A DNA stretch of 64,000 bases from Planctomycetota bacterium (GCA_020845475.1 JADLFN010000049.1:3062-67061), one strand, 5' to 3'; positions 1 to 64,000 are shown, counted from the first letter of the stretch. The notes: generated by a model not told the origin, from the letters alone. A program made the numbers and translations.

Positions 1-241
1 TCTTGAAGCGCGCGTTGTCGGGCATGGCGGGCGGGCTGACGCCCTCAACGATGCGCCCGACCCAGAGCATGTCGGCATCGGTTACGTGCGCCCATTTGCG
101 CGCCAGCGAATCGAGGCCGGGACCGAGGTTGCGCGTGAATTCTTCGTCAGTGAGCTGCCTGAGCGCGGCTACATACTGCGCGCGCGCCCAGGCGTCGTAG
201 GTGAACTGGTGTTTGAGCGTGTCGAGTGCGGAAAGCGGCAT
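1..241 (-). CDS. DinB-family protein, partial (C-terminus runs off left window edge)
   Basis: Own translation of the minus strand from ATG at 241-239: MPLSALDTLKHQFTYDAWARAQYVAALRQLTDEEFTRNLGPGLDSLARKWAHVTDADMLWVGRIVEG. GGAGG lies about 8 nt upstream, 2 nt after the moaD stop. It is open at the edge, so it is absent from the ORF track. The helical W/H-rich pattern resembles the DinB family. Confidence 0.45.
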   Translation of the reverse strand, partial: MPLSALDTLKHQFTYDAWARAQYVAALRQLTDEEFTRNLGPGLDSLARKWAHVTDADMLWVGRIVEGVSPPAMPDNARFK

Positions 242-243
242 GG

Positions 244-486
244 CTATCCTCCGCTCACTGGTGGTATCAACGCCACCACGTCGCCTTCCTTGAGTTCCTG
301 ATCGTCGGGCGCGAACTCTTCGTTGATGGCAACGCGGCAATGCATGAACATTTCGAATTTGTAGTCATGCTTCAGCGTGCCGCGCAGGCATTGGGGCGTA
401 CAGCCTTGCGGCACGTCTCGCACTTCTTCGCGCTTGCCGAGTTTCTCGGCCACGTTGGCGAAATAGAGCAGGGTCACGCTGGGCAT
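244..486 (-). CDS. moaD: MoaD/ThiS-family sulfur carrier protein (molybdopterin synthase small subunit-like)
   Basis: 80 aa ending ...LKEGDVVALIPPVSGG, with the C-terminal Gly-Gly and the length typical of MoaD. Confidence 0.65.
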   Translation of the reverse strand: MPSVTLLYFANVAEKLGKREEVRDVPQGCTPQCLRGTLKHDYKFEMFMHCRVAINEEFAPDDQELKEGDVVALIPPVSGG

Positions 487-565
487 GGAGGCAGTCTAAC
501 GCCGATGCAGCGGGGAGCGAGACCTGGACTGTCTAAGTCCACATTCGCCGCTACAATCGTGCGCC

Positions 566-2650
566 ATGAGCCTGTTGCCGCAAATCGAAAAACATCTGTT
601 GCGCGTGCGCACGCCTGCCCAATACATGGGCGGCGAGGTGAACTCGATTGTGCGCGACTGGTCTGGAAAAACGCGCTTTGCGCTGTGCTTTCCGGACACC
701 TACGCGATTGGCATGAGCAATCAGGGCTTTCGGATTCTCTATCACCTGCTCAACGAACGTTACGACGATCTCGTGTGTGAGCGCGCCTTTGCGCCCTGGA
801 GCGACATGGAGCAGGTGCTGCGCGACCACGCGCTGCCGCTGTATTCACTTGAGAGCTATCACGCGCTGCGCGAGTTTGATTGCGTGGGTTTTTCCCTGCA
901 GAACGAAACCAGCTACTCCAACCTGCTCAACATGCTCGATCTCGGCGGCATTTCGCTGCGCAGCGAAGAGCGATTGCACAACGAGCCCGTCGTGATCGCG
1001 GGCGGCACCGGCGCCGTCACGCCTGAACCCCTTGCCGAGTTCGTTGATTGCTTCCTGCTGGGCGAAGGCGAAGAGGCCCTTCCGGCGTTCCTGCATCTGC
1101 TGGGCGTGTGGCGCGGTCGGCTTGAGCCCGAGGTGCTCGGGCAGTACCGGCCCGATGCCTCGTTTTCGAAGAAAGATGTACACGCGGCTGAACGGTTCAC
1201 GCTCGAATTCAAATGGATCGACGGCGCAAATGTAGAAGCATTGACGCGTCAAGAGTTCCTGCTGCTTTGCGCGCGCGTGATTCCCGGCTGCTATGTGCCC
1301 TCAATGTACGAGGTGCTTTATCACGAAGACGGCACGCTGGCCGCGATCACGCCGAAATTCGAGGGCGTGCCGCCGCGCGTGAAGAAAAATGCGCTGGGCA
1401 ACCTGAACACGGCGTTCTATCCCACGCGCCAGATTCTTCCCTATTGCGAAGTCGTGCAGGACCGCGTGACGATCGAAGTGATGCGCGGCTGTACCGAAGG
1501 CTGCCGTTATTGCCAGGCAGGCATGATCGACCGGCCCCAGCGTTACCGCACGCCGGAGACTGTGCTGCGTCTGGCGCGTGAGTTGGTGCAGAACACCGGC
1601 TACGACGAGATTTCGCTCCTGTCGCTTTCTTCGAGCGATCATCCGCAACTGCTGCGCATGATTGACGATTTGCAAAAAGAGTTCACGGGCAAGCACGTGA
1701 GTGTCGCGCTGCCCTCGCTTCGCATCAACGACCAACTCGAAAAACTGCCGGCGATCACCAAGAACGTGCGCAAAGGCGGCCTGACCATGGCGCCCGAAAC
1801 CGGCAGCGAACGCCTGCGCCGCGTGATCAACAAGATGATCACGCAGCAGGATCTCGTGAACGGCGCCAAAGCGGCCATCGAGAACGGATACACCACGATC
1901 AAGTTCTACATGATGCTGGGCCTGCCCACGGAGAACGAGCACGACATGCACGAGAGTGCGGCGTTGCTCAACGAGATTGCGCAGATGGCGCGGGCCATGG
2001 GCCGCAAGAACATGGACATCAACGTTACGGTCAGCATCTTCGTGCCCAAGAGTTTTACGCCGTTCCAATGGGAGCCCATGTGCGACCGTGCCACGATTGA
2101 AAAGCACGCCGCGCTGTTGCGCTCACTGATCAAACACAGGAACATCCGGCTGCGCATCGGCGATTTCCCCACGAGCTGGCTTGAAGCCGTGTTCTCGCGC
2201 GGCGACCGGCGGCTTGGCCGCGTAATCGAACTGGCCTGGCGTGCGGGCGCGCGTTTTGACGCCTGGGATGAAAAGTGCCGGCTTGATCTGTGGCATGAAG
2301 CCATGAAGCAGGCCGGGCTCAACGCGGACTTCTACATTCACCGCGAGCGTTCGCGTGATGAAGTCATGCCCTGGGACATGATCTCCGTGGGCACGAACAA
2401 GCGCACGCTCTGGGATGAGCGCGTTCGTTCGCGCCTTGAGGAATACACTAAAGATTGCAGCGGGCACTCACCCGGGTGCATCGCCTGCGGCGTGGATCCG
2501 CTGACTTGCCGCACGGGCATCGACGCGCCCGAAGATGACATGAGCGCCGGCATGGAGCGCCGCAAAAGCGTGCGCTACGCGCCCGAGTTCAAGGGCCGGC
2601 TGGCGCAGCGCGCCACGCTGGACGAAGTGGCGCAGCGCGTATTCAGGTGA
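566..2650 (+). CDS. Radical SAM protein, B12-binding-like N-terminal domain (TIGR03960-like family)
   Basis: 694 aa. N-terminus LRVRTPAQYMGGEVNS; radical SAM cluster motif CTEGCRYCQAG; long C-terminal extension. Confidence 0.75.
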   Translation: MSLLPQIEKHLLRVRTPAQYMGGEVNSIVRDWSGKTRFALCFPDTYAIGMSNQGFRILYHLLNERYDDLVCERAFAPWSDMEQVLRDHALPLYSLESYHALREFDCVGFSLQNETSYSNLLNMLDLGGISLRSEERLHNEPVVIAGGTGAVTPEPLAEFVDCFLLGEGEEALPAFLHLLGVWRGRLEPEVLGQYRPDASFSKKDVHAAERFTLEFKWIDGANVEALTRQEFLLLCARVIPGCYVPSMYEVLYHEDGTLAAITPKFEGVPPRVKKNALGNLNTAFYPTRQILPYCEVVQDRVTIEVMRGCTEGCRYCQAGMIDRPQRYRTPETVLRLARELVQNTGYDEISLLSLSSSDHPQLLRMIDDLQKEFTGKHVSVALPSLRINDQLEKLPAITKNVRKGGLTMAPETGSERLRRVINKMITQQDLVNGAKAAIENGYTTIKFYMMLGLPTENEHDMHESAALLNEIAQMARAMGRKNMDINVTVSIFVPKSFTPFQWEPMCDRATIEKHAALLRSLIKHRNIRLRIGDFPTSWLEAVFSRGDRRLGRVIELAWRAGARFDAWDEKCRLDLWHEAMKQAGLNADFYIHRERSRDEVMPWDMISVGTNKRTLWDERVRSRLEEYTKDCSGHSPGCIACGVDPLTCRTGIDAPEDDMSAGMERRKSVRYAPEFKGRLAQRATLDEVAQRVFR

Positions 2651-3001
2651 TCATTCTTTCGAGGGAAACAGCCATTCCATGATCTGGCGCGTGAGCGTCA
2701 GTTCAATTTTTGTTTCGTCGCGGTAGGGGTGCGTTTTGCCCAGATTGTTGAGCTCGTCGACGAGTTTCTGGGCGTCGAACTTTCCAAAGGGTCCGCCTGC
2801 GTGCACTTCGGCGCCCTCGGCAAAGGTCTCGGCCTCCGCAGCGCCGCAGCCAAAGCAGTGCACACCGTGCGTTTTGTAAAACTTGCGCAGTTCCTCGTGG
2901 TCAATCAGGTTTTCCGCAAGCGCGATGGGATCAGTGAGCTTGAGCGGCAGCGATGGCTTGCGCTCGATGTCGTCAGGAGTTTGCGTGGATGAATCGGCCA
3001 T
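2651..3001 (-). CDS. DUF1858 / hybrid-cluster-protein-associated redox disulfide domain protein
   Basis: 116 aa with THGVHCFGCGAAEAETFAEGAEVHG, the typical CxxC core of this small domain. Confidence 0.55.
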   Translation of the reverse strand: MADSSTQTPDDIERKPSLPLKLTDPIALAENLIDHEELRKFYKTHGVHCFGCGAAEAETFAEGAEVHAGGPFGKFDAQKLVDELNNLGKTHPYRDETKIELTLTRQIMEWLFPSKE

Positions 3002-3061
3002 AGGGGAATTGTCGATTGTTGATTGCCCCTTGTCGATTCGAAACAGGAGATCAATCGAAAA

Positions 3062-3775
3062 TCAAAACAGCCGCCACTTCAGCAGTTCCCAGAGCGCCCA
3101 AAAGCCGTCCATGGGACGGATCTTCTTGCCTTCCTCAATGCTGCGGGGGTGATAGCGGATCGGCACCTCAATGATGCGCTTGCCCGCGCGCAGCACCTTG
3201 GCTGTGACCTCGGGGCAGAACTCGAAGCCCGTGCAGGTGAGTGGAATCTTGCGCAGCATCGGCCCGCGGAAAAGCTTGTAGCAGGTGGGTTCGTCGCTCA
3301 GGTGTGAGCCATAAAGCAGGTTCGTGACCGCCGTGACCAGCCTTCCCCCGTAGAAGAACTTGGCCTGGCCGCGCTTGTCGGGCCCGTGGACACGCGAGCC
3401 ATACACGACATCGGCTTCACCCGCGACCATGGGCGCAAGCAGCTTGGGGTAGTCTTCCGGTTCGTACTCCAGGTCTGCGTCCTGGATAATCACGTACTCG
3501 CCTGTTGACGCGTCAATACCCGCGCGCACGGCGCTGCCCTTGCCGCCGTTTTCCTTGGTAATCACGCGCACGGTCATGCCCGCATGCGCCTTCTTGGCCC
3601 AGTCGCGCACAGCCTCCGCGGTGCCATCGCGCGAACCGTCATCGACCACAACCAGTTCAATATGAAGGCCGATGCGCAACGCCTCTATGCGGTCAAGGAT
3701 GCGCGAAATCGTGGCGGCTTCGTTGTAAGCGGGCACGACCACTGAAAGCGTCTCGCGCTTAGCGGCTTCAATCAT
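3062..3775 (-). CDS. Family 2 glycosyltransferase (polyprenol-phosphate sugar transferase-like)
   Basis: LSVVVPAYNEAATI...VVVDDGSRDGT...IQDADLEYEPEDY, classic GT2 N-terminal motifs. Confidence 0.8.
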   Translation of the reverse strand: MIEAAKRETLSVVVPAYNEAATISRILDRIEALRIGLHIELVVVDDGSRDGTAEAVRDWAKKAHAGMTVRVITKENGGKGSAVRAGIDASTGEYVIIQDADLEYEPEDYPKLLAPMVAGEADVVYGSRVHGPDKRGQAKFFYGGRLVTAVTNLLYGSHLSDEPTCYKLFRGPMLRKIPLTCTGFEFCPEVTAKVLRAGKRIIEVPIRYHPRSIEEGKKIRPMDGFWALWELLKWRLF

Positions 3776-3790
3776 GGGCGGGGATACTGC

Positions 3791-3825
3791 AATTCAAAAT
3801 ACAGAATTCAAAATTCAAAATGGTA
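3791..3825. repeat. Heptamer-periodic tandem tract (aattcaa aatacag aattcaa aattcaa aatggta)
   Basis: Read directly. The 7-nt unit repeats 5 times in the intergenic gap between two minus-strand genes, next to a terminator hairpin. Confidence 0.7.
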
Positions 3826-3831
3826 AAAGCC

Positions 3832-3845
3832 GGCGGACGTCCGCC
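3832..3845 (-). terminator. Putative intrinsic terminator of the 3877..4638 gene
   Basis: Perfect palindrome ggcggacgtccgcc about 30 nt past the stop. On the minus strand it is followed by GGCTTTTACCATTTTG (T-rich). Confidence 0.5.
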
Positions 3846-3876
3846 TTGGGTTGCTGTCTGAGCTTGTCGTATTGAA

Positions 3877-4638
3877 TCAGATCAGCCGGCAGACGATGCG
3901 GGCTTCCAGCGGATCTCGGGCGCGCTCATCTACTCCGCGCAAGAGTTCCATGATGTCGAAGCCGCGCATGGCCAACACCTGGGTTTCGCAGCCGGGCAGG
4001 CGTTCAAGGAACCCAAATGCATCGCCGGGCGCCTGAATGAAACCCTCGGCGCGCGAATAGCGCGCGTACAGTCGGGCATGGGCCGCAATAAAGTGAGAGG
4101 TGCGCACGGCTGGGTTCTCAATCACCAGCCCCGCGCACATGGAGCCGGGGTAATTGCCGTTGAACGCAAGCGTGGCCTGCACGGCGCCGGTGCCGGCGTG
4201 GGGCGCCGCGGCGGCCAGGGCTTCCATGGCACGCCCGCCAGTGACGCAAAAGCGCACGCTCGAAATGCGCAGTTCGCGATTGTCGCGCGATTCAAGGCGT
4301 TTGCCCAGGGCGCGCCCTGCGAGCGTGTTGGTGGCCGCAAGATACTCGGCGATTTTCTGCCGGCCAATGCGCCAGGCCAGATCGTCGAGCAAAAACAGGC
4401 ATGTCAGAAGCACGCTTTCTCCCTGGCGTGCGGCTTTGCCTACTTCATAGGCGGAGGAGCGGCCTTCAACGTGGCCAACACACAAAGCGCGATTATTGCG
4501 CTCGAGCCGGTCGCACAGATAGCTGACAAAGCGCCTCGCCTCAAAGCTGGCGTCGCGCGCGGGTGAGCGGCGCAAGGCCTGTTCAAACTGGCGCGAGAGA
4601 CGCGCGGAGGCAACGGCATCAACGACGAGCGTGGACAT
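3877..4638 (-). CDS. Hypothetical protein
   Basis: 253-aa ORF in a coding-like frame with no family recognised. The overlapping plus-strand ORFs look like GC artefacts. Confidence 0.5.
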   Translation of the reverse strand: MSTLVVDAVASARLSRQFEQALRRSPARDASFEARRFVSYLCDRLERNNRALCVGHVEGRSSAYEVGKAARQGESVLLTCLFLLDDLAWRIGRQKIAEYLAATNTLAGRALGKRLESRDNRELRISSVRFCVTGGRAMEALAAAAPHAGTGAVQATLAFNGNYPGSMCAGLVIENPAVRTSHFIAAHARLYARYSRAEGFIQAPGDAFGFLERLPGCETQVLAMRGFDIMELLRGVDERARDPLEARIVCRLI

Positions 4639-4664
4639 GCGAGAGTCCTTGCCGGGAGTGGTGT

Positions 4665-5402
4665 TTACTTGCTGCGCAGAATGGAGACTGCGACCGGGTC
4701 ATCGGGCGTTTCACACACGAGGCGCAACTCGCCATCCTCCAGCGCGAAGATGCGCGAGGCCGAACCGGATTTCTGCTGCCACACGGTGAACACTTCCTGT
4801 GAGCCATCGCCATCGACGTCGCGGGCGAACAGCCCAAGCAAAACCTCGCCGCGAGGTGCCGCATAGGAGGCAACGGCGCTGGCGCCGGGTTGGCCCGCCG
4901 CAAACACGCTGATGGTGGTGCAGAAGTCCTCCCCGACGCTGGCTGTGCAGTATGCGCCGGCGGGGAACACCTTGCGGTCAGATTGAAGCAGCGTGATGCG
5001 CACGGCGCTTTCTTCCGGCATCGTGCGAGCGGCAATGTCCTCGATCGGTGCAGGCTCGGCCTTGGCCACCGGCGCAGCGATGGGTTGCGTGCTGACAACG
5101 AGCGGAATCTTGATCGTGGTGCCGCTGGTGAGCGCGTCGCCCTCTTTGAGGTTGTTGGCGTGGGCGATTTCGGTCCAGCGACGGCCATTGCCGTAGAAAC
5201 GGTCGGCCAGGCCCCAGAGCGTGTCGCCGGGCTGAACGCGGTAAACGATTTCGCGCCGCTGCAAATCCACGCTGACCTGCGCGTATTGCTCGGGCGTGGC
5301 GGCGCTGGCGTCGGTCATGCGATCGAGGCCGAGCTTGACCAGCATGACTGTGGCGACGAGTACCACGAAGCCGACGAGCAGCGTGAGGATGTTGTTGCGC
5401 AT
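4665..5402 (-). CDS. LysM domain-containing membrane-anchored protein
   Basis: LysM motif YRVQPGDTLWGLADRFYGNGRRWTEIAHANNL...IKIP. TM helix ILTLLVGFVVLVATVMLV follows the internal Met at 5402. The ORF track extends it to 5540, but that extension is Arg/Thr-rich and unlikely to be real. Confidence 0.7.
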   Translation of the reverse strand: MRNNILTLLVGFVVLVATVMLVKLGLDRMTDASAATPEQYAQVSVDLQRREIVYRVQPGDTLWGLADRFYGNGRRWTEIAHANNLKEGDALTSGTTIKIPLVVSTQPIAAPVAKAEPAPIEDIAARTMPEESAVRITLLQSDRKVFPAGAYCTASVGEDFCTTISVFAAGQPGASAVASYAAPRGEVLLGLFARDVDGDGSQEVFTVWQQKSGSASRIFALEDGELRLVCETPDDPVAVSILRSK

Positions 5403-5653
5403 GGAATTCCTGGAAGTTGGAGGAGTCTCCGCCGTTGGGCGGTGTGTCAGTTCCTCATCGGCGAATCGAAGCGTGTAAGTTGAAAGATTCTCTGCATGTT
5501 TCTGCTCGCGCGCTTGCGCGACACACTTCGTGCAGGGCAACGCAACGGGCGCGGCTGATAAGCCGCGCTTGGTTGCGTGAGCTGAGAATTAAAGGCCCGG
5601 GCGGATGGGAGAAAAGGAAGACGGGAGCAGGAGGGGATCCGCCCGGGTCTGTG

Positions 5654-6025
5654 TTATGCGTTGATGATGTTCTGGAGCTTGAGCACTTCGGCGATGACGA
5701 GATCTGTGGCGTCGTCAAGGTGGGCGTGTTCAACGGGGGCATCGGCATACACGGCTTCAAAGCCGTGAATTGCCTGAAGGTTGAGGAACGCCTGGTTGAA
5801 AATCGCGTTCGCCTGCGAAATCAGCGATTGAGCAAGCAGGCTTTCGGAATTCAGGCCGGAGTCAACGATTGCACGGTAAGCGTTGATGTGCGCGAAGACG
5901 TCGTCGATGCGAACGCGCACCTGCGCGCTCAGCTTGGCGGGCTCCTGACGTCCGCTGGGAGCCTGGCCCCAGTCGATGTTGAGAAGGCGTTCAGAAACCT
6001 GCTTGTCCGTTTTGACGGTGGACAT
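5654..6025 (-). CDS. Hypothetical protein (123 aa, helical)
   Basis: ORF adjacent to an AT-rich divergent promoter region. No family recognised. Confidence 0.45.
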   Translation of the reverse strand: MSTVKTDKQVSERLLNIDWGQAPSGRQEPAKLSAQVRVRIDDVFAHINAYRAIVDSGLNSESLLAQSLISQANAIFNQAFLNLQAIHGFEAVYADAPVEHAHLDDATDLVIAEVLKLQNIINA

Positions 6026-6226
6026 GATGAACTCCAGATTGGCGAATAGAGAGAGGCGGCATTGTGTGTCGCCAAAGGAGATATACTCCGTGCTTTACGA
6101 ATCGTCAATTACGACTCAAATAGCGTTCGAATATGAACTTCCGATAAAAGGCTAGATCATGCAAGCGCTCGTGGATGGATTTCGAATGACCACAACCTAT
6201 TGGGTAGCGACAATCCAGACGAAACC

Positions 6227-6242
6227 ATGAAAATATTTTCAT
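6227..6242. promoter_or_regulatory. Perfect 16-bp palindrome ATGAAAATATTTTCAT in an AT-rich divergent intergenic region (candidate operator)
   Basis: Read directly. It lies within the roughly 360-nt AT-rich gap between divergent genes 5654..6025(-) and 6390..6566(+). Confidence 0.4.
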
Positions 6243-6389
6243 TTTTCAGGACGCATCGTTTTGCGGCGCCACCTGCGTTCGGTTTTTCCGGCCGGATTCC
6301 GGGAATTAACTCAAGTTGTGCTGGCGCGACGCATGGTTGACGTTGTGCGCGAGGCTGCTACCATTCCCGCCCTCAAAAAGGAGCAAGTC

Positions 6390-6566
6390 ATGTCGCGTCA
6401 CGCTTCACTGAAAGTCAGCGCCCTCACCACCGCAAACCGCAGCGTGCTCAAGCGCCAGGAACGCATCAATCAGCTTACCGTCGAGCGCCGCTGGAAAGAC
6501 GGCGACGACGTTACCGGCCTGCCCAAAACCAAAGTCCACGGCAAGGTCAAAGCCAAGAAGGCCTAG
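6390..6566 (+). CDS. Small basic protein (PVC-type small basic protein family, TIGR04137-like)
   Basis: 58 aa, MSRHASLKVSALTTANRSVLKRQERINQLTVERRWKDGDDVTGLPKTKV... AGGAG lies 6 nt upstream of ATG 6390. The ORF-track start at 6261 is an unlikely extension. Confidence 0.65.
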   Translation: MSRHASLKVSALTTANRSVLKRQERINQLTVERRWKDGDDVTGLPKTKVHGKVKAKKA

Positions 6567-6584
6567 TCAAACGAACCAGCCAAA

Positions 6585-6609
6585 AGGCGGGCTTCGGCCC
6601 GCCTTTTTT
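6585..6609 (+). terminator. Rho-independent terminator
   Basis: Stem ggcgggc / gcccgcc with loop ttcg, followed by TTTTTT, 19 nt after the stop of the small basic protein. Confidence 0.8.
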
Positions 6610-6683
6610 CGTGTGAGCTCAACGTGACGATTGAACTGTTTCAAACGCTTGGCCTTGCGCTCGCGTGGCGCTAACCTTGGCGC

Positions 6684-7796
6684 GTGGCTGATCCCTTCAA
6701 ACTTGCTGATCGCATTCACCTGCTGCAGCCCAGCGGCATTCGCAAGTTTTTTGAGCTTGGCCAGTCGATGAAGAATCCCATCGACCTCTCCATCGGCCAG
6801 CCTGATTTCGATGTGCCCGACCTTGTCAAAGACGCCGCTGTCAACGCCATCCGTTCCGGCAAAAACCGCTACACCGTCACGCAGGGCATTGAGCCTTTGC
6901 GCAAGGCGCTCAAGGAGCGCTACGCCAAACGTTTCAAGGGCGTTGAGGAAGAAGACGTGATCGTGACGGCGGGCGTGGGCGGTGCGCTGTTGCTCAGCTT
7001 CTTCGCGCTGCTCAATCCCGGCGACGAAGTGCTGATTCCTGATCCGTACTTCGTGATGTACCGCCACCTCGCTTCGCTCGTCGGCGCGCGTGCCGTTACG
7101 TTTGATACCTACCCGGATTTTCGCGTCACAGCCGCGCGCATTGCGCCCTTCATTACCTCCAAAACGCGCGCGATCGTGATCAACAGTCCGAGCAATCCCA
7201 CGGGCGCAACGCTGAGCGAGCAGGATGCGCGCGAGATTGCAGCGCTGGCGGAGAAGCACGGGCTCGTGATCATCAGCGACGAGATTTACGAAGAATTCAT
7301 CTACGAAGGCCGCCACGTAAGCTGCCGGGAGTTCACGGGCAATTGCATCGTGCTCAGCGGCGCGAGCAAAAGCATGGGCATGCCCGGCTGGCGCATGGGC
7401 TGGATGCTGGGGCCGCGCGAGTTCATAGAGCGCTGCTACATCGTGCAGCAGTTCACGTTTGTGTGTGCGCCGAGCATGGCGCAGCACGGCGTGCTTGCGG
7501 GGCTTAACGCGGACTTCACGCGGCATCTTTCCGACTATCGGCGCAAACGAGAGATTGTGTGCGCCGGCCTCTCGAAAAAATACGCGATGCAAAAGCCGGG
7601 CGGCGCGTTTTACGCTTTCCCCAGGTTGCCCGATGGTGTCAAGGCGGACGAGTTCATAAAGGCTTGCATTGCGCGTGAGTTGCTTGTGGTTCCTGGCGGC
7701 GCGTGCTCAACGCGCGACACGCACGTGAGAATCAGCTATGCCGCGCCGGACGAGAAGTTGGTGAAGGCTGTGAGCATTTTGAACGAACTTGCCTGA
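6684..7796 (+). CDS. Pyridoxal-phosphate-dependent aminotransferase, class I (aspartate aminotransferase-like)
   Basis: 370 aa, GTG start. Contains LLQPSGIRKFFEL, NSPSNPTG, and the PLP-lysine region SGASKSMGMPGWRMGW. Confidence 0.85.
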   Translation: MADPFKLADRIHLLQPSGIRKFFELGQSMKNPIDLSIGQPDFDVPDLVKDAAVNAIRSGKNRYTVTQGIEPLRKALKERYAKRFKGVEEEDVIVTAGVGGALLLSFFALLNPGDEVLIPDPYFVMYRHLASLVGARAVTFDTYPDFRVTAARIAPFITSKTRAIVINSPSNPTGATLSEQDAREIAALAEKHGLVIISDEIYEEFIYEGRHVSCREFTGNCIVLSGASKSMGMPGWRMGWMLGPREFIERCYIVQQFTFVCAPSMAQHGVLAGLNADFTRHLSDYRRKREIVCAGLSKKYAMQKPGGAFYAFPRLPDGVKADEFIKACIARELLVVPGGACSTRDTHVRISYAAPDEKLVKAVSILNELA

Positions 7797-7806
7797 AGCG
7801 CAGTCC

Positions 7807-7890
7807 GATTTTGGACTTTTGATTCTGGATTTTGGATTGGAGCGCAATCGCGCCAACCCGTTTTGCAGTTCAATCGAAAATCCAAAATGA
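7807..7890. repeat. Heptamer-periodic inverted-repeat element (arms 7807..7841 and 7862..7890)
   Basis: Arm 1 is gattttg gactttt gattctg gattttg gattgga. Arm 2, cagttca atcgaaa atccaaa atgaggt, is its imperfect reverse complement, with a spacer of about 20 nt. Confidence 0.75.
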
Positions 7891-7897
7891 GGTGCGT

Positions 7898-9466
7898 GTG
7901 CCGACATACGGCGTCATAGACATGGGCAGCAACGCGATCAAAGTGAAGATCGCGCGTTGCGAGCCGCCGGGACTGATTGAAACGCTCTGCGATGAGCGCG
8001 AGGCTGTGCGCGTGGGTGCGGGCGTGTTTCGCGGCAAGCCAATTCCGCGCGAGACGATCCACGCCATTGTCGAGGTCCTTTCGCGCTTCAAGAAATTGTT
8101 CGAGAGCCACAAGGTGGAGCGTTTCCGCGCCGTGGCCACCAGCGCCATGCGCGAGGCTCCCAATCGCCACTCGTTGATCCAGGAAATCCAGGAGCGCACG
8201 GGCATCACGCTCGAAGTCATCTCCGGCAGCGAAGAGGCGCGCCTGATCCAGGTCGGCACTTCACTGGATGTCAATGCCGCGCGCGGCTCGGTGTTGTTCA
8301 TCGACATTGGCGGCGGCTCATGCGAGCTTTCGGTTCGCGAAAACGGCGAACTCAAGGAGTTGTGTTCGCTGGCGTTGGGCGCGGTGCGTTTGACCGAGAA
8401 CTTCATCAGCACCGACCCCATCAGCGCGGCCGAACACCGCAAGCTCAAGGACTTCATCTATTCCGAATTGCGCAACAACATGGGCACTCTGGCGCGGCGC
8501 AGTTTCGAACTTGCGATTGGCACGGCGGGCACGATCAATGCCATCTGCGAGTCAATCCTGGAGCAGCGCGAGAGATACGCCAGCTCAACGCCCGGCGCCG
8601 TGCGCTATACCGCAATCTCGGATTTTCACCGGCGCATGCGCGAACTGGCTCTGCACGAGCGTAAAGAGTTGCCCGCGCTCAGGTCCAACCGTGCCGATAT
8701 CATCGTGGCGGGCGCGGCTGTGCTCAAATATGTGCTCAAGATGTTTCACGTCGCGGCCATTCGCCCCTCCAAACGCGGGCTGCGCGATGGCGTGTTGCTC
8801 GATCTGCTGCTGCGTAACGCCCAGGATGCGCGGCTTGAGCGCGAGTTCCACCGCGCACGGCGGGACAGCTTGGTTCAATTCGGCGATCGATTCAATGTGC
8901 CGCGTGCGCACACCGACCATGTGACCAAGCTGGCGCTGTCTCTGTTCGATCAGTTGCGTGAGATACACAAGTTGAGCGAGAGTGAGCGCGGGCTGCTCGA
9001 AGCTGCGGGGCTGCTGCACGAAGTCGGGCGCGCCGTCAGTTATGGCTCGATGCACAAGCACAGTTACTACATCATCAAGAACGCGGAGCTCACGGGTTTC
9101 ACGCAGGACGAGATATCCGTTGTGGCCAACATCGCGCGCTATCACCGGCGCAGCGAGCCCAGCCCGCGCCATGAGAATTTTTCCACGCTCAGCCCCAGGC
9201 AGCGCATCGTGGTGCGCTGGCTGGCCGGCATCTTGCGCGTGACGGACGGTCTTGACCGCCACCACGACGCACGCGTGCGTGACTTGAAAGTGCGCGTCAC
9301 GCCCCGAGCCATCGCGCTTGACCTCGAGAACGAATACGAAGCCGAGCTCGAAATCTGGTCGAGCCAACGCAAGGCGAAGTTGCTGAGCGAGATCGCCGAG
9401 CGGCGCATTGATTACCACGAAAAGAGCGCGCCGGAACGCAAGGTTCCGGCGCTGCGCATAACGTAA
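7898..9466 (+). CDS. ppx: Ppx/GppA family phosphatase (exopolyphosphatase) with C-terminal HD domain
   Basis: YGVIDMGSNAIKVKIA, DIGGGSCEL, GTAGTINA, and HD region LLHEVGRAVSYGSMHKHSYY. A GTG at 7898 preceded by GAGG is the likely start; the ORF track begins at 7832. Confidence 0.8.
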   Translation: MPTYGVIDMGSNAIKVKIARCEPPGLIETLCDEREAVRVGAGVFRGKPIPRETIHAIVEVLSRFKKLFESHKVERFRAVATSAMREAPNRHSLIQEIQERTGITLEVISGSEEARLIQVGTSLDVNAARGSVLFIDIGGGSCELSVRENGELKELCSLALGAVRLTENFISTDPISAAEHRKLKDFIYSELRNNMGTLARRSFELAIGTAGTINAICESILEQRERYASSTPGAVRYTAISDFHRRMRELALHERKELPALRSNRADIIVAGAAVLKYVLKMFHVAAIRPSKRGLRDGVLLDLLLRNAQDARLEREFHRARRDSLVQFGDRFNVPRAHTDHVTKLALSLFDQLREIHKLSESERGLLEAAGLLHEVGRAVSYGSMHKHSYYIIKNAELTGFTQDEISVVANIARYHRRSEPSPRHENFSTLSPRQRIVVRWLAGILRVTDGLDRHHDARVRDLKVRVTPRAIALDLENEYEAELEIWSSQRKAKLLSEIAERRIDYHEKSAPERKVPALRIT

Positions 9467-9477
9467 GTGCGGAGTGC

Positions 9478-10554
9478 CTAGGAGGGCCGGCGCGTGGTCA
9501 GGTCAATCGCTTTGCCCTGCATCAGCTCAGGCTCCTTGAGCAGGCGTTTGATTTCGGCGAGTTTGTCGTTAACCGAGAGTTCGAGCGTGCCCGCATGCAC
9601 TGGCGGGCGGCCCCAGACCAGCTTCGTTTCGGGCATGATTTGCGCGTCGGGCAAGAGCACTACGCCGCCGCCGGGCGCATAGCGCACGCGGCCCGAAGTG
9701 TCCGCGTGCTGGGGTACGCCCACGAGGTAGATGCGCGCAATCGGCAGTACGGCGTCCATGGCGCAATCACGCAGTACGTGCTCCATGGAAATCGCGGCCG
9801 CGATTTCCTCGCTTTCCCATTTTTTCCCCGGCGCGGGCGCAGCTCCGCTTACGCCTTCCACAACTCGCAGCGGCTTCATTAGCCCGGCGCACAAGTCTTC
9901 CAGTTCGGCTTTGCCGTTGGGCCCGACCCTGATCATCAGGGGCAGCCGAACGGCATCGCCGTCCACCAGCACCCAGCCCTCGGACGTCGCAACGCACAGC
10001 GCCGGTGAACGAATCTCGAGCACGGGTGTCAGCTCGGCCTGGGCGTCAGCGCTTGCAGGAAAGCGGCGCGAAATGCTGATAACGCGGCGCACCCACGCGC
10101 AGCGTGTGAGCGCTGCATGAACCTTCGGGAGCAGTTCGGCATCAAAAGAGTCCGACGCGGGCAGCGCGGCCAACTCGGCGCGCATTTCACTTTCGATGTC
10201 CTCCTTGATCCGTCGCGCGAGTTCGGGCTTTGCCCAGGTGGGATTTGCGGCAAGTTCAACGCGCCCAGGATCAATCTGGTGGCGAGGCAGTCCGCGCAGG
10301 TTGCGCTGCATCATCCAGCAGAAACCGCAGATCACGGCGATCGCGCCGGCGAGCCCGGCAATGCGCCGCGTGCTTCGCGAAGACCAGATGCGCTCGCATA
10401 TTCCGGCCACCGTCGCGCGCGACGGCAGTGCTTGACGTGTCAAGGCCCACGCTGAGCCAAACACAGCGGCGACCAGGCCGGCAAGCATGGTTCCAATTCC
10501 GAAGCGCGAGAGCTTGCGCGTGGCGCGCGTGGCACGATTGTTCTGGCGGGCCAT
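9478..10554 (-). CDS. ftsQ: Cell division protein FtsQ-like (POTRA/FtsQ-type)
   Basis: 358 aa with an N-terminal TM helix (GIGTMLAGLVAAVFGSAWAL). It sits immediately downstream of ddl in the dcw block. The call rests mainly on position, since the sequence is divergent. Confidence 0.5.
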   Translation of the reverse strand: MARQNNRATRATRKLSRFGIGTMLAGLVAAVFGSAWALTRQALPSRATVAGICERIWSSRSTRRIAGLAGAIAVICGFCWMMQRNLRGLPRHQIDPGRVELAANPTWAKPELARRIKEDIESEMRAELAALPASDSFDAELLPKVHAALTRCAWVRRVISISRRFPASADAQAELTPVLEIRSPALCVATSEGWVLVDGDAVRLPLMIRVGPNGKAELEDLCAGLMKPLRVVEGVSGAAPAPGKKWESEEIAAAISMEHVLRDCAMDAVLPIARIYLVGVPQHADTSGRVRYAPGGGVVLLPDAQIMPETKLVWGRPPVHAGTLELSVNDKLAEIKRLLKEPELMQGKAIDLTTRRPS

Positions 10555-10563
10555 GAGTCTTCC

Positions 10564-11523
10564 TTACGCGGCAAGAACGCGCGTGATGCGGTCGGATTCG
10601 CGCTGGCGGCGCTTCTCCATGGATACGTCAATCAGCTCTTGCACCAGTTCGTCAAAGCCAATCCCTTCGGCTGCGGCCATTTTCGGCAGCAGGCTGTGGT
10701 CGGTCATGCCTGGCAGCGTGTTGACCTCGAGCACCCAGAGGTCGCCCTCATTGTCCAGCAGCATGTCCGTCCGCGAATACCCGTGGCAGCGAAGCGCGCT
10801 GTGCGCTCGTTTGGCGTAGTGCTGCGCCATCTTGGCCGTGGGGCCGGGCAGTTCGGGATTCAACACATATCGCGTTGTGGCCGTGTGGCTGTACTTGGAT
10901 TCAAAGTCAAAGAAGCTTTCCTGCGGCAAAACTTCGCAAACCGGCAGCGCGCGCGAGCCAACCACGCCCACAGTCAGCTCGCGTCCTTCGATGCACCTCT
11001 CAATCATCACGCGCGGGCCCAGCACCAGAGCTGCATCCAGGGCGGCATCGCCCTTTTCCAGTTCGCGCACAATCGTAACGCCGAGGCTTGAGCCTTGGCA
11101 GGTGGGCTTGACCACTAGCGGAAGTCCGATGCGACGCGCCATGCGGCGCAGGCGATAGCGCGCATCGTGTCGTTCTGCAACCTCACAGGGTGGAGTGGGC
11201 ACGCGGTGCGCCAGGAACTCTGCTTTGCTCAACTCTTTATCCATGGCCAGGCGCGAGGCGCAGGGCCCGCTGCCGGAATAGGGAAGCTTGCGTTCCTCAA
11301 GCCAGCGCTGCACGGTGCCGTCTTCACCCTCGCCGCCATGCAGCGCGATGAACACAAAGTCCGCGCGCGCTTTGTCCACTTCGTCGAAGTTCGCGCCGGT
11401 GTAATCGATGGGGATGACGGTGTGGCCAATGCGCTTGAGCGCAGCATAGATTTCTGATCCGCTCTTGAGGCTGACCTCGCGCTCGGTGGAAGTGCCGCCA
11501 AAAAGTAGTGCGATGCGAAGCAT
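10564..11523 (-). CDS. ddl: D-alanine--D-alanine ligase
   Basis: MLRIALLFGGTSTEREVSLKSG...FIALHGGEGEDGTVQ...VLEVNTLPGMT, the canonical Ddl pattern. Confidence 0.9.
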   Translation of the reverse strand: MLRIALLFGGTSTEREVSLKSGSEIYAALKRIGHTVIPIDYTGANFDEVDKARADFVFIALHGGEGEDGTVQRWLEERKLPYSGSGPCASRLAMDKELSKAEFLAHRVPTPPCEVAERHDARYRLRRMARRIGLPLVVKPTCQGSSLGVTIVRELEKGDAALDAALVLGPRVMIERCIEGRELTVGVVGSRALPVCEVLPQESFFDFESKYSHTATTRYVLNPELPGPTAKMAQHYAKRAHSALRCHGYSRTDMLLDNEGDLWVLEVNTLPGMTDHSLLPKMAAAEGIGFDELVQELIDVSMEKRRQRESDRITRVLAA

Positions 11524-11575
11524 GGAGTCTCCAGAGAAAAGTACGTGCGCGCATGTTGCGGCAGTTGCCGCGGCT

Positions 11576-11965
11576 CTACAGTTTCACGTAAAGCGCGTCG
11601 AAGCGGATGGCCAGGCTGGCGCTGGTGGTCGCAAAGCGCAGCGGCAGGCCGTGAGCCTGAACACCCTGGAACTCACCGCCGGTGATTTTCAAACTCACAG
11701 AAAAGTCGGAGTCGGGCCAGAAGCCTTCGCTGAACTGAACGTGGCCGATGTTCGCCCCGTTGGGCGAGTAATCGAGCAGCAGCGCTGTGCCGCGCGCAAC
11801 GCACGATCCCGCAGCGTCATAGAGCGAGAACTCCACGATCTGGCTGGTATGTTCGCGGCGGAATTCGCGGCGGCATGAGATGGTCGGGTCATTCTTCTCG
11901 GCCAGAAGCCGGCGCGCAACGCGCGTGCGTTTGATGGCCTCGAGAGTGGCTTTGTGGTTGGGCAT
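11576..11965 (-). CDS. PilZ domain-containing protein (putative c-di-GMP receptor)
   Basis: 129 aa with RREFRR (RxxxR) followed by DYSPNG (DxSxxG), the two PilZ signature motifs. Confidence 0.6.
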   Translation of the reverse strand: MPNHKATLEAIKRTRVARRLLAEKNDPTISCRREFRREHTSQIVEFSLYDAAGSCVARGTALLLDYSPNGANIGHVQFSEGFWPDSDFSVSLKITGGEFQGVQAHGLPLRFATTSASLAIRFDALYVKL

Positions 11966-12048
11966 GAGAACTCCAGACGAAAGCGCGCGGCCAGAGGCGG
12001 GGGCAGTGACGCCCCCGCCGGCGCGCGAGCACTTTCAGCTTGTGAAGA

Positions 12049-12336
12049 CTAGGCGATCTGCTTGATGGCCTGGGGCTTTGAAGCGTCGAGGAACGACGTC
12101 TTCTTCTCGCTCTGGCCGATGGCTTTGCGGCCGCGGAACGCGCTGACGCGGTCGTATTCCTCAAGGAAAATGTCGAGCGTCGAAACGATGTTGTCGAAGT
12201 CCTGGCGGCTCATGTGCACATCTTCGCCGTCAGTCAGCTCCAGCTCGCCGACGAGATAGCCCTTGAGAATGCGGATGGGCTGAAGCTTGCGGAAGATGAA
12301 CTCGTCGAGGCTGATGCTTTTTTCCTTGGGATCCAT
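12049..12336 (-). CDS. Hypothetical small acidic protein (95 aa)
   Basis: ORF between murB and the PilZ gene in a coding-like frame. No family recognised. Confidence 0.45.
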   Translation of the reverse strand: MDPKEKSISLDEFIFRKLQPIRILKGYLVGELELTDGEDVHMSRQDFDNIVSTLDIFLEEYDRVSAFRGRKAIGQSEKKTSFLDASKPQAIKQIA

Positions 12337-12390
12337 TGTTCTACCTTTGGTTGTTGCCCATGAGGGCGGTGGTTGGCGCCGCGCGCCATG

Positions 12391-13296
12391 TCATGCCGCA
12401 AGCTCTATCGGCTGCGGCCATGCCTTGACTTCAGGGATTAGTTGAATCCCGTGATGTTCGAACACGCGCTTCTTAACCTTGCCCATCAACTTGAGTACGT
12501 CGCTGCAAGTAGCCGCGCCCTTGTTCACGATGAAGTTGCCGTGCTGCTCGCTGACTTGCGCTCCGCCCACGCTCATGCCCTTGCAGCCCGCGAGATCGAT
12601 CAACTTGCCGGCGCTCTGTCCAGGCGGGTTGGTAAATGCACAGCCGGCCGAGGCGGCGGCATAGGGTTGCGACGCAAGCTTCTGATCCATGATCTGCTTC
12701 ATGCGGGCCAGCAGCGCCGCGGGCTCGCCTCGCTTGCCCTCAAGGATCGCCTCCAGCACCACGCCTCCCTGGAGGCTTGACTTGCGATAGCTGAACTGAA
12801 TCTCTTCGCGATAGAGGTAACGCACGGTGCCCTGCGGCGAGAGCCAGAGCACCTTGTGCACAAACTCGCCGATTTCGGCAAAGCGCCCGCCGGCGTTCAT
12901 GGCCAGCGCGCCGCCAATGGTGCCGGGAATGCCGGCAAGTCCTTCAGGCCCGGCAATGCCAGCGCGCGCGCAAGTGGCCACGACGCTGGTCAGGCTCGCG
13001 CCTGCTGAAACCAGCAGCCGGTGCTCAGTGGGCACAACGCGCTTCATCTGCTTCAGGTTGACGACCACGCCGGGAACGCCGGCGTCGTCGATGAGCAGGT
13101 TTGATCCGCCGCCAAGGACACTCAAAGGCAGGCCTGTCTGTCTGCATGCTTCGGCGGCATCCATCACGTCGCGAAAGCCGCGCGCTTCAAGGTAGTACTC
13201 TGCGGGGCCGCCCACGCGCAGGGTTGTAAGGTGGGCCAGAGGGCGCTGCGCCGTGACCTCACGGCGCACGCGGGCATTGAAGGCGAGCAGGCTCAT
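12391..13296 (-). CDS. murB: UDP-N-acetylenolpyruvoylglucosamine reductase
   Basis: LTTLRVGGPAEYY, GGGSNLL, and AGCAFTNP are typical MurB motifs. A 4-nt overlap with murC is present. Confidence 0.9.
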   Translation of the reverse strand: MSLLAFNARVRREVTAQRPLAHLTTLRVGGPAEYYLEARGFRDVMDAAEACRQTGLPLSVLGGGSNLLIDDAGVPGVVVNLKQMKRVVPTEHRLLVSAGASLTSVVATCARAGIAGPEGLAGIPGTIGGALAMNAGGRFAEIGEFVHKVLWLSPQGTVRYLYREEIQFSYRKSSLQGGVVLEAILEGKRGEPAALLARMKQIMDQKLASQPYAAASAGCAFTNPPGQSAGKLIDLAGCKGMSVGGAQVSEQHGNFIVNKGAATCSDVLKLMGKVKKRVFEHHGIQLIPEVKAWPQPIELAA

Positions 13297-14672
13297 ACGT
13301 GGCTCCCGGCCAGGGCAGGACGGAGCAACGAAAACGCGATCTCGTTTACGTCGCCCGCGCCGATGAAAATCAGGGCATCATTCGGTTGTGTTGACACGTC
13401 AAGAGCGTGCTCGACATCTGCGAAGCAGTCAAAGCTCTGGGCCTGCACGAACGCGGCGCCCAGCCGCGCGCACAGCTTTGCTTCCGGCTCTCCGGGCACG
13501 ATGCCGGTTTCGCGCGCGGCATAAGTGCGCGCAACCATGACTTTGTCGGCCAGGGCCAGTGCGCGGACAAACTCTTCGAAGAACCCTGTGAGCCGCCCGT
13601 ATTGGTGCGCCTGGAACACGGCCACGATCCGGCGGCCCGCAAAAGTCTCGCGCGCGGCTTCGAGAAGTTGCTTCACCGCCGTGGGATGGTGGGCGTAGTC
13701 GTCGATCACCGTTGCGCCCTTGAACGTGCCGAGGGCTTCAAAACGGCGGCGCACACCGCGATATTGTGTCAGCGCGCTGAGTGCTTCATGCGTGCCCGCG
13801 CCTGCCCAGTGAGCTGCCGCCAGCGCGGCCAGCGCATTGAGCGCGTAAACCCGGCCGGGAACGCCAAGTTCTAGCTCGCCCACATACTCGCCGCCGCACC
13901 ACGCGCGCCCGTGGGCAAAGCCGCTGGCGGCGTCGATGTGGCTGAGGCGCCAGTCGGCCCCTTCGCGCATACCGAAACTGACGCGCTCACAGCGTGCGCC
14001 CGAGGCTACGCGCCGGCAGCGCCAGTCATCGGCGTTGTAAATGAGCACCCCATCGCGCGGCAGGCGATCAACGAACTCCGTAAAGCCGAGCTCCACGCCG
14101 TCTTCGTCGCCGTACACATCCAGGTGGTCGGCTTCGATGTTATTGAGCACCACAGCGCGCGGGTACAGTTGCAGAAAGCTGCGGTCATACTCGCAGCTTT
14201 CGATGATGAAGTGGCCGTGCCCCCAGCGCGCGCTTGAGCCCAGGCTTTGCGGCTCGCCTCCGACAATCCAGCCCGCTCCGCGCGCACGAAGAATCTGCGC
14301 GATCATGGAGGTCGTGCTGGTCTTACCGTGGGTTCCGGCTACGCAGATGTTGGCGCGATCGCGGGAGATCTCCCCCAGGGCCTGTGCGTATTTCAATATG
14401 CGCAGGCCCCGCGCTGCGGCTACGGCAAACTCCGGATTCGAGGACTTGATGGCGGCCGAAGCCACAACCAGTGAGGCGCCGGCGGGCAGGTGCTCTGCGG
14501 CATGTCCGATATGTACGTCTGCGCCGAGAGCGGCGAGCGATTCCGTGATGGGCGAGGACTTCATGTCCGAACCGGAGACGCTGGCGCCTGCTTCAAGCGC
14601 GATTCGCGCCAGGCCCGATACACCCGCGCCGCCGATACCGATGAAGTGAACGCGTTGATTGTGAAATTCCAT
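13293..14672 (-). CDS. murC: UDP-N-acetylmuramate--L-alanine ligase
   Basis: VHFIGIGGAGVSGLA and VAGTHGKTSTTSM (Mur ligase P-loop); 459 aa. Confidence 0.9.
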   Translation of the reverse strand: MEFHNQRVHFIGIGGAGVSGLARIALEAGASVSGSDMKSSPITESLAALGADVHIGHAAEHLPAGASLVVASAAIKSSNPEFAVAAARGLRILKYAQALGEISRDRANICVAGTHGKTSTTSMIAQILRARGAGWIVGGEPQSLGSSARWGHGHFIIESCEYDRSFLQLYPRAVVLNNIEADHLDVYGDEDGVELGFTEFVDRLPRDGVLIYNADDWRCRRVASGARCERVSFGMREGADWRLSHIDAASGFAHGRAWCGGEYVGELELGVPGRVYALNALAALAAAHWAGAGTHEALSALTQYRGVRRRFEALGTFKGATVIDDYAHHPTAVKQLLEAARETFAGRRIVAVFQAHQYGRLTGFFEEFVRALALADKVMVARTYAARETGIVPGEPEAKLCARLGAAFVQAQSFDCFADVEHALDVSTQPNDALIFIGAGDVNEIAFSLLRPALAGSHV

Positions 14673-14699
14673 GGAGGCCGATCCTGATGCGCGGGCACC

Positions 14700-15839
14700 T
14701 CATGCGGCCGCGCTCATGGATTCATCGGCGCTTGAGCCTCGGGCGCTGTAGCCGAAATCGGCCAGCGCGGCATCAAGGATGCGCTGTGTTGCATCAGGGC
14801 GCGCAAGCAGCCGCGCGGCCGCGGCGAGATTCTCGCGCGGGCCGTGCACGAGCAGATAGCGCGCGACGACTTCGCAGACGCGGCTGACGCTCAGTTCACG
14901 CTCAGGCACGATGATGCCGGCGCCCGCGCGGGCCACGAACTCAGCGTTGGCCTGCTGGTGGTTGTCGGCGGCACTGGGGTAGGGAACCATAATTTGCGGC
15001 ACGCCCAGCGCCAGCAACTCGCTGATGGTGGAAGCGCCCGAGCGCGTCAGCGCCACGTCGCACGCAGCCATGAACAGCTCCGGCTGATGCGTGAACTCGA
15101 CGACCATGTGGGCGATGCCGCTCTTTTGCCATGCGGCGCGTGAAAGCGTGTCGCCCGCGCCGGTAATGTGCAGCGCCTGGAAGTGTCCGCGATAGCAGCC
15201 AAGTTCGACGAGCGACGCGAGTATGGCGGAGTTCAGCGCCTGCGCACCCTGGCTGCCTCCAATCACAAGCAGTGTAGGCAGCGTTGGATTCAATCCCAGC
15301 GCCTGACGGGCGAGCGCCTTGGAGGGCGCATCAAGAAAGCTGCTGCGCACGGGGTTGCCGAGCACGTCCACGCGGCAATCCAGCGCACAAGTGAGCGGCA
15401 GGTGCGCATAACAGGCCTTTGCAAAACGCGATCCTTGGCGCGTGACCTTGCCGGGAACGGCGTTGGCTTCGAGCAGCACAATCGGGACGCGCAGCCAGCT
15501 CGCGGCCAGGACTGCGGGTAGTGAAGCGTAGCCTCCCACGCCGATCACGCCCGTAGCACCCATCTGTTTGAGCGCCTTGCGGGCTGCGGGCACAGCTGTG
15601 AAAAGCGAGAAGACCGTGCGCGTCTTGCTTTTGAGCGTGGAGCCCGGGCGGGCCACGGGCAGGGCTTCGAATGTGTAGCCGCGCGCGCCGATCATCTCAC
15701 GTTCAAGTTCGTTGCCGCTGCAAAGGAAGAGCACGCTGTCGCGCGAGTAGCGCGCGGAGATTTCATCCGCAAGCGCAATGGCGGGCGCGATGTGGCCGCC
15801 AGTGCCGCCTCCGGCCAGTGCAATTCTCGGATGATTCAT
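14700..15839 (-). CDS. murG: Undecaprenyldiphospho-muramoylpentapeptide beta-N-acetylglucosaminyltransferase
   Basis: MNHPRIALAGGGTGGHIAPAIALADE starts at the ATG at 15839. The ORF-track version (to 16181) adds an Arg/Ser-rich extension judged spurious. Confidence 0.85.
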   Translation of the reverse strand: MNHPRIALAGGGTGGHIAPAIALADEISARYSRDSVLFLCSGNELEREMIGARGYTFEALPVARPGSTLKSKTRTVFSLFTAVPAARKALKQMGATGVIGVGGYASLPAVLAASWLRVPIVLLEANAVPGKVTRQGSRFAKACYAHLPLTCALDCRVDVLGNPVRSSFLDAPSKALARQALGLNPTLPTLLVIGGSQGAQALNSAILASLVELGCYRGHFQALHITGAGDTLSRAAWQKSGIAHMVVEFTHQPELFMAACDVALTRSGASTISELLALGVPQIMVPYPSAADNHQQANAEFVARAGAGIIVPERELSVSRVCEVVARYLLVHGPRENLAAAARLLARPDATQRILDAALADFGYSARGSSADESMSAAA

Positions 15840-15978
15840 CGGTTGCCCCAGTGTATTCGGCGAAGCCGCGGTTGCGGGTACAGCGGACGGAACGTCCCGC
15901 AACCGGCGGCTGCCGTGAACAGGAACTGCGAAACCGCCTTCGAAGAAATCGTTGCGGCTCCGCCCTTCCCGGGAAAGA

Positions 15979-17187
15979 TCATGCGGCCTGAGGCGTGAGC
16001 CGCGCGCCCGGGCGCGGCGACTCCATGGCATTGGCCTCTTCCTGCAGCAGTTGTTCTGCGCGTTGCGGGCTGACGGCCTGGCGCGCCACAGACAGCGCCA
16101 CTCCGACACTGCATAGATAAAAGAATGCGCCGCTTCCGCCGAAGCTGACGAACGGCAGGCCAATTCCCTTGGTCGGAACACTGGCCGTAACGACCGCTAT
16201 GTTCATGCACGCCTGAATACCGATGCTCGCCGTGACCCCCAAGGCCAGCAGGCTTCCCAGTGGGTCAGGCGCGCGGGCTGAGACTCTCCAGCCCAGCAGC
16301 ATCAGTGAACCGAACAGCAGCAGAGTGAAGCAGGCGCCGACAAACCCGGTTTCCTCGGCCAGCACCGCGAAAATAAAATCTGTTTCCTGCTCGGGCAGGT
16401 AATAGAGCTTTTGCGTGGATTGGCCCAGGCCTTCGCCTTCAAAGCCGCCACTGCCGATGGCGATCATTGACTGCTTGACCTGGTGGCCTTTTCCCAGCGG
16501 GTCAGATTCGGGGTTCAGGAACGTGAACACGCGCTCTTTGACGTGATCGAACTTCACGAACATGACGCCCGCCGCAAGAGGCAGCATCAGCAGTGCCACA
16601 ATTGCCAGATGGCGCGGGCTGAGGCCCGCGGCCAGCAGCACCAGAAAGCCGGTCAGTCCCAGAAACAGGCTTGTGCCCAGATCGGGCTGCGCCATCGTGA
16701 CAACCGAGTACGCGCCGATGAACAGGCACGCCGGAACGAAGCCGCGCGCAAAGGTGCCAATTTCGCTTCGGCGCGCTGCTCCAAAGGCCGCAGCGCCGAT
16801 GATCAAGGCGAACTTGGCGTAATCACTGGGCTGAATGCCGACTCCGCCAAAGCGGATCCAGCGCGATGCGCCGTTGTATTTGGTGCCAATACCGGGAACG
16901 AGCGTGAGTATGAGCAGCACGAGGCCCAGCAGGTAGAGCGGTTTGGCCAGTTTCGCCAGCGTGTGGTAATCCATGCGTGCAAGCACGGTCATGGCGCCCA
17001 GACCAAGCCCGAGAAAAATCAGGTGGCGCTTGATGAAGATAAACGGGTCGGCGTCGCTTCCCGGCATCACGGAAATCGCGCTGCTGGAAAACACCATGAC
17101 CACGCCCACGCCCACAAGGGCGAGCACGTTGACGAGATAAGCGTTGCGTAGTGAGTTCTGCATTTTGGGTGAGCGCAAAGCGCCCAC
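15979..17187 (-). CDS. ftsW: SEDS-family peptidoglycan polymerase / lipid II flippase FtsW
   Basis: About 10 TM segments, with FIFAVLAEETGFVGA and the C-terminal GLPFVSFGGSG motif, in the dcw context. Alternative start: Met at 17163. Confidence 0.8.
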   Translation of the reverse strand: MGALRSPKMQNSLRNAYLVNVLALVGVGVVMVFSSSAISVMPGSDADPFIFIKRHLIFLGLGLGAMTVLARMDYHTLAKLAKPLYLLGLVLLILTLVPGIGTKYNGASRWIRFGGVGIQPSDYAKFALIIGAAAFGAARRSEIGTFARGFVPACLFIGAYSVVTMAQPDLGTSLFLGLTGFLVLLAAGLSPRHLAIVALLMLPLAAGVMFVKFDHVKERVFTFLNPESDPLGKGHQVKQSMIAIGSGGFEGEGLGQSTQKLYYLPEQETDFIFAVLAEETGFVGACFTLLLFGSLMLLGWRVSARAPDPLGSLLALGVTASIGIQACMNIAVVTASVPTKGIGLPFVSFGGSGAFFYLCSVGVALSVARQAVSPQRAEQLLQEEANAMESPRPGARLTPQAA

Positions 17188-17401
17188 TCCGATTCGTCAA
17201 TTCGCGCACGAAACTTGAACACGAAGGAACGAAGAAGCGAAGAACCGCAATGCGCAGGGATGTACAGGACGTTCAGGAGTTCAATAAGAAGGCAAAGCCC
17301 GCTGTCGCCGCAGCACGACGTGTATTGCGTTGGTAACGAATGAACGGCGTGGCGCGAACCTGCCGTTGTCTTGAATGCCTGCGCCGCGTCCGTTGGTGCA
17401 T

Positions 17402-17430
17402 TAACAAACACGGCCCCGCGTGTGCGGGGC
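17402..17430 (-). terminator. Putative intrinsic terminator after the LTD gene
   Basis: Minus-strand hairpin ggccccgc acac gcggggcc followed by GTGTTTGTT, about 20 nt past the stop at 17449. Confidence 0.6.
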
Positions 17431-17448
17431 CGCCTGTGAATTTACGAA

Positions 17449-18114
17449 CTAGTTGCCGGGCGTGGTGCTGCCTGCGCGCCAGTTGTTGGATCCGGCCGTG
17501 CCGCCGAGGAAGTTCAGACTCTGACCCTCAACGGGCACCGTGACGAAATCGCCGGCCGGCCAGACATAATTGTGGGCCGCCGCGGCTTCAAAGGTGTTGG
17601 GCGTGCCGCCCCACTGCATGAAGTCCACTACTTCGCTGCCGCCACGCAGCAACGCGATGCTGCCTTGATTCAGGGGCAGTTCGCTGAAACTTGGTGCGAA
17701 CTGCACGCCCTGTGAAGACGTGCCCGACGCGGACAGGCAAACCACGACACGCGTGCCGGCGTTGATGCGGAATCCGAAGGGGAAAGAGAACGAGCTGGTG
17801 CCGTCACTCAGGGCCCAGCCGCCGACATCGGCATCGAGCCCGCTGGTGTTGAGCAGCTCAACGTACTGCGCACCCGCGTTCGCACCGACCGGATCCAGCA
17901 ACACTTCGCTGAACACTACAGGGCTGTGGTTGACCATGTAGCCCTGACCTGCGCCGGGTTTGGGCACTGCGTTGGGGTTGGGCAGGTTGTTCGGGTTGGG
18001 GCCGTTGGAGCGCGGAGGCACCGCCGGGCCCTTGAGAGCGTTGGCATAATCGCCGCAGCCAAACGAAAGCAGCGCGGCTAGAGAAAGCACGGACATCATC
18101 AGAACGTGGCGCAT
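17449..18114 (-). CDS. Lamin tail domain (LTD)-containing exported/lipoprotein
   Basis: Signal peptide ending LLSFGC. LTD-like core VVFSEVLLDPVGANAGAQYVELLNTSGLDADVGGWALSDGTSSFSFP. Confidence 0.65.
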   Translation of the reverse strand: MRHVLMMSVLSLAALLSFGCGDYANALKGPAVPPRSNGPNPNNLPNPNAVPKPGAGQGYMVNHSPVVFSEVLLDPVGANAGAQYVELLNTSGLDADVGGWALSDGTSSFSFPFGFRINAGTRVVVCLSASGTSSQGVQFAPSFSELPLNQGSIALLRGGSEVVDFMQWGGTPNTFEAAAAHNYVWPAGDFVTVPVEGQSLNFLGGTAGSNNWRAGSTTPGN

Positions 18115-18417
18115 CGAATCCTCAGGAGAGGGCGATAACGGGGCAAACTTGACCGGCTCTACGCGAGGGGAACACGAATGTTAGGTGGGGGTGCGGGATT
18201 TGGCAATAGGGGCCATGAAATCGACCGGTCCCCGTCCGCCAGGAGACTCGCCAGCGCGCCAGCACAGCGAGAACCTGCTACGAACGGGGACCGATCATGT
18301 CGGTACTTCAGTTTCTTGCGCCGTTGAAGACCCTCCAAACGGCGCCTCCCGAAATGGTCCTCCTGTGTTGTGGGCGTTCCGCTACGCAGCAGATGGCCCG
18401 TCCCCCAAGCGTAAGTG

Positions 18418-19050
18418 TTACTCCCAGGTCCCGTCGAAAGGCCGTTTGAGGCCAAACAGCGGGCTTGGGTTCTGCCACTCCTCAGGAGAAATCTCCCAGC
18501 CGTAATCTTTCAGAGTCTCCGGCGTCACGTATTCGGGCACGTCTGTTTCCGAGAAAAGCACCAGCACGCCTGCGTCCGGGTAATTGTTCCAGTTGCGGGT
18601 GTTGAAGCTGAACACCACCGCCTTGTCCTTGCCGCGCGCGCCCAGCACTTCAAACAGGTTGCGCGCGCGTGGCGAAGTCCAGGAACAGGAGTCGATAGCA
18701 AGGCGTCCGCCTTCTTCATCCAGCCAGCGTGAATCCGCCGCGGTGTCACTGCCTCCCTTGCTTACCAGGCGCCGCAGCACTTCACGGCCCAGCACCTTGT
18801 ACTTGAACATCGCTTCCCAGAAGCCGTGGCCCTTGGTTTCAGCGATGTGCTCCATTTTGAGTTTCTTTCGTGTTCCTTCGTCGATGGTGGCGCGGATCAG
18901 TTCGTCGTAGCAATCCTTCATCTGGATCTTGTCCATCTCGCTGTTGGCCTTGCGCATCTTGGGCAGCGTGGCGGTTGCAAGCACGCTGACCAACAGCCCG
19001 AGAATCGCAATGACCACCATCAACTCGACCAAAGTAAAGCCCTTACGCAT
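18418..19050 (-). CDS. Prepilin-type N-terminal cleavage/methylation domain protein (orphan pseudopilin)
   Basis: MRKGFTLVELMVVIAILGLLVSVL is the canonical type IV pilin/T2SS pseudopilin leader and hydrophobic helix. Confidence 0.8.
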   Translation of the reverse strand: MRKGFTLVELMVVIAILGLLVSVLATATLPKMRKANSEMDKIQMKDCYDELIRATIDEGTRKKLKMEHIAETKGHGFWEAMFKYKVLGREVLRRLVSKGGSDTAADSRWLDEEGGRLAIDSCSWTSPRARNLFEVLGARGKDKAVVFSFNTRNWNNYPDAGVLVLFSETDVPEYVTPETLKDYGWEISPEEWQNPSPLFGLKRPFDGTWE

Positions 19051-19336
19051 GCTTTGTGCTCCTGGCGCTCAAAAGCGCCAACGGGGACGGAGACCGGATA
19101 ATTGGTAGGGGCAGGGCTTGCATTGCCAATGGGGCAACGCAGGCTTTGCCTCTGCGGGCGGGATACCCCGCCCACAGAACCAATATACACCGTCCAAAGC
19201 ACAAATGCCCTGTCGGATACCCATTAGGCTCGACAGGGCTCCCGCATTACGAGGTTATGCAAACGTCGGGCCAGAATGTGTCATCGCCTGCAAGGTGGCT
19301 TCGCAGGCGGCTTGGGCGTTACGGGCGATACGGGGA

Positions 19337-19472
19337 GGTGACTTGTGCCAGGTGGTTGGTGACTCGTGCTTGGTGATTGGACTGGCCACTTGTCTCGGCG
19401 CGTCCATTGATCCAAAGGTGTTTACCAGCCACCAGCCACCAGCCACCAGCCACCAGCCACTATCCACCAGTT
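19337..19472. repeat. Heptamer-periodic inverted-repeat element (arms 19337..19385 and 19424..19472)
   Basis: Arm 1 is ggtgact tgtgcca ggtggtt ggtgact cgtgctt ggtgatt ggactgg. Arm 2 is accagcc x5, actatcc, accagtt, the imperfect complement. Arm 2 abuts the ffh stop codon. Confidence 0.75.
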
Positions 19473-20946
19473 ACAAATCGACCTTGAACTTGTTGCGGAA
19501 CTCGGCAAAGTCTTCGGCCGCCGGGCGGCGCAAATTCGGCTTGGCGCGCTTTTTGGAGCCGCCCTGCATCTTGGCCTGCTCGGCGAGCATCTTCTTCTTG
19601 TCGCGGCTCATCTTCCATGCCGTGGCCTTGCCCATAAGGCCCTGGTTCTTCAAGCCCTGCACCATGGTGCGCATCTGTTCAAACGCTTTGAGCAGGCGGT
19701 TCACTTCTTCGATGGTGCGCCCACAACCGCTTGATATGCGGCGCTTGCGGCTGGGGTTGAGCTGGTCGGGCAGGCGCCGTTCCTTGGGCGTCATCGATTT
19801 GATGATCGCCTCCACATGATCGAGACCCTTTTCGTTGATCTGGTCCAGGGGCAGCTCAGCCGCGCCGGGGATCATTTTCAGCAAGTCTTTCATCGGGCCC
19901 ATCTGCTTGATGGCCTTGATCTGGCTCAGGAAGTCCTCGAGCGTGAATTCATCCTCGATCAGCTTGCGCTCCAGCTCGACGGCTTCTTCTTCCTTGATCG
20001 CGGCCTGGGCCTTTTCCACGAGCGTAACGACGTCGCCCATGCCCAGGATGCGGCCAGCCACGCGATCAGCGTGGAAGACTTCCAGGCCATCGGGCTTTTC
20101 GCTCACGCCCACAAACCGGATCGGCTTGCCGGTAATCGCGCGCACCGTCATCACTGCGCCGCCGCGCGAATCGCCATCGAGCTTGGTCAGGATTGCGCCC
20201 GTCAGCGGCAGCTTTTCGTCAAATGCTTTCGCCGATTTCACGGCGTCCTGGCCGGTCATGCCGTCGCACACGAAAAAGACTTCATCGGGCGTGCAGGTGT
20301 CCGCAATCTTCTTCACTTCATCCATCAGGTCTTCATCGACGTGCAGGCGGCCGGCGGTGTCGAGTATGACAACGTCATGCGCATTCTTTTTCGCAAAGGC
20401 CAGCGCGTCGTTGCAGACCTTGACGGGGTTGCTGGCGCGATCGGCGAACACCGGCACCTGAATGCCCTTGCCGACCACTTCGAGCTGATCGACAGCGGCC
20501 GGGCGCTGCAAGTCCGCAGCCACGAGCAGCGGGTTTTTCTTGTGGATGCGCTTGAGATAGAGCGCAAGCTTGCCGCAGGTCGTGGTTTTGCCCGAGCCCT
20601 GCAAGCCGCACATCATGATTACGGTGGCGCGATCACCCCTGAAGTTCAATCGCGCGCGGCCTTTGTCATCAACGACATCCGGCGCGGACATCATGGAGAC
20701 CAGCTCGTCATGGACCGCCTTGACGAACTGCTCGCCCGGGCGCACGCCCTTGAGCACTTCGGCGCCCAGCGCTTTCTCTTTTACGCGCTCGGTGAATTCC
20801 TTGGCGATTTTCAGGGAGACGTCGGCCTCAAGCAGGGCGGTGCGGATGGCGCGCACGGCATCCTGAATGTTGGCCTCGGTGATTTCGGCATTGCCGGAGA
20901 GCTTGCGCCAGACCTCGGTGAAGCGTTTGGAGATGTTGTCGAACAT
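19471..20946 (-). CDS. ffh: Signal recognition particle protein Ffh
   Basis: MFDNISKRFTEVWRKLSG, GLQGSGKTTTCGKLA, DTAGRL, and an M-domain with a Met-rich region. The C-terminal tail is basic. Confidence 0.92.
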   Translation of the reverse strand: MFDNISKRFTEVWRKLSGNAEITEANIQDAVRAIRTALLEADVSLKIAKEFTERVKEKALGAEVLKGVRPGEQFVKAVHDELVSMMSAPDVVDDKGRARLNFRGDRATVIMMCGLQGSGKTTTCGKLALYLKRIHKKNPLLVAADLQRPAAVDQLEVVGKGIQVPVFADRASNPVKVCNDALAFAKKNAHDVVILDTAGRLHVDEDLMDEVKKIADTCTPDEVFFVCDGMTGQDAVKSAKAFDEKLPLTGAILTKLDGDSRGGAVMTVRAITGKPIRFVGVSEKPDGLEVFHADRVAGRILGMGDVVTLVEKAQAAIKEEEAVELERKLIEDEFTLEDFLSQIKAIKQMGPMKDLLKMIPGAAELPLDQINEKGLDHVEAIIKSMTPKERRLPDQLNPSRKRRISSGCGRTIEEVNRLLKAFEQMRTMVQGLKNQGLMGKATAWKMSRDKKKMLAEQAKMQGGSKKRAKPNLRRPAAEDFAEFRNKFKVDL

Positions 20947-21039
20947 GCGTTATCCGTGATTCGAAAGGGGCGGCAGTGTAGCAATCAGAGCCCCGAGCGT
21001 AAGCGAGCGGGTCCGTCGTCAGGAAGTTGAGCCAAGCCG

Positions 21040-21606
21040 CTAGGTGCTGGGCTTCTGGCTCTCCACGTGCTTTTTGAGGTCGGAGAGGTAGCGCTTGATG
21101 CCGTCTTCCGGCTTCATCATGAAGCTGCCGATTGCGCGCATGAACGCATTGGGCGTCTTGCCGATTTCGGTCAGGGTCACTTTGGTGAATTTCTTGTCGC
21201 CTTTGGTGACTTCCTCAAACTTGAACGTCCACCTTCCGGTGAACATGTCCTTCGATTCGCGCACTTCGATCGTGATCGAATTCGGCTTGAAACCGTTGGT
21301 TTGCGTGGTGATCAGTTCCATGTCTCCGTCAACGACCTGTGTGTACGTGAGCTTGTCGCCGTCCTTCTTGAAGTCCTTGATCTCCTTCACCATAGAAGTC
21401 CACTTGGGTACGCCCTGGATGTCGGCGACGGCCTCGTAGCAGGCCAGCGGCCAGCGCTCCACCTCGACGCTCGTCGAGGCCATATGCTCTTCGGGAATCG
21501 AGTTGCCATAGATGAACAGGCCCGCGCCGCAGGCCGCAATCAGCAGCACGCCATAAATCAGAATCTTGCCGATGCCAATGCCGCCCTTCTTCTTGTCGTC
21601 GCCCAT
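21040..21606 (-). CDS. SRPBCC-family (polyketide cyclase/START-like) membrane-anchored protein
   Basis: Starts at MGDDKKKGGIGIGKILIYGVLLIAACGAG (AGGAG upstream of the ATG at 21606). W-containing SRPBCC-like core WTSMVKEIKDF...TGRWTFKFEE. The ORF-track N-extension to 21747 is judged spurious. Confidence 0.55.
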   Translation of the reverse strand: MGDDKKKGGIGIGKILIYGVLLIAACGAGLFIYGNSIPEEHMASTSVEVERWPLACYEAVADIQGVPKWTSMVKEIKDFKKDGDKLTYTQVVDGDMELITTQTNGFKPNSITIEVRESKDMFTGRWTFKFEEVTKGDKKFTKVTLTEIGKTPNAFMRAIGSFMMKPEDGIKRYLSDLKKHVESQKPST

Positions 21607-21710
21607 GGCTGATCTCCTTGAACTTGTGATTATCACAGGCATGGCTAAACTTGCACGTTCTAAATGGCCCGCCATAGCCCAAAGGGCGAAGGGGGGTCGG
21701 TCCAGCGGCC

Positions 21711-24347
21711 GTGGGTAATCCCGCGACGCCGCTACAGAGGGGCACAAGCCCTGAGAGTGCCATGAACAACGCCTCCGGCGCCAACGCGCCCAAGCTGCAT
21801 TCGAATTTGCAACTTCGCGCCGGTGACCACACCCCCGGCGCCTATCGTCCGTCCAAGGGCCAGCCCTTTGATCGCCTCGAGCGCGGCGGCCACGTGGACG
21901 ACGCCGAACTTCTCTCCGGAAAACTCACGCCCGATGGCCACTCGGTGCCGCATGAACGCCGCGCCGAACAAGCCGCGCTCAACGCCAAGTGGCTTGTTGA
22001 AGAACGCGAACGCCTGCGCGCGAGCAAAGGCGAGCCCGTAGCCTATGCACAAGCCAGCGCCAGCGAGCAATCGCCGGGCCTTGAATACGCCGACCTCGAA
22101 AAGTTCCTCGCCTCACGCAAGGCCCTCAACAACGCGGGCGAAAAGGATCTCGAGGCCAAAGCCGCGCGCGCGCAGGAATATGCGGCGAAACTGGCGGCGG
22201 AATATTATGCGAAGTCAGAGGTCGGAGGTCAGGGGCCTGAAGTTGAAACCAATTCAGAATTCAGAATTCAGAATTCAGAATTGCCTGCTCGCACTGCGTT
22301 CCTGCCAACTTCGCGCGCCGACATGGACGCAAAAGGTTGGGCCGCCTGCGACTTCATCCTCGTCAGCGGCGACGCTTACGTTGATCACCCCAGTTTCGCC
22401 AACGGCGTGATTTCGCGCGTGCTCGAGTGGGCCGGCTTCAAGGTGGGCATCATTGCGCAGCCCGATTGGCGCAACCTCGACGACATCAAGCGCCTGGGCG
22501 CACCCCGGCTGGGTTTTCTGGTGGGGGCGGGAAATCTCGATTCGATGCTCAACGCCTACACGGCGCACAAGCTGCCGCGCAGCGATGACCCCTATTCGCC
22601 CGGCGGCAAAGCCGACGCGCGGCCTCAGCGCGCGACGATTGTGTACTGCAACCTGATTCGCCGCGCGTTCGGCAAGGCGCCCATCATCATCGGCGGCATG
22701 GAGGCCAGCCAGCGCCGCTTTGCGCATTACGATTACTGGGACGACCGCGTGCGCCGCAGCATCTTGCTCGATAGCAACGCCGACATGCTCGTGTTCGGCA
22801 TGGGCGAAACGCAGATTGTCGAAGTCGCGCACCGCCTCAACGGCGGCGAAAAAATCCACGAGATCAACGACGTGCGCGGCACGGCCATCGTGCGCAAGGA
22901 TGTTTCGTTTCTCGACGCGCCGGGCTTCGTGGAGCGCTTCGGCAAAGCCCAGTTCACGATGGCGTACGAGACGCTGCTTCCGCCGAGGTATCAGGTATCA
23001 GGTGTCAGGGATCAGGAAAAGCCCGATACCCGAAACCCGAACCCTGATACCCAGGCCGATCGTGTTCAAGAACACCAAGACACCGGCCCGCACGCCATCC
23101 CCGCCTATCGCAAGAACTACGCGATCACCTTCAAACAGCTTTACGACGAGCAGGACCCCGTGCGCGGCCGGCCCGTGGTTCAGCCAACGGGCGCGCTGCA
23201 TGTGGTCCAGCTTCCGCCGGCGCGCTTGCAAAGCGAAGCCGAGCTCGACCGCTGGTACGACCTGCCCTACACGCGCATGCCGCACCCGGATTACGATGCC
23301 AAAGGCGGCGTGCCTGCGTGGCTGACCACGCAGCACACGATCGTGACGCACCGCGGCTGCATGGGCTCGTGCACCTTCTGCGCAATCTGGATGCACCAGG
23401 GCCGCACGATTTCGAGCAGAAGCATCGAGAGCATTGAGCGCGAGGCGCAAGCCATCACCCACATGCCCAGCTTCAAGGGCTATATCTCGGACGTGGGTGG
23501 GCCCACGGCGAACATGTATGGCAACTATTGCAGCGTTCAACAAACCCTGGGTGCGTGCAAGGAGCGTGACTGCCTGCTGCCTGATCCATGCCCCGCGCTG
23601 CGGCAACACCTCGACAAGCAAGTGGAAATGTTAAGCCGCGTGCGCGCGGTGCCCGGCGTGAAGAAAGCGTTCATCGCCAGCGGCATCCGTTACGACATGC
23701 TGATCGACGAGAAAACGACCAAGGGCTGCAGCGACCAATATATTGAGAACCTCGCGGCGCATCACACGTCAGGCCACCTGAAAGTGGCGCCCGAGCACAC
23801 CAGCGATCAGGTGCTTGCGAGAATGCGCAAGCCGAGCTTCGCCAAGTACGAGATTTTCAAGCAGCGTTTCGTGGATGCCAGCAAGCGCGTGGGCAAAGAG
23901 CAGTATCTAGTCGCCTACTTCGTGAGCAGCCACCCCGGCTGCACCATGGAAGAGCAGATCGCGCTAGCCGAGTATTTCAAGAAAAGCGGGTGGAGCCCCG
24001 AACAGGTGCAGGATTTCATTCCCACGCCCATGACGCCTGCGACGGCGATGTTCTATTCCGGCTTCGACCCCGAGACGATGCAGTACGTCTACACACCCAC
24101 GACGATGCGCGAAAAGCGCCGCCAGCGCGCGCTGATGCAATTCAAAAAGCCCGAGTTCCAGGGCCGCGTACGCAAGGCCCTGCGCGAAGCCGGCCGCAGC
24201 GAACTCATCGGCAAAGGCCCGCAAGCGCTGGTGCCGCCCGGCAACGAAGAAGACTGGGAAGACGACAACCCCCGCCGCCCCGCCGGCATCGGCAGCGGGC
24301 CGGGCACGTTCAAGCCGCGCAAAGCCTATCGTGGCAAGCGCAGATAG
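21711..24347 (+). CDS. ygiQ: YgiQ-family radical SAM protein (UPF0313) with an unusual ~190-aa N-terminal extension
   Basis: The core begins FLPTSRADMDAKGWAACDFILVSGDAYVDHPSF, matching the E. coli YgiQ N-terminus as recalled. Radical SAM motif GCMGSCTFC. The extension has a coding-like GC3 pattern, and the true start is uncertain (ATG 21762, or TTG near 22283). Confidence 0.8.
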   Translation: MGNPATPLQRGTSPESAMNNASGANAPKLHSNLQLRAGDHTPGAYRPSKGQPFDRLERGGHVDDAELLSGKLTPDGHSVPHERRAEQAALNAKWLVEERERLRASKGEPVAYAQASASEQSPGLEYADLEKFLASRKALNNAGEKDLEAKAARAQEYAAKLAAEYYAKSEVGGQGPEVETNSEFRIQNSELPARTAFLPTSRADMDAKGWAACDFILVSGDAYVDHPSFANGVISRVLEWAGFKVGIIAQPDWRNLDDIKRLGAPRLGFLVGAGNLDSMLNAYTAHKLPRSDDPYSPGGKADARPQRATIVYCNLIRRAFGKAPIIIGGMEASQRRFAHYDYWDDRVRRSILLDSNADMLVFGMGETQIVEVAHRLNGGEKIHEINDVRGTAIVRKDVSFLDAPGFVERFGKAQFTMAYETLLPPRYQVSGVRDQEKPDTRNPNPDTQADRVQEHQDTGPHAIPAYRKNYAITFKQLYDEQDPVRGRPVVQPTGALHVVQLPPARLQSEAELDRWYDLPYTRMPHPDYDAKGGVPAWLTTQHTIVTHRGCMGSCTFCAIWMHQGRTISSRSIESIEREAQAITHMPSFKGYISDVGGPTANMYGNYCSVQQTLGACKERDCLLPDPCPALRQHLDKQVEMLSRVRAVPGVKKAFIASGIRYDMLIDEKTTKGCSDQYIENLAAHHTSGHLKVAPEHTSDQVLARMRKPSFAKYEIFKQRFVDASKRVGKEQYLVAYFVSSHPGCTMEEQIALAEYFKKSGWSPEQVQDFIPTPMTPATAMFYSGFDPETMQYVYTPTTMREKRRQRALMQFKKPEFQGRVRKALREAGRSELIGKGPQALVPPGNEEDWEDDNPRRPAGIGSGPGTFKPRKAYRGKRR
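22213..22283. repeat. Heptamer-periodic tract inside the ygiQ ORF (gtcagag gtcggag gtcaggg ... attcaga x4)
   Basis: Read directly. It is translated in frame as SEVGGQGPEVETNSEFRIQNSEL, just upstream of the conserved YgiQ N-terminus. Confidence 0.7.
22987..23056. repeat. Heptamer-periodic inverted-repeat element inside the ygiQ ORF
   Basis: Arm 1 is ggtatca ggtatca ggtgtca gggatca; loop ggaaaag; arm 2 is cccgata cccgaaa cccgaac cctgata. It is translated in frame as YQVSGVRDQEKPDTRNPNPDTQ. Confidence 0.75.
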
Positions 24348-24387
24348 TTGCGAAGCGGACGCGCCGGAAACCTAGGATGCACCGTTA

Positions 24388-25425
24388 ATGCTCTGTTCCG
24401 AATGCCAGAAAGTGAACCCCGACGGCGCGCGTTTTTGCGCGTTCTGTGGCAAGGCTCTGGCCGGGCGTGATCCCGTTGAACCCGTCGCAGCGGCTCCGTT
24501 TGCAAGCGTGCAAGCACCTCCAACTGCGCGAGACGACAGCGCATTGAGAAGTCGCAGGGGCGGCCGCGCCGATGACCTCGGCTGCCCGCAGTGCAAAATC
24601 GCGAACACTGCCCAAGCCGAGCAATGCAGCGCGTGCGGAGCGTCTTTGCGTGAAACCTGTGCCGCCTGCGGCAACGCGCGGCGCGTGGGACTGATTCTGT
24701 GCGATCATTGCGGCGCCGACGGCCTGGCTTCAAAAATCGCCGTGGCGCACAGGGACGCTGCGCAGCGCGCCATGAATGAGCGTCGCCTCAAGGACGCCAT
24801 CGACGAACTCTATGAACTTAGCAACCTGGTTCGCGCGCATGGCGCAGAACTGGGGCCACTGGCAACACTTCAGGGCTGGAGCGACAGAGAGTCAGCGCGG
24901 CTGAGGGCCAACCGCGAGAAGGCCCAGCAGCTTGCGGAGCAAGGCCGCGTGCGCGTTAGGGAGGGCCGCATCAAGGGCGCGACAGAAAGACTGACGGCGG
25001 CGGCCGCGCTGGATTGTGCGTTCGATCAGGAACTGGCCATGCTGCAAAACCCGCCGGCGGCACCAGCGCCTGAAGCGGGAAGCGAACCTCCCGTGCATTC
25101 ACCGCAGAACGCCTACGATGCGCTCACGGGTTCCGTGCGCACGCGGGTGTGGTCCGATCGTTCCGATGAAGCGCCGCTGCCGGCCGTAGCGCCCCTCGGC
25201 CAGAAACCCACCACGCGCGTTGAAAAGGACCCGCCGTTGCCGGTAGCACCGCTGGGCCAGAAATCGCCCACGACGAAAACTGGCAACACCATGCCGGCCG
25301 ACGCCATCAAAATCCGCTGCGCCGCGTGCGGAGTCGTGATCGTGACACGCCAGGCCACGGCCGAAAAACTCCAGGCCTGCCCCAAATGCAAAGCCGCGCC
25401 GTTCAGCTATTCGCCGACAGGCTGA
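24388..25425 (+). CDS. Zinc-ribbon domain protein (multiple CxxC pairs)
   Basis: MLCSECQKVNPDGARFCAFCG, CPQCK...CSACG, CAACG...CDHCG, and C-terminal CAACG...CPKCK. Internal repeat LPAVAPLGQKPTT / LPVAPLGQKSPTT. Confidence 0.6.
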   Translation: MLCSECQKVNPDGARFCAFCGKALAGRDPVEPVAAAPFASVQAPPTARDDSALRSRRGGRADDLGCPQCKIANTAQAEQCSACGASLRETCAACGNARRVGLILCDHCGADGLASKIAVAHRDAAQRAMNERRLKDAIDELYELSNLVRAHGAELGPLATLQGWSDRESARLRANREKAQQLAEQGRVRVREGRIKGATERLTAAAALDCAFDQELAMLQNPPAAPAPEAGSEPPVHSPQNAYDALTGSVRTRVWSDRSDEAPLPAVAPLGQKPTTRVEKDPPLPVAPLGQKSPTTKTGNTMPADAIKIRCAACGVVIVTRQATAEKLQACPKCKAAPFSYSPTG

Positions 25426-25429
25426 TGGC

Positions 25430-26599
25430 CTACTCTTGCGCGCGCAGAAGCGCGCTGATTTCGCGCGCGACATCGAACTCCAGCAGGCTTCCCTGCTCGC
25501 AGGAATTGAGCAGCAGTATGAACATGGCGTCAATTTCCGGCAGGCGGGCGAAGTAGGCGCGTGCTCCCGGCGCGGCCCCCGCGTGGCATTGCATTTTCTT
25601 GCCTTCGATTTCGAGCACAGTCCATCCCAGCGCGTAGCTTTCCTTCTGGACGTTGAACCAGAGCTCCTTGGCCTTGGCGTCGAGGAAATCACTCCATTCA
25701 ATGGCTTCGCTGAAGCGCCACATGTCTTCGACGGTGCTTACCATATAGCCGCAGCCTTTTTGGCCCCACGTAAACGGCCAGTCCGTGACGCTGCCTCTGT
25801 TCTGGCCGTCTTCATAGCGCATGGCGCTGCGCTTGTCGTCGAGTTTTTCGCCCGAGCAAAACCCCGAATCCTTCATGCCCGTGGACTCGAGAATGTTCTT
25901 CTGCATGTAGTTCTCGTAGGACTCGCCGCTGGCGATTTCGATGACGGCCGCGGCGATGAAATAGTTGGTGTTGCTGTATTCGTGCTTCTCGCCGGGTTTC
26001 CCGATCAACGGGATGGAGAGCAGACCCTTGACCGTGTTGTCACGGCTCTCGAAGTCAAAGTGCTCGCTGTCGTACATGCGCGAGAGACCGCTGGTGTGGC
26101 TCAGCAACTGGGTAAGGGTGATCGGCTTCTTGTCGGCCGGCGCGCTTGGGAAGAACTTGCCCAGCGTGTCATCAAGACGCAATTTGCCGTCCTGTTCCAG
26201 GCGCAGGACGCCCGCGGCGGTAAATGTCTTCGTGACCGAGCCGATATCAAAGAGCGCGTCCGGCGCATTGGCGCGCTTGGCATCGCGGTCGGCAAATGCG
26301 TAGCCCTTATTGAGCAATGCCTTGCCGTCCTTGGCGACGAGAACGGAGCCAGAAAAGCCGCGCTCTTTGTAGCCGTCCATCAATGTTTCGAGTTTCTTGG
26401 TTAGCGCCTCGTGCGCTTTGGCATTTGCCTTGGCGCGCTGCTCGCGTTCTTTACGCCTGGCGGTGCGCTCGGAGTCGATCTTGCGCTGATCGGCTTTGCT
26501 GGTCTTGCGCGGCTCCGCCTTGGGTTCGTCCTTGGCCAAGGTGGGCACCAGGATTGCGGCAAGCAGGCAAATCGCGATCACAAATCGAGTCGGGGCCAT
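25430..26599 (-). CDS. Serine hydrolase, beta-lactamase/transpeptidase-like family, exported
   Basis: Signal peptide MAPTRFVIAICLLAAILVPTLA, a Lys/Glu-rich linker, SxxK motif FDIGSVTKTFTAAG, and YSNTNY. Confidence 0.75.
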   Translation of the reverse strand: MAPTRFVIAICLLAAILVPTLAKDEPKAEPRKTSKADQRKIDSERTARRKEREQRAKANAKAHEALTKKLETLMDGYKERGFSGSVLVAKDGKALLNKGYAFADRDAKRANAPDALFDIGSVTKTFTAAGVLRLEQDGKLRLDDTLGKFFPSAPADKKPITLTQLLSHTSGLSRMYDSEHFDFESRDNTVKGLLSIPLIGKPGEKHEYSNTNYFIAAAVIEIASGESYENYMQKNILESTGMKDSGFCSGEKLDDKRSAMRYEDGQNRGSVTDWPFTWGQKGCGYMVSTVEDMWRFSEAIEWSDFLDAKAKELWFNVQKESYALGWTVLEIEGKKMQCHAGAAPGARAYFARLPEIDAMFILLLNSCEQGSLLEFDVAREISALLRAQE

Positions 26600-26709
26600 G
26601 ATTCCTCCACCAAAGGTAGTTGCAGTCTATGCTGCCAGGCTCCTCTTTCTATGGTCCGCGCGATGTCATAGGCCATTGGCCTGAGTGTGCAGCGAAGGGC
26701 TCTTGGCGC

Positions 26710-29160
26710 TCAGCGAGTTGGCGCTGGCAGTGGTGAAGGGTCCGTGGACTTGCGTTTGTCGTCGAAGTCCGCCCAGACGGCGGCGTCGCTCTCGATTTCG
26801 CGGTTGTAGATGCTCCACTCGCCTTCGAGCGTGTCCTTTTCCGGCACCAGTTTGCGCGCGCGCGAGAGTATGAACCACACCAGCGGGCCCACGCCGCCCA
26901 CGGCGAACACCGTTCCGCCGATGGTGCGCAGGTACACCAGCCGCGACCAGATCGTGCCCTGGATGACTTCCTGCGAGCGCGCGTACCACAAGCCACTCTC
27001 CAGCACGACCAGAAGCTGGTAAACGCCCAGCGGGAACAACGCCAGGAACATCATCAGTGTCAGCCCGATCTGGAAGGACCAGAACACCACGCGAATCAGC
27101 TTCGCGTTCCAGCTCGCGCGCGCGAACAGGTGCTGGCAGCAATAGAGCATTCCGCCAATGGCCACGTTGCCCTTGACGCCGAACATGGCGGCGTGCGCGT
27201 GGTTGCCCGTAAGATACGTGCCGTGCTCGTAGTAATTCACTATGGGTAGGTTGATCAGCGAGCCAAACGCGCCCGCGCCAAACACGTTCCAGAAGTTCAC
27301 GGCCAGGATGAACAGCCACACGCCATCCATGACGACACGCTGCTTGCCCTGCGCCTGCAGGCTCTTGGCGCGGCGCAGCTCAAGCCGGGTGCGCCAGGCG
27401 TCGAGCGTGAGCAGCAGAAGCGGCAAGACTTGCAGCGTCGAGAACACGCTACCCAGCGCGATGATCGAGGTCGGTTTGGCAATCCAGTAGAAGTTGTGCG
27501 AAATGCCTACCAGCGCAGTGAGCAGAAACAGCATCACGGCCAGGAAGATCACGCGCTCGGCCATGGCGCGGTGCACCACACGCATCTGCACCAGCATGTA
27601 GGCAATCACCACGGTCGTGAAAACCTCGAACGTGGCTTCCACCCACATGTGCACCACCATCCAGCGCCAATAGTCGGAGATCGCGAAATTCATTTTCGGC
27701 ATGACCAGCAGGCCGAAGAACAAGAACGCGACCATGATGCCGCTGCCGTAAAGCAGCCAAGAAGGCACCGACCACACGTTCTGCCAGTTGAGCCACGGCT
27801 TCACCGCGCGATAGATGATCACGATCCAGAGCACAAACGCGGCCAGCATCAGGTATTGCCAGAAACGGCCCAGCTCCATGAACTCCCAGCCCTGGCTGCC
27901 AAACCAGTAAGCCAGCGTGTCGTTGAGCATGGATTTCGGCCCGAGGTAAATGCCGAACACCACGCCCGCACCCACCAGCACGCCCAGCGCGAATAAGAGA
28001 TTGATCAGAAACTTCTGGCCGCGCGGAACTTTTGAGAGCACTGGCAGGAAGAACACCGTGTAGCCAATCCAGCAGATAAAGAACCAGAAGATCTGCAGGA
28101 GCACGTGCCAGCTGCGCACGACGGTGATGGGGAACATCTGCGCGATGTCGAGGCCGAGCAGCTTGTCCGTGCGCACGAAATCGTTGGCGCACAGGATGCC
28201 CGCGAACACCTGCAACAAAAACACGATCATCGCAAACACAAAGAACTTATAGACGAGTCGCTGCGTCGGGCGCACGAATTGCTCGTCGGCTTCGAGTTCG
28301 GGCGTAGTGAGAATCCCCTTCTTGCCATGCTGGTCAAAGGGATCGCCAATTGTTTTCAACTGGCCGTAAACGTAGAGCACCACGCCGATGCCCAAGAACA
28401 GCCCGAGAATCGAGATCGTGCTCCACAGCACCGTGGCCTGCGTGGCGGTGTTGCCCACCATGGGGTCGTAAGGCCAGTTGTGGGTGTAGCTGTAAGTCTG
28501 GCCCGGGCGTTCAGCGGCCGCCACCCATCCGCCCCAGAAAAAAAACGCCGTCAGCGCCTCGATGTCGGCGGGATCCTTGATGTAGCCTGTCGGGTGAAAC
28601 GCCTCGCCATAGGTCGGGTCATTGAACATGCGCGTGTAATGCGCGATCAGTTCTTTGTGGCCATGGGCCTGTGCTGCCGTGATCGTGATTGTTTCGCCCT
28701 TTTCGCTCCAGCCGTTTTGCCGAATCTCGCGTTTCACGCGCGCGGCTATGGCGTCTCTATCCTCCTGAGTCAGCGCGCCATTCTTGGCGCGTTCGGCCTC
28801 ATAGAACGCAGTCATCGACACGGCGGTGCGGTGCAGGGCGTCGGCGGTGAAATCCGGGCCGCGCTCAGCGCCATCGCCCCAGAACGAGCCGTAACTCATG
28901 AGGCCGCGCAAGTGGAAGACCTCCTTGCCGCGGTTGATCTGCTCGACGGTGACGACGGTTTTGCCGTCAGGCGTCACGAAATCGCCAATGGGCGGCGCGC
29001 CCTGGTAGGTTTCGAAACCGAGATAAGCCACGCCAATGATGCTGATAGCGGCCACGATGGCAAAGTGCAGCGGCCAGAAACGTTTTTGCACCAGCACGCG
29101 CGCAAAGCCAATGGAATGGCCAGCAGGTGCGGCATCGCGCGTCGTCGTGTCAGTACTCAT
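26710..29160 (-). CDS. norB: Nitric oxide reductase large subunit, quinol-dependent type (qNOR; heme-copper oxidase superfamily)
   Basis: 816 aa with an N-terminal extension (one TM plus a periplasmic domain EVFHLRGLMSYGSFWGDGAERGPDFTADALH), then a 12-TM core carrying the conserved His ligands (HNFYW, YYEHGTYLTGNHAHAAMFG). Confidence 0.85.
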   Translation of the reverse strand: MSTDTTTRDAAPAGHSIGFARVLVQKRFWPLHFAIVAAISIIGVAYLGFETYQGAPPIGDFVTPDGKTVVTVEQINRGKEVFHLRGLMSYGSFWGDGAERGPDFTADALHRTAVSMTAFYEAERAKNGALTQEDRDAIAARVKREIRQNGWSEKGETITITAAQAHGHKELIAHYTRMFNDPTYGEAFHPTGYIKDPADIEALTAFFFWGGWVAAAERPGQTYSYTHNWPYDPMVGNTATQATVLWSTISILGLFLGIGVVLYVYGQLKTIGDPFDQHGKKGILTTPELEADEQFVRPTQRLVYKFFVFAMIVFLLQVFAGILCANDFVRTDKLLGLDIAQMFPITVVRSWHVLLQIFWFFICWIGYTVFFLPVLSKVPRGQKFLINLLFALGVLVGAGVVFGIYLGPKSMLNDTLAYWFGSQGWEFMELGRFWQYLMLAAFVLWIVIIYRAVKPWLNWQNVWSVPSWLLYGSGIMVAFLFFGLLVMPKMNFAISDYWRWMVVHMWVEATFEVFTTVVIAYMLVQMRVVHRAMAERVIFLAVMLFLLTALVGISHNFYWIAKPTSIIALGSVFSTLQVLPLLLLTLDAWRTRLELRRAKSLQAQGKQRVVMDGVWLFILAVNFWNVFGAGAFGSLINLPIVNYYEHGTYLTGNHAHAAMFGVKGNVAIGGMLYCCQHLFARASWNAKLIRVVFWSFQIGLTLMMFLALFPLGVYQLLVVLESGLWYARSQEVIQGTIWSRLVYLRTIGGTVFAVGGVGPLVWFILSRARKLVPEKDTLEGEWSIYNREIESDAAVWADFDDKRKSTDPSPLPAPTR

Positions 29161-29313
29161 GTTCGCCTCAAGCTGCGGTGGGGGACATAAACGGATAAGA
29201 AAGTCCGATTATGCAGCCGAGGCGTAGAAACGCCACAAAAACCAAAGGGGAAATGCCCGCCAAGCCGCTTGGAAAGCGGACTCCGCGTTCAATTGCAGTG
29301 TGCGTTTTGGCGC

Positions 29314-30621
29314 TCAGGCCTTCTTGCCGCGCGTGAGCCAGCTGAAGAACTGGTCGGTCTCGAACGTGTTGGTGTCGTTGGCGAGGCGCACGATGGTGAT
29401 GCCGGCTTCGCGTGAGATCATGAGCCTCTGTTTGCCCTTTCCTGCGGCGTAGATCAGATCTTTGGGCACGCCGGCATCCGTCGTGGCGACTTTGCCTTCG
29501 CTTTCGCCGTCTTCATCGGCGCCGCCGCCGAGCCACCAGGTCAGGCCGTAGTTCTTGTTGGCTTTGCTGGGCTTGAAGCACTCGTCCATGAGTTCTTGCT
29601 TCAACAACTGTTTGTCGCCTAGTTTGCCGCCAAGCCGCACCCATTCGCCGAACTTGGCCCACTCGTTTGCCGTGATAAACACGCCGTGCGGCACGTGGGG
29701 GTTGCCGGCGGCGTCGGTGCGCCACGTCAGTTTCATGCCCAGGGGCTCGCCCACTTTGCGCATGAAGTAGCTCTTGATGTCTTCCTTCTTCTCTTTGAGT
29801 TTGCGTTTGACGATTTCGCCAAAGCAGTAGTACTGCGCGGGGCCGTATTCGAATCTCTTGCCCGGCTCGTGCTTGCATTTCAGCGCAATGGCGTAGGCGT
29901 ATTTATCTTTGGTGCCCGCGCCTTGCAGCGCATCCTGCTCCGGCGGCAGGCCTGCGCAGAGTGAGAGCAACATGCGGATCGTGATTTTCTCGCGCGCGTC
30001 GCCTTTCCATTCGGTGAGCGTTTCGCAGGCGAGTTCGTCCCACTTCAGCAGGCCTTCTTCGACCATCAGCGCGGCTACGATGCCCGAGAAACTCTTCGTG
30101 CCACTGGCGAGTTCGTGTTCGCGCTTGGCGTCGTAGCCGTTGTCGGTGCAATCGAGCAGGACTTTGCCGTCCTTCATGATCAGCAGCGCTTCGCCGTTCG
30201 TAGCCGCGTTGTAATCGCGCGCGGCTTGCAGGAAGAGCCCGCTGGCTTCATCGCGCTTGTAGTCGGATTTCATCAGCTTGCCGATGTCGCGTTTGGTGTT
30301 CTTGCCTTTTTCGCGCGGCTGGGCGTTGGCTACGGCCTCGGCCGCTTTGTTGAGTTCGTCGCCGGCGACAAAACCATCGCCGTCGGTGTCAAAGTTCTTG
30401 AAGGAAGCGCGCGCACGCTCGGGCAGTTCGCTTTCGGAAAGCTTGCCGTCCTTGTTGGCGTCAAAGCGATCGACGAGCGATTTGGCGCCGTCGGAAAGTT
30501 CGACGGGCTTTTGTTCGTCGGGCTTTTGTTCGTCGGGCTTGGGCTCGGCGGGAGCTTCCTGGGCCAAAGCGAGCAACGAAAGCCAGCTCAAAGCCAGCAA
30601 CGAAAGAGCAAATCGCAACAT
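29314..30621 (-). CDS. Exported EF-hand-containing serine hydrolase (beta-lactamase family)
   Basis: Starts MLRFALSLLALSWLSLLALAQE (GGAGG upstream of the ATG at 30621). PDEQK tandem repeat. EF-hand loops DANKDGKLSESE and DTDGDGFVAGDE. SxxK motif ELASGTKSFSG. Confidence 0.7.
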   Translation of the reverse strand: MLRFALSLLALSWLSLLALAQEAPAEPKPDEQKPDEQKPVELSDGAKSLVDRFDANKDGKLSESELPERARASFKNFDTDGDGFVAGDELNKAAEAVANAQPREKGKNTKRDIGKLMKSDYKRDEASGLFLQAARDYNAATNGEALLIMKDGKVLLDCTDNGYDAKREHELASGTKSFSGIVAALMVEEGLLKWDELACETLTEWKGDAREKITIRMLLSLCAGLPPEQDALQGAGTKDKYAYAIALKCKHEPGKRFEYGPAQYYCFGEIVKRKLKEKKEDIKSYFMRKVGEPLGMKLTWRTDAAGNPHVPHGVFITANEWAKFGEWVRLGGKLGDKQLLKQELMDECFKPSKANKNYGLTWWLGGGADEDGESEGKVATTDAGVPKDLIYAAGKGKQRLMISREAGITIVRLANDTNTFETDQFFSWLTRGKKA

Positions 30622-30745
30622 GGCTACCTCCGTGATGGCTATGAAACACCGCAGCGCCTTACAGGTTGCGCATCTGACGCTGTTCATGCTGCGCTTTTCG
30701 TGGCTCCGCGCCATGAGGAATGGACGGGCAGCTTGCCGCTTGATT

Positions 30746-31051
30746 CTATGATGTACGTGAAATGCGCTTCAGCCACTCCTTCGGATCACGATGGCTGTGG
30801 ATGACCGCCAGAACTACGACAGAATCACCGTCGATGATGTACAGAACGCTGTAGGGAAAACTCTTCAAGGTGGCGCGGCGTCCGTGCCTGATTGCGCGAT
30901 AGGCGGTTGGGAATCGCTTCAGCACCTCGACCACGGCGTCAACATTGGCGAGGAAGCGTTCGCCGAGTCCCGCTTGGTGGGCTTCATACCAGCCATAAAT
31001 GCAGGCGATGTCGGCTTTGGCAGAGTCGTGGAAGCGGGGGCCGTGCATCAA
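30746..31051 (-). CDS. Type II toxin-antitoxin system toxin, RelE/ParE family
   Basis: 101 aa, ...ADIACIYGWYEAHQAGLGERFLANVDAVVEVLKRFPTAYR...VLAVIHSHRDP. A 4-nt overlap with the upstream antitoxin gene is present. Confidence 0.75.
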   Translation of the reverse strand: MMHGPRFHDSAKADIACIYGWYEAHQAGLGERFLANVDAVVEVLKRFPTAYRAIRHGRRATLKSFPYSVLYIIDGDSVVVLAVIHSHRDPKEWLKRISRTS

Positions 31052-31275
31052 CGAATTCTAGACCTTGCGGCTGCCTTCACTTCTTCCCAGGTGCTTGTGG
31101 CCTGGCGATTCGCACTGTAATCGGCGAGTCGTTCGGCGAACAACTTCTCCTGGGCGGGAGTCAGATCCCACTGCTTCTCGGAGTCGGTCAGGGAATCCCA
31201 GAGCAACTCAATCAGCTTCAACTTGTCCTCGGCGCTGAGCGAGGCGAAAGCGCTGGCCAGTTCGGTTGCGGTCAT
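31048..31275 (-). CDS. Putative addiction module antitoxin component (Unstab_antitox-like)
   Basis: 75 aa from the ATG at 31275: MTATELASAFASLSAEDKLKLIELLWDSLTDSEKQWDLTPAQEKLFAERLADY, the typical pattern of this antitoxin family. Confidence 0.7.
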   Translation of the reverse strand: MTATELASAFASLSAEDKLKLIELLWDSLTDSEKQWDLTPAQEKLFAERLADYSANRQATSTWEEVKAAARSRIR

Positions 31276-31316
31276 GGAGGCCTCCACCCGTGATTGTAAC
31301 TCGCAACGGAGGCATG

Positions 31317-32528
31317 TCACGCCGTTGCCGGCGTGCGGCGCCTGCGGCCGCCGCGGGTGGGGGGTGCGGGAGTGTCGAGCTTGTGCGGCACGACGCCAAC
31401 GTGCGCGAGTGAGCGCATGGCGAGCAGCGAGCCGAAGCAAAGCAGCACGTCGCCGGCGAGCAGTTGGCGCGTGGAGCGCGGGTTGGGGATGTTCAGCGTG
31501 CCGCGCTGGATGTTGAGCACGAGGATGTCTTTTTCGCGCAGGCCGCTGCCCTGCAGGGGCTTGCCGCAGAGTGCGCTGTCGCGCGAGAGCTGGAATTCTG
31601 CCACGCCATACTCTTTTTGCAGCGTGAGTTTCTGGCGGATGTCGAGGTCGGGGAAGAGCACCTGTTGCTCGATGTATTGCACGATCGCGTCGCCGATATC
31701 GACGTGCGTGGCGCGCTCGATGCCTTCCAGGCCGGGCGAGGAATTCACCTCCATCACCATGGGCCCGTCTTTGCCCTCAAGCATGTCCACGCCCGCAACG
31801 TGCAGCCCGAGCACCTGCGCCGCGCGAATGGCCGTGCTTTCGTATTCGCCATCGAGCTTGATGGGTTCAACGCTCGCGCCGCGGTGCACGTTGCTGCGGA
31901 ACTCGTCGCCCTTGGCTTTGCGACGCATGGCGGCCACCACGCGCCCGCCCACCACAAAGGCGCGGATGTCTTTGCCCTTGCTCTCTTTGACGAACGACTG
32001 AATCAGCACGTTCTGCTTGGTGGTTTGAAGCGTTTCGATGATGGCTTCTGCAATCTTGGTGTTGTCAGCCAGAATCACGCCAATGCCCTGCGTGCCTTCG
32101 AGCAGCTTGATAATCACCGGCGAGCCGCCGACGTCCTCGATGGCCTTGAGGAAGCCCTTCTTGTGTTTCACGAATGCCGTTTTGGGCATGCCGATGGGGT
32201 GGCGCGAGAGATGCTGGATGCAGCGCAACTTGTCGCGGCTTACCTGGATCGAGTAAGCGCTGTTCAAACAGAACACGCCCATCTGCTCGAACTGGCGCAC
32301 GACGGCGGTGCCAAAAAAAGTGATCGAGGTTCCGATGCGCGGGATCACGGCGTCGAACTTTTCCAGCGGCCGGTTGTTCCAGGTGAGCGTCGGATTGTTG
32401 GGCTCGACCAGGATCGAGAAGTTCATCGGGTGCATCACTTTGTAAGTGTGACCGCGCGAGATAATGGCCTCACAGATGCGCCGTGTGCTGTAGAGGTTTG
32501 CGTTGCTCGAAAGAATGGCAATGTGCAT
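31317..32528 (-). CDS. rimK: RimK-family alpha-L-glutamate ligase (ATP-grasp) with C-terminal TrkA-C/RCK-like extension
   Basis: MHIAILSSNANLYSTRRICEAIISRGH...VIIKLLEGTQGIGV...VMEVNSSPGLEGIE. An extra ~100-aa C-terminus is present: LSRDSALCGKPLQGSGLREKDILVLNIQRG. Confidence 0.8.
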   Translation of the reverse strand: MHIAILSSNANLYSTRRICEAIISRGHTYKVMHPMNFSILVEPNNPTLTWNNRPLEKFDAVIPRIGTSITFFGTAVVRQFEQMGVFCLNSAYSIQVSRDKLRCIQHLSRHPIGMPKTAFVKHKKGFLKAIEDVGGSPVIIKLLEGTQGIGVILADNTKIAEAIIETLQTTKQNVLIQSFVKESKGKDIRAFVVGGRVVAAMRRKAKGDEFRSNVHRGASVEPIKLDGEYESTAIRAAQVLGLHVAGVDMLEGKDGPMVMEVNSSPGLEGIERATHVDIGDAIVQYIEQQVLFPDLDIRQKLTLQKEYGVAEFQLSRDSALCGKPLQGSGLREKDILVLNIQRGTLNIPNPRSTRQLLAGDVLLCFGSLLAMRSLAHVGVVPHKLDTPAPPTRGGRRRRTPATA

Positions 32529-32679
32529 ATGTGTGCGGCGCGTGGCCGGTGGCAGGTATGTGGACGGGCGAGTCTAGAGTTGGCCGGCCCCATGTCAAAG
32601 CGGCGTGTTTGTAGGGACGCGCCCAGACGCGTCCCTACAAGTGTTGCACACAGCTTTGCCCTGCCGAGTCTGAGAGGGC

Positions 32680-33828
32680 CTAAAACACCGGCATGCCGCA
32701 AACCGCCTTGCCGATGAACTCGTAGAGCGCGTCGCTCACCGGCGCCATCACCGTAGCCGCGCGGCTGTCGCGGAAGAAACGCTCCACGCCGACCTCTTTG
32801 CGATAAGCGGCTCCGCCGCAGATGCGCATGGCGAGATCGTGAACTTCGAGCGAAGTTTCCGCGCCGATGACCTTCGATTGCAGCACACGCAGTACGGCAT
32901 CGGGCCGGCTGCCTTCGATGGCGTCAAGAGCGTCAAGCAGGAAGCCGCGCACGCTGTCGATCTTGCAGCGCATCTTGGCGACGTGCTGGCGGACTTGCGG
33001 CAAGTCGGCGATCTTGGAGTTGTCGTAGGCGTAGCCGGTGCTGGTGACGTGTTTGACGGCGCGGTCGAGCGCGCCTTCCATGCAGCCCACGGAAACGGCG
33101 CAGTTCTGCAGTGAGAACCAGGGCATCACGATGCCCATCATCAGGTCAAAGCCCTTGCCGTCGGGGCCGAGGATGTAATCGGCGGGAATCTCAACGTTCT
33201 CGGCGGTGATCGGCGCCGAGGCGTTGCCGCGCAGGCCCATGCCGACGTAGGGCTTGGGAATTTTCAGGCCGGCAGATTTCGAGGGCACTGCCCAAATGCT
33301 TGAAAATCCTTCGGCGGCGGCGGGCTTGCTGGACCAAACGTAGATGTCGGCTTCGCCGGCGCTGGTGATGAGCTGCTTGGCGGCGTTGAGCTTGTAGCCC
33401 TTAGGCGTTTTGGCCGAGGTACTTTGCGGCAGCCAGAAGTGGCTGCGCGAGGCGTACTCGGAGAAAGCCAGCGTGGTCAATGCACCGTCTTTGGCGACCT
33501 GCTTGCGCAGATTCTCGGTGCCGTGGGCTTCGAGGACGGCCGTGCCGCAGTGGTGCATCTTCATGATCATGGCCGTTGACGGGCACTCGCGCGCGTAACG
33601 CTCGCAGAACGCCACTCCGGCGCGCAGCCCCTGGCCATGGCCGCCAACTTTCTTGTCGCTGACTAGCGCCAGCAGGCCTTCCTTCTTCATGGCGTCGATG
33701 GCCTTGCGCGGAAATAGGCCCTTTTCGTCCGTTTCTGCGGCCATCGGCGCGATCACTTCGCGCGCGACTTTGTCGGCCTTGTTGAGCAGCTCTTCTCCGG
33801 CATTGTCCAGCTTCCACGGGTTTGACAT
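32680..33828 (-). CDS. Acyl-CoA dehydrogenase family protein
   Basis: 382 aa from the ATG at 33828 (GGAGA upstream): MSNPWKLDNAGEELLNKADKVAREVIAPMAAETDEKGLFP...; C-terminus ERFFRDSRAATVMAPVSD. The ORF-track extension to 34398 overlaps the upstream gene and is spurious. Confidence 0.8.
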   Translation of the reverse strand: MSNPWKLDNAGEELLNKADKVAREVIAPMAAETDEKGLFPRKAIDAMKKEGLLALVSDKKVGGHGQGLRAGVAFCERYARECPSTAMIMKMHHCGTAVLEAHGTENLRKQVAKDGALTTLAFSEYASRSHFWLPQSTSAKTPKGYKLNAAKQLITSAGEADIYVWSSKPAAAEGFSSIWAVPSKSAGLKIPKPYVGMGLRGNASAPITAENVEIPADYILGPDGKGFDLMMGIVMPWFSLQNCAVSVGCMEGALDRAVKHVTSTGYAYDNSKIADLPQVRQHVAKMRCKIDSVRGFLLDALDAIEGSRPDAVLRVLQSKVIGAETSLEVHDLAMRICGGAAYRKEVGVERFFRDSRAATVMAPVSDALYEFIGKAVCGMPVF

Positions 33829-33884
33829 CGCTTTCTCCTGTTGGGGGTTGGTCGGTCGCGGGCACGCCCGCACGTTTGTCGGGA

Positions 33885-35054
33885 TCACTTGCTGCGATTC
33901 ATGGATTTGTTCCTCTTGCGCAGTTCCTTCGCCGCCCTGGCGATGGCCTGCATCTTCAGCGCGGCTATGCCGCTGGTCGCTACGGGGCTGTTGGAGAACG
34001 TTCCGAAGCCGCAATCGGGGTTGAGGTAAATCTGCTCGGGCGCATAAAGCTTGAGCGCTTTCTCGACCATCTCGACGATTTCCTCGGGGCGCTCGATGAC
34101 ATCCGTGCGCGGGTTGCAAACGCCCAGGCCCAGAGACTTGCCGCCAAAGGCCATCGCGTCGCCTGCGCGCTCGGTGGCGTACTCGAGCACGAGCTGCTTC
34201 ACGTTCAATCGTTCGAGCCAGGGTTTGAGCGGCGCATAGGTGCCTTCGAGCAGCGTCGATTCGTCCTTGCTCCAGTTGCCGCGGCAGATGTGCAGGCCCG
34301 TGAAGACCGGCGGCAGGCCCTCGAGCACCTGGTTGATCAGGCTGACGGCGAACTCCAGTTCTTTGGTGGGATCGCCGCTTGCGGCCAGCGAAGCGCACAT
34401 GAACGTGCGCGTCTTGCCGCGCGAAAAGGCGACCTCAGTCAGCACGGGCTCATCGAACTGGATGAAATCGGCGCCGGCCTCAATCAGTTCGCGAATTTCG
34501 TCGCGCAGGATGCGCACGACATCGACGGCCAGTTCTTCCTTGCTCTTGTAGACCTTCTTCGTCACTTCCTTGACGAACATGGCGCGCGTGAGCAGGTAGG
34601 GGCCCGGCAGCGGGATCTTCACGGGCTTCGTAGTGTGCTTCTTGAGAAACTGAAGTTCGTTGAGCGCCAGTGGCGTTTTGCGCTCGATTTTGCCCACGCA
34701 CGTCGGGTTGCTCAGCGAATAGGCCGGCACGTCAAGCGTCTTGAGGATTTTCTCGAAGGCCTCTTTGTCCTCGATGATGTCAAGCATTTCCGCCAGCGTC
34801 ATGAGCTTCACGCCGCCGAGCTTCTCGGAGACGAACGAGTAGAAATTGTCGCGGCGCTGCTCGCCATCGGTCACGATGTCAACGCCCGCTTTCTCCTGCA
34901 GACGCAGCACTTCGAGCACGGCTTCATCGGCGAGCTTCTCGAACTCGGCAGCGGAAAGCTGCCCAGCGCGCTTGAGCTTTTGCGCCCGCAGCAGCTCATT
35001 GGAGCGCGGCCAGCTTCCGACCATCGTGACGGGGAAGAGCGGTAACTTTCGCAT
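33885..35054 (-). CDS. Cobalamin-independent methionine synthase (MetE C-terminal domain)-like / UROD-superfamily methyltransferase
   Basis: FPVTMVGSWPRSNELLRA...DIVTDGEQRRDNFYSFV...LHICRGNW...LNPDCGFG. Stop/start overlap (TGATG) with the upstream gene. Confidence 0.75.
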   Translation of the reverse strand: MRKLPLFPVTMVGSWPRSNELLRAQKLKRAGQLSAAEFEKLADEAVLEVLRLQEKAGVDIVTDGEQRRDNFYSFVSEKLGGVKLMTLAEMLDIIEDKEAFEKILKTLDVPAYSLSNPTCVGKIERKTPLALNELQFLKKHTTKPVKIPLPGPYLLTRAMFVKEVTKKVYKSKEELAVDVVRILRDEIRELIEAGADFIQFDEPVLTEVAFSRGKTRTFMCASLAASGDPTKELEFAVSLINQVLEGLPPVFTGLHICRGNWSKDESTLLEGTYAPLKPWLERLNVKQLVLEYATERAGDAMAFGGKSLGLGVCNPRTDVIERPEEIVEMVEKALKLYAPEQIYLNPDCGFGTFSNSPVATSGIAALKMQAIARAAKELRKRNKSMNRSK

Positions 35055-35875
35055 CAGCGGCCTTTCTTGAAGAATTTCTGCTTCTCAACGGCCTCGCTCA
35101 GCGGGCCAAAGCCGGTGGTGCGGCCGGGGCGCCACTGCTTGAGGCCTTCCATGTCCATCATTTCGCGATGTTTGGGGTTGTCGTAGCTCATCGAAAACAG
35201 CACCTTGAGCCATTTCTTTTCGAGCGCCTTGGGGAAATCTTTGCGCACCGTAAACACACAGTGGTCGAAACGATCCGTCGTGGCGAGGATCCCGAACTGG
35301 CCGGGGTCGATCGTGCCGTCGCCGCTCCAGCGCTCCCAGTTCATGTCGAGCATGGCGCAGGCCGCGGCTTCACCTTTTTCCAGGCACTTGAAGGCCTCCA
35401 GCTCGCCGCCGATGTGGTCGCCGTGCTTTCCCACAAGCAGGTCAAAGCGACGCACTTTGAAATCCTTTTCCGGCGTAAGCCCAGCGCGCTGCAACAACCC
35501 CACGGGGATGAGCGTGGCCTGGGGCGAATCCTTGGCGCCCACGGCCAGCGCTTTGCCCTTCAAGTCGAGCAGGGTTTTCGGCCCGCCTTGCCGGCGCGTG
35601 ATGATGTGCGAAACGCGATCCTGGTCGGTGTCGCGCATGGCAATGGCGCGGCATGTGCCCTTGCTCTGGCGCTGGGCATCGACCCACGCCAGCGGAGAAT
35701 TCCAGGCGATATCGACCTGGCCGTCCATGAGCGCCTTGACCTGTAACTCGTAGTTCGTGAAGAACACCACGTCGCAGGGGCAGCCGTTCTGGTCAAAGAA
35801 CTCGCGGATGATGTCCCAGATGACCGAGACCTTGGGATCGTAAAGCACCGCGCCAATAATGATGGGTTTGGCCAT
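35054..35875 (-). CDS. PhnD/SsuA-type periplasmic-binding-fold protein without a signal peptide
   Basis: MAKPIIIGAVLYDPKVSVIWDIIREFF...YELQVKALMDGQVDIAWNSPLAW, PhnD-like. No N-terminal hydrophobic leader is visible. Confidence 0.6.
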   Translation of the reverse strand: MAKPIIIGAVLYDPKVSVIWDIIREFFDQNGCPCDVVFFTNYELQVKALMDGQVDIAWNSPLAWVDAQRQSKGTCRAIAMRDTDQDRVSHIITRRQGGPKTLLDLKGKALAVGAKDSPQATLIPVGLLQRAGLTPEKDFKVRRFDLLVGKHGDHIGGELEAFKCLEKGEAAACAMLDMNWERWSGDGTIDPGQFGILATTDRFDHCVFTVRKDFPKALEKKWLKVLFSMSYDNPKHREMMDMEGLKQWRPGRTTGFGPLSEAVEKQKFFKKGR

Positions 35876-35884
35876 GGGTTCCTT

Positions 35885-36334
35885 TCAAATGGCTATTTTC
35901 ATGCTTATGTCGAGTTTCACCGCCCGCTTGAGAGTGTTCGCCAGCGGCGAGCGCTGCAGCGTTTCAGCCCAGACGGCCTTGACGGCCTCGGCTGTCGCAA
36001 AGGTGCTGACGTATAGCCGCACGCTGATGCGCTTGATGGCCGTCGTGCCTTTTTCGCCAACTACGTCGAGGTACATCAGGGCGTTGTCCAGTTCGCCTTC
36101 GACAGTGGCCTCGGCGGAGTCGATTTCGACGCGGCGTTTTTTGGCGCGGTTCAGCAGGCCGTTGACGAGATCAGCGCCCAAGGAGCCTAGAAGTTGCTCC
36201 ACCGCAGTGATGCCGTCGTAGGCATTGTCAAAGGTAAGCGGGGCGCCCACCTCGAAGCTGCGCTTGCGCACGCGCACATCGGCCTGGCCATCAGGCCGGC
36301 TGGTCACGCGGGCGGAAAAACGCAGTTCGTCCAA
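35885..36334 (-). CDS. OsmC/Ohr-family protein
   Basis: 149 aa with ...GITAVEQLLGSLGADLVNGL...; size and pattern are OsmC-like. First gene of a 4-gene minus-strand operon. Confidence 0.5.
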   Translation of the reverse strand: MDELRFSARVTSRPDGQADVRVRKRSFEVGAPLTFDNAYDGITAVEQLLGSLGADLVNGLLNRAKKRRVEIDSAEATVEGELDNALMYLDVVGEKGTTAIKRISVRLYVSTFATAEAVKAVWAETLQRSPLANTLKRAVKLDISMKIAI

Positions 36335-36587
36335 GGTTCACCTGAAGCGCCATGAGGCGCGTTCAGGCCCATGGCTTAGTTGCGGCAGGATTGGTCAGGA
36401 TTCGGCACGCGAAGGCTCAAACCCGCTCAACTGAACGGTGTGCGCGAGAGTACTCGGCGGAACGGTGCCATGACGGGCGCAGCATGGCTCGCGCCATTCG
36501 CTGCGTCAAGCACGCCCATGTTCTTGTACAATCACGATTGCGTAACGCGGCTTTGGGGCCATACTTGCCACAACTTGAGGCAGGGCC

Positions 36588-39500
36588 GTGGGCGCACCGA
36601 CTGGCAACGTTACTCTCGTATTCACTGACATCGAAGGCAGCACGCGCCTTTGGGAGCGGTACGGCGACGCCTTCAAGGCCTCGCTTGACGCGCACAACCA
36701 TTGCATTCGCAAGGCGCTGGCAACGTACCACGGCTATGAAGTGAAGACCGAAGGCGATGCCTTTTTTGCCGTGTTTGCAAAACCGGTGGAAGCCGCGCTG
36801 TTCAGCCTGGAAGTGCAGCGGGAAATGCCTTCGATCCGGCTTTCGGGCGATGATGCGATTCGTGTGCGCATCGGGCTGCATACCGGCGAGCCCCTGGTGG
36901 AGTTTGACGCGCAGGGCAAGGCAGACTACTTCGGGCCGGCGGTCAATCGCGCGGCGCGCATTTCTTCGGCCGGGCACGGCGGGCAGACGCTGATGTCGGG
37001 CGCCATGGCCGAGCCCTTGCGCGAGGTCCTCGATGGCAAATGTGAATTCGCCGAGCTCGGCGAGTTTCGCCTGAAGGGGCTCGAAGAATCCGAGCGCATC
37101 GTGCAGATCGTGCCTTCTGAAGCGGCGATCAAACGATTTGGGCCGCTGCGCGCGCTGGCCGATACGCCCACCAACCTGCCCGCGCAAACGACCACCTTCC
37201 TGGGCCGCGACAAAGAGCTGCGTGCTTTGCGCGCAGTCTTGCTGGGAGACGACGCGCACCGCACCGACAACATCGGGCCGCTGGAGTCGATCTCGCGCCA
37301 GAATAGCGCGGCGGACACCGACCAGGTCACGCGCGAAGTCGTGTCGCAAAATCGCGGCGCGCGGCTGATTACGCTCACAGGCCCCGGCGGATGCGGCAAA
37401 AGCCGGCTGGCGATTTCACTGGCGGCGAGCGTGATTCAGCATTTTCCAAGCGGCGTCTGGTTCACCGACCTGGGTGACGCCCGCGATGAGAACGACCTGT
37501 GCCGACTGGTCATGGAGGCGCTGGGCAGCCAGTTGCGGCCGGGCAAGGCCTCGCCAGCGCAGCAGGTGGCCTGGGCGCTGGAGCAGGGTCACACGCTGCT
37601 GGTGCTGGACACCTTCGAACATTTATCCAAACACGCGCCCACTCTTTCACTGTGGTTGCGCACGGCGCCGAGGCTGCGCGTGATCGTGACCAGCCGCGAA
37701 CGCCTGCGTGTGGAGGGCGAGGCCGAGTTTCCCGTTTCACCGCTGGCCACGCCTAACTTCGAATCGCCCGAGACGGCGACTTCGCGCCTGAGCACGCGCA
37801 TCTCGAACTATCCCGCCGTGCAGCTTTTCCTCGAGCGCGCAAGCGCGGCAAGGCCGGGCTTTGTGCTTACGCCGCAGAACGCCGGCGCTGTGGCTGAAAT
37901 CTGCCACAGGCTCGACGGCATGCCGCTGGCGCTGGAACTGGCAGCCGCGCGCCTGAACGTGCTTTCGCCGCAGCAACTGGCCGCGCGGCTGGAGAAGGGC
38001 TTTGACCTGATTGCGTCAAAGAGCCGCGACAAGAAAAGCACGCGCCAGACAAACCTGCGCAACACGATTGAATGGAGTTATTCGCTGCTGGACCCGTGGG
38101 AGAAAACAGCGTTCTTGCAGCTCTCCTGTTTCGCGGGCGCGTTTTCGCTCGAGAGCGCGGAGGCGGTCATTGACCTCAGTGCGCCGCTTGACGACGCCGA
38201 AAGTGAAGCCGGTGATCCGCCGGAGATACTTGATGTCGTGTTCTCGCTGCGCGACAAGAGCCTGCTGGCGCTGCGCGGCGACGACGAGAAATACCAGTTC
38301 GAGATGCTGGGCCTGATTCGCACCTTCACGCACGAGCGCTTTGTGAAAACCACGAGCGAGGAATTCCAGCGTGACCTCGGCAAGCGCCACGCGGCGCATT
38401 TTCTTGAGCGCGCCGAGGCGATGCGCAAACTCATGGATTCGCCCATGGCCGGCGCGCTCAAGGACCTCGAAGGCTGGGGCCTGCTCGACGCGCTCAAGGC
38501 CATTGATACCTGTATTGCCCGCCACGACCTTGCCTCGGCCATCCGGCTGTTTCTGGCGACCACGGATTTGCTGGGCCGCGGCGCGCGCTTCCGCGACCAG
38601 ATGGAAAAGGGCAACCTCATTCTGCAAGCGATTCGTGAGCATTCCGGCGGCCTGGCCGGCGCGGAGTCCGATCCCAGGCTCGCGAAATTCCTGCCCAAGA
38701 TGCTGGCGGCGCAGGCCGCGGCGTGCATGCGCTCGCAGAAGCTTGATGAAGGGCGCGAAATCGCGCGTGAGGCCATTGAGCTGGCGCAACGCCTGAAGGA
38801 CCCGCAATCCGAGGCGGCGGCGCTCAATTATGGCGGCATGATTGAGCATTACGGCCAGAACACAAACCTGGCCATTGAGATGCTGGAGCGCTGCATCGAG
38901 CTCCGGCGCAAGCTGGGCGACCGCAAGGGCGAAGCCGGCGCGACCGTGAACCTGGCCATCATCCACGAGCGGCTGGCCGACTTTGAGAAAATGCGCGCGC
39001 TGCTTCAAGAAGCGCTCAATACTTTTACCAAGCTTCATGACAAGCGCAGTGAGTCCATGGCGATGAACAACCTCGGCGTCGCCTACGAGCGCCTGGGCGA
39101 TTTCGCGCGCGCCGATGAACTCTACCGCGGCGCTTTGCGCATCAAGACTTCCATGGGCGACAAAGTGGGCGCGATCCAGAGCCTGGGCAACCTCGGCACC
39201 CTGGCCACGGCACGCCTTGATTTCAAGCAGGCCGAAGAGCATTACCTCAAGGCCCTTGACCTTGCACGCGCCTCAGGCGACCGTCGCTCGCTGGCGCACG
39301 TTCTGATGCGCCTGGCGCTGGTCAACGTGGGCAAGGGGCCGGCACAGCTTGCGCTTCAGCGTGCCGAGGAGAGCGCCTCCATCAACGCTGAAATCGGCGA
39401 TTATCGCTCGCGCGCGGTTTCGCTTTCGGCCGTGTGCGCCGCACGTCTGGCTTCAGGCGACGTGGACGGTGCACGCGAAGCCGCGCGCGAACTTGTCATG

Positions 39501-39794
39501 GAGTCTTCCGAGCCCGGCGAGTTCGGCGCTTATGAAGCCGCCTTGCGCGCCGCGATGTGCGAGTCGCCCCAGCGCCGCAAAGAAATGCTCGATGAACTGG
39601 CGCGGCAGTACGCCGAGCCCGACACCACGCGCGCAGCGATATTGATCTGCATGCGCGCGCTTGACGAGCCCGACACAGAAAAGGCCAAGGCCATGATTCG
39701 CGGTGCGCTCAAGGAGCCGCGCAGTTGGGAAATGCTGGCGGACGTGGCTTACAAAGCGGCGCAGAAAATCGGCAGCGCGCCGTGGACAAAATAG
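36588..39794 (+). CDS. Class III adenylate/guanylate cyclase domain fused to a STAND-type P-loop NTPase and TPR repeats
   Basis: GNVTLVFTDIEGSTRLW...YEVKTEGDAFFAVF...IGLHTGEP...GPAVNRAARI. Walker A LTGPGGCGKSRLA. Multiple C-terminal TPR-like repeats (ALNNLGVAYERLGDFARA...). GTG start. Confidence 0.85.
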   Translation: MGAPTGNVTLVFTDIEGSTRLWERYGDAFKASLDAHNHCIRKALATYHGYEVKTEGDAFFAVFAKPVEAALFSLEVQREMPSIRLSGDDAIRVRIGLHTGEPLVEFDAQGKADYFGPAVNRAARISSAGHGGQTLMSGAMAEPLREVLDGKCEFAELGEFRLKGLEESERIVQIVPSEAAIKRFGPLRALADTPTNLPAQTTTFLGRDKELRALRAVLLGDDAHRTDNIGPLESISRQNSAADTDQVTREVVSQNRGARLITLTGPGGCGKSRLAISLAASVIQHFPSGVWFTDLGDARDENDLCRLVMEALGSQLRPGKASPAQQVAWALEQGHTLLVLDTFEHLSKHAPTLSLWLRTAPRLRVIVTSRERLRVEGEAEFPVSPLATPNFESPETATSRLSTRISNYPAVQLFLERASAARPGFVLTPQNAGAVAEICHRLDGMPLALELAAARLNVLSPQQLAARLEKGFDLIASKSRDKKSTRQTNLRNTIEWSYSLLDPWEKTAFLQLSCFAGAFSLESAEAVIDLSAPLDDAESEAGDPPEILDVVFSLRDKSLLALRGDDEKYQFEMLGLIRTFTHERFVKTTSEEFQRDLGKRHAAHFLERAEAMRKLMDSPMAGALKDLEGWGLLDALKAIDTCIARHDLASAIRLFLATTDLLGRGARFRDQMEKGNLILQAIREHSGGLAGAESDPRLAKFLPKMLAAQAAACMRSQKLDEGREIAREAIELAQRLKDPQSEAAALNYGGMIEHYGQNTNLAIEMLERCIELRRKLGDRKGEAGATVNLAIIHERLADFEKMRALLQEALNTFTKLHDKRSESMAMNNLGVAYERLGDFARADELYRGALRIKTSMGDKVGAIQSLGNLGTLATARLDFKQAEEHYLKALDLARASGDRRSLAHVLMRLALVNVGKGPAQLALQRAEESASINAEIGDYRSRAVSLSAVCAARLASGDVDGAREAARELVMESSEPGEFGAYEAALRAAMCESPQRRKEMLDELARQYAEPDTTRAAILICMRALDEPDTEKAKAMIRGALKEPRSWEMLADVAYKAAQKIGSAPWTK

Positions 39795-39815
39795 GGGCGA
39801 CACATGTGTCGCCCC
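39794..39815. repeat. Palindromic element GGGGCGACACATGTGTCGCCCC (copy 1), probable bidirectional terminator hairpin
   Basis: Perfect 22-bp palindrome overlapping the stop codon of the cyclase gene, between convergent genes. A near-identical copy lies at 49214..49245. Confidence 0.7.
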
Positions 39816-39840
39816 GGGTATTGCGAACGATCCAGGAGCA

Positions 39841-41115
39841 TCAGCCCCACACGCGCGCGCCCTGCACGCCGGCCTTGAGCAGTTCCCACAACGGGCGCTC
39901 GCTGCGTACCTGGCCGCTGAACTCCTCGCGTTTCTCGGTGCGCGCCTCGGTGCCGGCCTCGAGGTCGAGCGCCAGGCGTCGCACCGTCAGCTCGGGGTAA
40001 TAGCCGTCGAGGTCGGGGTTGTTCTCGTGGCGCGCGAGCTCTTCTTGCGCGAATTTCAATTCGGGCCAGATGTAACTGTCCATCAGCATGCGCTTGTACA
40101 GACCCAGTGTGATCGCGCTGCCGTCCTTGATATCCAGGGCTGAGCCGGCCGCCTGTGCCGCGCAATGGCCGCTGGTCAGTTCCATGCGCAATTCATAGGG
40201 ATGGCGCGGGTCGCGAATGCCCGCGGCTTCGCCCGCCAGCAGCCAGCCATCGCCAAAGAGCCTGCGCAGATCGCCAAGGCCGCCGCGGCGCCGCACCTGT
40301 GCCACGCGCCGCTCGCGCTTGCCGCCCTTGAAGAAGCGTGAAAACGCCGGATGCGTCAGGATGCGGTTGAGCGCGTCGTCCACGCCGAAGTGCGCGGCTT
40401 CAGAAGCTTCGCGCGGCAGCAGAACGCCCAGCGAGAGGGTCTCACGACCGGGAAACATCCAGGCGCGCGCCGTGGGCAGCCCGCCCAGCAGCTCGCCGGA
40501 AATCAGCGTGAGCTCGCCCTGCGCGGCAAGCGTGCTCATCTGCGTGTTGAGGTGTTCGTGCCCGACGTCCCATGTTTCGTGGGCGAGAATGATTTCCTGT
40601 TCGAGCAACGGGTCAAGCCTGGGCGCGAGCGCGTTGGCGGACTCGCTCTCTTCGCCGTCAGCGATGATCGTGACCGTGGCGTAAATGTCTTCGCCGTCGG
40701 CGGCTTTCACGCCGCGCACGCGGCCGCCTTCTTCAACGAGCAGGCCCTTGAAGCCGCCGCGGCGGTGAACGCCGGCGGCCTCGGCGTGCTTGCCAAGCAG
40801 CGCGATGAAATCGTCCATCTCGACGCTGACCAGATCCGCCTTGTCGGCGCTGGGCGTGCCGATTTCAGTGGCCGCCCACAGCTTGTTGTGCGTGCTCACG
40901 CGCCGCACGCGCGTCATGGCGCGCATCAGAGATTCATGGTGCGGCAGATCAGCCAGCGTGGCGCGGGCCACGGGCAGCGAGAGCAGTTTTACGCCCTCGA
41001 TTTCCAGTGGTTTTTCAAGCAGTACGACCTTGCGGCCATCACGGGCAAGGTTGAAGGCGGCCGTCAGCCCGGCGGGGCTTGCGCCAATCACGATCGCGTC
41101 GAATCTTTCAGCCAT
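39841..41115 (-). CDS. FAD-dependent oxidoreductase (FixC / ETF-quinone oxidoreductase / geranylgeranyl reductase-like)
   Basis: MAERFDAIVIGASPAGLTAAFNLARDGRKVVLLEK dinucleotide-binding fold; 424 aa from the ATG at 41115. Confidence 0.65.
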   Translation of the reverse strand: MAERFDAIVIGASPAGLTAAFNLARDGRKVVLLEKPLEIEGVKLLSLPVARATLADLPHHESLMRAMTRVRRVSTHNKLWAATEIGTPSADKADLVSVEMDDFIALLGKHAEAAGVHRRGGFKGLLVEEGGRVRGVKAADGEDIYATVTIIADGEESESANALAPRLDPLLEQEIILAHETWDVGHEHLNTQMSTLAAQGELTLISGELLGGLPTARAWMFPGRETLSLGVLLPREASEAAHFGVDDALNRILTHPAFSRFFKGGKRERRVAQVRRRGGLGDLRRLFGDGWLLAGEAAGIRDPRHPYELRMELTSGHCAAQAAGSALDIKDGSAITLGLYKRMLMDSYIWPELKFAQEELARHENNPDLDGYYPELTVRRLALDLEAGTEARTEKREEFSGQVRSERPLWELLKAGVQGARVWG

Positions 41116-41294
41116 GGCGCGGCAGGATAGCGAGGGCCGGGGCAGATTTACAGTGCTGAGTGGGAGGCTTTGGGCGCACCCGGCCCGCACGGGCGAACAA
41201 GGCCCCGCGTTTCAAACTCGTGATAGCCGCGCCGGAATTCCCAACGGGGCGAGCGAGGTTTAACTATATTGTGCGTAACACGGAGTGGCGGACG

Positions 41295-41912
41295 ATGGCG
41301 GACAATTTCAATCTCGACATCCTGATCAAGTCCATCAAGGATCTGCGCAACATGGAGTTGGCGCGCCAGTTGCGTGAGGTGCTGCGCACGCAAGATCTCG
41401 GCGGCATGGACACGGGCCTGATTTCCGAGCTGGTCGAGGAACTCGAGAACGATCTGGAAGAACACATATCGCGCCTGGAGCGCATCTGCGCAGTGCTCAC
41501 CGCCGAAGAGCGCCTGCGGCCCGAAAGCATGAACCACGCTCGCCAGCAGGAAGTGGCCTGGCAATCCAAGTGCGACCCGGATGAAGTGCAGGGCGTGTGT
41601 GAGGCCTTTGCACGCGCACGCGAACTGCTGGGCTCCATGGGCACGGGTGAACGCCAAAACCTTGATCTGCGCGTGCTGCTCACCAATCTTGGCGGCGTGA
41701 TGGGCCTTGAGGCTGTCAAGGAAACGCCGCAGGGCCTGCAGTTCACGCCCGAGTTTCTCCAGAAGCTGATGCAAAAGGGCATGGCCGGGCCAAAGGCCGG
41801 CGTCCCCGCGCGCAAACCCAACAGGGAACTGGCTGATTTCGAGGCCCAGTTCGACTTGGAGCAGCCGGCCCAGCCCAAGAATCGGCTACCGAAAGATTGG
41901 CGGGCCAAGTAG
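41295..41912 (+). CDS. Hypothetical protein (205 aa, acidic/helical)
   Basis: ATG at 41295 with GGAG about 8 nt upstream. MADNFNLDILIKSIKDLRNMEL... No family recognised. Confidence 0.5.
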   Translation: MADNFNLDILIKSIKDLRNMELARQLREVLRTQDLGGMDTGLISELVEELENDLEEHISRLERICAVLTAEERLRPESMNHARQQEVAWQSKCDPDEVQGVCEAFARARELLGSMGTGERQNLDLRVLLTNLGGVMGLEAVKETPQGLQFTPEFLQKLMQKGMAGPKAGVPARKPNRELADFEAQFDLEQPAQPKNRLPKDWRAK

Positions 41913-41948
41913 CCCGTCTCGAGATCCAAACCTTGCCAAGACCTGACC

Positions 41949-42041
41949 GATTCTCGATTCTCGATTTTCGATTTTCGATGGGCTCTGCCACGGCGTGGGT
42001 GCGCAGGTCGGCACTCGATAGTCGAAAATCCAAAATCAGCG
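41949..42041. repeat. Heptamer-periodic inverted-repeat element (arms 41949..41983 and 42014..42041)
   Basis: Arm 1 is gattctc gattctc gattttc gattttc gatgggc. Arm 2 is ctcgata gtcgaaa atccaaa atcagcg. Arm 2 shares tcgaaaatccaaaat with the element at 7862..7890. Confidence 0.75.
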
Positions 42042-42113
42042 GCCGGCCCTTGTCAGAACTTCACGGCGTCGCTACTCTCTCGCCCCTCAATTCTGATTCC
42101 GGAGAGATGTCTG

Positions 42114-42404
42114 ATGGTGACGCTTCGCATGACTCGCACGGGCCGCAACAAGCACGTGACCTTCCGCCTGGTAGCCTGCGACTCGCGCAGCCCCCGCGAT
42201 GGCCGGCATATCGAGATTCTCGGCCACTACGACCCGCACAAGAAGGAAGATCCCAAGCTCACGTTCAACAAGGAACGCGTGGAACATTGGCTCGGCCTGG
42301 GTGCACAGCCCTCGCTGTTGGTCAGCAACCTGCTTCGCAAGCAGGGCATCAATGGCAAGACCACGCGCGAACTGCGCCAGAAGGCTTCCGGCAAGCGCGC
42401 CTAG
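42114..42404 (+). CDS. rpsP: 30S ribosomal protein S16
   Basis: MVTLRMTRTGRNKHVTFRLVACDSRSPRDGRHIEILGHYDP...ERVEHWLGLGAQPS, canonical S16. Confidence 0.92.
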   Translation: MVTLRMTRTGRNKHVTFRLVACDSRSPRDGRHIEILGHYDPHKKEDPKLTFNKERVEHWLGLGAQPSLLVSNLLRKQGINGKTTRELRQKASGKRA

Positions 42405-42493
42405 CGACTCTTGCCGCTGTTCTGCTGCTTCTCAACTTCGGGGTGTTGGGCTGCACCGGCCCCACACCCCGTGATCTTGATAGAGACGCCACC

Positions 42494-43198
42494 ATGGAGG
42501 CGCGGGCCCGCGAATATGCGGCTCCCGTGCGTCCGCCCCTTGAGCCCGCGCCACAGTCGCAAGCGCCTTCGGCCCCCGTCCTTGAACAGTACGCCAAAGA
42601 CCTGGCCTCCAGCACGCCCCTGGTGCGCATGCAGGCCGCCAATCGCCTTCGTCAGGCGCAGGTTGCGGGTGTGCAGGCCTGCCTGCGCGTTCTTGATAGC
42701 GCCGAGTCGGCCGTGGCAGGGGCCATCTTGCGCTTCCTGGCCACGCTCAACCTTGAGGACATCGGTGCCGAGCCACAGGGTGCCGTGCGCCTTGCCGCGG
42801 CGCGCCACCTGAAATCTCCCGATGTGTCGCTGCGTGTCGCGGCTGCGCAGTTGCTGTGCGCCACGGGCCCGGGCCCGACGCGCACGGAGTTTTTGGCCGC
42901 AATCGTTGATCCCGAGCGCAAAGTGCGCTGGGCTGTGGTGCGCCGCTTTGCCGAATTCGCACACGAGCTTGAGAACGCCCAGCTCATGGTCCTGGTCAGC
43001 TTCCTGGCTGACGCCAAGCTTGGCAGCGCCACGCGCAACGATGTTCACACCTTGCTGCTTGCCGTGTTCGAGAAGTTTTCGCGCGGCTTGCGCCCCGAAG
43101 GATACGACCCCTACGCCGAGCCCAAGGATCAGCGCGCAGCTATCGCGGCCTGGGAGGCCTGGGCGCGCGGCGTGGCCATATCCCCGACGCCCCGTTGA
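42494..43198 (+). CDS. HEAT-repeat-like protein (possible lipoprotein; true start uncertain)
   Basis: Repeats such as PLVRMQAANRLRQ, SPDVSLRVAAAQLL and DPERKVRWAVVRRF. The same frame upstream encodes LATLAAVLLLLNFGVLGC (lipobox-like) but has no ATG/GTG/TTG before it. Confidence 0.5.
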   Translation: MEARAREYAAPVRPPLEPAPQSQAPSAPVLEQYAKDLASSTPLVRMQAANRLRQAQVAGVQACLRVLDSAESAVAGAILRFLATLNLEDIGAEPQGAVRLAAARHLKSPDVSLRVAAAQLLCATGPGPTRTEFLAAIVDPERKVRWAVVRRFAEFAHELENAQLMVLVSFLADAKLGSATRNDVHTLLLAVFEKFSRGLRPEGYDPYAEPKDQRAAIAAWEAWARGVAISPTPR

Positions 43199-43249
43199 GA
43201 ATTGCATGCTTTGACGCTACAAGTTCTGGCCGATTTCAATGGAGCCAAG

Positions 43250-44125
43250 ATGGCGAGTGTACGTGACCTGCAGGCCAAGGCAAAAAAACTGCTCTCCAAC
43301 TGGAAGCGCCAGATCGATCCGGCTCTCAAGAAGGATAACCGCAGCACGGTCACGCACCTGTGCCTGACCGTGCTGATGCGCAATTCCAGTTACAAGACGG
43401 CGCACGCCGCCGTGCAGGCACTGCGTGAGCGCTTTGCTGACTGGAACGAAATCCGCGTAACGCCCATCGCCGAAGTGGCCGTGGTGCTCGAGGATGCGTC
43501 AGTGCCCGAGCCGCGCGCCAAGGCATTTTCGCTGCGCCGCTTTCTGCGCGACCTGTTCAGCAAGTACACGAAGACCAACCTGAACTTCGACAAGATTGAA
43601 GTGCCCGAAGCGCCCGTGGTTCTTCCGCCCAACAAGGACGGCACGCCCGCAGTGCAGCCTGCTTCGGACGATGATGACGAAGACGGCGAGGAACACACTA
43701 CGCGCGAAAGCGGTTTGCCGCTGCATCCCACCGTGCCCGGCTACGTGGACGGCGACAAGATCATGACCGATCCGATCCCGCTCGATCCCAAACTGATCAT
43801 CGAGAAAAACGGAATCCACGTTGCGGGGATTGCCTACGACGACGCCACGCGCGGCCCATTTGGCGCGATCTGGAAAGTGGCGCTCGCCAACGGGCTGGTC
43901 GAGCCGGAACTCGACGCCTTTGCCGCGCTGGGCCGCTTGCGCCAGGTCATGCCCGAGAAGGAGCCCGCCGCCTTCGCGTTCTATTGCATCCTGCACGCCC
44001 AGGAAAACTGGGCCGAAGTCACCAAGAAGGCCGACGCACTGCGCGAAAAATACGGCCCCGTTGATAAGGAAGAAGAAGAGGAAGAAGACGAGGCCGAAGG
44101 CAAGAAAGCCAAGGCAAAGAAGTAG
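43250..44125 (+). CDS. Hypothetical protein with acidic/lysine-rich tail (weak endonuclease III/HhH-like resemblance)
   Basis: ATG at 43250 with GGAG 5 nt upstream. LTVLMRNSSYKTAHAAVQALRERFADWNEIRVTPIAEV...; C-terminus KEEEEEEDEAEGKKAKAKK. Confidence 0.45.
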   Translation: MASVRDLQAKAKKLLSNWKRQIDPALKKDNRSTVTHLCLTVLMRNSSYKTAHAAVQALRERFADWNEIRVTPIAEVAVVLEDASVPEPRAKAFSLRRFLRDLFSKYTKTNLNFDKIEVPEAPVVLPPNKDGTPAVQPASDDDDEDGEEHTTRESGLPLHPTVPGYVDGDKIMTDPIPLDPKLIIEKNGIHVAGIAYDDATRGPFGAIWKVALANGLVEPELDAFAALGRLRQVMPEKEPAAFAFYCILHAQENWAEVTKKADALREKYGPVDKEEEEEEDEAEGKKAKAKK

Positions 44126-44130
44126 CGTGA

Positions 44131-44204
44131 GTTCAGATTTCAGAAATCAGAGCTAATGCTGCGCCGGATAGAGCCTCTTCTGAATTCTGAATTCGGAGAA
44201 TCAT
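44131..44204. repeat. Heptamer-periodic inverted-repeat element (arms 44131..44153 and 44175..44204)
   Basis: Arm 1 is gttcaga tttcaga aatcaga gc. Arm 2, cttctga attctga attcgga gaatcat, is its imperfect complement, upstream of sucD. Confidence 0.7.
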
Positions 44205-44247
44205 CAGGTTCCGAAGAATCGAGCCCAGCTCAACTATCGAGAGTCCC

Positions 44248-45180
44248 ATGGCCATTTTCGTCAACAAAGCCACGCGCGTGATCTGCCAGGGCATCACCGG
44301 CCGCCACGGCGCGTTCCACACTGCGCGCTGCATTGAATACGGCACCAACTTTGTCGGCGGCGTCACGCCCGGCAAGGGCGGCCAGAAATTCGACAAAGAC
44401 CCCGACGGCAACATCATCAAGCGCCCCGACGGCTCCACCGCCACGCTTCCGATTTACGACACCGTCGCCGAAGCTGTGCGCGAAACCGGCGCCGATGCCA
44501 GTATGATCTTTGTGCCGCCCGCCGGCGCCGCCGACGCGATCCTCGAAGCCGCCGATGCAGGCATCAAACTCATAGTTACGATCACCGAAGGCGTGCCCGT
44601 CATGGACATGGTGCGCGCCAAGCGCATCATGCAGGAGAAGTATCCGCAAACGCGCCTCGTGGGCCCCAACTGCCCCGGCGTGATCACGCCCGGCGAGTGC
44701 AAGATCGGCATCATGCCCGGCCACATTCACCGGGCCGGCGACATCGGCATCGTCTCGCGCAGCGGCACACTCACCTATGAAGCCGTGCACCAGGTGACCG
44801 GCATGGGCCTGGGCCAGAGTTCCTGCGTCGGCATCGGCGGCGACCCCGTCAACGGCACCAACTTCATCGACGTGCTCGATGCATTCAACAAAGACCCCAA
44901 GACGCGCGCCGTCATCATGATTGGCGAAATCGGTGGCAGCGCCGAAGAAGACGCGGCTTCCTGGATCAAGAAGAACATGATCAAGCCCGTAGCCGCGTTC
45001 ATCTGCGGGCAAACAGCGCCCAAGGGCAAACGCATGGGCCACGCGGGCGCGATCATTTCCGGCGGCAAAGGCACGGCCAAAGAAAAGATGGAAGCCCTGC
45101 GCGCCGCGGGATTGGTGGTGGCCGACAGCCCCGCTGACCTCGGCAAAGCGGTCATGGCCGCCATCGAAAAGCGCAAGTAG
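44248..45180 (+). CDS. sucD: Succinate--CoA ligase subunit alpha
   Basis: [24 protein letters not shown]...GGVTPGKGG...[20 protein letters not shown]...SRSGTLTYE...MGHAGAII, canonical SucD. No sucC is adjacent. Confidence 0.92.
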
Positions 45181-45220
45181 CACGGGCCTCCCGGCCCGTG
45201 TCTCGAAAAGCGCAAGTAGC
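45164..45220. repeat. 18-nt direct repeat (tcgaaaagcgcaagtagc x2) bracketing a 20-nt hairpin at the sucD stop
   Basis: Copies at 45164..45181 (includes the sucD stop codon) and 45203..45220. Between them lies the hairpin cacgggcc tccc ggcccgtg. Confidence 0.7.
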
Positions 45221-45308
45221 GGTTTTGTGGCACGGGTTGCCCTAACCCATGCCACGGCTGGAATGTCGCCGCACGTTGTACGCTCATGGCACCTCAAAGG
45301 AGAAAGCC

Positions 45309-45944
45309 ATGAGCAATGCGCAATACCGAGTGCAGGAACCCGCGGCGCAAGGCGTCCGCGAGCGGCTCACGCCGATTCAGGCGATGTTCCGCTGCGTGCG
45401 CGACGTGAAGCTGTTCGCGCTTTACATCGAGCTGGGCGGCGCCGTGCTGGATCGCGGCATTGAGTACTTCACGCGCGTGATCAGGTCAGGCGAGGAGTGC
45501 TTCGGCCGCGCGCTGGCCAGCGAACGCGAGGAGTGGGCCAAGCACGAGAAGGATCCCGAGTACCGCATGAAGCGTCTGCGCAGCATCGTGACGGTGGGCG
45601 AGGCGCTGCGCGCATCCAACGCGCTGACGCGCGCGATGGACGACCGCCGCGAGTTGATGCTGCGCGCCGTTGAAGCCGCGCAGAACGGCGCAATCGCCCA
45701 GGAAGTGTTCCTCAAGCGAGCGCAAAAGGCGTTCGAAGAGGTGCGCAAGGGCATGAGCGACATCCCGCTGGGTTGTGATGTGAACCGTGACGCGGCCCAT
45801 GATGCGGGCGTTCCGCCCGCACAGAACCGTGAATCGGCCGCGCAGGGTTCGCCCAAAGACGGGGACAGCCCGTCGGTAAACAGCGCCGGGGACACTCCCA
45901 AAAAGGCAGGTGCCGCCACGCCCGGCGCGACCAAGGCCGCCTAG
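45309..45944 (+). CDS. Hypothetical protein (211 aa)
   Basis: ATG at 45309 preceded by AAGGAG. MSNAQYRVQEPAAQGVRERLTPIQAMFRCVRDV... No family recognised. Confidence 0.5.
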   Translation: MSNAQYRVQEPAAQGVRERLTPIQAMFRCVRDVKLFALYIELGGAVLDRGIEYFTRVIRSGEECFGRALASEREEWAKHEKDPEYRMKRLRSIVTVGEALRASNALTRAMDDRRELMLRAVEAAQNGAIAQEVFLKRAQKAFEEVRKGMSDIPLGCDVNRDAAHDAGVPPAQNRESAAQGSPKDGDSPSVNSAGDTPKKAGAATPGATKAA

Positions 45945-46102
45945 TGCCCCAGCGAGTCGGGGCACTAGCGCCCGCGCTGAAAACTCGGAGCTCTTTGACA
46001 TTCGAGAAGGGGAAGCGTGGCTGGCGACGCCTGTCGCCAGCATGGCGCAGGAGATTTCGAACTATTCGCAAACGCGCGAGACTTCCGTATCGTTAACTCA
46101 AC

Positions 46103-47170
46103 ATGCGCCGCGTTATTCTCACCTGCCTCGCCCTGCTGTCGCTTTCGTTCATCTCGCAAGCCGAAGCGCCATCGCTTGAGCCCATACAAAGGAAGGAAGA
46201 CGTATTCAAGCTGGAAGAAGAAAACGGCTTGAAGGTGCTAAGGCTGAAGGGCAAGCAGGAACTTGTTGTCGAGTCATTGCTGCGAGCCTGGGTTGAGGCA
46301 AGCGGCAATCAGGTCATGTACCAGCCCTCGCAGGTGGCCTCCTTCAAGGTCACAATTGCCGCGCCGGAGGAGGGCAAAGCCTACGACGCGGCCGGAATCG
46401 AAGGGCTGCTGGCCGATGCGCTCTGGGAATTCAGGCTGTATCTGACGGAGCTGTCACCTCAGCGCTTTCACATTGTGCCGATCGTGGAGGCAGAGTATTA
46501 CGCGCCGCTTGTGGATGTGGCCGGGCTGAAGGCCGTGCCGGAGCATCGTGTGGTGAACCTGCGCTGGCGGACACCTTTTCCGCTGCTCTTTCTGCACAGG
46601 GCCGGCGCGACGAATCTCATGTGGCCGGAGGCGATGAACATGTCGCGCGTGCCGGGCATTGTGCTGTTGTGCGAGCGCGCCGCGCGCTTGCGCGAAATCA
46701 TTCCTTCGCTCGAGGAAATTGATCGTGCCGCAGCGCTGCGCGAGATCAGGCTTTACGAATCTGCATCTTCCATCGCGCCGGCCAGCGTCGCAAAGGCCCT
46801 TGACGAACTGGTTCCCAAGGACGTGTTTGTGCCCCAAAACGCCGTCTCGGCTATTCCCAACACGCGGCTACTGCTTGTCTGGGCGGTGCCCGAGATCCAG
46901 GCGCTGGTTCCCGGCGTGCTCAAGGCACTTGCGATCGAGCCCAAGGCCGCGCAGCCGCCGAAGGATCCGCCGAAGTGGGAAGTGCGCCGCTATGATTTGC
47001 CTGAGTCCGCCGACAGCGCGGACGTCATAGCCTCGCTGGAAAAGTTGTTTGACGCCGCGCGCACGCGCAGGCTGACGATTGTTTCAATCCCCGGAAAGAA
47101 AGCGCTGGCAGTTCGCGCCCTGCCCGAGATTCACGAACAAGTGGCTGAATTCATCGAACTCTTGAAATAG
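46103..47170 (+). CDS. Exported secretin-N-domain-only protein, paralog 1 (N0-like + Secretin_N-like modules, no pore domain)
   Basis: Signal peptide MRRVILTCLALLSLSFISQAEA. N0-like block LLRAWVEASGNQVMYQPSQVASFKVTI...RFHIVPIVEA. Terminal module RRYDLPESADSADVIASLEKLF...ALAVRALPEIHEQVAEFIELLK. Most degenerate middle module of the five. Confidence 0.7.
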   Translation: MRRVILTCLALLSLSFISQAEAPSLEPIQRKEDVFKLEEENGLKVLRLKGKQELVVESLLRAWVEASGNQVMYQPSQVASFKVTIAAPEEGKAYDAAGIEGLLADALWEFRLYLTELSPQRFHIVPIVEAEYYAPLVDVAGLKAVPEHRVVNLRWRTPFPLLFLHRAGATNLMWPEAMNMSRVPGIVLLCERAARLREIIPSLEEIDRAAALREIRLYESASSIAPASVAKALDELVPKDVFVPQNAVSAIPNTRLLLVWAVPEIQALVPGVLKALAIEPKAAQPPKDPPKWEVRRYDLPESADSADVIASLEKLFDAARTRRLTIVSIPGKKALAVRALPEIHEQVAEFIELLK

Positions 47171-47178
47171 GTGTGCCC

Positions 47179-48207
47179 ATGAAAACCCGCGTGCTGCTTT
47201 CAAGTGTGCTGCTGCTCGTGCTGGGCGTAGCGTCGTCCGCCCAGGAAAAAGCACCCGAAATGCCAGACGCCAAGGCGGAAGAAAGAAAGCCCTTGCACGT
47301 CACGAACAATACGAGCGATTTGTCCGTACTGGAGCTGATCAGATGGTGGTGCGAGTACGAAAAAGTGAGCGTCATCTATCAGCCAACGCAACTGATGAGT
47401 TTCAAGGTGACCCTGATGGTGCCAAAGGATGGCGAGGAGATTGCGCCCGAAAGACTGAGTCACCTTTTGGCGGATGCCCTTGATCAGTTCAGGCTTTGCA
47501 TCATCGAAATTTCCGAGAACCGCTATTCGATCGTGCAGGCCACGGAGGCCTGCACTCTCTCTCCTTTCCTCGATGTCGAAGCCGCGCGCAAAGCGCCAAG
47601 TTGGAAGTATGTTGTGGTGCGCATCCCGCTTCGCCACAGCGACGCGAATGTGGCGCGTGCCGCGCTGCAGAATTTGATGTCGCGCCAAGGCGGAACAGTG
47701 AATCCACTGCAAGCGCCTCAATTCCTGCTCATTGGAGATCGCGCGGATCGCTTGCAGCGGCTGATTGATGCCGTTGAAGCTTTCGAGGCCGAGGGCGCGC
47801 GCCGCACGGCCAAAACTTACATTCTTCCGCCCGGCATCAGCGCCAATAGCGCGGCTGCGGGCTTCTCGACAATCATCGGCAGTGAGCGCTACAACCAGCC
47901 CACGCCGCCCGCGGCAGCAGTAAATGAAACCACCGTTGTTGTGCGCGCCACGCCAGAGCAACTTGTGCTTTGCGATGAGCTGCACAAGCAGCTGGTGGCC
48001 AAGGCAGAGGAAATCACCGCCCAGAGCAAAGTGTCGGCGCGGCGCTACGACGTGGGCCGCACGCCCGATAAGTTTGTCGAGAGCCTGGAGAAGCTGTTCA
48101 AGAACCAGCTTTCCGTCGCTGCTGTGCCGGGTGCCGACGCCATCATCGTCAAGGCCAACGCCGCCACCCACGAAGAAGTCAAAGCCGCGCTCGAGTTGAT
48201 GAAATAG
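47179..48207 (+). CDS. Exported secretin-N-domain-only protein, paralog 2
   Basis: Signal peptide MKTRVLLSSVLLLVLGVASSAQE. N0-like LIRWWCEYEKVSVIYQPTQLMSFKVTL...RYSIVQATEA. Secretin_N-like YVVVRIPLRHSDANVARAALQNLMSRQGGTVNPLQAPQFLLIGDRADRLQRLIDAVEAFE. Ends ...IIVKANAATHEEVKAALELMK. Confidence 0.75.
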   Translation: MKTRVLLSSVLLLVLGVASSAQEKAPEMPDAKAEERKPLHVTNNTSDLSVLELIRWWCEYEKVSVIYQPTQLMSFKVTLMVPKDGEEIAPERLSHLLADALDQFRLCIIEISENRYSIVQATEACTLSPFLDVEAARKAPSWKYVVVRIPLRHSDANVARAALQNLMSRQGGTVNPLQAPQFLLIGDRADRLQRLIDAVEAFEAEGARRTAKTYILPPGISANSAAAGFSTIIGSERYNQPTPPAAAVNETTVVVRATPEQLVLCDELHKQLVAKAEEITAQSKVSARRYDVGRTPDKFVESLEKLFKNQLSVAAVPGADAIIVKANAATHEEVKAALELMK

Positions 48208-48231
48208 TGCGGCGCAGTTTCGTTTTCTTCC

Positions 48232-48256
48232 AAACGCGCGCCTTGGGCGCGCGTTT
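48232..48256 (+). terminator. Hairpin between paralogs 2 and 3 (possible terminator/attenuator)
   Basis: Stem aaacgcgcgcc, loop ttg, stem ggcgcgcgttt, followed by CATTTG, in the 137-nt gap. Confidence 0.45.
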
Positions 48257-48344
48257 CATTTGCCAGTGCAGCATCGCGAGTGGTTCGCGACCTACCCACA
48301 ACCCCGAAACCCGGAAGTCCGGCCCCCGCCGGAGGAGAACCGTC

Positions 48345-49208
48345 ATGTCCCGAATCCTAGCCGCGCTATTTGTTTGCTCGCTGGGTGTGTTGTTCGCATT
48401 TGCACAGGAAGCGCCGCGCGCTGCACCCGCGCCGGAGAAGCGCGTTCTCGAGGTAGGCGACGTGCCCTTCCTGGTCACGGAAATCGGCGGCAAGCCGGCT
48501 TGGAAGTTGCGCGGCCAGGTTGAAATCCCGCTGGCCGAGCTCGTGGGTGCGTGGGTTCGCGCCACGGGTACGCCGGTGCCCATCAACACGCGCGCTTTGG
48601 CCTACACGTGCAGTTACCAGGCGCCGCCCGATGGCGTGACGCTGACCGGCGACGCCATTACTGACTTCGTCTCCGACATGCTGGCGCAGGTGCGCATGGT
48701 GCTTGTCGGTTTCTCCTCGGGCCGCGCGCAGATTGTGCAGTCGGCCGAAGCCGCGACGCTGGCGCAGGTGGTCAATCGCACGGAGTTGGAAAAGGCCCCG
48801 GCATCTGAATGGGTCACCTGCTGCCTGATGTTCCGTTACGCCGAGCCAAACGCGGTGCGTGCGGCCTTGCAGAATCTCGTCTCGCGCCAAGGCGGCATCG
48901 TCAACCCCGTCTCGGGCGCCAACGGCCTGCTGATCACTGACCGCGCCGATCGCGTGCGCCAGATGGCCAAGCTCGCCGACACGCTCGACTCGACGGGCCA
49001 GGGCGAGCAAACGCTGGAGAAGTACGACTTGCCCGAGAGCATTGACGCGCTGGAGGCGGGCAAGGCGCTGATGTCACTCTTCCGTCCTGCAAGCAAGTCG
49101 CTGCCGCAGATGGAAGTATCGCTCGTGCCCGGCAAGGCGCGGCTGCTGATCCGCGCCAACGCCGCGCAGCACGCCGAGATCAAGCGCGCCATCGAGTTGA
49201 TGAAATAG
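48345..49208 (+). CDS. Exported secretin-N-domain-only protein, paralog 3
   Basis: GGAGGAG upstream of the ATG at 48345. Signal peptide MSRILAALFVCSLGVLFAFAQE. ...RAQIVQSAEA. WVTCCLMFRYAEPNAVRAALQNLVSRQGGIVNPVSGANGLLITDRADRVRQMAKLADTLD. Ends LEKYDLPESIDALEAGKALMSLF...LLIRANAAQHAEIKRAIELMK. Confidence 0.75.
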   Translation: MSRILAALFVCSLGVLFAFAQEAPRAAPAPEKRVLEVGDVPFLVTEIGGKPAWKLRGQVEIPLAELVGAWVRATGTPVPINTRALAYTCSYQAPPDGVTLTGDAITDFVSDMLAQVRMVLVGFSSGRAQIVQSAEAATLAQVVNRTELEKAPASEWVTCCLMFRYAEPNAVRAALQNLVSRQGGIVNPVSGANGLLITDRADRVRQMAKLADTLDSTGQGEQTLEKYDLPESIDALEAGKALMSLFRPASKSLPQMEVSLVPGKARLLIRANAAQHAEIKRAIELMK

Positions 49209-49213
49209 CATCT

Positions 49214-49245
49214 GAGCAGGGGCGACATATATGTCGCCCCTGCTC
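49214..49245. repeat. Palindromic element GAGCAGGGGCGACATAT/ATATGTCGCCCCTGCTC (copy 2 of the GGGGCGACA palindrome), between paralogs 3 and 4
   Basis: Perfect 32-bp palindrome 6 nt after the paralog 3 stop. Its core ggggcgaca..tgtcgcccc is shared with 39794..39815. Confidence 0.7.
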
Positions 49246-49310
49246 CGCGTCATTTGCGCCATCGCTGCGCATCCTCGCGCGTTTCAAATTCGATCGCCCT
49301 GGAGAAAACC

Positions 49311-50195
49311 ATGACCCGCCTGATTGCCGCAACCCTCGTCATCGTCTGCGCACTTGCTGTTGGCTTTGCACAGGAGAAACCGCCCGTGCTCGGGCGCGGC
49401 TCTTCAACGCTGCCCTTTGAAGTCACGGCCGTTGACGGCAAGCCCGCATGGATCGTCACGGGCCGCGGCACTGTCTATGTAGAAGACCTGCTCGGCGGCC
49501 TGGCCAACGCGACCTCGCTGCGCGTGTCGTTCACGGCGCGCGCCGCGGAATCGCGTCGCGCGGCGCTGGGATATCTCGCGCCGGATTCGGGCATGACGCT
49601 CAAGAGCGAGCAGATCCCCGCGTTCGTAAGTGAACTTCTCGCGGGGCAGGGTCTGACTATTGTCGGCTTCACGCAGGGCAACGCGCGCGTGGCGCGCATC
49701 GACGAGGCGGCCAGCCTGTCCACGCTCGTCACCGACGCCGAATTGACGAAGATCAACGACGCCGAGTGGGTCGCGCTGAACCTGAGTCTCGTCAACGCTT
49801 CGGTCGGCATGTCGAACCTGCTGCACATCTACAAGGGCGCCAACGTCACGGCCTACGACTATCCCGGCGGCGTGCTGATTTACGGCCCGGCTGAGCGCGT
49901 GCGCACCACCGCGCGCCTGTTGCGCGAACTCGACAAAACCGGCGTGGGTTCCATCACCGTGCGCACCTACGACCTGCCTGAGGGCGTGAAGGCCGACAAC
50001 GCGCGCCTGATTCTCTCCGGCCTGTTCCCCAGCGACACCACCGAAGTCAAACAGATGGACAGCGGCGTGAGCGTGGTTTCGCGCTCGACGCCGCGCGTGG
50101 TTGTCATGGCCGCACCCGTGGGCAACCGCCTGATCGTGCGCGCAAGCATCTCCGACCACACCATGGTCACTCAGGCGCTGGCGGCCATGAAGTAG
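49311..50195 (+). CDS. Exported secretin-N-domain-only protein, paralog 4
   Basis: GGAGAA upstream of the ATG at 49311. Signal peptide MTRLIAATLVIVCALAVGFAQE. ...NARVARIDEA. WVALNLSLVNASVGMSNLLHIYKGANVTAYDYPGGVLIYGPAERVRTTARLLRELD. Ends VRTYDLPEGVKADNARLILSGLF...LIVRASISDHTMVTQALAAMK. Confidence 0.7.
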   Translation: MTRLIAATLVIVCALAVGFAQEKPPVLGRGSSTLPFEVTAVDGKPAWIVTGRGTVYVEDLLGGLANATSLRVSFTARAAESRRAALGYLAPDSGMTLKSEQIPAFVSELLAGQGLTIVGFTQGNARVARIDEAASLSTLVTDAELTKINDAEWVALNLSLVNASVGMSNLLHIYKGANVTAYDYPGGVLIYGPAERVRTTARLLRELDKTGVGSITVRTYDLPEGVKADNARLILSGLFPSDTTEVKQMDSGVSVVSRSTPRVVVMAAPVGNRLIVRASISDHTMVTQALAAMK

Positions 50196-50253
50196 CGCAC
50201 GGTGCCATTGCGTTGTAGCCGCGCTACACTGGCGCCCTCACGGAGGTTTGGCC

Positions 50254-51366
50254 ATGGCGAAAATGACGCGGCTTGGACTGATGGTTGCGGCAGTGCTGGC
50301 GCTGGCGGTGGGAGTGGATTCGCAAGATCCGCCCAAGGCAAAGGCGGATTGGCGCAAGGTCGGGCTTTCGACGGAGTTCCTGGCCCACCGGCTGGTGGGG
50401 GAAACCACGGATCACTACGAGTTCACTGCGCTGGATCTGATCAGCGAGTGGGGCCGGCGCGGCGAAGTGACGGTGCGCTATGACGCGCGGCAGGTGGCCT
50501 CGGTGCCAAAGCTTTCGCTGCGGGGCGTCAAGGAGCCGAACAAACTTTCGGCCTTTGACCTGTGCCAGCGCGCGCTCGAGAACAACGGCCTGACGCTGTT
50601 TCCCGAGGCGGGCACGCCGCGCGCGTTCGTTGTGGACGCCGGCTACAACGCCGGTGAGCGCGCGCCGCTGGTTAAAGAGGAAGAGCTGGCCTCGATGGCA
50701 ACAAGCGAGTGGGCGGCGCTGCTTTACACGCTCAAGAGCGCGGGCGCTGCCCATGTGGTTTCCATGGCGCAGTCGGTGATGTCGCAGAGCGGCGGCCGCA
50801 TCCAGAGCACGCCCGGCCAGCCCACGCTGCTGGTAGTCGATCGCGCGGCCAACGTGATGCGCGTGCTGGAAGTGTTCCGCCAGGTGGACCTGCCGCGCGA
50901 AGACCCCAAGACGGTGCCCTATCAGCGTGCGACCAAGGCGCACCAGTTCCAGTTGGCCAAGACACTGCAGGCTTTCCTTGACCGTTACGCTGCGGAGATC
51001 AACGTGGCGGCGGGCAAGTTCTACGTTTCCTACGAGCACGAGACGCGCATGCTTGTGGGCATGGTACCGCAGGCGGTGTGCAGCTTCCTTGATGCCGCCA
51101 TCGACGCCGCAGACAAGAACGTTCAGGCCAAGCGCGACGAAGACGAGTTGCAGGGCCCGAACTTCGCGTGCTTTGAAGTGCCGATTCCACCGGAGCAAAA
51201 GGCCGCGGCCATTGAAGCCTCACTGCGCCAGTTGTTCGAGCCCGAGCAGGTGGCCGGTGACATGCGCACCATGATCAAGGGCGACCAGACCAAGAGCCTG
51301 GTGGTGCGCTGCCGCAAGTGGCTGGAAGCCGGCGTGCGCGACGCCCTTGAAACACTGATGAAATAG
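50254..51366 (+). CDS. Exported secretin-N-domain-only protein, paralog 5
   Basis: GGAGG 7 nt upstream of the ATG at 50254. Signal peptide MAKMTRLGLMVAAVLALAVGVDSQD. WAALLYTLKSAGAAHVVSMAQSVMSQSGGRIQSTPGQPTLLVVDRAANVMRVLEVFRQVD. Ends ...SLVVRCRKWLEAGVRDALETLMK. Confidence 0.7.
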   Translation: MAKMTRLGLMVAAVLALAVGVDSQDPPKAKADWRKVGLSTEFLAHRLVGETTDHYEFTALDLISEWGRRGEVTVRYDARQVASVPKLSLRGVKEPNKLSAFDLCQRALENNGLTLFPEAGTPRAFVVDAGYNAGERAPLVKEEELASMATSEWAALLYTLKSAGAAHVVSMAQSVMSQSGGRIQSTPGQPTLLVVDRAANVMRVLEVFRQVDLPREDPKTVPYQRATKAHQFQLAKTLQAFLDRYAAEINVAAGKFYVSYEHETRMLVGMVPQAVCSFLDAAIDAADKNVQAKRDEDELQGPNFACFEVPIPPEQKAAAIEASLRQLFEPEQVAGDMRTMIKGDQTKSLVVRCRKWLEAGVRDALETLMK

Positions 51367-51596
51367 TTAGGCACGATCGCGGAATTGCCGCCAGTTCGCC
51401 TCGTGTCGTGCCGATGCGAAATGGGGTTCCCTTTACACCGCCAGTTTTCGCGCACGTCAGATTGTGACTTAGAGACAAGCCCTTCCGAGCCCGACGCCCT
51501 GGAACCCGCTTAAAATAAGGCTTTTTTGGCATCACACCGTTTGCTCATGGTGTTTACTTAAGTGAGCGCGCGGGGGTGATCCGGGTGGAGGGCAGC

Positions 51597-53033
51597 ATGC
51601 GTGCAATGTCCAAAGTGGCTTTTGGCCTGATGCTGGGCCTGCTGGGCGGCTCGCGCCTTTGCGCTCAGGATGATTCGTTGAAGGACGCCTTGGCCCAGCT
51701 TGAGTCTCCCTTTGCGGAAGACCGTGCCAATGGCAAAGCCGAGCTGATTGCCCGCCAAGGCGACATTGCGCGAGAACTGCGCAACGCCATGGCCGACGCG
51801 CCCGAGTGTGTGCAGGCCGAATTGCTTGATGTCGTGCAGCGCCGTCGCGATGGCGCGCTGGTGCAGCAGGCCGCGGCGCTGCTGGGCGCGCGCGGTGACC
51901 GGCTTGTGCTTGCCGCTCGCGATTACCTTCTGGCGCTGAAGGGCGAAGACCTGAAGCTCGACGCTGAGGCGCTGGGTGCGGGCAAGGGCGCGTGGGAAAA
52001 CTTTCTGGTATTCCGCCGGCGGTACGCCATCACACTGGCCTTGATCGAGGCCCAGCTGAAGCCGGGAAAATTCATGGGCCAGTTCGACGCCTTGCGCGCC
52101 GAGTTTGGCGATCTGCTTGACAATGACCTGCTGGCGCTGGCACAGGCCAGGCCCGACTACAAGGAAGCTCTGCAAAAGGCCGCGGCGGACCGCGTCGCGC
52201 GCGGTCTCGAGGGCGGCGACGTAATCCGCAACGCGCGCTTTCGCCGCCTGCACAGCGGCGAGATGCTCGTGCTTGCGCTTGAGGTGATGGGCGCGGGCAA
52301 AGTGGACGCCGATGCGCAGTTGCAGCTTTCAAAGCAGGAGTCCTCCACCTTCGCAGCCGCAGTTTACATGGTGCAGGACTTGCGCGTGGCGGCCGTGCGC
52401 GCGCTGGCCCAAAGCGCCAACGGCGACGATCTTTCTGACCGCCTTGCCGCCTTCTATGCCACCGCGTGTCGGGACTCGACGCACGAATTGCTCAAGCGGC
52501 TGGTGGATCAGGACTCGCTGCGTGAAGAAGTGGAAGTGGTCTTGGCGCGCTTTGGCCGCACCGAGCTGCTCGAGGCGCGTCTGGCCGCGCTGCGCTCGCG
52601 TTATCAGCAGGCGGCCACCGGCCAGGTCGTCGCCAATGCGCGCTCCGCGGCGGAGGTTGAAACCCAGGCGCGCAACAGCGTTGCCTACCTTTATCTGCGC
52701 GCGGGCGACGCGGCTTCCGCCGAGCGGGAGTGGCAGGCGGCCATTGAGCAGGTGCAGGTGCGCATGAACGCAGCAACGGGCCGTGCGCGCAGCGCGCTGG
52801 CGGCCACCCACGGTGCGATCTACTATAATCTTGCCTGCGCCCAGAGCCTGCAACACAAGACTTCCAAGGCGCTGAGCAGCCTGCGAAAGGCGGTCGAGAA
52901 CGGCTATGCCGAGTTTGGCTGGTTGCTTGAAGATGGAGACCTTGAAAGCGTGCGTTCAACCAGAGCGTTTACGGACTGGTTCAAGCACGTCGCTCCGCCT
53001 TCGTTGTCTGATGCTCTTGCTGATGGCCGTTGA
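51597..53033 (+). CDS. Exported HEAT/TPR-like repeat protein (T1)
   Basis: Signal peptide MRAMSKVAFGLMLGLLGGSRLCAQD. N-terminal motif LESPFAEDRA. C-terminal TPR-end module IYYNLACAQSLQHKTSKALSSLRKAVENGYAEFGWLLEDGDLESVRSTRAFTDWF. Confidence 0.65.
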   Translation: MRAMSKVAFGLMLGLLGGSRLCAQDDSLKDALAQLESPFAEDRANGKAELIARQGDIARELRNAMADAPECVQAELLDVVQRRRDGALVQQAAALLGARGDRLVLAARDYLLALKGEDLKLDAEALGAGKGAWENFLVFRRRYAITLALIEAQLKPGKFMGQFDALRAEFGDLLDNDLLALAQARPDYKEALQKAAADRVARGLEGGDVIRNARFRRLHSGEMLVLALEVMGAGKVDADAQLQLSKQESSTFAAAVYMVQDLRVAAVRALAQSANGDDLSDRLAAFYATACRDSTHELLKRLVDQDSLREEVEVVLARFGRTELLEARLAALRSRYQQAATGQVVANARSAAEVETQARNSVAYLYLRAGDAASAEREWQAAIEQVQVRMNAATGRARSALAATHGAIYYNLACAQSLQHKTSKALSSLRKAVENGYAEFGWLLEDGDLESVRSTRAFTDWFKHVAPPSLSDALADGR

Positions 53034-54300
53034 AGCATGGCTCGCGCCCGCACTTGCCGCGCAGGGCGAACCCGTGTTTTCGCCGACCGCCGGCCCGGAC
53101 TCTCCCTTCGCTGAAGAGCGCGCCTTGGCCGGACTGGGCCAGAGCCGGGCCGAACGGCTGGAAGCCGCGCGTGCCATTTTGCGCGCGGGCGAACCGGCAA
53201 CCCAGCTGGCGTCGGCCATCGACACGATCGTGCGCGCGCGCGACAAGGCGGACATTGCGCTGATTGCGCCCTGCGCGGCCAGCCTTGATCCTGCCGTGGC
53301 CATGGGTGCGTCAGCCGCGCTGAAAGCCTACGGCCGGGATGCGCTGGCCGCTCTCGAAGCGCTGGCGCCGCAAGCGCTTGACGCGCCGACGCGCAAGAAG
53401 CTGCGCGAAATGCTGCTGCGTGATCACGTTCAAGCGTGTTGCCGCCGCGACCGCGCGATCAATCCGCTGCAACTCGAATACGAGGCGCGGCTTGATGAAC
53501 TGGACAGCATCAATGAAAACCTGGACGTGCTGCTGCTCTCGCTGCTCCGCGAGGCGCTGCCGGATTTGCGCAAGGACATCAACGGGCAGTACTTCAACCG
53601 GCGTTACTATTACCTGCCCACTGAAGATAGCGAACCCGCGTTCATTGAATATGGCGCGCTGGTGATCGCCGCTCTGGCGCGGCGCAAGCCCGAAGTGCTC
53701 AAGCGCGAGACCGAAGGCCTGATGGATCAGAATGCGCCGCCATCGTATTACAATTATTGGGGACAGATGCGCCAGAGTGCCACGCGCGAGCTGGCCTGTT
53801 TCCTGGCGCGCAACGGACAGAGCGCGGCGGCGGTCAAGATGGTCAGCGACATGGAATCCATGCTGCGCTATCAGCCCGATCCCGCGTATGCGGCGGGCGT
53901 GCACCTCGATGTTGCAGCGTCCATGATGTCAAGCGGCGTGAAGGACGAACGCAAACCGGGCCGGTTTTCGCTGGCGGCAGGGCCCTTCGAAGCGGCCGTT
54001 ATCATGGAGCACATCGAGACGGCGTTGCAGGCCGCCGGACAGTCAAGCCTGCCGGTGGCGTCGCAGGCCCGCTATCTGAAGGCGCGGCTGCTGATCGCGC
54101 AGGGAGACGATGGCGGCGCGCTGCGCGAGCTTGAGGAATCCATCGAAGCCTCGGATGAGCCCATGCTGCTGCTGGCCGTGGATGGCGCGTTTGCGAGCCT
54201 TGCAGAAGAACGCCGCTTCCAGACGCTGCTGCAATACACGGCGCTGATCGCGCGTCGCGTGGATGAAAACGCGCGGCCCTTCAAGGCCAAAGACCGCTGA
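53011..54300 (+). CDS. Exported HEAT/TPR-like repeat protein (T2), paralogous to T1 at the N-terminus
   Basis: Leader MLLLMAVEAWLAPALAAQGE, then PDSPFAEERA (compare T1 SPFAEDRA). Overlaps the T1 3' end. The start is ambiguous (53011 or 52933). Confidence 0.55.
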   Translation: MLLLMAVEAWLAPALAAQGEPVFSPTAGPDSPFAEERALAGLGQSRAERLEAARAILRAGEPATQLASAIDTIVRARDKADIALIAPCAASLDPAVAMGASAALKAYGRDALAALEALAPQALDAPTRKKLREMLLRDHVQACCRRDRAINPLQLEYEARLDELDSINENLDVLLLSLLREALPDLRKDINGQYFNRRYYYLPTEDSEPAFIEYGALVIAALARRKPEVLKRETEGLMDQNAPPSYYNYWGQMRQSATRELACFLARNGQSAAAVKMVSDMESMLRYQPDPAYAAGVHLDVAASMMSSGVKDERKPGRFSLAAGPFEAAVIMEHIETALQAAGQSSLPVASQARYLKARLLIAQGDDGGALRELEESIEASDEPMLLLAVDGAFASLAEERRFQTLLQYTALIARRVDENARPFKAKDR

Positions 54301-54316
54301 CAGCCCGGGGAAATTC

Positions 54317-57265
54317 GTGCCCACGATCGGCTTTGAGAACTACTGGTTCCTGCTGAGCGCTCTGCCGGTTGTGGGAGTCAGCGCCTGGTTGTGGCTGCGC
54401 ACGGGTACCCCCCTGTCGCGCCCGCGCAGGTTTGTCGGGGCGGTCGGCCTCGTGCTGGCGCTGCTGGGTCTGGTGCTGGGATCGGCCGGGCTTTTCTGGA
54501 ACGTGGGTTCGCAGCGCCAGACGGTGTGGGTGCTGGTCGATCGCTCGCTTTCTGCAGGCACGCGCGGAGAAGCGAAGCTGGCGGGCGTGCTGCGCGAGTT
54601 GTCGCAGAGCCTTCACGAGGACGACTTGATCGGGGTCATCAGTTTCTCCGACGTGCCGCAGCTTGAAGCCGAGCCGCAGAGTGCGCGGCGCTTCAATCCC
54701 GATTTTGCGCTCGCGCCAATGAGGCCCTCCGAGGAGACGTTTTTGGCGCCGGCGCTGGCCTTTGCGCGCCAGCGCACGCCCCTGGGCACTTCGCCCGTTG
54801 CGGTTGTGGTCAGCGACGGCCACGACACCAGCCTCAGCTACGGCGGCGAACTCCAGAAGGAGGCGCGCGCGGTGGGTGTGAAGGTTTACACGCTGGCCGT
54901 GGATTCCGACCCGCTGCCCGAAGTTGCGCTGGCGGACTTCGCCGCGCGCGTGGCGGGCAGCGAACGCACAAAGCTGGTGGCCGATCTCGTGGTTTACTCG
55001 ACGGTGCGCCAGAACATCAAGCTTACGCTGACCGTCGATCGCAAGCAGGTCGCGGTCAAGGAGCTCAGTGTGGATGAAGGCCGCACGCCCGTTCGCCTGC
55101 TCTATGAGCCGCCGGTGATCCAGGCGGTTTACGTGGTGGAAGCCAGCGTGGCTTCGAGCCGCGATACCTCGACGTCCAATAACGCGCTCAAGCTTGCGGT
55201 GCGCGGGCCGGGCGAGGCGAACATTCTGCTCGTGCACGGCGCAGAGGGGCCCGATGAAGCGCTCGTGCGCGCGCTCAAGGCCGCGAGCCTGAAAGTCACG
55301 ACGGGCCCGGCCGCGACACTGCCAAGCGATCCCGTTGAACTCGCGCGCTACCAGGTAATCGTGCTCTCGGACGTGCCGGCCACGGCCTTTTCGACCACTA
55401 CGCTGAGCATGCTTGAAATGTTCACTCGTCAGGGCGGCGGCTTGGCCATGATCGGCGGCCCGCGCAGTTTCGCGCCCGGCGGCTATTACGAGACTGCCGT
55501 GGAGAAGGCCCTTCCGGTGACGTGCAACGTGACTGAACGCGGGCGCAAGCAATCTCCGGCCATGGTGATCGCGCTGGACATATCGGGCTCCATGGGCGCG
55601 ACGGCCGGGCGCGGCCGCGAAACCAAGATTGACCTGGCCAACACCGGCTGCGTGCTGACGATCCAGTTGCTGGGGCCAGGCACGCACTTTGGCATGCTGG
55701 CCACGAACACCGAGAACAACTGGGTCGTCCCGCTTGGTCCGGTGACAAACTCCAACAAGAACGCGGCGATCCAGGCCGCCAAGGGCAACCGTGCGGGCGG
55801 CGGCGGCATCAACATGCTGACAAGTGTGACGGAGGCATTTGCCAAGCTGCGCAGCGCCAATACCTCGACCAAGCACCTCGTGCTGTTCGTGGACGGCGAC
55901 GACGCCGACGAGCAGGAGGGCGTGGTCGAAATGATCCGCCAGGGAATCGACCGCGACAAGATTACGGTCAGTGTCATCTGTCTGGGGCGGGGCAAGGACG
56001 TACCCTTCCTTCAGGCCTGCGCCCACGCGGGCCAGGGCCGCTTTGAGCTGGTCATGGATGCCAATAATCTGCCTGTCGTCTTCTCGCGCGAAGCAGCGCA
56101 GGTCGGGGGCAACTTCATCCGGGAGGAAGAATTCAGGCCCAAGGCGGGTGTGCCGGGCTTCTTTACGGAAGGTTTCGACTTTCAATCAAAGGAATCACCT
56201 CCGCTTCTTGGCTACGTTGCCACAAGCGCGCGTGAAAACGCCGACACCTGGCTGTGGGCCGATTCCGAAGAAGAAAAGCCCGAGCGCCCGCTGCTGGCCA
56301 CGTGGCATTACGGCCTTGGCAAGTCGCTGGCTTTTGCCAGCGATGCGCGCGACCGCTGGGCCGACAAGTGGTTGCCTTGGGGCGGCTACAACGCGCTCTG
56401 GCAGCGCTGGATTCGCTGGCTGTTGCCGCGCCCGGAGCAACTCAGCGGCGTGGAGACTGAGTGGACCATGTCGCGTGACGGCCCCGAAGTCACGCTCTCT
56501 TTCTTTGACCAGGAAGGCGCGCCGCGCCAGTTGATCGATCCGGTGGCCGAAATCTCGCTGCCCGACGGCGTGCAGGTGGATACGCCGGTGGTGGCTGTGG
56601 GCTCGGGCGCATATCGCGTGCGTTTTCCCAAGACCGGCAGCGGTGTTTATGCAACCACTGTGCGCGAGCGCCCGCCCAACGTGGAACAGCGCCTTGTGGC
56701 GCGCGAACATCAAGTGTTTGTGCCGCTCGATGAACTGCGCCGGCGCCCTGCCAATGTCGCGGCGCTTTCCGCCCTCGCACGCATCACCGGCGGCAAACTC
56801 GTGGACGAAGCCGCCTATCTGGGCAGCGTGGAGCCCGAGACAACCTACGACCAGGTGAAGCCGTCAACGGCGTTCTTCTGGCTGGGCCTTCTGGGCATGT
56901 TCCTGGCACTGGGCGCTCGGCGTTTTCCGACGGTGTGGCTGCCGCGCGAAGTGACCTCCGCTGCCGCGCGCGAACAGGCGCAACAGCGCGAGCTGGCTTC
57001 GCGTGCGGCCTTTGAGCGTGTGCGCGAGCGGCTGGACACCCGCGTGCGCGCGGCTAAGCCGCAGGCTCCCTCGGCGGTGCTTCCGCCTTCGATGCCGCCG
57101 CCTGTTGCCCCGGTAGTGCCCGTCACTCCGGTCGCCACGGTCGCCCCTGCCCCGCGCAGCCCGACGGAAAGGCCCGCGCCAGCACCCGATGGCGGCGAGG
57201 GACTGCTTGGCGCCATGCGCCGCGTGAAGAAAGAGCTCGACGCTCGCAAGGGGTCTGGGCCATGA
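54317..57265 (+). CDS. BatA-like N-terminal double-TM protein with two VWA domains and a glutamine-amidotransferase-like middle domain
   Basis: GFENYWFLLSALPVVGVSAWLWL plus a second TM. VWA 1 VWVLVDRSLSAG...VVVSDGHDTS. GATase1-like ILLVHGAEGPDE...VIVLSDVPA...GGGLAMIGG. VWA 2 MIDAS motif VIALDISGSMG...LVLFVDGDDADE. C-terminal TM and a Pro-rich tail. GTG at 54317 is the likely start (ORF track: 54263). Confidence 0.75.
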   Translation: MPTIGFENYWFLLSALPVVGVSAWLWLRTGTPLSRPRRFVGAVGLVLALLGLVLGSAGLFWNVGSQRQTVWVLVDRSLSAGTRGEAKLAGVLRELSQSLHEDDLIGVISFSDVPQLEAEPQSARRFNPDFALAPMRPSEETFLAPALAFARQRTPLGTSPVAVVVSDGHDTSLSYGGELQKEARAVGVKVYTLAVDSDPLPEVALADFAARVAGSERTKLVADLVVYSTVRQNIKLTLTVDRKQVAVKELSVDEGRTPVRLLYEPPVIQAVYVVEASVASSRDTSTSNNALKLAVRGPGEANILLVHGAEGPDEALVRALKAASLKVTTGPAATLPSDPVELARYQVIVLSDVPATAFSTTTLSMLEMFTRQGGGLAMIGGPRSFAPGGYYETAVEKALPVTCNVTERGRKQSPAMVIALDISGSMGATAGRGRETKIDLANTGCVLTIQLLGPGTHFGMLATNTENNWVVPLGPVTNSNKNAAIQAAKGNRAGGGGINMLTSVTEAFAKLRSANTSTKHLVLFVDGDDADEQEGVVEMIRQGIDRDKITVSVICLGRGKDVPFLQACAHAGQGRFELVMDANNLPVVFSREAAQVGGNFIREEEFRPKAGVPGFFTEGFDFQSKESPPLLGYVATSARENADTWLWADSEEEKPERPLLATWHYGLGKSLAFASDARDRWADKWLPWGGYNALWQRWIRWLLPRPEQLSGVETEWTMSRDGPEVTLSFFDQEGAPRQLIDPVAEISLPDGVQVDTPVVAVGSGAYRVRFPKTGSGVYATTVRERPPNVEQRLVAREHQVFVPLDELRRRPANVAALSALARITGGKLVDEAAYLGSVEPETTYDQVKPSTAFFWLGLLGMFLALGARRFPTVWLPREVTSAAAREQAQQRELASRAAFERVRERLDTRVRAAKPQAPSAVLPPSMPPPVAPVVPVTPVATVAPAPRSPTERPAPAPDGGEGLLGAMRRVKKELDARKGSGP

Positions 57266-57834
57266 CGCGACTGCTTGTGATTCTTGCGCTTGGATCTCTG
57301 CTCGCGTGTGCGTGCACGGGGGGCAGTTCAACCACGCTGCGGCCAGCGGCGGATCGGCCCATTATCGGCCCTGACGGCGTTTTCTGGGATGCGATTGAAG
57401 CCGCGCGCGGAGGGCACACGCAGCGCATGGGCCGCGTGCTCAGCACGGGCTTTGTGCACCGCGCCATCTTGCCCAACACCCCACGCGCAGAATTCAGCGA
57501 TGAAGAGAGCTTCATTTTCGCCAACGAGCGCATGGAGCGCGAGCTTGCGCCCTTCAATTCAATCCGTGAACGGCTCTGCAAGCGCTATACCGGCTGGCTC
57601 GACGAGACCACGCGCGGCCGTGTGATCGAGGCAGGGCGCCCGAGTTACGAAATCAAGTATAAGGACGGTTACGGCAGCGCGCGCGGCCCCAATACGGCGA
57701 CGATCAAGGTCAACCTGCACCAGGCGCAAGCCAAGACGCCGAAGGTGCTGGCAGTGAGTTTCATCCAGGACGGCGACACTTGGCGCATTGACGGCTTCTC
57801 GCCCGACCCGCTGTTTGGCGAGTTCATTCGCTAG
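57262..57834 (+). CDS. Lipoprotein (190 aa)
   Basis: MTRLLVILALGSLLACACTGG lipobox. ATGA overlap with the upstream VWA gene. No family recognised with confidence. Confidence 0.6.
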   Translation: MTRLLVILALGSLLACACTGGSSTTLRPAADRPIIGPDGVFWDAIEAARGGHTQRMGRVLSTGFVHRAILPNTPRAEFSDEESFIFANERMERELAPFNSIRERLCKRYTGWLDETTRGRVIEAGRPSYEIKYKDGYGSARGPNTATIKVNLHQAQAKTPKVLAVSFIQDGDTWRIDGFSPDPLFGEFIR

Positions 57835-58721
57835 CCGCGTTCTTCAATGGCGTTGAGCACGCGCAAATTGACGAAGCCCGCGACGGGCAGCAGCACCAGC
57901 GCGCAGATTGCCACGGGCGTGGAAAGCTCAAAGGCTACGGTGGCGAATAGCACGACGACATCGAGAAGCGTCAGCGCAAGCAGCAGCGCCCCGTTGGCCC
58001 AGTTGCTGTCGCGCGAGAAAACGAACCTGGCGGCGGGCCAGCTTGCAAAGGGTATGATGGCCACGGCGGCCAGCACGATCAACATGCGCCAGATCACGCC
58101 CCAGGTCGAAGCCCAGAATCCGGGCCCGCTGTTTTCTTCCTCTTTAACCTTCGCGCTGCCTGAGAGCCCGGTGATGACGAGCGGCTGCGCGATGCTTGCC
58201 TTGCGATCTTTGTCCTGCGAGCGCACGATGCGCATCAGGTCGAGTTCGCACTTGCCGGAGTCCGCGCCGGACTTTGTCGTTGCGCGCGCCTGTACCACCT
58301 CATCGGCTTCAGCAGCTTTTTCGAACACTTTCTGCGGGTCGTCGGGAGTTTGCTTGCCGAGCACGGACTTGAAGATGCCGGTGGCTCGCTCCTCAAGGTC
58401 GGGATCCGGCGGCTTGACGGCTTTGAGGCCGGCGACTTCATTGAGGCGATCGAGCATGCGCGCACGGATCTCACTGTTGCTGGTGTCGCCCAGCACGGGC
58501 ATGACGACCAGGCGCTGCTCACCGTTCTCGCGCACAACCTGCGAGTAATGCTCGGCCAGTTGCTCCAGCGCGTCATCGAGCGCTTCGCGCTGCAACGACT
58601 TGAGGTCGCTGGGCGGTTTGAAGAAGTTCGCGTAAACCAGCCAGCCGACTATGGCCAGCGCCGCCAGGCCGATGCCGACGGAGAACACCTTGAAGCCGGG
58701 GATGTTGTCTAGCAGTGCCAC
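57831..58721 (-). CDS. Membrane protein (1 N-terminal + ~3 C-terminal TM helices), hypothetical
   Basis: 296 aa. VFSVGIGLAALAIVGWLVYANFF, with C-terminus FWASTWGVIWRMLIVLAAVAIIPF...LLLALTLLDVVVLFATVAF...ICALVLLPVAGFV. Last gene of the sigma/coiled-coil operon. Confidence 0.55.
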   Translation of the reverse strand: MALLDNIPGFKVFSVGIGLAALAIVGWLVYANFFKPPSDLKSLQREALDDALEQLAEHYSQVVRENGEQRLVVMPVLGDTSNSEIRARMLDRLNEVAGLKAVKPPDPDLEERATGIFKSVLGKQTPDDPQKVFEKAAEADEVVQARATTKSGADSGKCELDLMRIVRSQDKDRKASIAQPLVITGLSGSAKVKEEENSGPGFWASTWGVIWRMLIVLAAVAIIPFASWPAARFVFSRDSNWANGALLLALTLLDVVVLFATVAFELSTPVAICALVLLPVAGFVNLRVLNAIEERG

Positions 58722-58823
58722 TCTGTGCCCCTGGAGCGAACCGAATCAGTTATCACTGATCTACGCCGCATTTCCAGCAAATCAGCGCTCCACAAAAACC
58801 GGCGCTTGGTAATTGAGAATCTG

Positions 58824-61514
58824 CTAGGACTCGCTTTCTTTTCCGTCGCCCTTCTTGCTCTTCTTGGATGTGCGCCGAGTTTTGGGCGCTTTGGCTTCCA
58901 TGGCGCGGGTGTCTTCCTTTTGTTCGATTTCCTTCTCCACTTCGGCTTGTTCGCGCGCCTGTTCTCCGGTGGCGACGAAGGCCGAGCCGGCATCGGCGGC
59001 AATCTCGGCTTCGCTCTTTTTCAGGTGCAGGACGACAATCTTCTCCGTTCGCCGGTCGGCGTGCACGGGGGCTCCGGCCTCGGAAAACAGGTTGTCCAGG
59101 CGTTTGGCGATTTCGCTGGCCAGGGCCTGTGCGCCTTGGGCGTCCACGGCCTGCTCCATGCGCGTGCGCAAGTCGGCGATGGTCTTGATTTCGCTGACCA
59201 GGTACTTCTGCTTGGTCGTGACGCGCTCAAGCTCGCGCTGGCGCGCGATCAGGAAAGCATCCGTTTCGTCGAGCTTGCGCCGGACTTTGTCGGCTTCCAC
59301 GCGGGCCTTTTCGCTCTCTTTCTCGCGCTCGCGCGCCTGCTCTTCCAGCGTGGCGAGGCGCTTTTCAAGCGCGGCCCGTTCTCCGCGCTGGCTGTCATCG
59401 CCGCGCCCGAGGTTCTGCGCCAGCGCACCGCGCTCGGCTTCGGCGTGAGAAAGGCGCTCGCGCAGCAGGCCGATCTCCGCCTGCAATCGGCTCGAGGCAT
59501 CGGCGTTGCGTTCCTGGCCTGCGCGCAAATCCTCCTCCATGCCGGCCAGCTTCTGCTGCACATCCATCAGCCGCAACTCCGCCGCGACGAGTTTCTGGCG
59601 CGTGGCTTCCGACTCCTTCTCGGTTTCGCCCGCCTTGGCGGAAAGCTCCTGCGTCTGGTGTTCGAGCTGCTTGCGCAGCCGGGCGGTCTGTTCCTCGACT
59701 TGCAGCTTGAACTGCGACTGTTCGCTTTCATGGCTGCGCAGGCGCGCGATCTCGGCGTCGCGGGCGCGTATGGACTCGTCAAGGCGCTGCGCGGCGCGGC
59801 GCTGCTCATCGAGCGCCGTGCGCGCCTGAGCCAGTTCCTTCTCAAGGTCGCGGCCTGAACTGGAAACAGTGCTTAGCCGCGCCGACGTTTCGCCCAGTTT
59901 CGCGTTTGCTTCACCCAGGGCGCGCCGGGCATCTGCCAGTTCGGCCTCGAGGCGCGCTGTCTTCTCCGCGCGCTCGTTGGAGAGCGTCTCCGCCTCGGCC
60001 AGTTGCCCCGACACCACTTCAACGTTGCGCCGCTGCTCCTTGATACGGCCTTCAGCCTGCGTCAATCGCTCTTTGCCGTCGGACAACGCCGCTTCGAGCT
60101 GGCTGATGCGCCGTTCCGCTTCAGAAAGGCGCGTCTGGGCCTGGGTGAGCCGCGACTCGGAAACGGTTCGACCCTGCTCGGCCTTGTTCGTGTGCAAGGC
60201 GTCGGTGCGCAGTTGTTCGGCTTCGGTTTCAAGCGCGAGCATTGAAGCCTGGGTGCTGGCAAGCCGCGTCTCGCTTGAAACCAGCTCTTCGCGCAGCTCC
60301 TCGAGCGCGTGCTGCATTTCCTCGAGGGTTTCGTCGCGGCGCGCGATTTGCTCCTTGCTCTGGCTGACCTTCTCCTTGAGCGCGTCTATCGTTCTGGCCG
60401 CGACTTCGCGCTCGGCGTCAAAGCCGGCCACGCGCGTGAGCAGGTCTTCGCGCTCCAGCTCCGTGGCGGCGGTGCGCTGGAGCACGCGTGTCAGTTCAAT
60501 GCCTGCGTTTTCATTGGCACCTCGCGCGGCATCGAGGTCGCGACGCAGTCGCGCAATTTCCTGCAGCCCAGCGTCGCGTTCGTGCGTGAGTTCCGCCTGG
60601 CGCGCGCGCAGGGCCTCAACGTGCGACTGCTGTTCGCGCTCAAAGCGTGCCAGGCGCTCGCGCGCGTCGGCCACTGAAAGTTCGAGCGCGCCGCGCGCTT
60701 CTTCAAGGGCCAGCGCGCGCTCACTGGAAAGATGCTCCGCTTCGCGCAGCAGTTCCTCAAGTTCGCGGCGTTCGCGCGCTGCTTTTCCGAGTTGTTCGGC
60801 AGCACCGCGCAATTCGCCGCGCATTTCGTCCAGTTCGGCCTTGAGTGCGCCCAGGCCGCGCAGGCTGGACGACGCCTCGCTCACGGCGTTATTGGCCACG
60901 ACATTGAGGCGGCCACTGGAACGAGCGTGTCCGTTGCCGGTGCGGATCAGGGTGACACGCTCGCGCTCGATGCGCGCAAACACCTCAGGCGGTGCGCCGG
61001 TGAAATCGATCTGCTCGTACTCATTGCGCATCAGCGGGTCGAGCACGGTTTCCAGTTCTTCGCCAAAGGCGGGCTTGCTCATCTCACCCAGGTTGCGGGC
61101 GACGCGGGCCTCGGCGGCCATGCTGTTGCGGCGCGACTGCGCGGCGTGCCGGCCCGCGACCGCGAGCAGCAGCGTGGCAAGTTGCAGCGCCCGTTCCAGG
61201 CGGCTCTCCAGATCGTCGCGTGCCTGAGTTTGCTCGCGCAGCGTGGCGGTGGCCAGGGCGTTCACACGGCGCGTTGCGGCCAGGGCCGCGGCCTGGGCGC
61301 GCAGCACAAAGGCGCACAGCGCCGCGAGTGCAAATACACTTTCGCTGTCGCGGTAGCGGCACAGGCTGGCGGTCAGGTGGAACGCAACATCGCGATGCGG
61401 CGGCAGTCCGGAAAGAGAATAGAACTGCGTCGCGAAATCCAACACGGCCTGCGGGCGTCCGCCGAACTGCTCGAACTCTACCAGAGGAAGATCAAGAATG
61501 GCCTGTTCGGGCAT
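58824..61514 (-). CDS. Giant coiled-coil protein (896 aa) with ~250-aa globular N-terminal domain
   Basis: Starts MPEQAILDLPLVEFEQFGG at the ATG at 61514, 17 nt after the sigma stop. About 600 aa of heptad-like E/R/A/L-rich sequence follows, ending in a K/E-rich tail. The ORF-track extension to 61757 overlaps the sigma gene and is spurious. Confidence 0.65.
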   Translation of the reverse strand: MPEQAILDLPLVEFEQFGGRPQAVLDFATQFYSLSGLPPHRDVAFHLTASLCRYRDSESVFALAALCAFVLRAQAAALAATRRVNALATATLREQTQARDDLESRLERALQLATLLLAVAGRHAAQSRRNSMAAEARVARNLGEMSKPAFGEELETVLDPLMRNEYEQIDFTGAPPEVFARIERERVTLIRTGNGHARSSGRLNVVANNAVSEASSSLRGLGALKAELDEMRGELRGAAEQLGKAARERRELEELLREAEHLSSERALALEEARGALELSVADARERLARFEREQQSHVEALRARQAELTHERDAGLQEIARLRRDLDAARGANENAGIELTRVLQRTAATELEREDLLTRVAGFDAEREVAARTIDALKEKVSQSKEQIARRDETLEEMQHALEELREELVSSETRLASTQASMLALETEAEQLRTDALHTNKAEQGRTVSESRLTQAQTRLSEAERRISQLEAALSDGKERLTQAEGRIKEQRRNVEVVSGQLAEAETLSNERAEKTARLEAELADARRALGEANAKLGETSARLSTVSSSGRDLEKELAQARTALDEQRRAAQRLDESIRARDAEIARLRSHESEQSQFKLQVEEQTARLRKQLEHQTQELSAKAGETEKESEATRQKLVAAELRLMDVQQKLAGMEEDLRAGQERNADASSRLQAEIGLLRERLSHAEAERGALAQNLGRGDDSQRGERAALEKRLATLEEQAREREKESEKARVEADKVRRKLDETDAFLIARQRELERVTTKQKYLVSEIKTIADLRTRMEQAVDAQGAQALASEIAKRLDNLFSEAGAPVHADRRTEKIVVLHLKKSEAEIAADAGSAFVATGEQAREQAEVEKEIEQKEDTRAMEAKAPKTRRTSKKSKKGDGKESES

Positions 61515-61530
61515 GTTCTTTCCTGCGCCG

Positions 61531-62526
61531 TCATCCGCCGGCCGGAGGGTCTTCACGGGTGGAATTGGCCGGATCCGCAAGTGCTGAATTGGGCGAAAGC
61601 GCCGCGGCGGAATCGGCCGCGGGGCGCGCCTTGGCAACGCGCCGCCGACGCTTGGGTTTGCTCGCCCGGGCGGTGGCGCTTTCGAGCACGCGCAGATCAA
61701 TGGCGTCTTCACGGCCGCCCATGAGCTGCTGCAGCTTGCGCAGCGCCTCGTTCTCAATCTGGCGCACGCGTTCGCGCGTGAGGTTGATCTTCTCGCCGAT
61801 TTCGGAGAGCGTCATCGGCTTGCCTGTGCCGATGCCGTAACGCATGCGCAGGATTTCGCTCTCGCGCACATCCACGGCGTTCAGCAGGTGCACAAGCTTC
61901 TGCAGTTCGGCGTGAAGCACCACTTCGTCGCCGGGATCGCTGGCGCGCTCATCGGCGATGATGTCGTTGAAGCTGTTGTCGCCATCGGGCGTGGAAAGCT
62001 CCGTGGGTTGATTGCCCGCGTTCATCGCGCGGCGAATCATCTCGACCTGCTCGCGGTTGAAACCCAGCTCGGCGGCGATCAGGGCCACGTCCGGAGGTTG
62101 TTCGCCTTTGCGCGTGATTTCGGCGAGCTTTTGTTTCACGCGCGAGATCCATTCCACCATGTAACTGGGCACGCGCACCGTTTGTGCGCTATTGAGCAGC
62201 GCGCGGCGCATGGACTGCTTGATCCAGTGCACCGCGTAAGTCGAGAACTTGTTCTCGCGCCCGGGGTCAAACTTCTCGACGGCGCGCATCAGCCCGATGT
62301 TGCCCTCGGCTATCAGGTCCATGAACGAGAGCCCGCGGTGCAGGAACTTCTTGGCCTCGGAGATGACCAGCCGCAGATTGGCGCGGATCATCTGGTCGCG
62401 CGCGGCTGCGTCGTTTTCGCGCACCCGGCGCGCCAGCGTGCGCTCCTCCTCCAGCGTGAGCAGGGGCGTCTCGCGGATGTCCTTCAGGTACATGTCGAAG
62501 TTGCCGTCGTCGATACGGGTGCGCAT
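61531..62526 (-). CDS. RNA polymerase sigma factor, sigma-70 family (RpoD/SigA-like, short form) with basic C-terminal tail
   Basis: [20 protein letters not shown]; [11 protein letters not shown]...[19 protein letters not shown]...[13 protein letters not shown]; region 4 [27 protein letters not shown]; tail [13 protein letters not shown]. Confidence 0.85.
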
Positions 62527-62638
62527 GTCGCCTGATTAAACCCGCTTGCGGGTGCGGTTACAAGCTCTACAGGCCAACGATTCGCGGGGCGCACTCCACT
62601 CGCACCCCCGTTTCTGCCGATAAGCAGGCGGAGGCCTC

Positions 62639-63805
62639 ATGCGCCTGCGGGCGAGAATTGTCGAGCGAGCTTCACTGCTTCGCGCCCTGCCCTGGGGCGT
62701 GGTGGTGCCGGCGTTGCTGCTTGCAATGCTCGGCGTTGCGTTCATTTACTCCGCGTCCACTGATTTTGCGCTTGCTGAAAGCAGCATGGCCGTTTCCGCA
62801 GCCTATCACGTCAAGCAGGCGGGGTATCTCGTTGCCGGCGTGGCGCTGATGCTGGCCCTTACGCTTTGCCCCCAGCGCTGGATTGCCAACGGCTGGCCGC
62901 TCTGGCTCGGGCTTGGCCTGTGCATGCTCGTGGCGGTGCTCGTGTTCGGCAAGACCATCAATGGCGCGCGCAGTTGGATCATGCTTGGCCCATTTGCGCT
63001 GCAGCCCAGCGAGTTCTGCAAGCCGCTGATCTGCGTCGCAATCGCGGGCTACTTTCGCTTTCACCGCCACATCGACAGCGCCGCCGCCTTTGCCGCGTGC
63101 ATTGCATTGAGCCTGGTTTACTTCGTGCCGATCATGCTTCAGCCGGATTTTGGGACTTCCATGGTTTTCATTCCCATGATCGGCGCCATGTTCTGGGTCG
63201 CGGGCGGACATCGCGGCTACATGGTTTCCCTCGCCGGCATCGGCGCGGCTGCGCTGCCTTCCGCCTACCTGCTGGGAGTGTTGAAGCCGCACCAGGTCAA
63301 GCGCATTGACGTTTACCTCGGGAGTCTCTCGGGGCAGGTGGTGGATCGCACCGGCGACGGCTACCAGATTCTGCAATCGCTGACGGCTATCGGAAGCGGC
63401 GGGTTCTCGGGCAAGGGCTTTGGCGAAGGCACGCAAAGCCAGCTCGCGTTTTTGCCGGAGCGCCACACGGACTTCATCTTTGCGGTGTATGCGGAAGAGA
63501 CGGGCCTGGTGGGTGTGGCGCTGTTCCTGCTGGTTTACTTCGTGATGCTTGAGCGCATGATTGCCATTGCCCGCAACACGCGCGAGCCCTTCGGGCGCCT
63601 GCTGGTCGTGGGCGTGACAACGATGTTCTTCAGCCAGCTCTTCATTAACGTGGGCGCGGCTTGCGGCGTCATTCCACTGACAGGGCTGACGCTGCCGTTC
63701 ATGAGCTACGGCGGATCAAGCCTGCTGGCCAGCTTCATGTCGCTTGGGCTGGTGGCGAACATCGCGGTACAGCCGCAGCGAGTGATGGGGTCTGAGACTT
63801 TTTAG
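62639..63805 (+). CDS. rodA: SEDS-family peptidoglycan polymerase RodA
   Basis: GGAGG upstream. ...LLAMLGVAFIYSAS..., LQPSEFCKP, TDFIFAVYAEETGLVG, LPFMSYGGSSLL. Second SEDS gene in the window, and not in the dcw block. Confidence 0.75.
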   Translation: MRLRARIVERASLLRALPWGVVVPALLLAMLGVAFIYSASTDFALAESSMAVSAAYHVKQAGYLVAGVALMLALTLCPQRWIANGWPLWLGLGLCMLVAVLVFGKTINGARSWIMLGPFALQPSEFCKPLICVAIAGYFRFHRHIDSAAAFAACIALSLVYFVPIMLQPDFGTSMVFIPMIGAMFWVAGGHRGYMVSLAGIGAAALPSAYLLGVLKPHQVKRIDVYLGSLSGQVVDRTGDGYQILQSLTAIGSGGFSGKGFGEGTQSQLAFLPERHTDFIFAVYAEETGLVGVALFLLVYFVMLERMIAIARNTREPFGRLLVVGVTTMFFSQLFINVGAACGVIPLTGLTLPFMSYGGSSLLASFMSLGLVANIAVQPQRVMGSETF

Positions 63806-63827
63806 CGGCGGGCGCAGGCAAATGAAC

Positions 63828-63853
63828 AACGCGCGGCATGATAGCCGCGCGTT
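63828..63853. terminator. Bidirectional terminator-like hairpin between convergent genes
   Basis: Stem aacgcgcggc, loop atgata, stem gccgcgcgtt, followed by GCGTTTTGTT on the plus strand. Confidence 0.6.
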
Positions 63854-63871
63854 GCGTTTTGTTCGAAGCGT

Positions 63872-64000
63872 TTAGAAGAAGTAGGTCGCGCCGAAAACCA
63901 CGGTCATGGTGAAGGGGTTGTCGTCGTGGGCGCTGAACAGCGGCGCGCCGTTGTAGTCGGCGAGGAACAGCTTCATCGACATCGGTACGCTCATGATAAG
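63872..64000 (-). CDS. Outer-membrane beta-barrel protein, C-terminal fragment (N-terminus beyond right edge)
   Basis: Own translation of the minus strand: ...LFLADYNGAPLFSAHDDNPFTMTVVFGATYFF-stop. The alternating pattern and terminal aromatic Phe are typical of an OMP C-terminal strand. Confidence 0.45.
   Translation of the reverse strand, partial: LIMSVPMSMKLFLADYNGAPLFSAHDDNPFTMTVVFGATYFF

Follow-up and report, generated by a model that had tools for sequence, protein, structure and literature searches.

Positions 51597-57834 of a Planctomycetota MAG window (64 kb, the whole stretch of DNA that was analyzed) hold a quartet of genes on the plus strand, encoding two exported helical-repeat proteins (T1 and T2), a 982-aa inner-membrane protein with two VWA domains and a lipoprotein. 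We consider it probable that this quartet is a self-contained, conserved envelope operon of a single uncultured lineage of Planctomycetota, with a core gene from an ordinary protein family, and that the adjacent secretin-N array is a separately delimited neighbor. The quartet is not a new machine. It represents a system of known kind that has been rearranged in this lineage, since the family of its core gene is found elsewhere in MoxR-DUF58-BatA operons.

The four genes are confirmed as real, overlapping or near-abutting genes. Orthologs of all four were found with 37-92% identity and E-values down to 0, which excludes chance open reading frames. T1 (51597..53033, plus strand as all features below; 478 aa) has a Shine-Dalgarno sequence GGAGGG (51587-51592) 5-10 nt before its ATG. 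Its hydrophobic N-terminus and AQ site are conserved, an SPFAEDRA motif is present in the N-terminal part and a TPR end-of-group domain (NCBIfam NF047558, E-value 4.5e-13) lies at the C-terminus. Whereas its last 55 aa find matches in thousands of proteins, full-length relatives form only ~25 representative clusters. T2 (53011..54300; ~429 aa) has an uncertain start between 52906 and 53011, the candidates being ATG 53011 or the upstream ATG codons at 52933 and 52906, and therefore overlaps T1 by at least 23 nt. It ends with the same NF047558 domain (4.6e-8). Besides this domain, T1 and T2 give only sub-threshold TPR/HEAT matches. Plain BLASTP between them is marginal (E-value 0.014), while profile-profile alignment with hhalign gives a 94.9% probability (E-value 4.5e-8, 358 collinear columns) and an SPxAxER motif is common to both. 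T1 and T2 are thus, by their sequence profiles, distant paralogs, as a preliminary description of this DNA had proposed. Orthologs of T1 (in the same position) and of T2 are present in all loci of the clade.

The VWA gene (54317..57265) starts with GTG at 54317, 16 nt past the T2 stop, which gives a protein of 982 aa with the MPT N-terminus common to its orthologs. Its stop overlaps the start of the lipoprotein gene (57262..57834; 190 aa) in the sequence ccATGAcg at 57262-57265. Together with the T1/T2 overlap, this bears out the tight or translational coupling described earlier. The lipobox Cys18 and a GPDGxFWDA motif are invariant among the lipoprotein orthologs, which lie directly 3' of the VWA gene in all clade loci and in the more distant Planctomycetaceae MAG L020. 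No Pfam or NCBIfam family matched the lipoprotein. Its AF2 model has a pLDDT of 81.9 and matches NTF2-like folds weakly (best E-value 0.017), so that the mature protein is probably NTF2-like. Signal peptides and topology were assigned by sequence rules only; signal-peptide-like N-termini and the lipobox Cys are kept in all orthologs, consistent with the exported and lipoprotein nature ascribed to the partners of the VWA protein. Profile HMMs (Pfam, NCBIfam) also agreed with the described domain content of the quartet. PADLOC models, which cover MoxR-vWA type conflict systems and known anti-phage defence, had no match at E<=0.01 to T1, T2, the VWA protein, the lipoprotein, the neighboring TM296 or the array proteins S4 and S5.

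The VWA protein belongs to the VWA_2 - GATase1_like - VWA family. Pfam assigns VWA_2 to residues 88-187, VWA/VWA_3 to residues 434-603 and GATase1_like to two stretches; the AF2 model has a mean pLDDT of 80.2 and a pTM of 0.62 (all AF2 models are single chains), and conservation was read from a family alignment of 20 sequences with 23-93% identity. The N-terminal segment (54341..54487) comprises TM1 (residues 9-28), an Arg-rich cytoplasmic loop RTGTPLSRPRRFV and TM2 (residues 35-57). Both are helices in the AF2 model; a hydropathy scan at threshold 1.6 flags TM2 alone. The loop has four Arg and no acidic residues, and all family members in the alignment keep R37. The positive-inside rule predicts a periplasmic ectodomain, consistent with the BatA-like protein BB0173, whose VWA domain was shown by experiment to be periplasmic (PMC5700661). 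The segment was also compared with BatA_N: no PF07584 match was found by Pfam at E<=0.1, and when its first 72 aa were aligned by hhalign to the N-termini of 53 BatA proteins, the probability was 19.6%. The TM-loop-TM-VWA layout is only analogous to that of BatA.

VWA1 (54491..54898) carries a complete MIDAS (D75-x-S77-x-S79, T141, D167), all five residues being invariant in the alignment. Its best sequence matches among solved structures are BatB (3ibs, 7.6e-14) and an aerotolerance-related membrane protein of B. fragilis (4jdu, 5.7e-13), and Foldseek aligns it to 3ibs_B with a TM-score of 0.72. An all-beta, Ig-like spacer (residues 203-296; 54923..55204) with seven strands in the model and no assignment to a sequence family follows. 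The GATase1-like domain (PF07090) is split in an N-terminal part (residues ~302-400; 55220..55516) and a C-terminal part (56234..56422) with the family signature FTSDARDRW, in which S675, D676, R680 and W681 are invariant. The match to STM1381 (3soz, 4e-25) correspondingly consists of two segments, at profile positions 313-407 and 620-693, flanking VWA2; the second segment aligns to 2gk3 as well. VWA2 (residues 414-597; 55556..56107) is inserted between both parts and matches the ArnB-type VWA2 5a8j, CLCA1 (6pyo) and ITIH4 in the PDB. S423, D526 and G527 are invariant and D421, G424 and S425 at least 90% conserved. By our reading of the alignment, the DISGS sequence and the conserved Asp are kept and a Gly (GGGGI) occupies the usual MIDAS Thr position. 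A second beta-sandwich (filamin/Ig-like, residues 712-802; 56450..56722), with its strands seen in the model, has weak filamin repeat matches (1e-3). The last region (56864..57262; AF2 helices 850-869, 879-908 and 964-977) contains TM3 (residues 850-869) and a cytoplasmic tail that leads from a basic helix through a disordered, Pro-rich stretch to another basic helix, GLLGAMRRVKKELDARKG, which is conserved and lies at the C-terminus, the pLDDT between the helices being below 50. R868/R869 are invariant and A966/R968 nearly so, distant homologs included. Like the four Arg of the TM1-TM2 loop, the RR pair at the end of TM3 supports the predicted topology. The architecture given in the preliminary description (a double TM, two VWA domains, a GATase1-like domain, a C-terminal TM and a Pro-rich tail) is thus retained, with two corrections: the N-terminus is not a recognizable BatA_N domain, and the complete, family-invariant MIDAS belongs to VWA1 instead of VWA2.

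Each of ~20 related MAG loci from Planctomycetota carries the quartet in this gene order, and wherever flanking sequence is available in the clade, order and spacing are both maintained. In L020, a trio of one T gene, the VWA gene and the lipoprotein gene is found with the ATGA-type overlap, adjoining fliI/fliH. Rearrangements mark both ends of the quartet: a break between the array and T1 in L005, and, on the 3' side, a TM296-coiled-coil-sigma-RodA block that is inverted between sublineages. RodA lies immediately 3' of the lipoprotein gene in 14 clade loci, and most others have it no more than a few kb away. The window also carries murB, murC, murG, ftsW and ddl.

The large protein is not a novel combination of domains but belongs to a family of known architecture. 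A protein search gave 85 homologs, 80 or more with the same precomputed Pfam set, and family members, retrieved with patterns for FTSDARDRW, GGGLxMxGG and the VWA1 MIDAS (496 relatives), occur in more than 496 species-representative genomes from many phyla. They are annotated as ‘VWA domain-containing protein’, ‘glutamine amidotransferase’ or ‘Ca-activated chloride channel homolog’ (e.g., in Sorangium, Polyangiaceae and Rokubacteria). Among the 58 distant loci (~30% identity) with at least 3 kb of upstream sequence, the fetched flank encodes BatA in 50, DUF58 in 42 and MoxR in 20, upstream of the VWA-family gene where mapped. The clade differs: no MoxR, DUF58 or BatA was found within 10 kb on either side in 21 clade loci (~450 kb in total; phmmer, for MoxR with a query from L087), nor in the 64-kb window by six-frame phmmer (E<=0.01) or by Pfam on 30 large ORFs. 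The description of the module as Bat-like, which the BatB-type matches of VWA1 also favor, but lacking a nearby MoxR and DUF58 is hence correct, because these genes are common in the distant flanks and absent from the 21 clade loci and the window. Their absence is a derived, lineage-specific state.

MoxR, DUF58 and BatA may be encoded elsewhere in the genome, and the quartet would then have been displaced from a classical MoxR-DUF58-BatA system, with which it would still work in trans. We regard this as a serious possibility, though somewhat short of probable. The normal linkage of the family to these genes argues for it, as do family members of 1,591-1,653 aa that are fused to BatA and carry PF07584, single ORFs that span the VWA-family protein and BatA in six Rokubacteria/Methylomirabilota loci, and Sorangium loci, where the gene already lies several kb from DUF58-BatA or has none within 10 kb. 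In addition, the cytoplasmic parts keep the family-wide residues R37, R868/R869 and A966/R968, which suggests a retained cytoplasmic partner. The empty flanks in the clade and in the window argue against it. A system in trans is compatible with the quartet as a conserved envelope operon except on its independence.

The array in front of the quartet (46103..51366) encodes five exported paralogs, S1-S5, that contain only Secretin_N (PF03958 in all five); its membership in the module is not established. A role as secretins (GspD/PilQ) was ruled out: PF03958 is the only domain, no C-terminal secretin pore domain was found with Pfam or TIGR02517, and the TIGR02517 scores of 34-43 bits, over model positions 32-258 of 600 only, are far below the cut-off of 351.

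Directly before T1 lies a conserved non-coding leader (51373..51599), detected by DNA conservation among loci whose proteins are only ~40-50% identical. It contains GGAAC (51501-51505) and, after ~20 nt, TTTGG/TTGGCA (~51525-51531), a candidate ECF-type promoter by sequence. A hairpin with the arms GCTCA (51543-51547) and TGAGC (51563-51567) and a GTTTAC/GTTAAT-type loop follows, and then the Shine-Dalgarno sequence. The hairpin folds in nearly all sequences, and the native arms are more stable than swapped arms (-12.9 vs -9.6 kcal/mol, p=0.013). The leader is 230-440 nt long across loci and always directly 5' of T1. A sequence-only model located it exactly once in each of the 20 clade loci, L005 among them, in every case before T1, and did not find it in L020; Rfam gave no match.

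According to another, unlikely reading, raised in the preliminary description, the five secretin-N proteins and the Bat-like quartet form one co-expressed, MoxR-independent, envelope-spanning assembly. The array is co-oriented with and adjacent to the module in 19 of the 20 clade loci with an upstream flank, in two upstream contexts, which could mean that it belongs to the module. The adjacency of S4/S5 and T1 survives where peptidase M20 replaces sucD (L002) and where sucD is absent upstream (L006, L007, L010), and all products are predicted to be exported. However, much of the surrounding order (HEAT-p307-sucD upstream, RodA/sigma downstream) also recurs across many clade loci, so the adjacency may be inherited synteny. 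Moreover, the S genes vary from one to six copies per clade locus (family HMM) next to a constant quartet, a TetR and methyltransferase gene pair is inserted inside the array of the closest relative (92%), and no S genes were found near 69 distant VWA homologs with the family HMM. In L005 the array stays beside sucD, ~7 kb from the module, and T1 retains its leader with no S genes upstream. No convincing terminator between array and T1 was found in the gap of the window (51367-51596), and a strong one is also absent in 6/17 loci examined, so read-through is possible there; in 6/17 (L001, L011, L013, L014, L018, L019), the final S gene is succeeded by strong terminator-like hairpins with a T-run (-19 to -28 kcal/mol). 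The proposal of a single assembly is neither refuted nor supported. It seems distinctly improbable that the double-VWA protein, uncoupled from MoxR, DUF58 and BatA, would build an undescribed periplasm-spanning structure with T1, T2, the lipoprotein and variable S proteins, under a dedicated ECF-type promoter responding to envelope stress and a structured leader RNA.

An active amidotransferase or hydrolase function of the GATase1-like domain, exerted in the periplasm on the cell wall, would explain the RodA and dcw neighborhood, yet this is highly improbable and already disfavored, as no Cys or His is invariant or nearly so in either half of the domain (residues 300-410 and 620-700) in the family alignment, the nucleophile-elbow position reads GGGLAMIGG, the depositors of 3soz, 2gk3 and 3rht named no enzymatic function, and the trio of L020 lies beside flagellar and not cell-wall genes. 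With no invariant Cys or His, and the Cys-His-Glu triad thus not conserved, the domain is presumably not catalytic.

Under the preferred reading of a self-contained operon, the VWA-family gene would have been separated from BatA, DUF58 and MoxR in this lineage and be flanked by lineage-specific partners instead. The quartet would have a conserved promoter, probably of the stress type, and a leader of its own, with the secretin-N array as a neighboring, separately delimited unit. The VWA protein would insert with three TM helices in an N-out/C-in orientation, so that ~790 residues (VWA1, the Ig-like spacer, the GATase1-like domain with VWA2 and the second Ig-like domain) would be periplasmic. 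The VWA1 MIDAS, and possibly also the DxSGS site in VWA2, may bind a metal ion whose coordination a partner would complete with an acidic side chain. The translationally coupled, periplasmic T1 and T2 and the lipoprotein would be the likeliest partners, in an arrangement that would parallel that of BatA/BatB and BatC, a TPR protein. Without a conserved nucleophile, the GATase1-like domain would serve as a structural module. The most likely role, as far as sequence features indicate, would be that of a MIDAS scaffold that is anchored in the inner membrane, faces the periplasm and may extend to the outer membrane via the lipoprotein.

VWA membrane proteins associated with Bat/MoxR are very widespread. 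The clade offers a natural experiment, in which such a protein is freed from MoxR, DUF58 and BatA and has three exported partners dedicated to it. It indicates which parts are able to work as a unit and presents T1, T2 and the lipoprotein as candidate MIDAS ligands. It is useful for annotation that MoxR-DUF58-BatA operons of Myxococcota, Rokubacteria, Planctomycetota and other groups regularly contain the gene of the VWA_2 - GATase1_like - VWA protein at a late position. Since the organisms are known only as MAGs, the findings are of limited practical value.

Compared with known systems, the S proteins share Secretin_N and the N-terminal third of TIGR02517 with GspD, the type II secretion secretin, but have no match to the C-terminal part of this model. 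The GATase1-like domain resembles STM1381 (3soz), STM3548 (2gk3) and a Planctomyces limnophilus ‘(GATase1)-like protein’ (3rht), with E-values of 4e-25, 5e-23 and 1e-13, respectively, and Foldseek TM-scores of 0.73-0.75 relative to the target. These are stand-alone proteins of ~250 aa, 3soz and 2gk3 being deposited as (putative) cytoplasmic proteins, whereas the domain described here is predicted to be periplasmic, split by VWA2 and embedded in a membrane protein.

The MoxR-DUF58-BatA-BatB-BatC clusters of Bacteroidota, Spirochaetes and many other phyla share with the quartet a VWA1 closest to solved BatB/BatA-type domains, two TMs followed by a VWA domain, exported partners that may be of TPR type and the periplasmic location of the VWA domain (predicted here, experimental for BB0173); distant homologs of the 982-aa protein lie in such clusters. 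One report on Leptospira describes bat mutants with growth and appearance as wild type (PMC3557215). The quartet differs in the absence of MoxR, DUF58 (PF01882) and BatA within 10 kb in any clade locus and in a VWA protein that is three times larger, has no detectable PF07584 N-terminal domain, nests its second VWA in a GATase1-like domain and ends with a C-terminal TM. T1, T2 and the lipoprotein have no detectable homologs in classical clusters.

With the VWA_2 - GATase1_like - VWA family itself (PF13519 + PF07090 + PF00092), the 982-aa protein aligns collinearly over its full length, with the same invariant residues, Pfam architecture and domain order (VWA1, GATase1-like with nested VWA2, C-terminal TM) and with the signatures FTSDARDRW, GGGLxMxGG and the VWA1 MIDAS. 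Family members, for instance those of Sorangium, Polyangiaceae and Rokubacteria, are only 23-33% identical to it, and those of myxobacteria have an N-terminal extension before TM1. Other family members are mostly flanked by BatA, DUF58 and MoxR, whereas the clade has T1 and T2 upstream and the lipoprotein downstream.

The preliminary description of a tightly coupled unit of four plus-strand genes (T1, T2, the VWA gene and a lipoprotein gene) was confirmed, with the same coordinates and overlaps. T1 (51597-53033) begins with an ATG at 51597, preceded by a GGAGGG ribosome-binding site. T2 stops at 54300, and its 5' end shares 23 nt or more with the 3' end of T1; the ATG at 53011 is the first canonical start in frame beside its hydrophobic segment, and longer forms may start at 52906 or 52933. 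The VWA gene (54317-57265, 982 aa) starts with a GTG 16 nt past the T2 stop, yielding the MPT... N-terminus common to its orthologs, and its stop overlaps the start of the lipoprotein gene (57262-57834) in an ATGA at 57262-57265. The genes downstream are convergent (57831-58721, minus strand), and the unit therefore ends at 57834. The window has a GC content of 59-66% and contains many long antisense ORFs. We regarded these (for example 54281-56185, minus strand, 634 aa) as artefacts of the high GC content, given that strong orthologs exist for the plus-strand genes (E=0 in the case of the VWA gene).

The VWA protein matches VWA_2, VWA/VWA_3 and GATase1_like in Pfam. A profile built from 20 family members and compared with solved structures in the PDB relates residues ~64-223 to BatB (3ibs, 7.6e-14) and to an aerotolerance-related membrane protein of B. 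fragilis (4jdu, 5.7e-13), and residues 415-584 to the VWA domains of ArnB-type, CLCA1 and ITIH proteins. Residues 313-407 and 620-693 each align with one half of the GATase1-like proteins STM1381 (4e-25) and STM3548 (5e-23); these halves lie on either side of the second VWA domain (VWA2), which is therefore inserted into the GATase1-like domain. In the AlphaFold2 model (mean pLDDT 80.2, pTM 0.62), two N-terminal helices lead into the first VWA domain (VWA1) and a beta-sandwich. A Rossmann-like half-domain, VWA2 and the remainder of the GATase1-like domain come next, then another beta-sandwich and the third TM helix. The cytoplasmic tail has a Pro-rich disordered stretch and ends in a helix. 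The Foldseek matches are in agreement with this layout. The double VWA, GATase1-like and C-terminal TM assignments made earlier thus stand, while the proposed BatA-type N-terminus is not supported, since BatA_N was not recognizable in the N-terminal segment by Pfam or hhalign (19.6%). An intact MIDAS applies to VWA1, in which D75, S77, S79, T141 and D167 are invariant in the family alignment down to 23% identity. VWA2 retains DxSGS and an Asp, and in our reading carries a Gly at the usual MIDAS Thr position. The GATase1-like part has no Cys or His conserved in the family alignment, making a role as amidotransferase very unlikely.

The loop between TM1 and TM2 contains four Arg and no acidic residue, and TM3 is followed by RR. 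By the positive-inside rule, the middle part of ~790 residues would be periplasmic and the tail cytoplasmic. In BB0173, a BatA-like protein of Borrelia, the VWA domain was found by experiment to be exposed to the periplasm (PMC5700661). The predicted cytoplasmic parts keep residues that are conserved family-wide (R37, R868/R869 and, in the terminal helix, A966/R968), which we read as a hint that a cytoplasmic partner may still be in use.

The N-termini of T1 and T2 are hydrophobic and end in A-Q, followed by an SPxAxER motif, features conserved in all orthologs. Both proteins end in the NCBIfam ‘TPR end-of-group’ domain (residues 408-465 in T1; window 52818-52991, plus strand). As had been proposed from the shared N-terminal motif and TPR-like ends, they are distant, collinear paralogs (profile-profile comparison, 94.9%, E 4.5e-8). 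A HMMER search of 1.84 billion representative proteins found only ~25 clusters of full-length T1-like proteins and more than 3,000 representative proteins with the C-terminal 55-aa module of T1 alone, often in two to five copies per protein. Against the PDB, the T1 profile matched over these 55 aa only, to four entries annotated as ‘PDZ domain-containing protein’ (9is4, 9iox, 9imn, 9iiu), for which we found no paper in the literature. The lipoprotein has no family in Pfam or NCBIfam; its lipobox Cys and a GPDGxFWDA motif are invariant, and its confident model (pLDDT 81.9) gives only weak fold matches to NTF2-like proteins. A metagenome scan with the lipoprotein profile returned only eight loci, mostly short and with the same pattern as those already known. 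A short metagenome contig (L096, 2363-3073) has a weak match to the family (4e-6) with no VWA gene upstream and may represent a stand-alone relative.

Close relatives of the VWA protein (45-92% identity) occur only in Planctomycetota MAGs, whose isolate names (such as Fred_18-Q3, Ribe_18-Q3 and HK-STAS) may point to activated sludge or bioreactors as their source. The order and spacing of T1, T2, VWA gene and lipoprotein gene are the same in every locus of this clade with enough flank; these comprise five loci retrieved by protein look-up, a further fourteen in the genome collection and the informative metagenome loci. In one locus (L002, 7221-8727; GCA_964268005.1) the T1 ortholog is split into two overlapping frames with stops in translation, which reflects either a frameshift in a pseudogene or an error in the assembly. 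Rearrangements at both ends mark the borders of the quartet. Downstream, a block of the flanking gene TM296, a coiled-coil protein, a sigma factor and RodA is found in either orientation, and upstream glnA takes the place of the secretin-N genes in L005. The block itself (window 57831-63805; compare L003 and L004), with a coiled-coil protein of ~900 aa and a sigma-70-type factor, is conserved in the clade, and in relatives of ~50% identity the entire block is inverted with respect to the quartet. In a more distant Planctomycetaceae MAG (L020, 32% identity), one T-like gene (profile E 4e-45) is joined by the VWA gene and by a homolog of the lipoprotein gene (5e-24) with the same start/stop overlap, and the three adjoin fliI and fliH. 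Together with the clade loci, this trio identifies T-VWA-lipoprotein as the conserved core.

Upstream of T1 lies an array of five exported paralogs (S1-S5; window 46103-51366, plus strand), each with a match to Secretin_N and to no more than the N-terminal part of GspD. The array and the quartet were proposed to form a single envelope-spanning assembly, which we keep open as a minority possibility and regard as improbable. A family HMM detects between one and six S genes in each clade locus that has upstream flank. In 19 of these 20 loci they are co-oriented with T1 and immediately precede it, and this adjacency occurs in two upstream contexts, with sucD in many loci and without it in L002, L006, L007 and L010 (peptidase M20 in L002). 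However, the number of copies varies whereas the quartet is constant, L005 keeps sucD-S4-S5 together at ~7 kb from the quartet, and the same HMM finds no S gene near the distant VWA homologs. In the closest relative (L001, 2010-3813; GCA_964269145.1, 92% identity), S2 and S3 are separated by genes for a divergent TetR regulator and for a methyltransferase, which shows that the array can be interrupted. By itself, adjacency is weak evidence, since the order HEAT-p307-sucD upstream and RodA/sigma factor downstream also recurs in many clade loci. The position of S genes relative to sucD varies, with three before and two after it in L013 (1732-6894), and in L014 (168-1097) one S gene is inverted beside p307.

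The region between array and T1 also argues against a single assembly. Throughout the clade, the gap of 230-440 nt shows conservation of its DNA sequence, and six loci (L001, L011, L013, L014, L018, L019) have a hairpin of -19 to -28 kcal/mol with a T-rich run just past the last S gene. The equivalent hairpin in the window is weak (-10 kcal/mol), and a scan of 45-59 kb for sigma-70 promoters and terminators gave nothing above shuffle expectation, so read-through from the array into T1 is possible. A sequence model of the non-coding leader (window 51373-51599, ~230 nt) detects a single copy in each locus (L001-L019, L092 and L094), in every case ahead of T1, including four loci outside model building and L005, which lacks an upstream S gene. 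The leader contains GGAAC/GAAAC, ~19 nt and TCTGG, a putative promoter that resembles the -35/-10 pattern recognized by ECF sigma factors (compared with the sigma-E consensus). Downstream, a hairpin with a conserved GTTAAT in the loop and arms that differ between genomes folds in nearly every leader. RNAalifold predicted no pairs in the leader, the variable arms being misaligned, and the hairpin was assessed by single-sequence folds with a swapped-arm control. Native arm pairs fold at -12.9 versus -9.6 kcal/mol for swapped ones (Wilcoxon p=0.013), a suggestive and not a strong result, since every left arm is rich in C and every right arm in G. Rfam has no match in the whole window or the gap upstream of T1. 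We consider the leader a candidate operon-specific promoter plus cis-regulatory RNA.

Co-regulation of array and quartet through a shared element is not supported, as GGAACCCGCTT shows no enrichment in the window (with at most two mismatches, 18 matches versus 23 expected) and the region upstream of S1 shows by eye no leader in common with T1. Just before the S1 start codon, CGTTAAC (46090-46096) resembles the CGTTAAT loop of the T1 leader, and a perfect 9-bp inverted repeat, GCTGGCGAC-gcct-GTCGCCAGC, lies at 46020-46041. Between sucD and S1 lies an ORF of 231 aa (45249-45944) without a match in Pfam or homologs in the fetched related loci, and a perfect hairpin (45943-45968) comes after it. 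This ORF may be lineage-specific or not a gene. Elsewhere in the window, a dcw-type cell-wall cluster (10564-17187; ddl, murB, murC, murG, ftsW) and a second FtsW/RodA-family gene (62639-63805) indicate that the organism has peptidoglycan synthesis genes. A 1,068-aa protein (36588-39794) carries an adenylate/guanylate cyclase domain along with a STAND NTPase (NB-ARC/AAA_22) and TPR repeats.

A reading of the quartet as a defence system was rejected. The VWA_2-GATase1_like-VWA architecture recurs at ~30% identity in at least 496 species-representative genomes, from Myxococcota, Rokubacteria/Methylomirabilota, Chloroflexota, Bacillota, Verrucomicrobiota, Hydrogenedentota and other Planctomycetota; a literature search on PF07090/DUF1355/GATase1-like retrieved nothing on this family. 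Among 58 distant loci for which 3 kb or more of upstream sequence was available, the fetched flank contains a BatA-type gene in 50, DUF58 in 42 and MoxR in 20, located upstream where mapped, with MoxR often beyond the fetched flank. In several lineages BatA is fused to the VWA-GATase1_like-VWA protein, and these fusions are evidence that both proteins cooperate in the canonical system. Such single ORFs are found in the Rokubacteria/Methylomirabilota loci L068, L076, L077, L081, L083 and L084, and two proteins of 1,591-1,653 aa (P0057 and P0062, one from a Polyangiaceae MAG) carry PF07584 with the family domains.

Neither MoxR, DUF58 nor BatA is present in the 21 clade loci or in any frame of the 64-kb window. 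The original characterization as Bat-like but lacking MoxR and DUF58 is thus accurate locally, and this lack is a derived state of the lineage; the interpretation as a whole is partly supported, and the proposed union with the array is a minority possibility. In the most likely mechanism, which we infer at every step, the VWA protein would form a periplasmic scaffold that depends on metal (MIDAS) and has its anchor in the inner membrane. The quartet is a lineage-specific variant of the known, functionally unexplained Bat/MoxR-associated VWA systems, in which the VWA membrane protein has exchanged its usual neighbors for two periplasmic helical-repeat paralogs and a lipoprotein.
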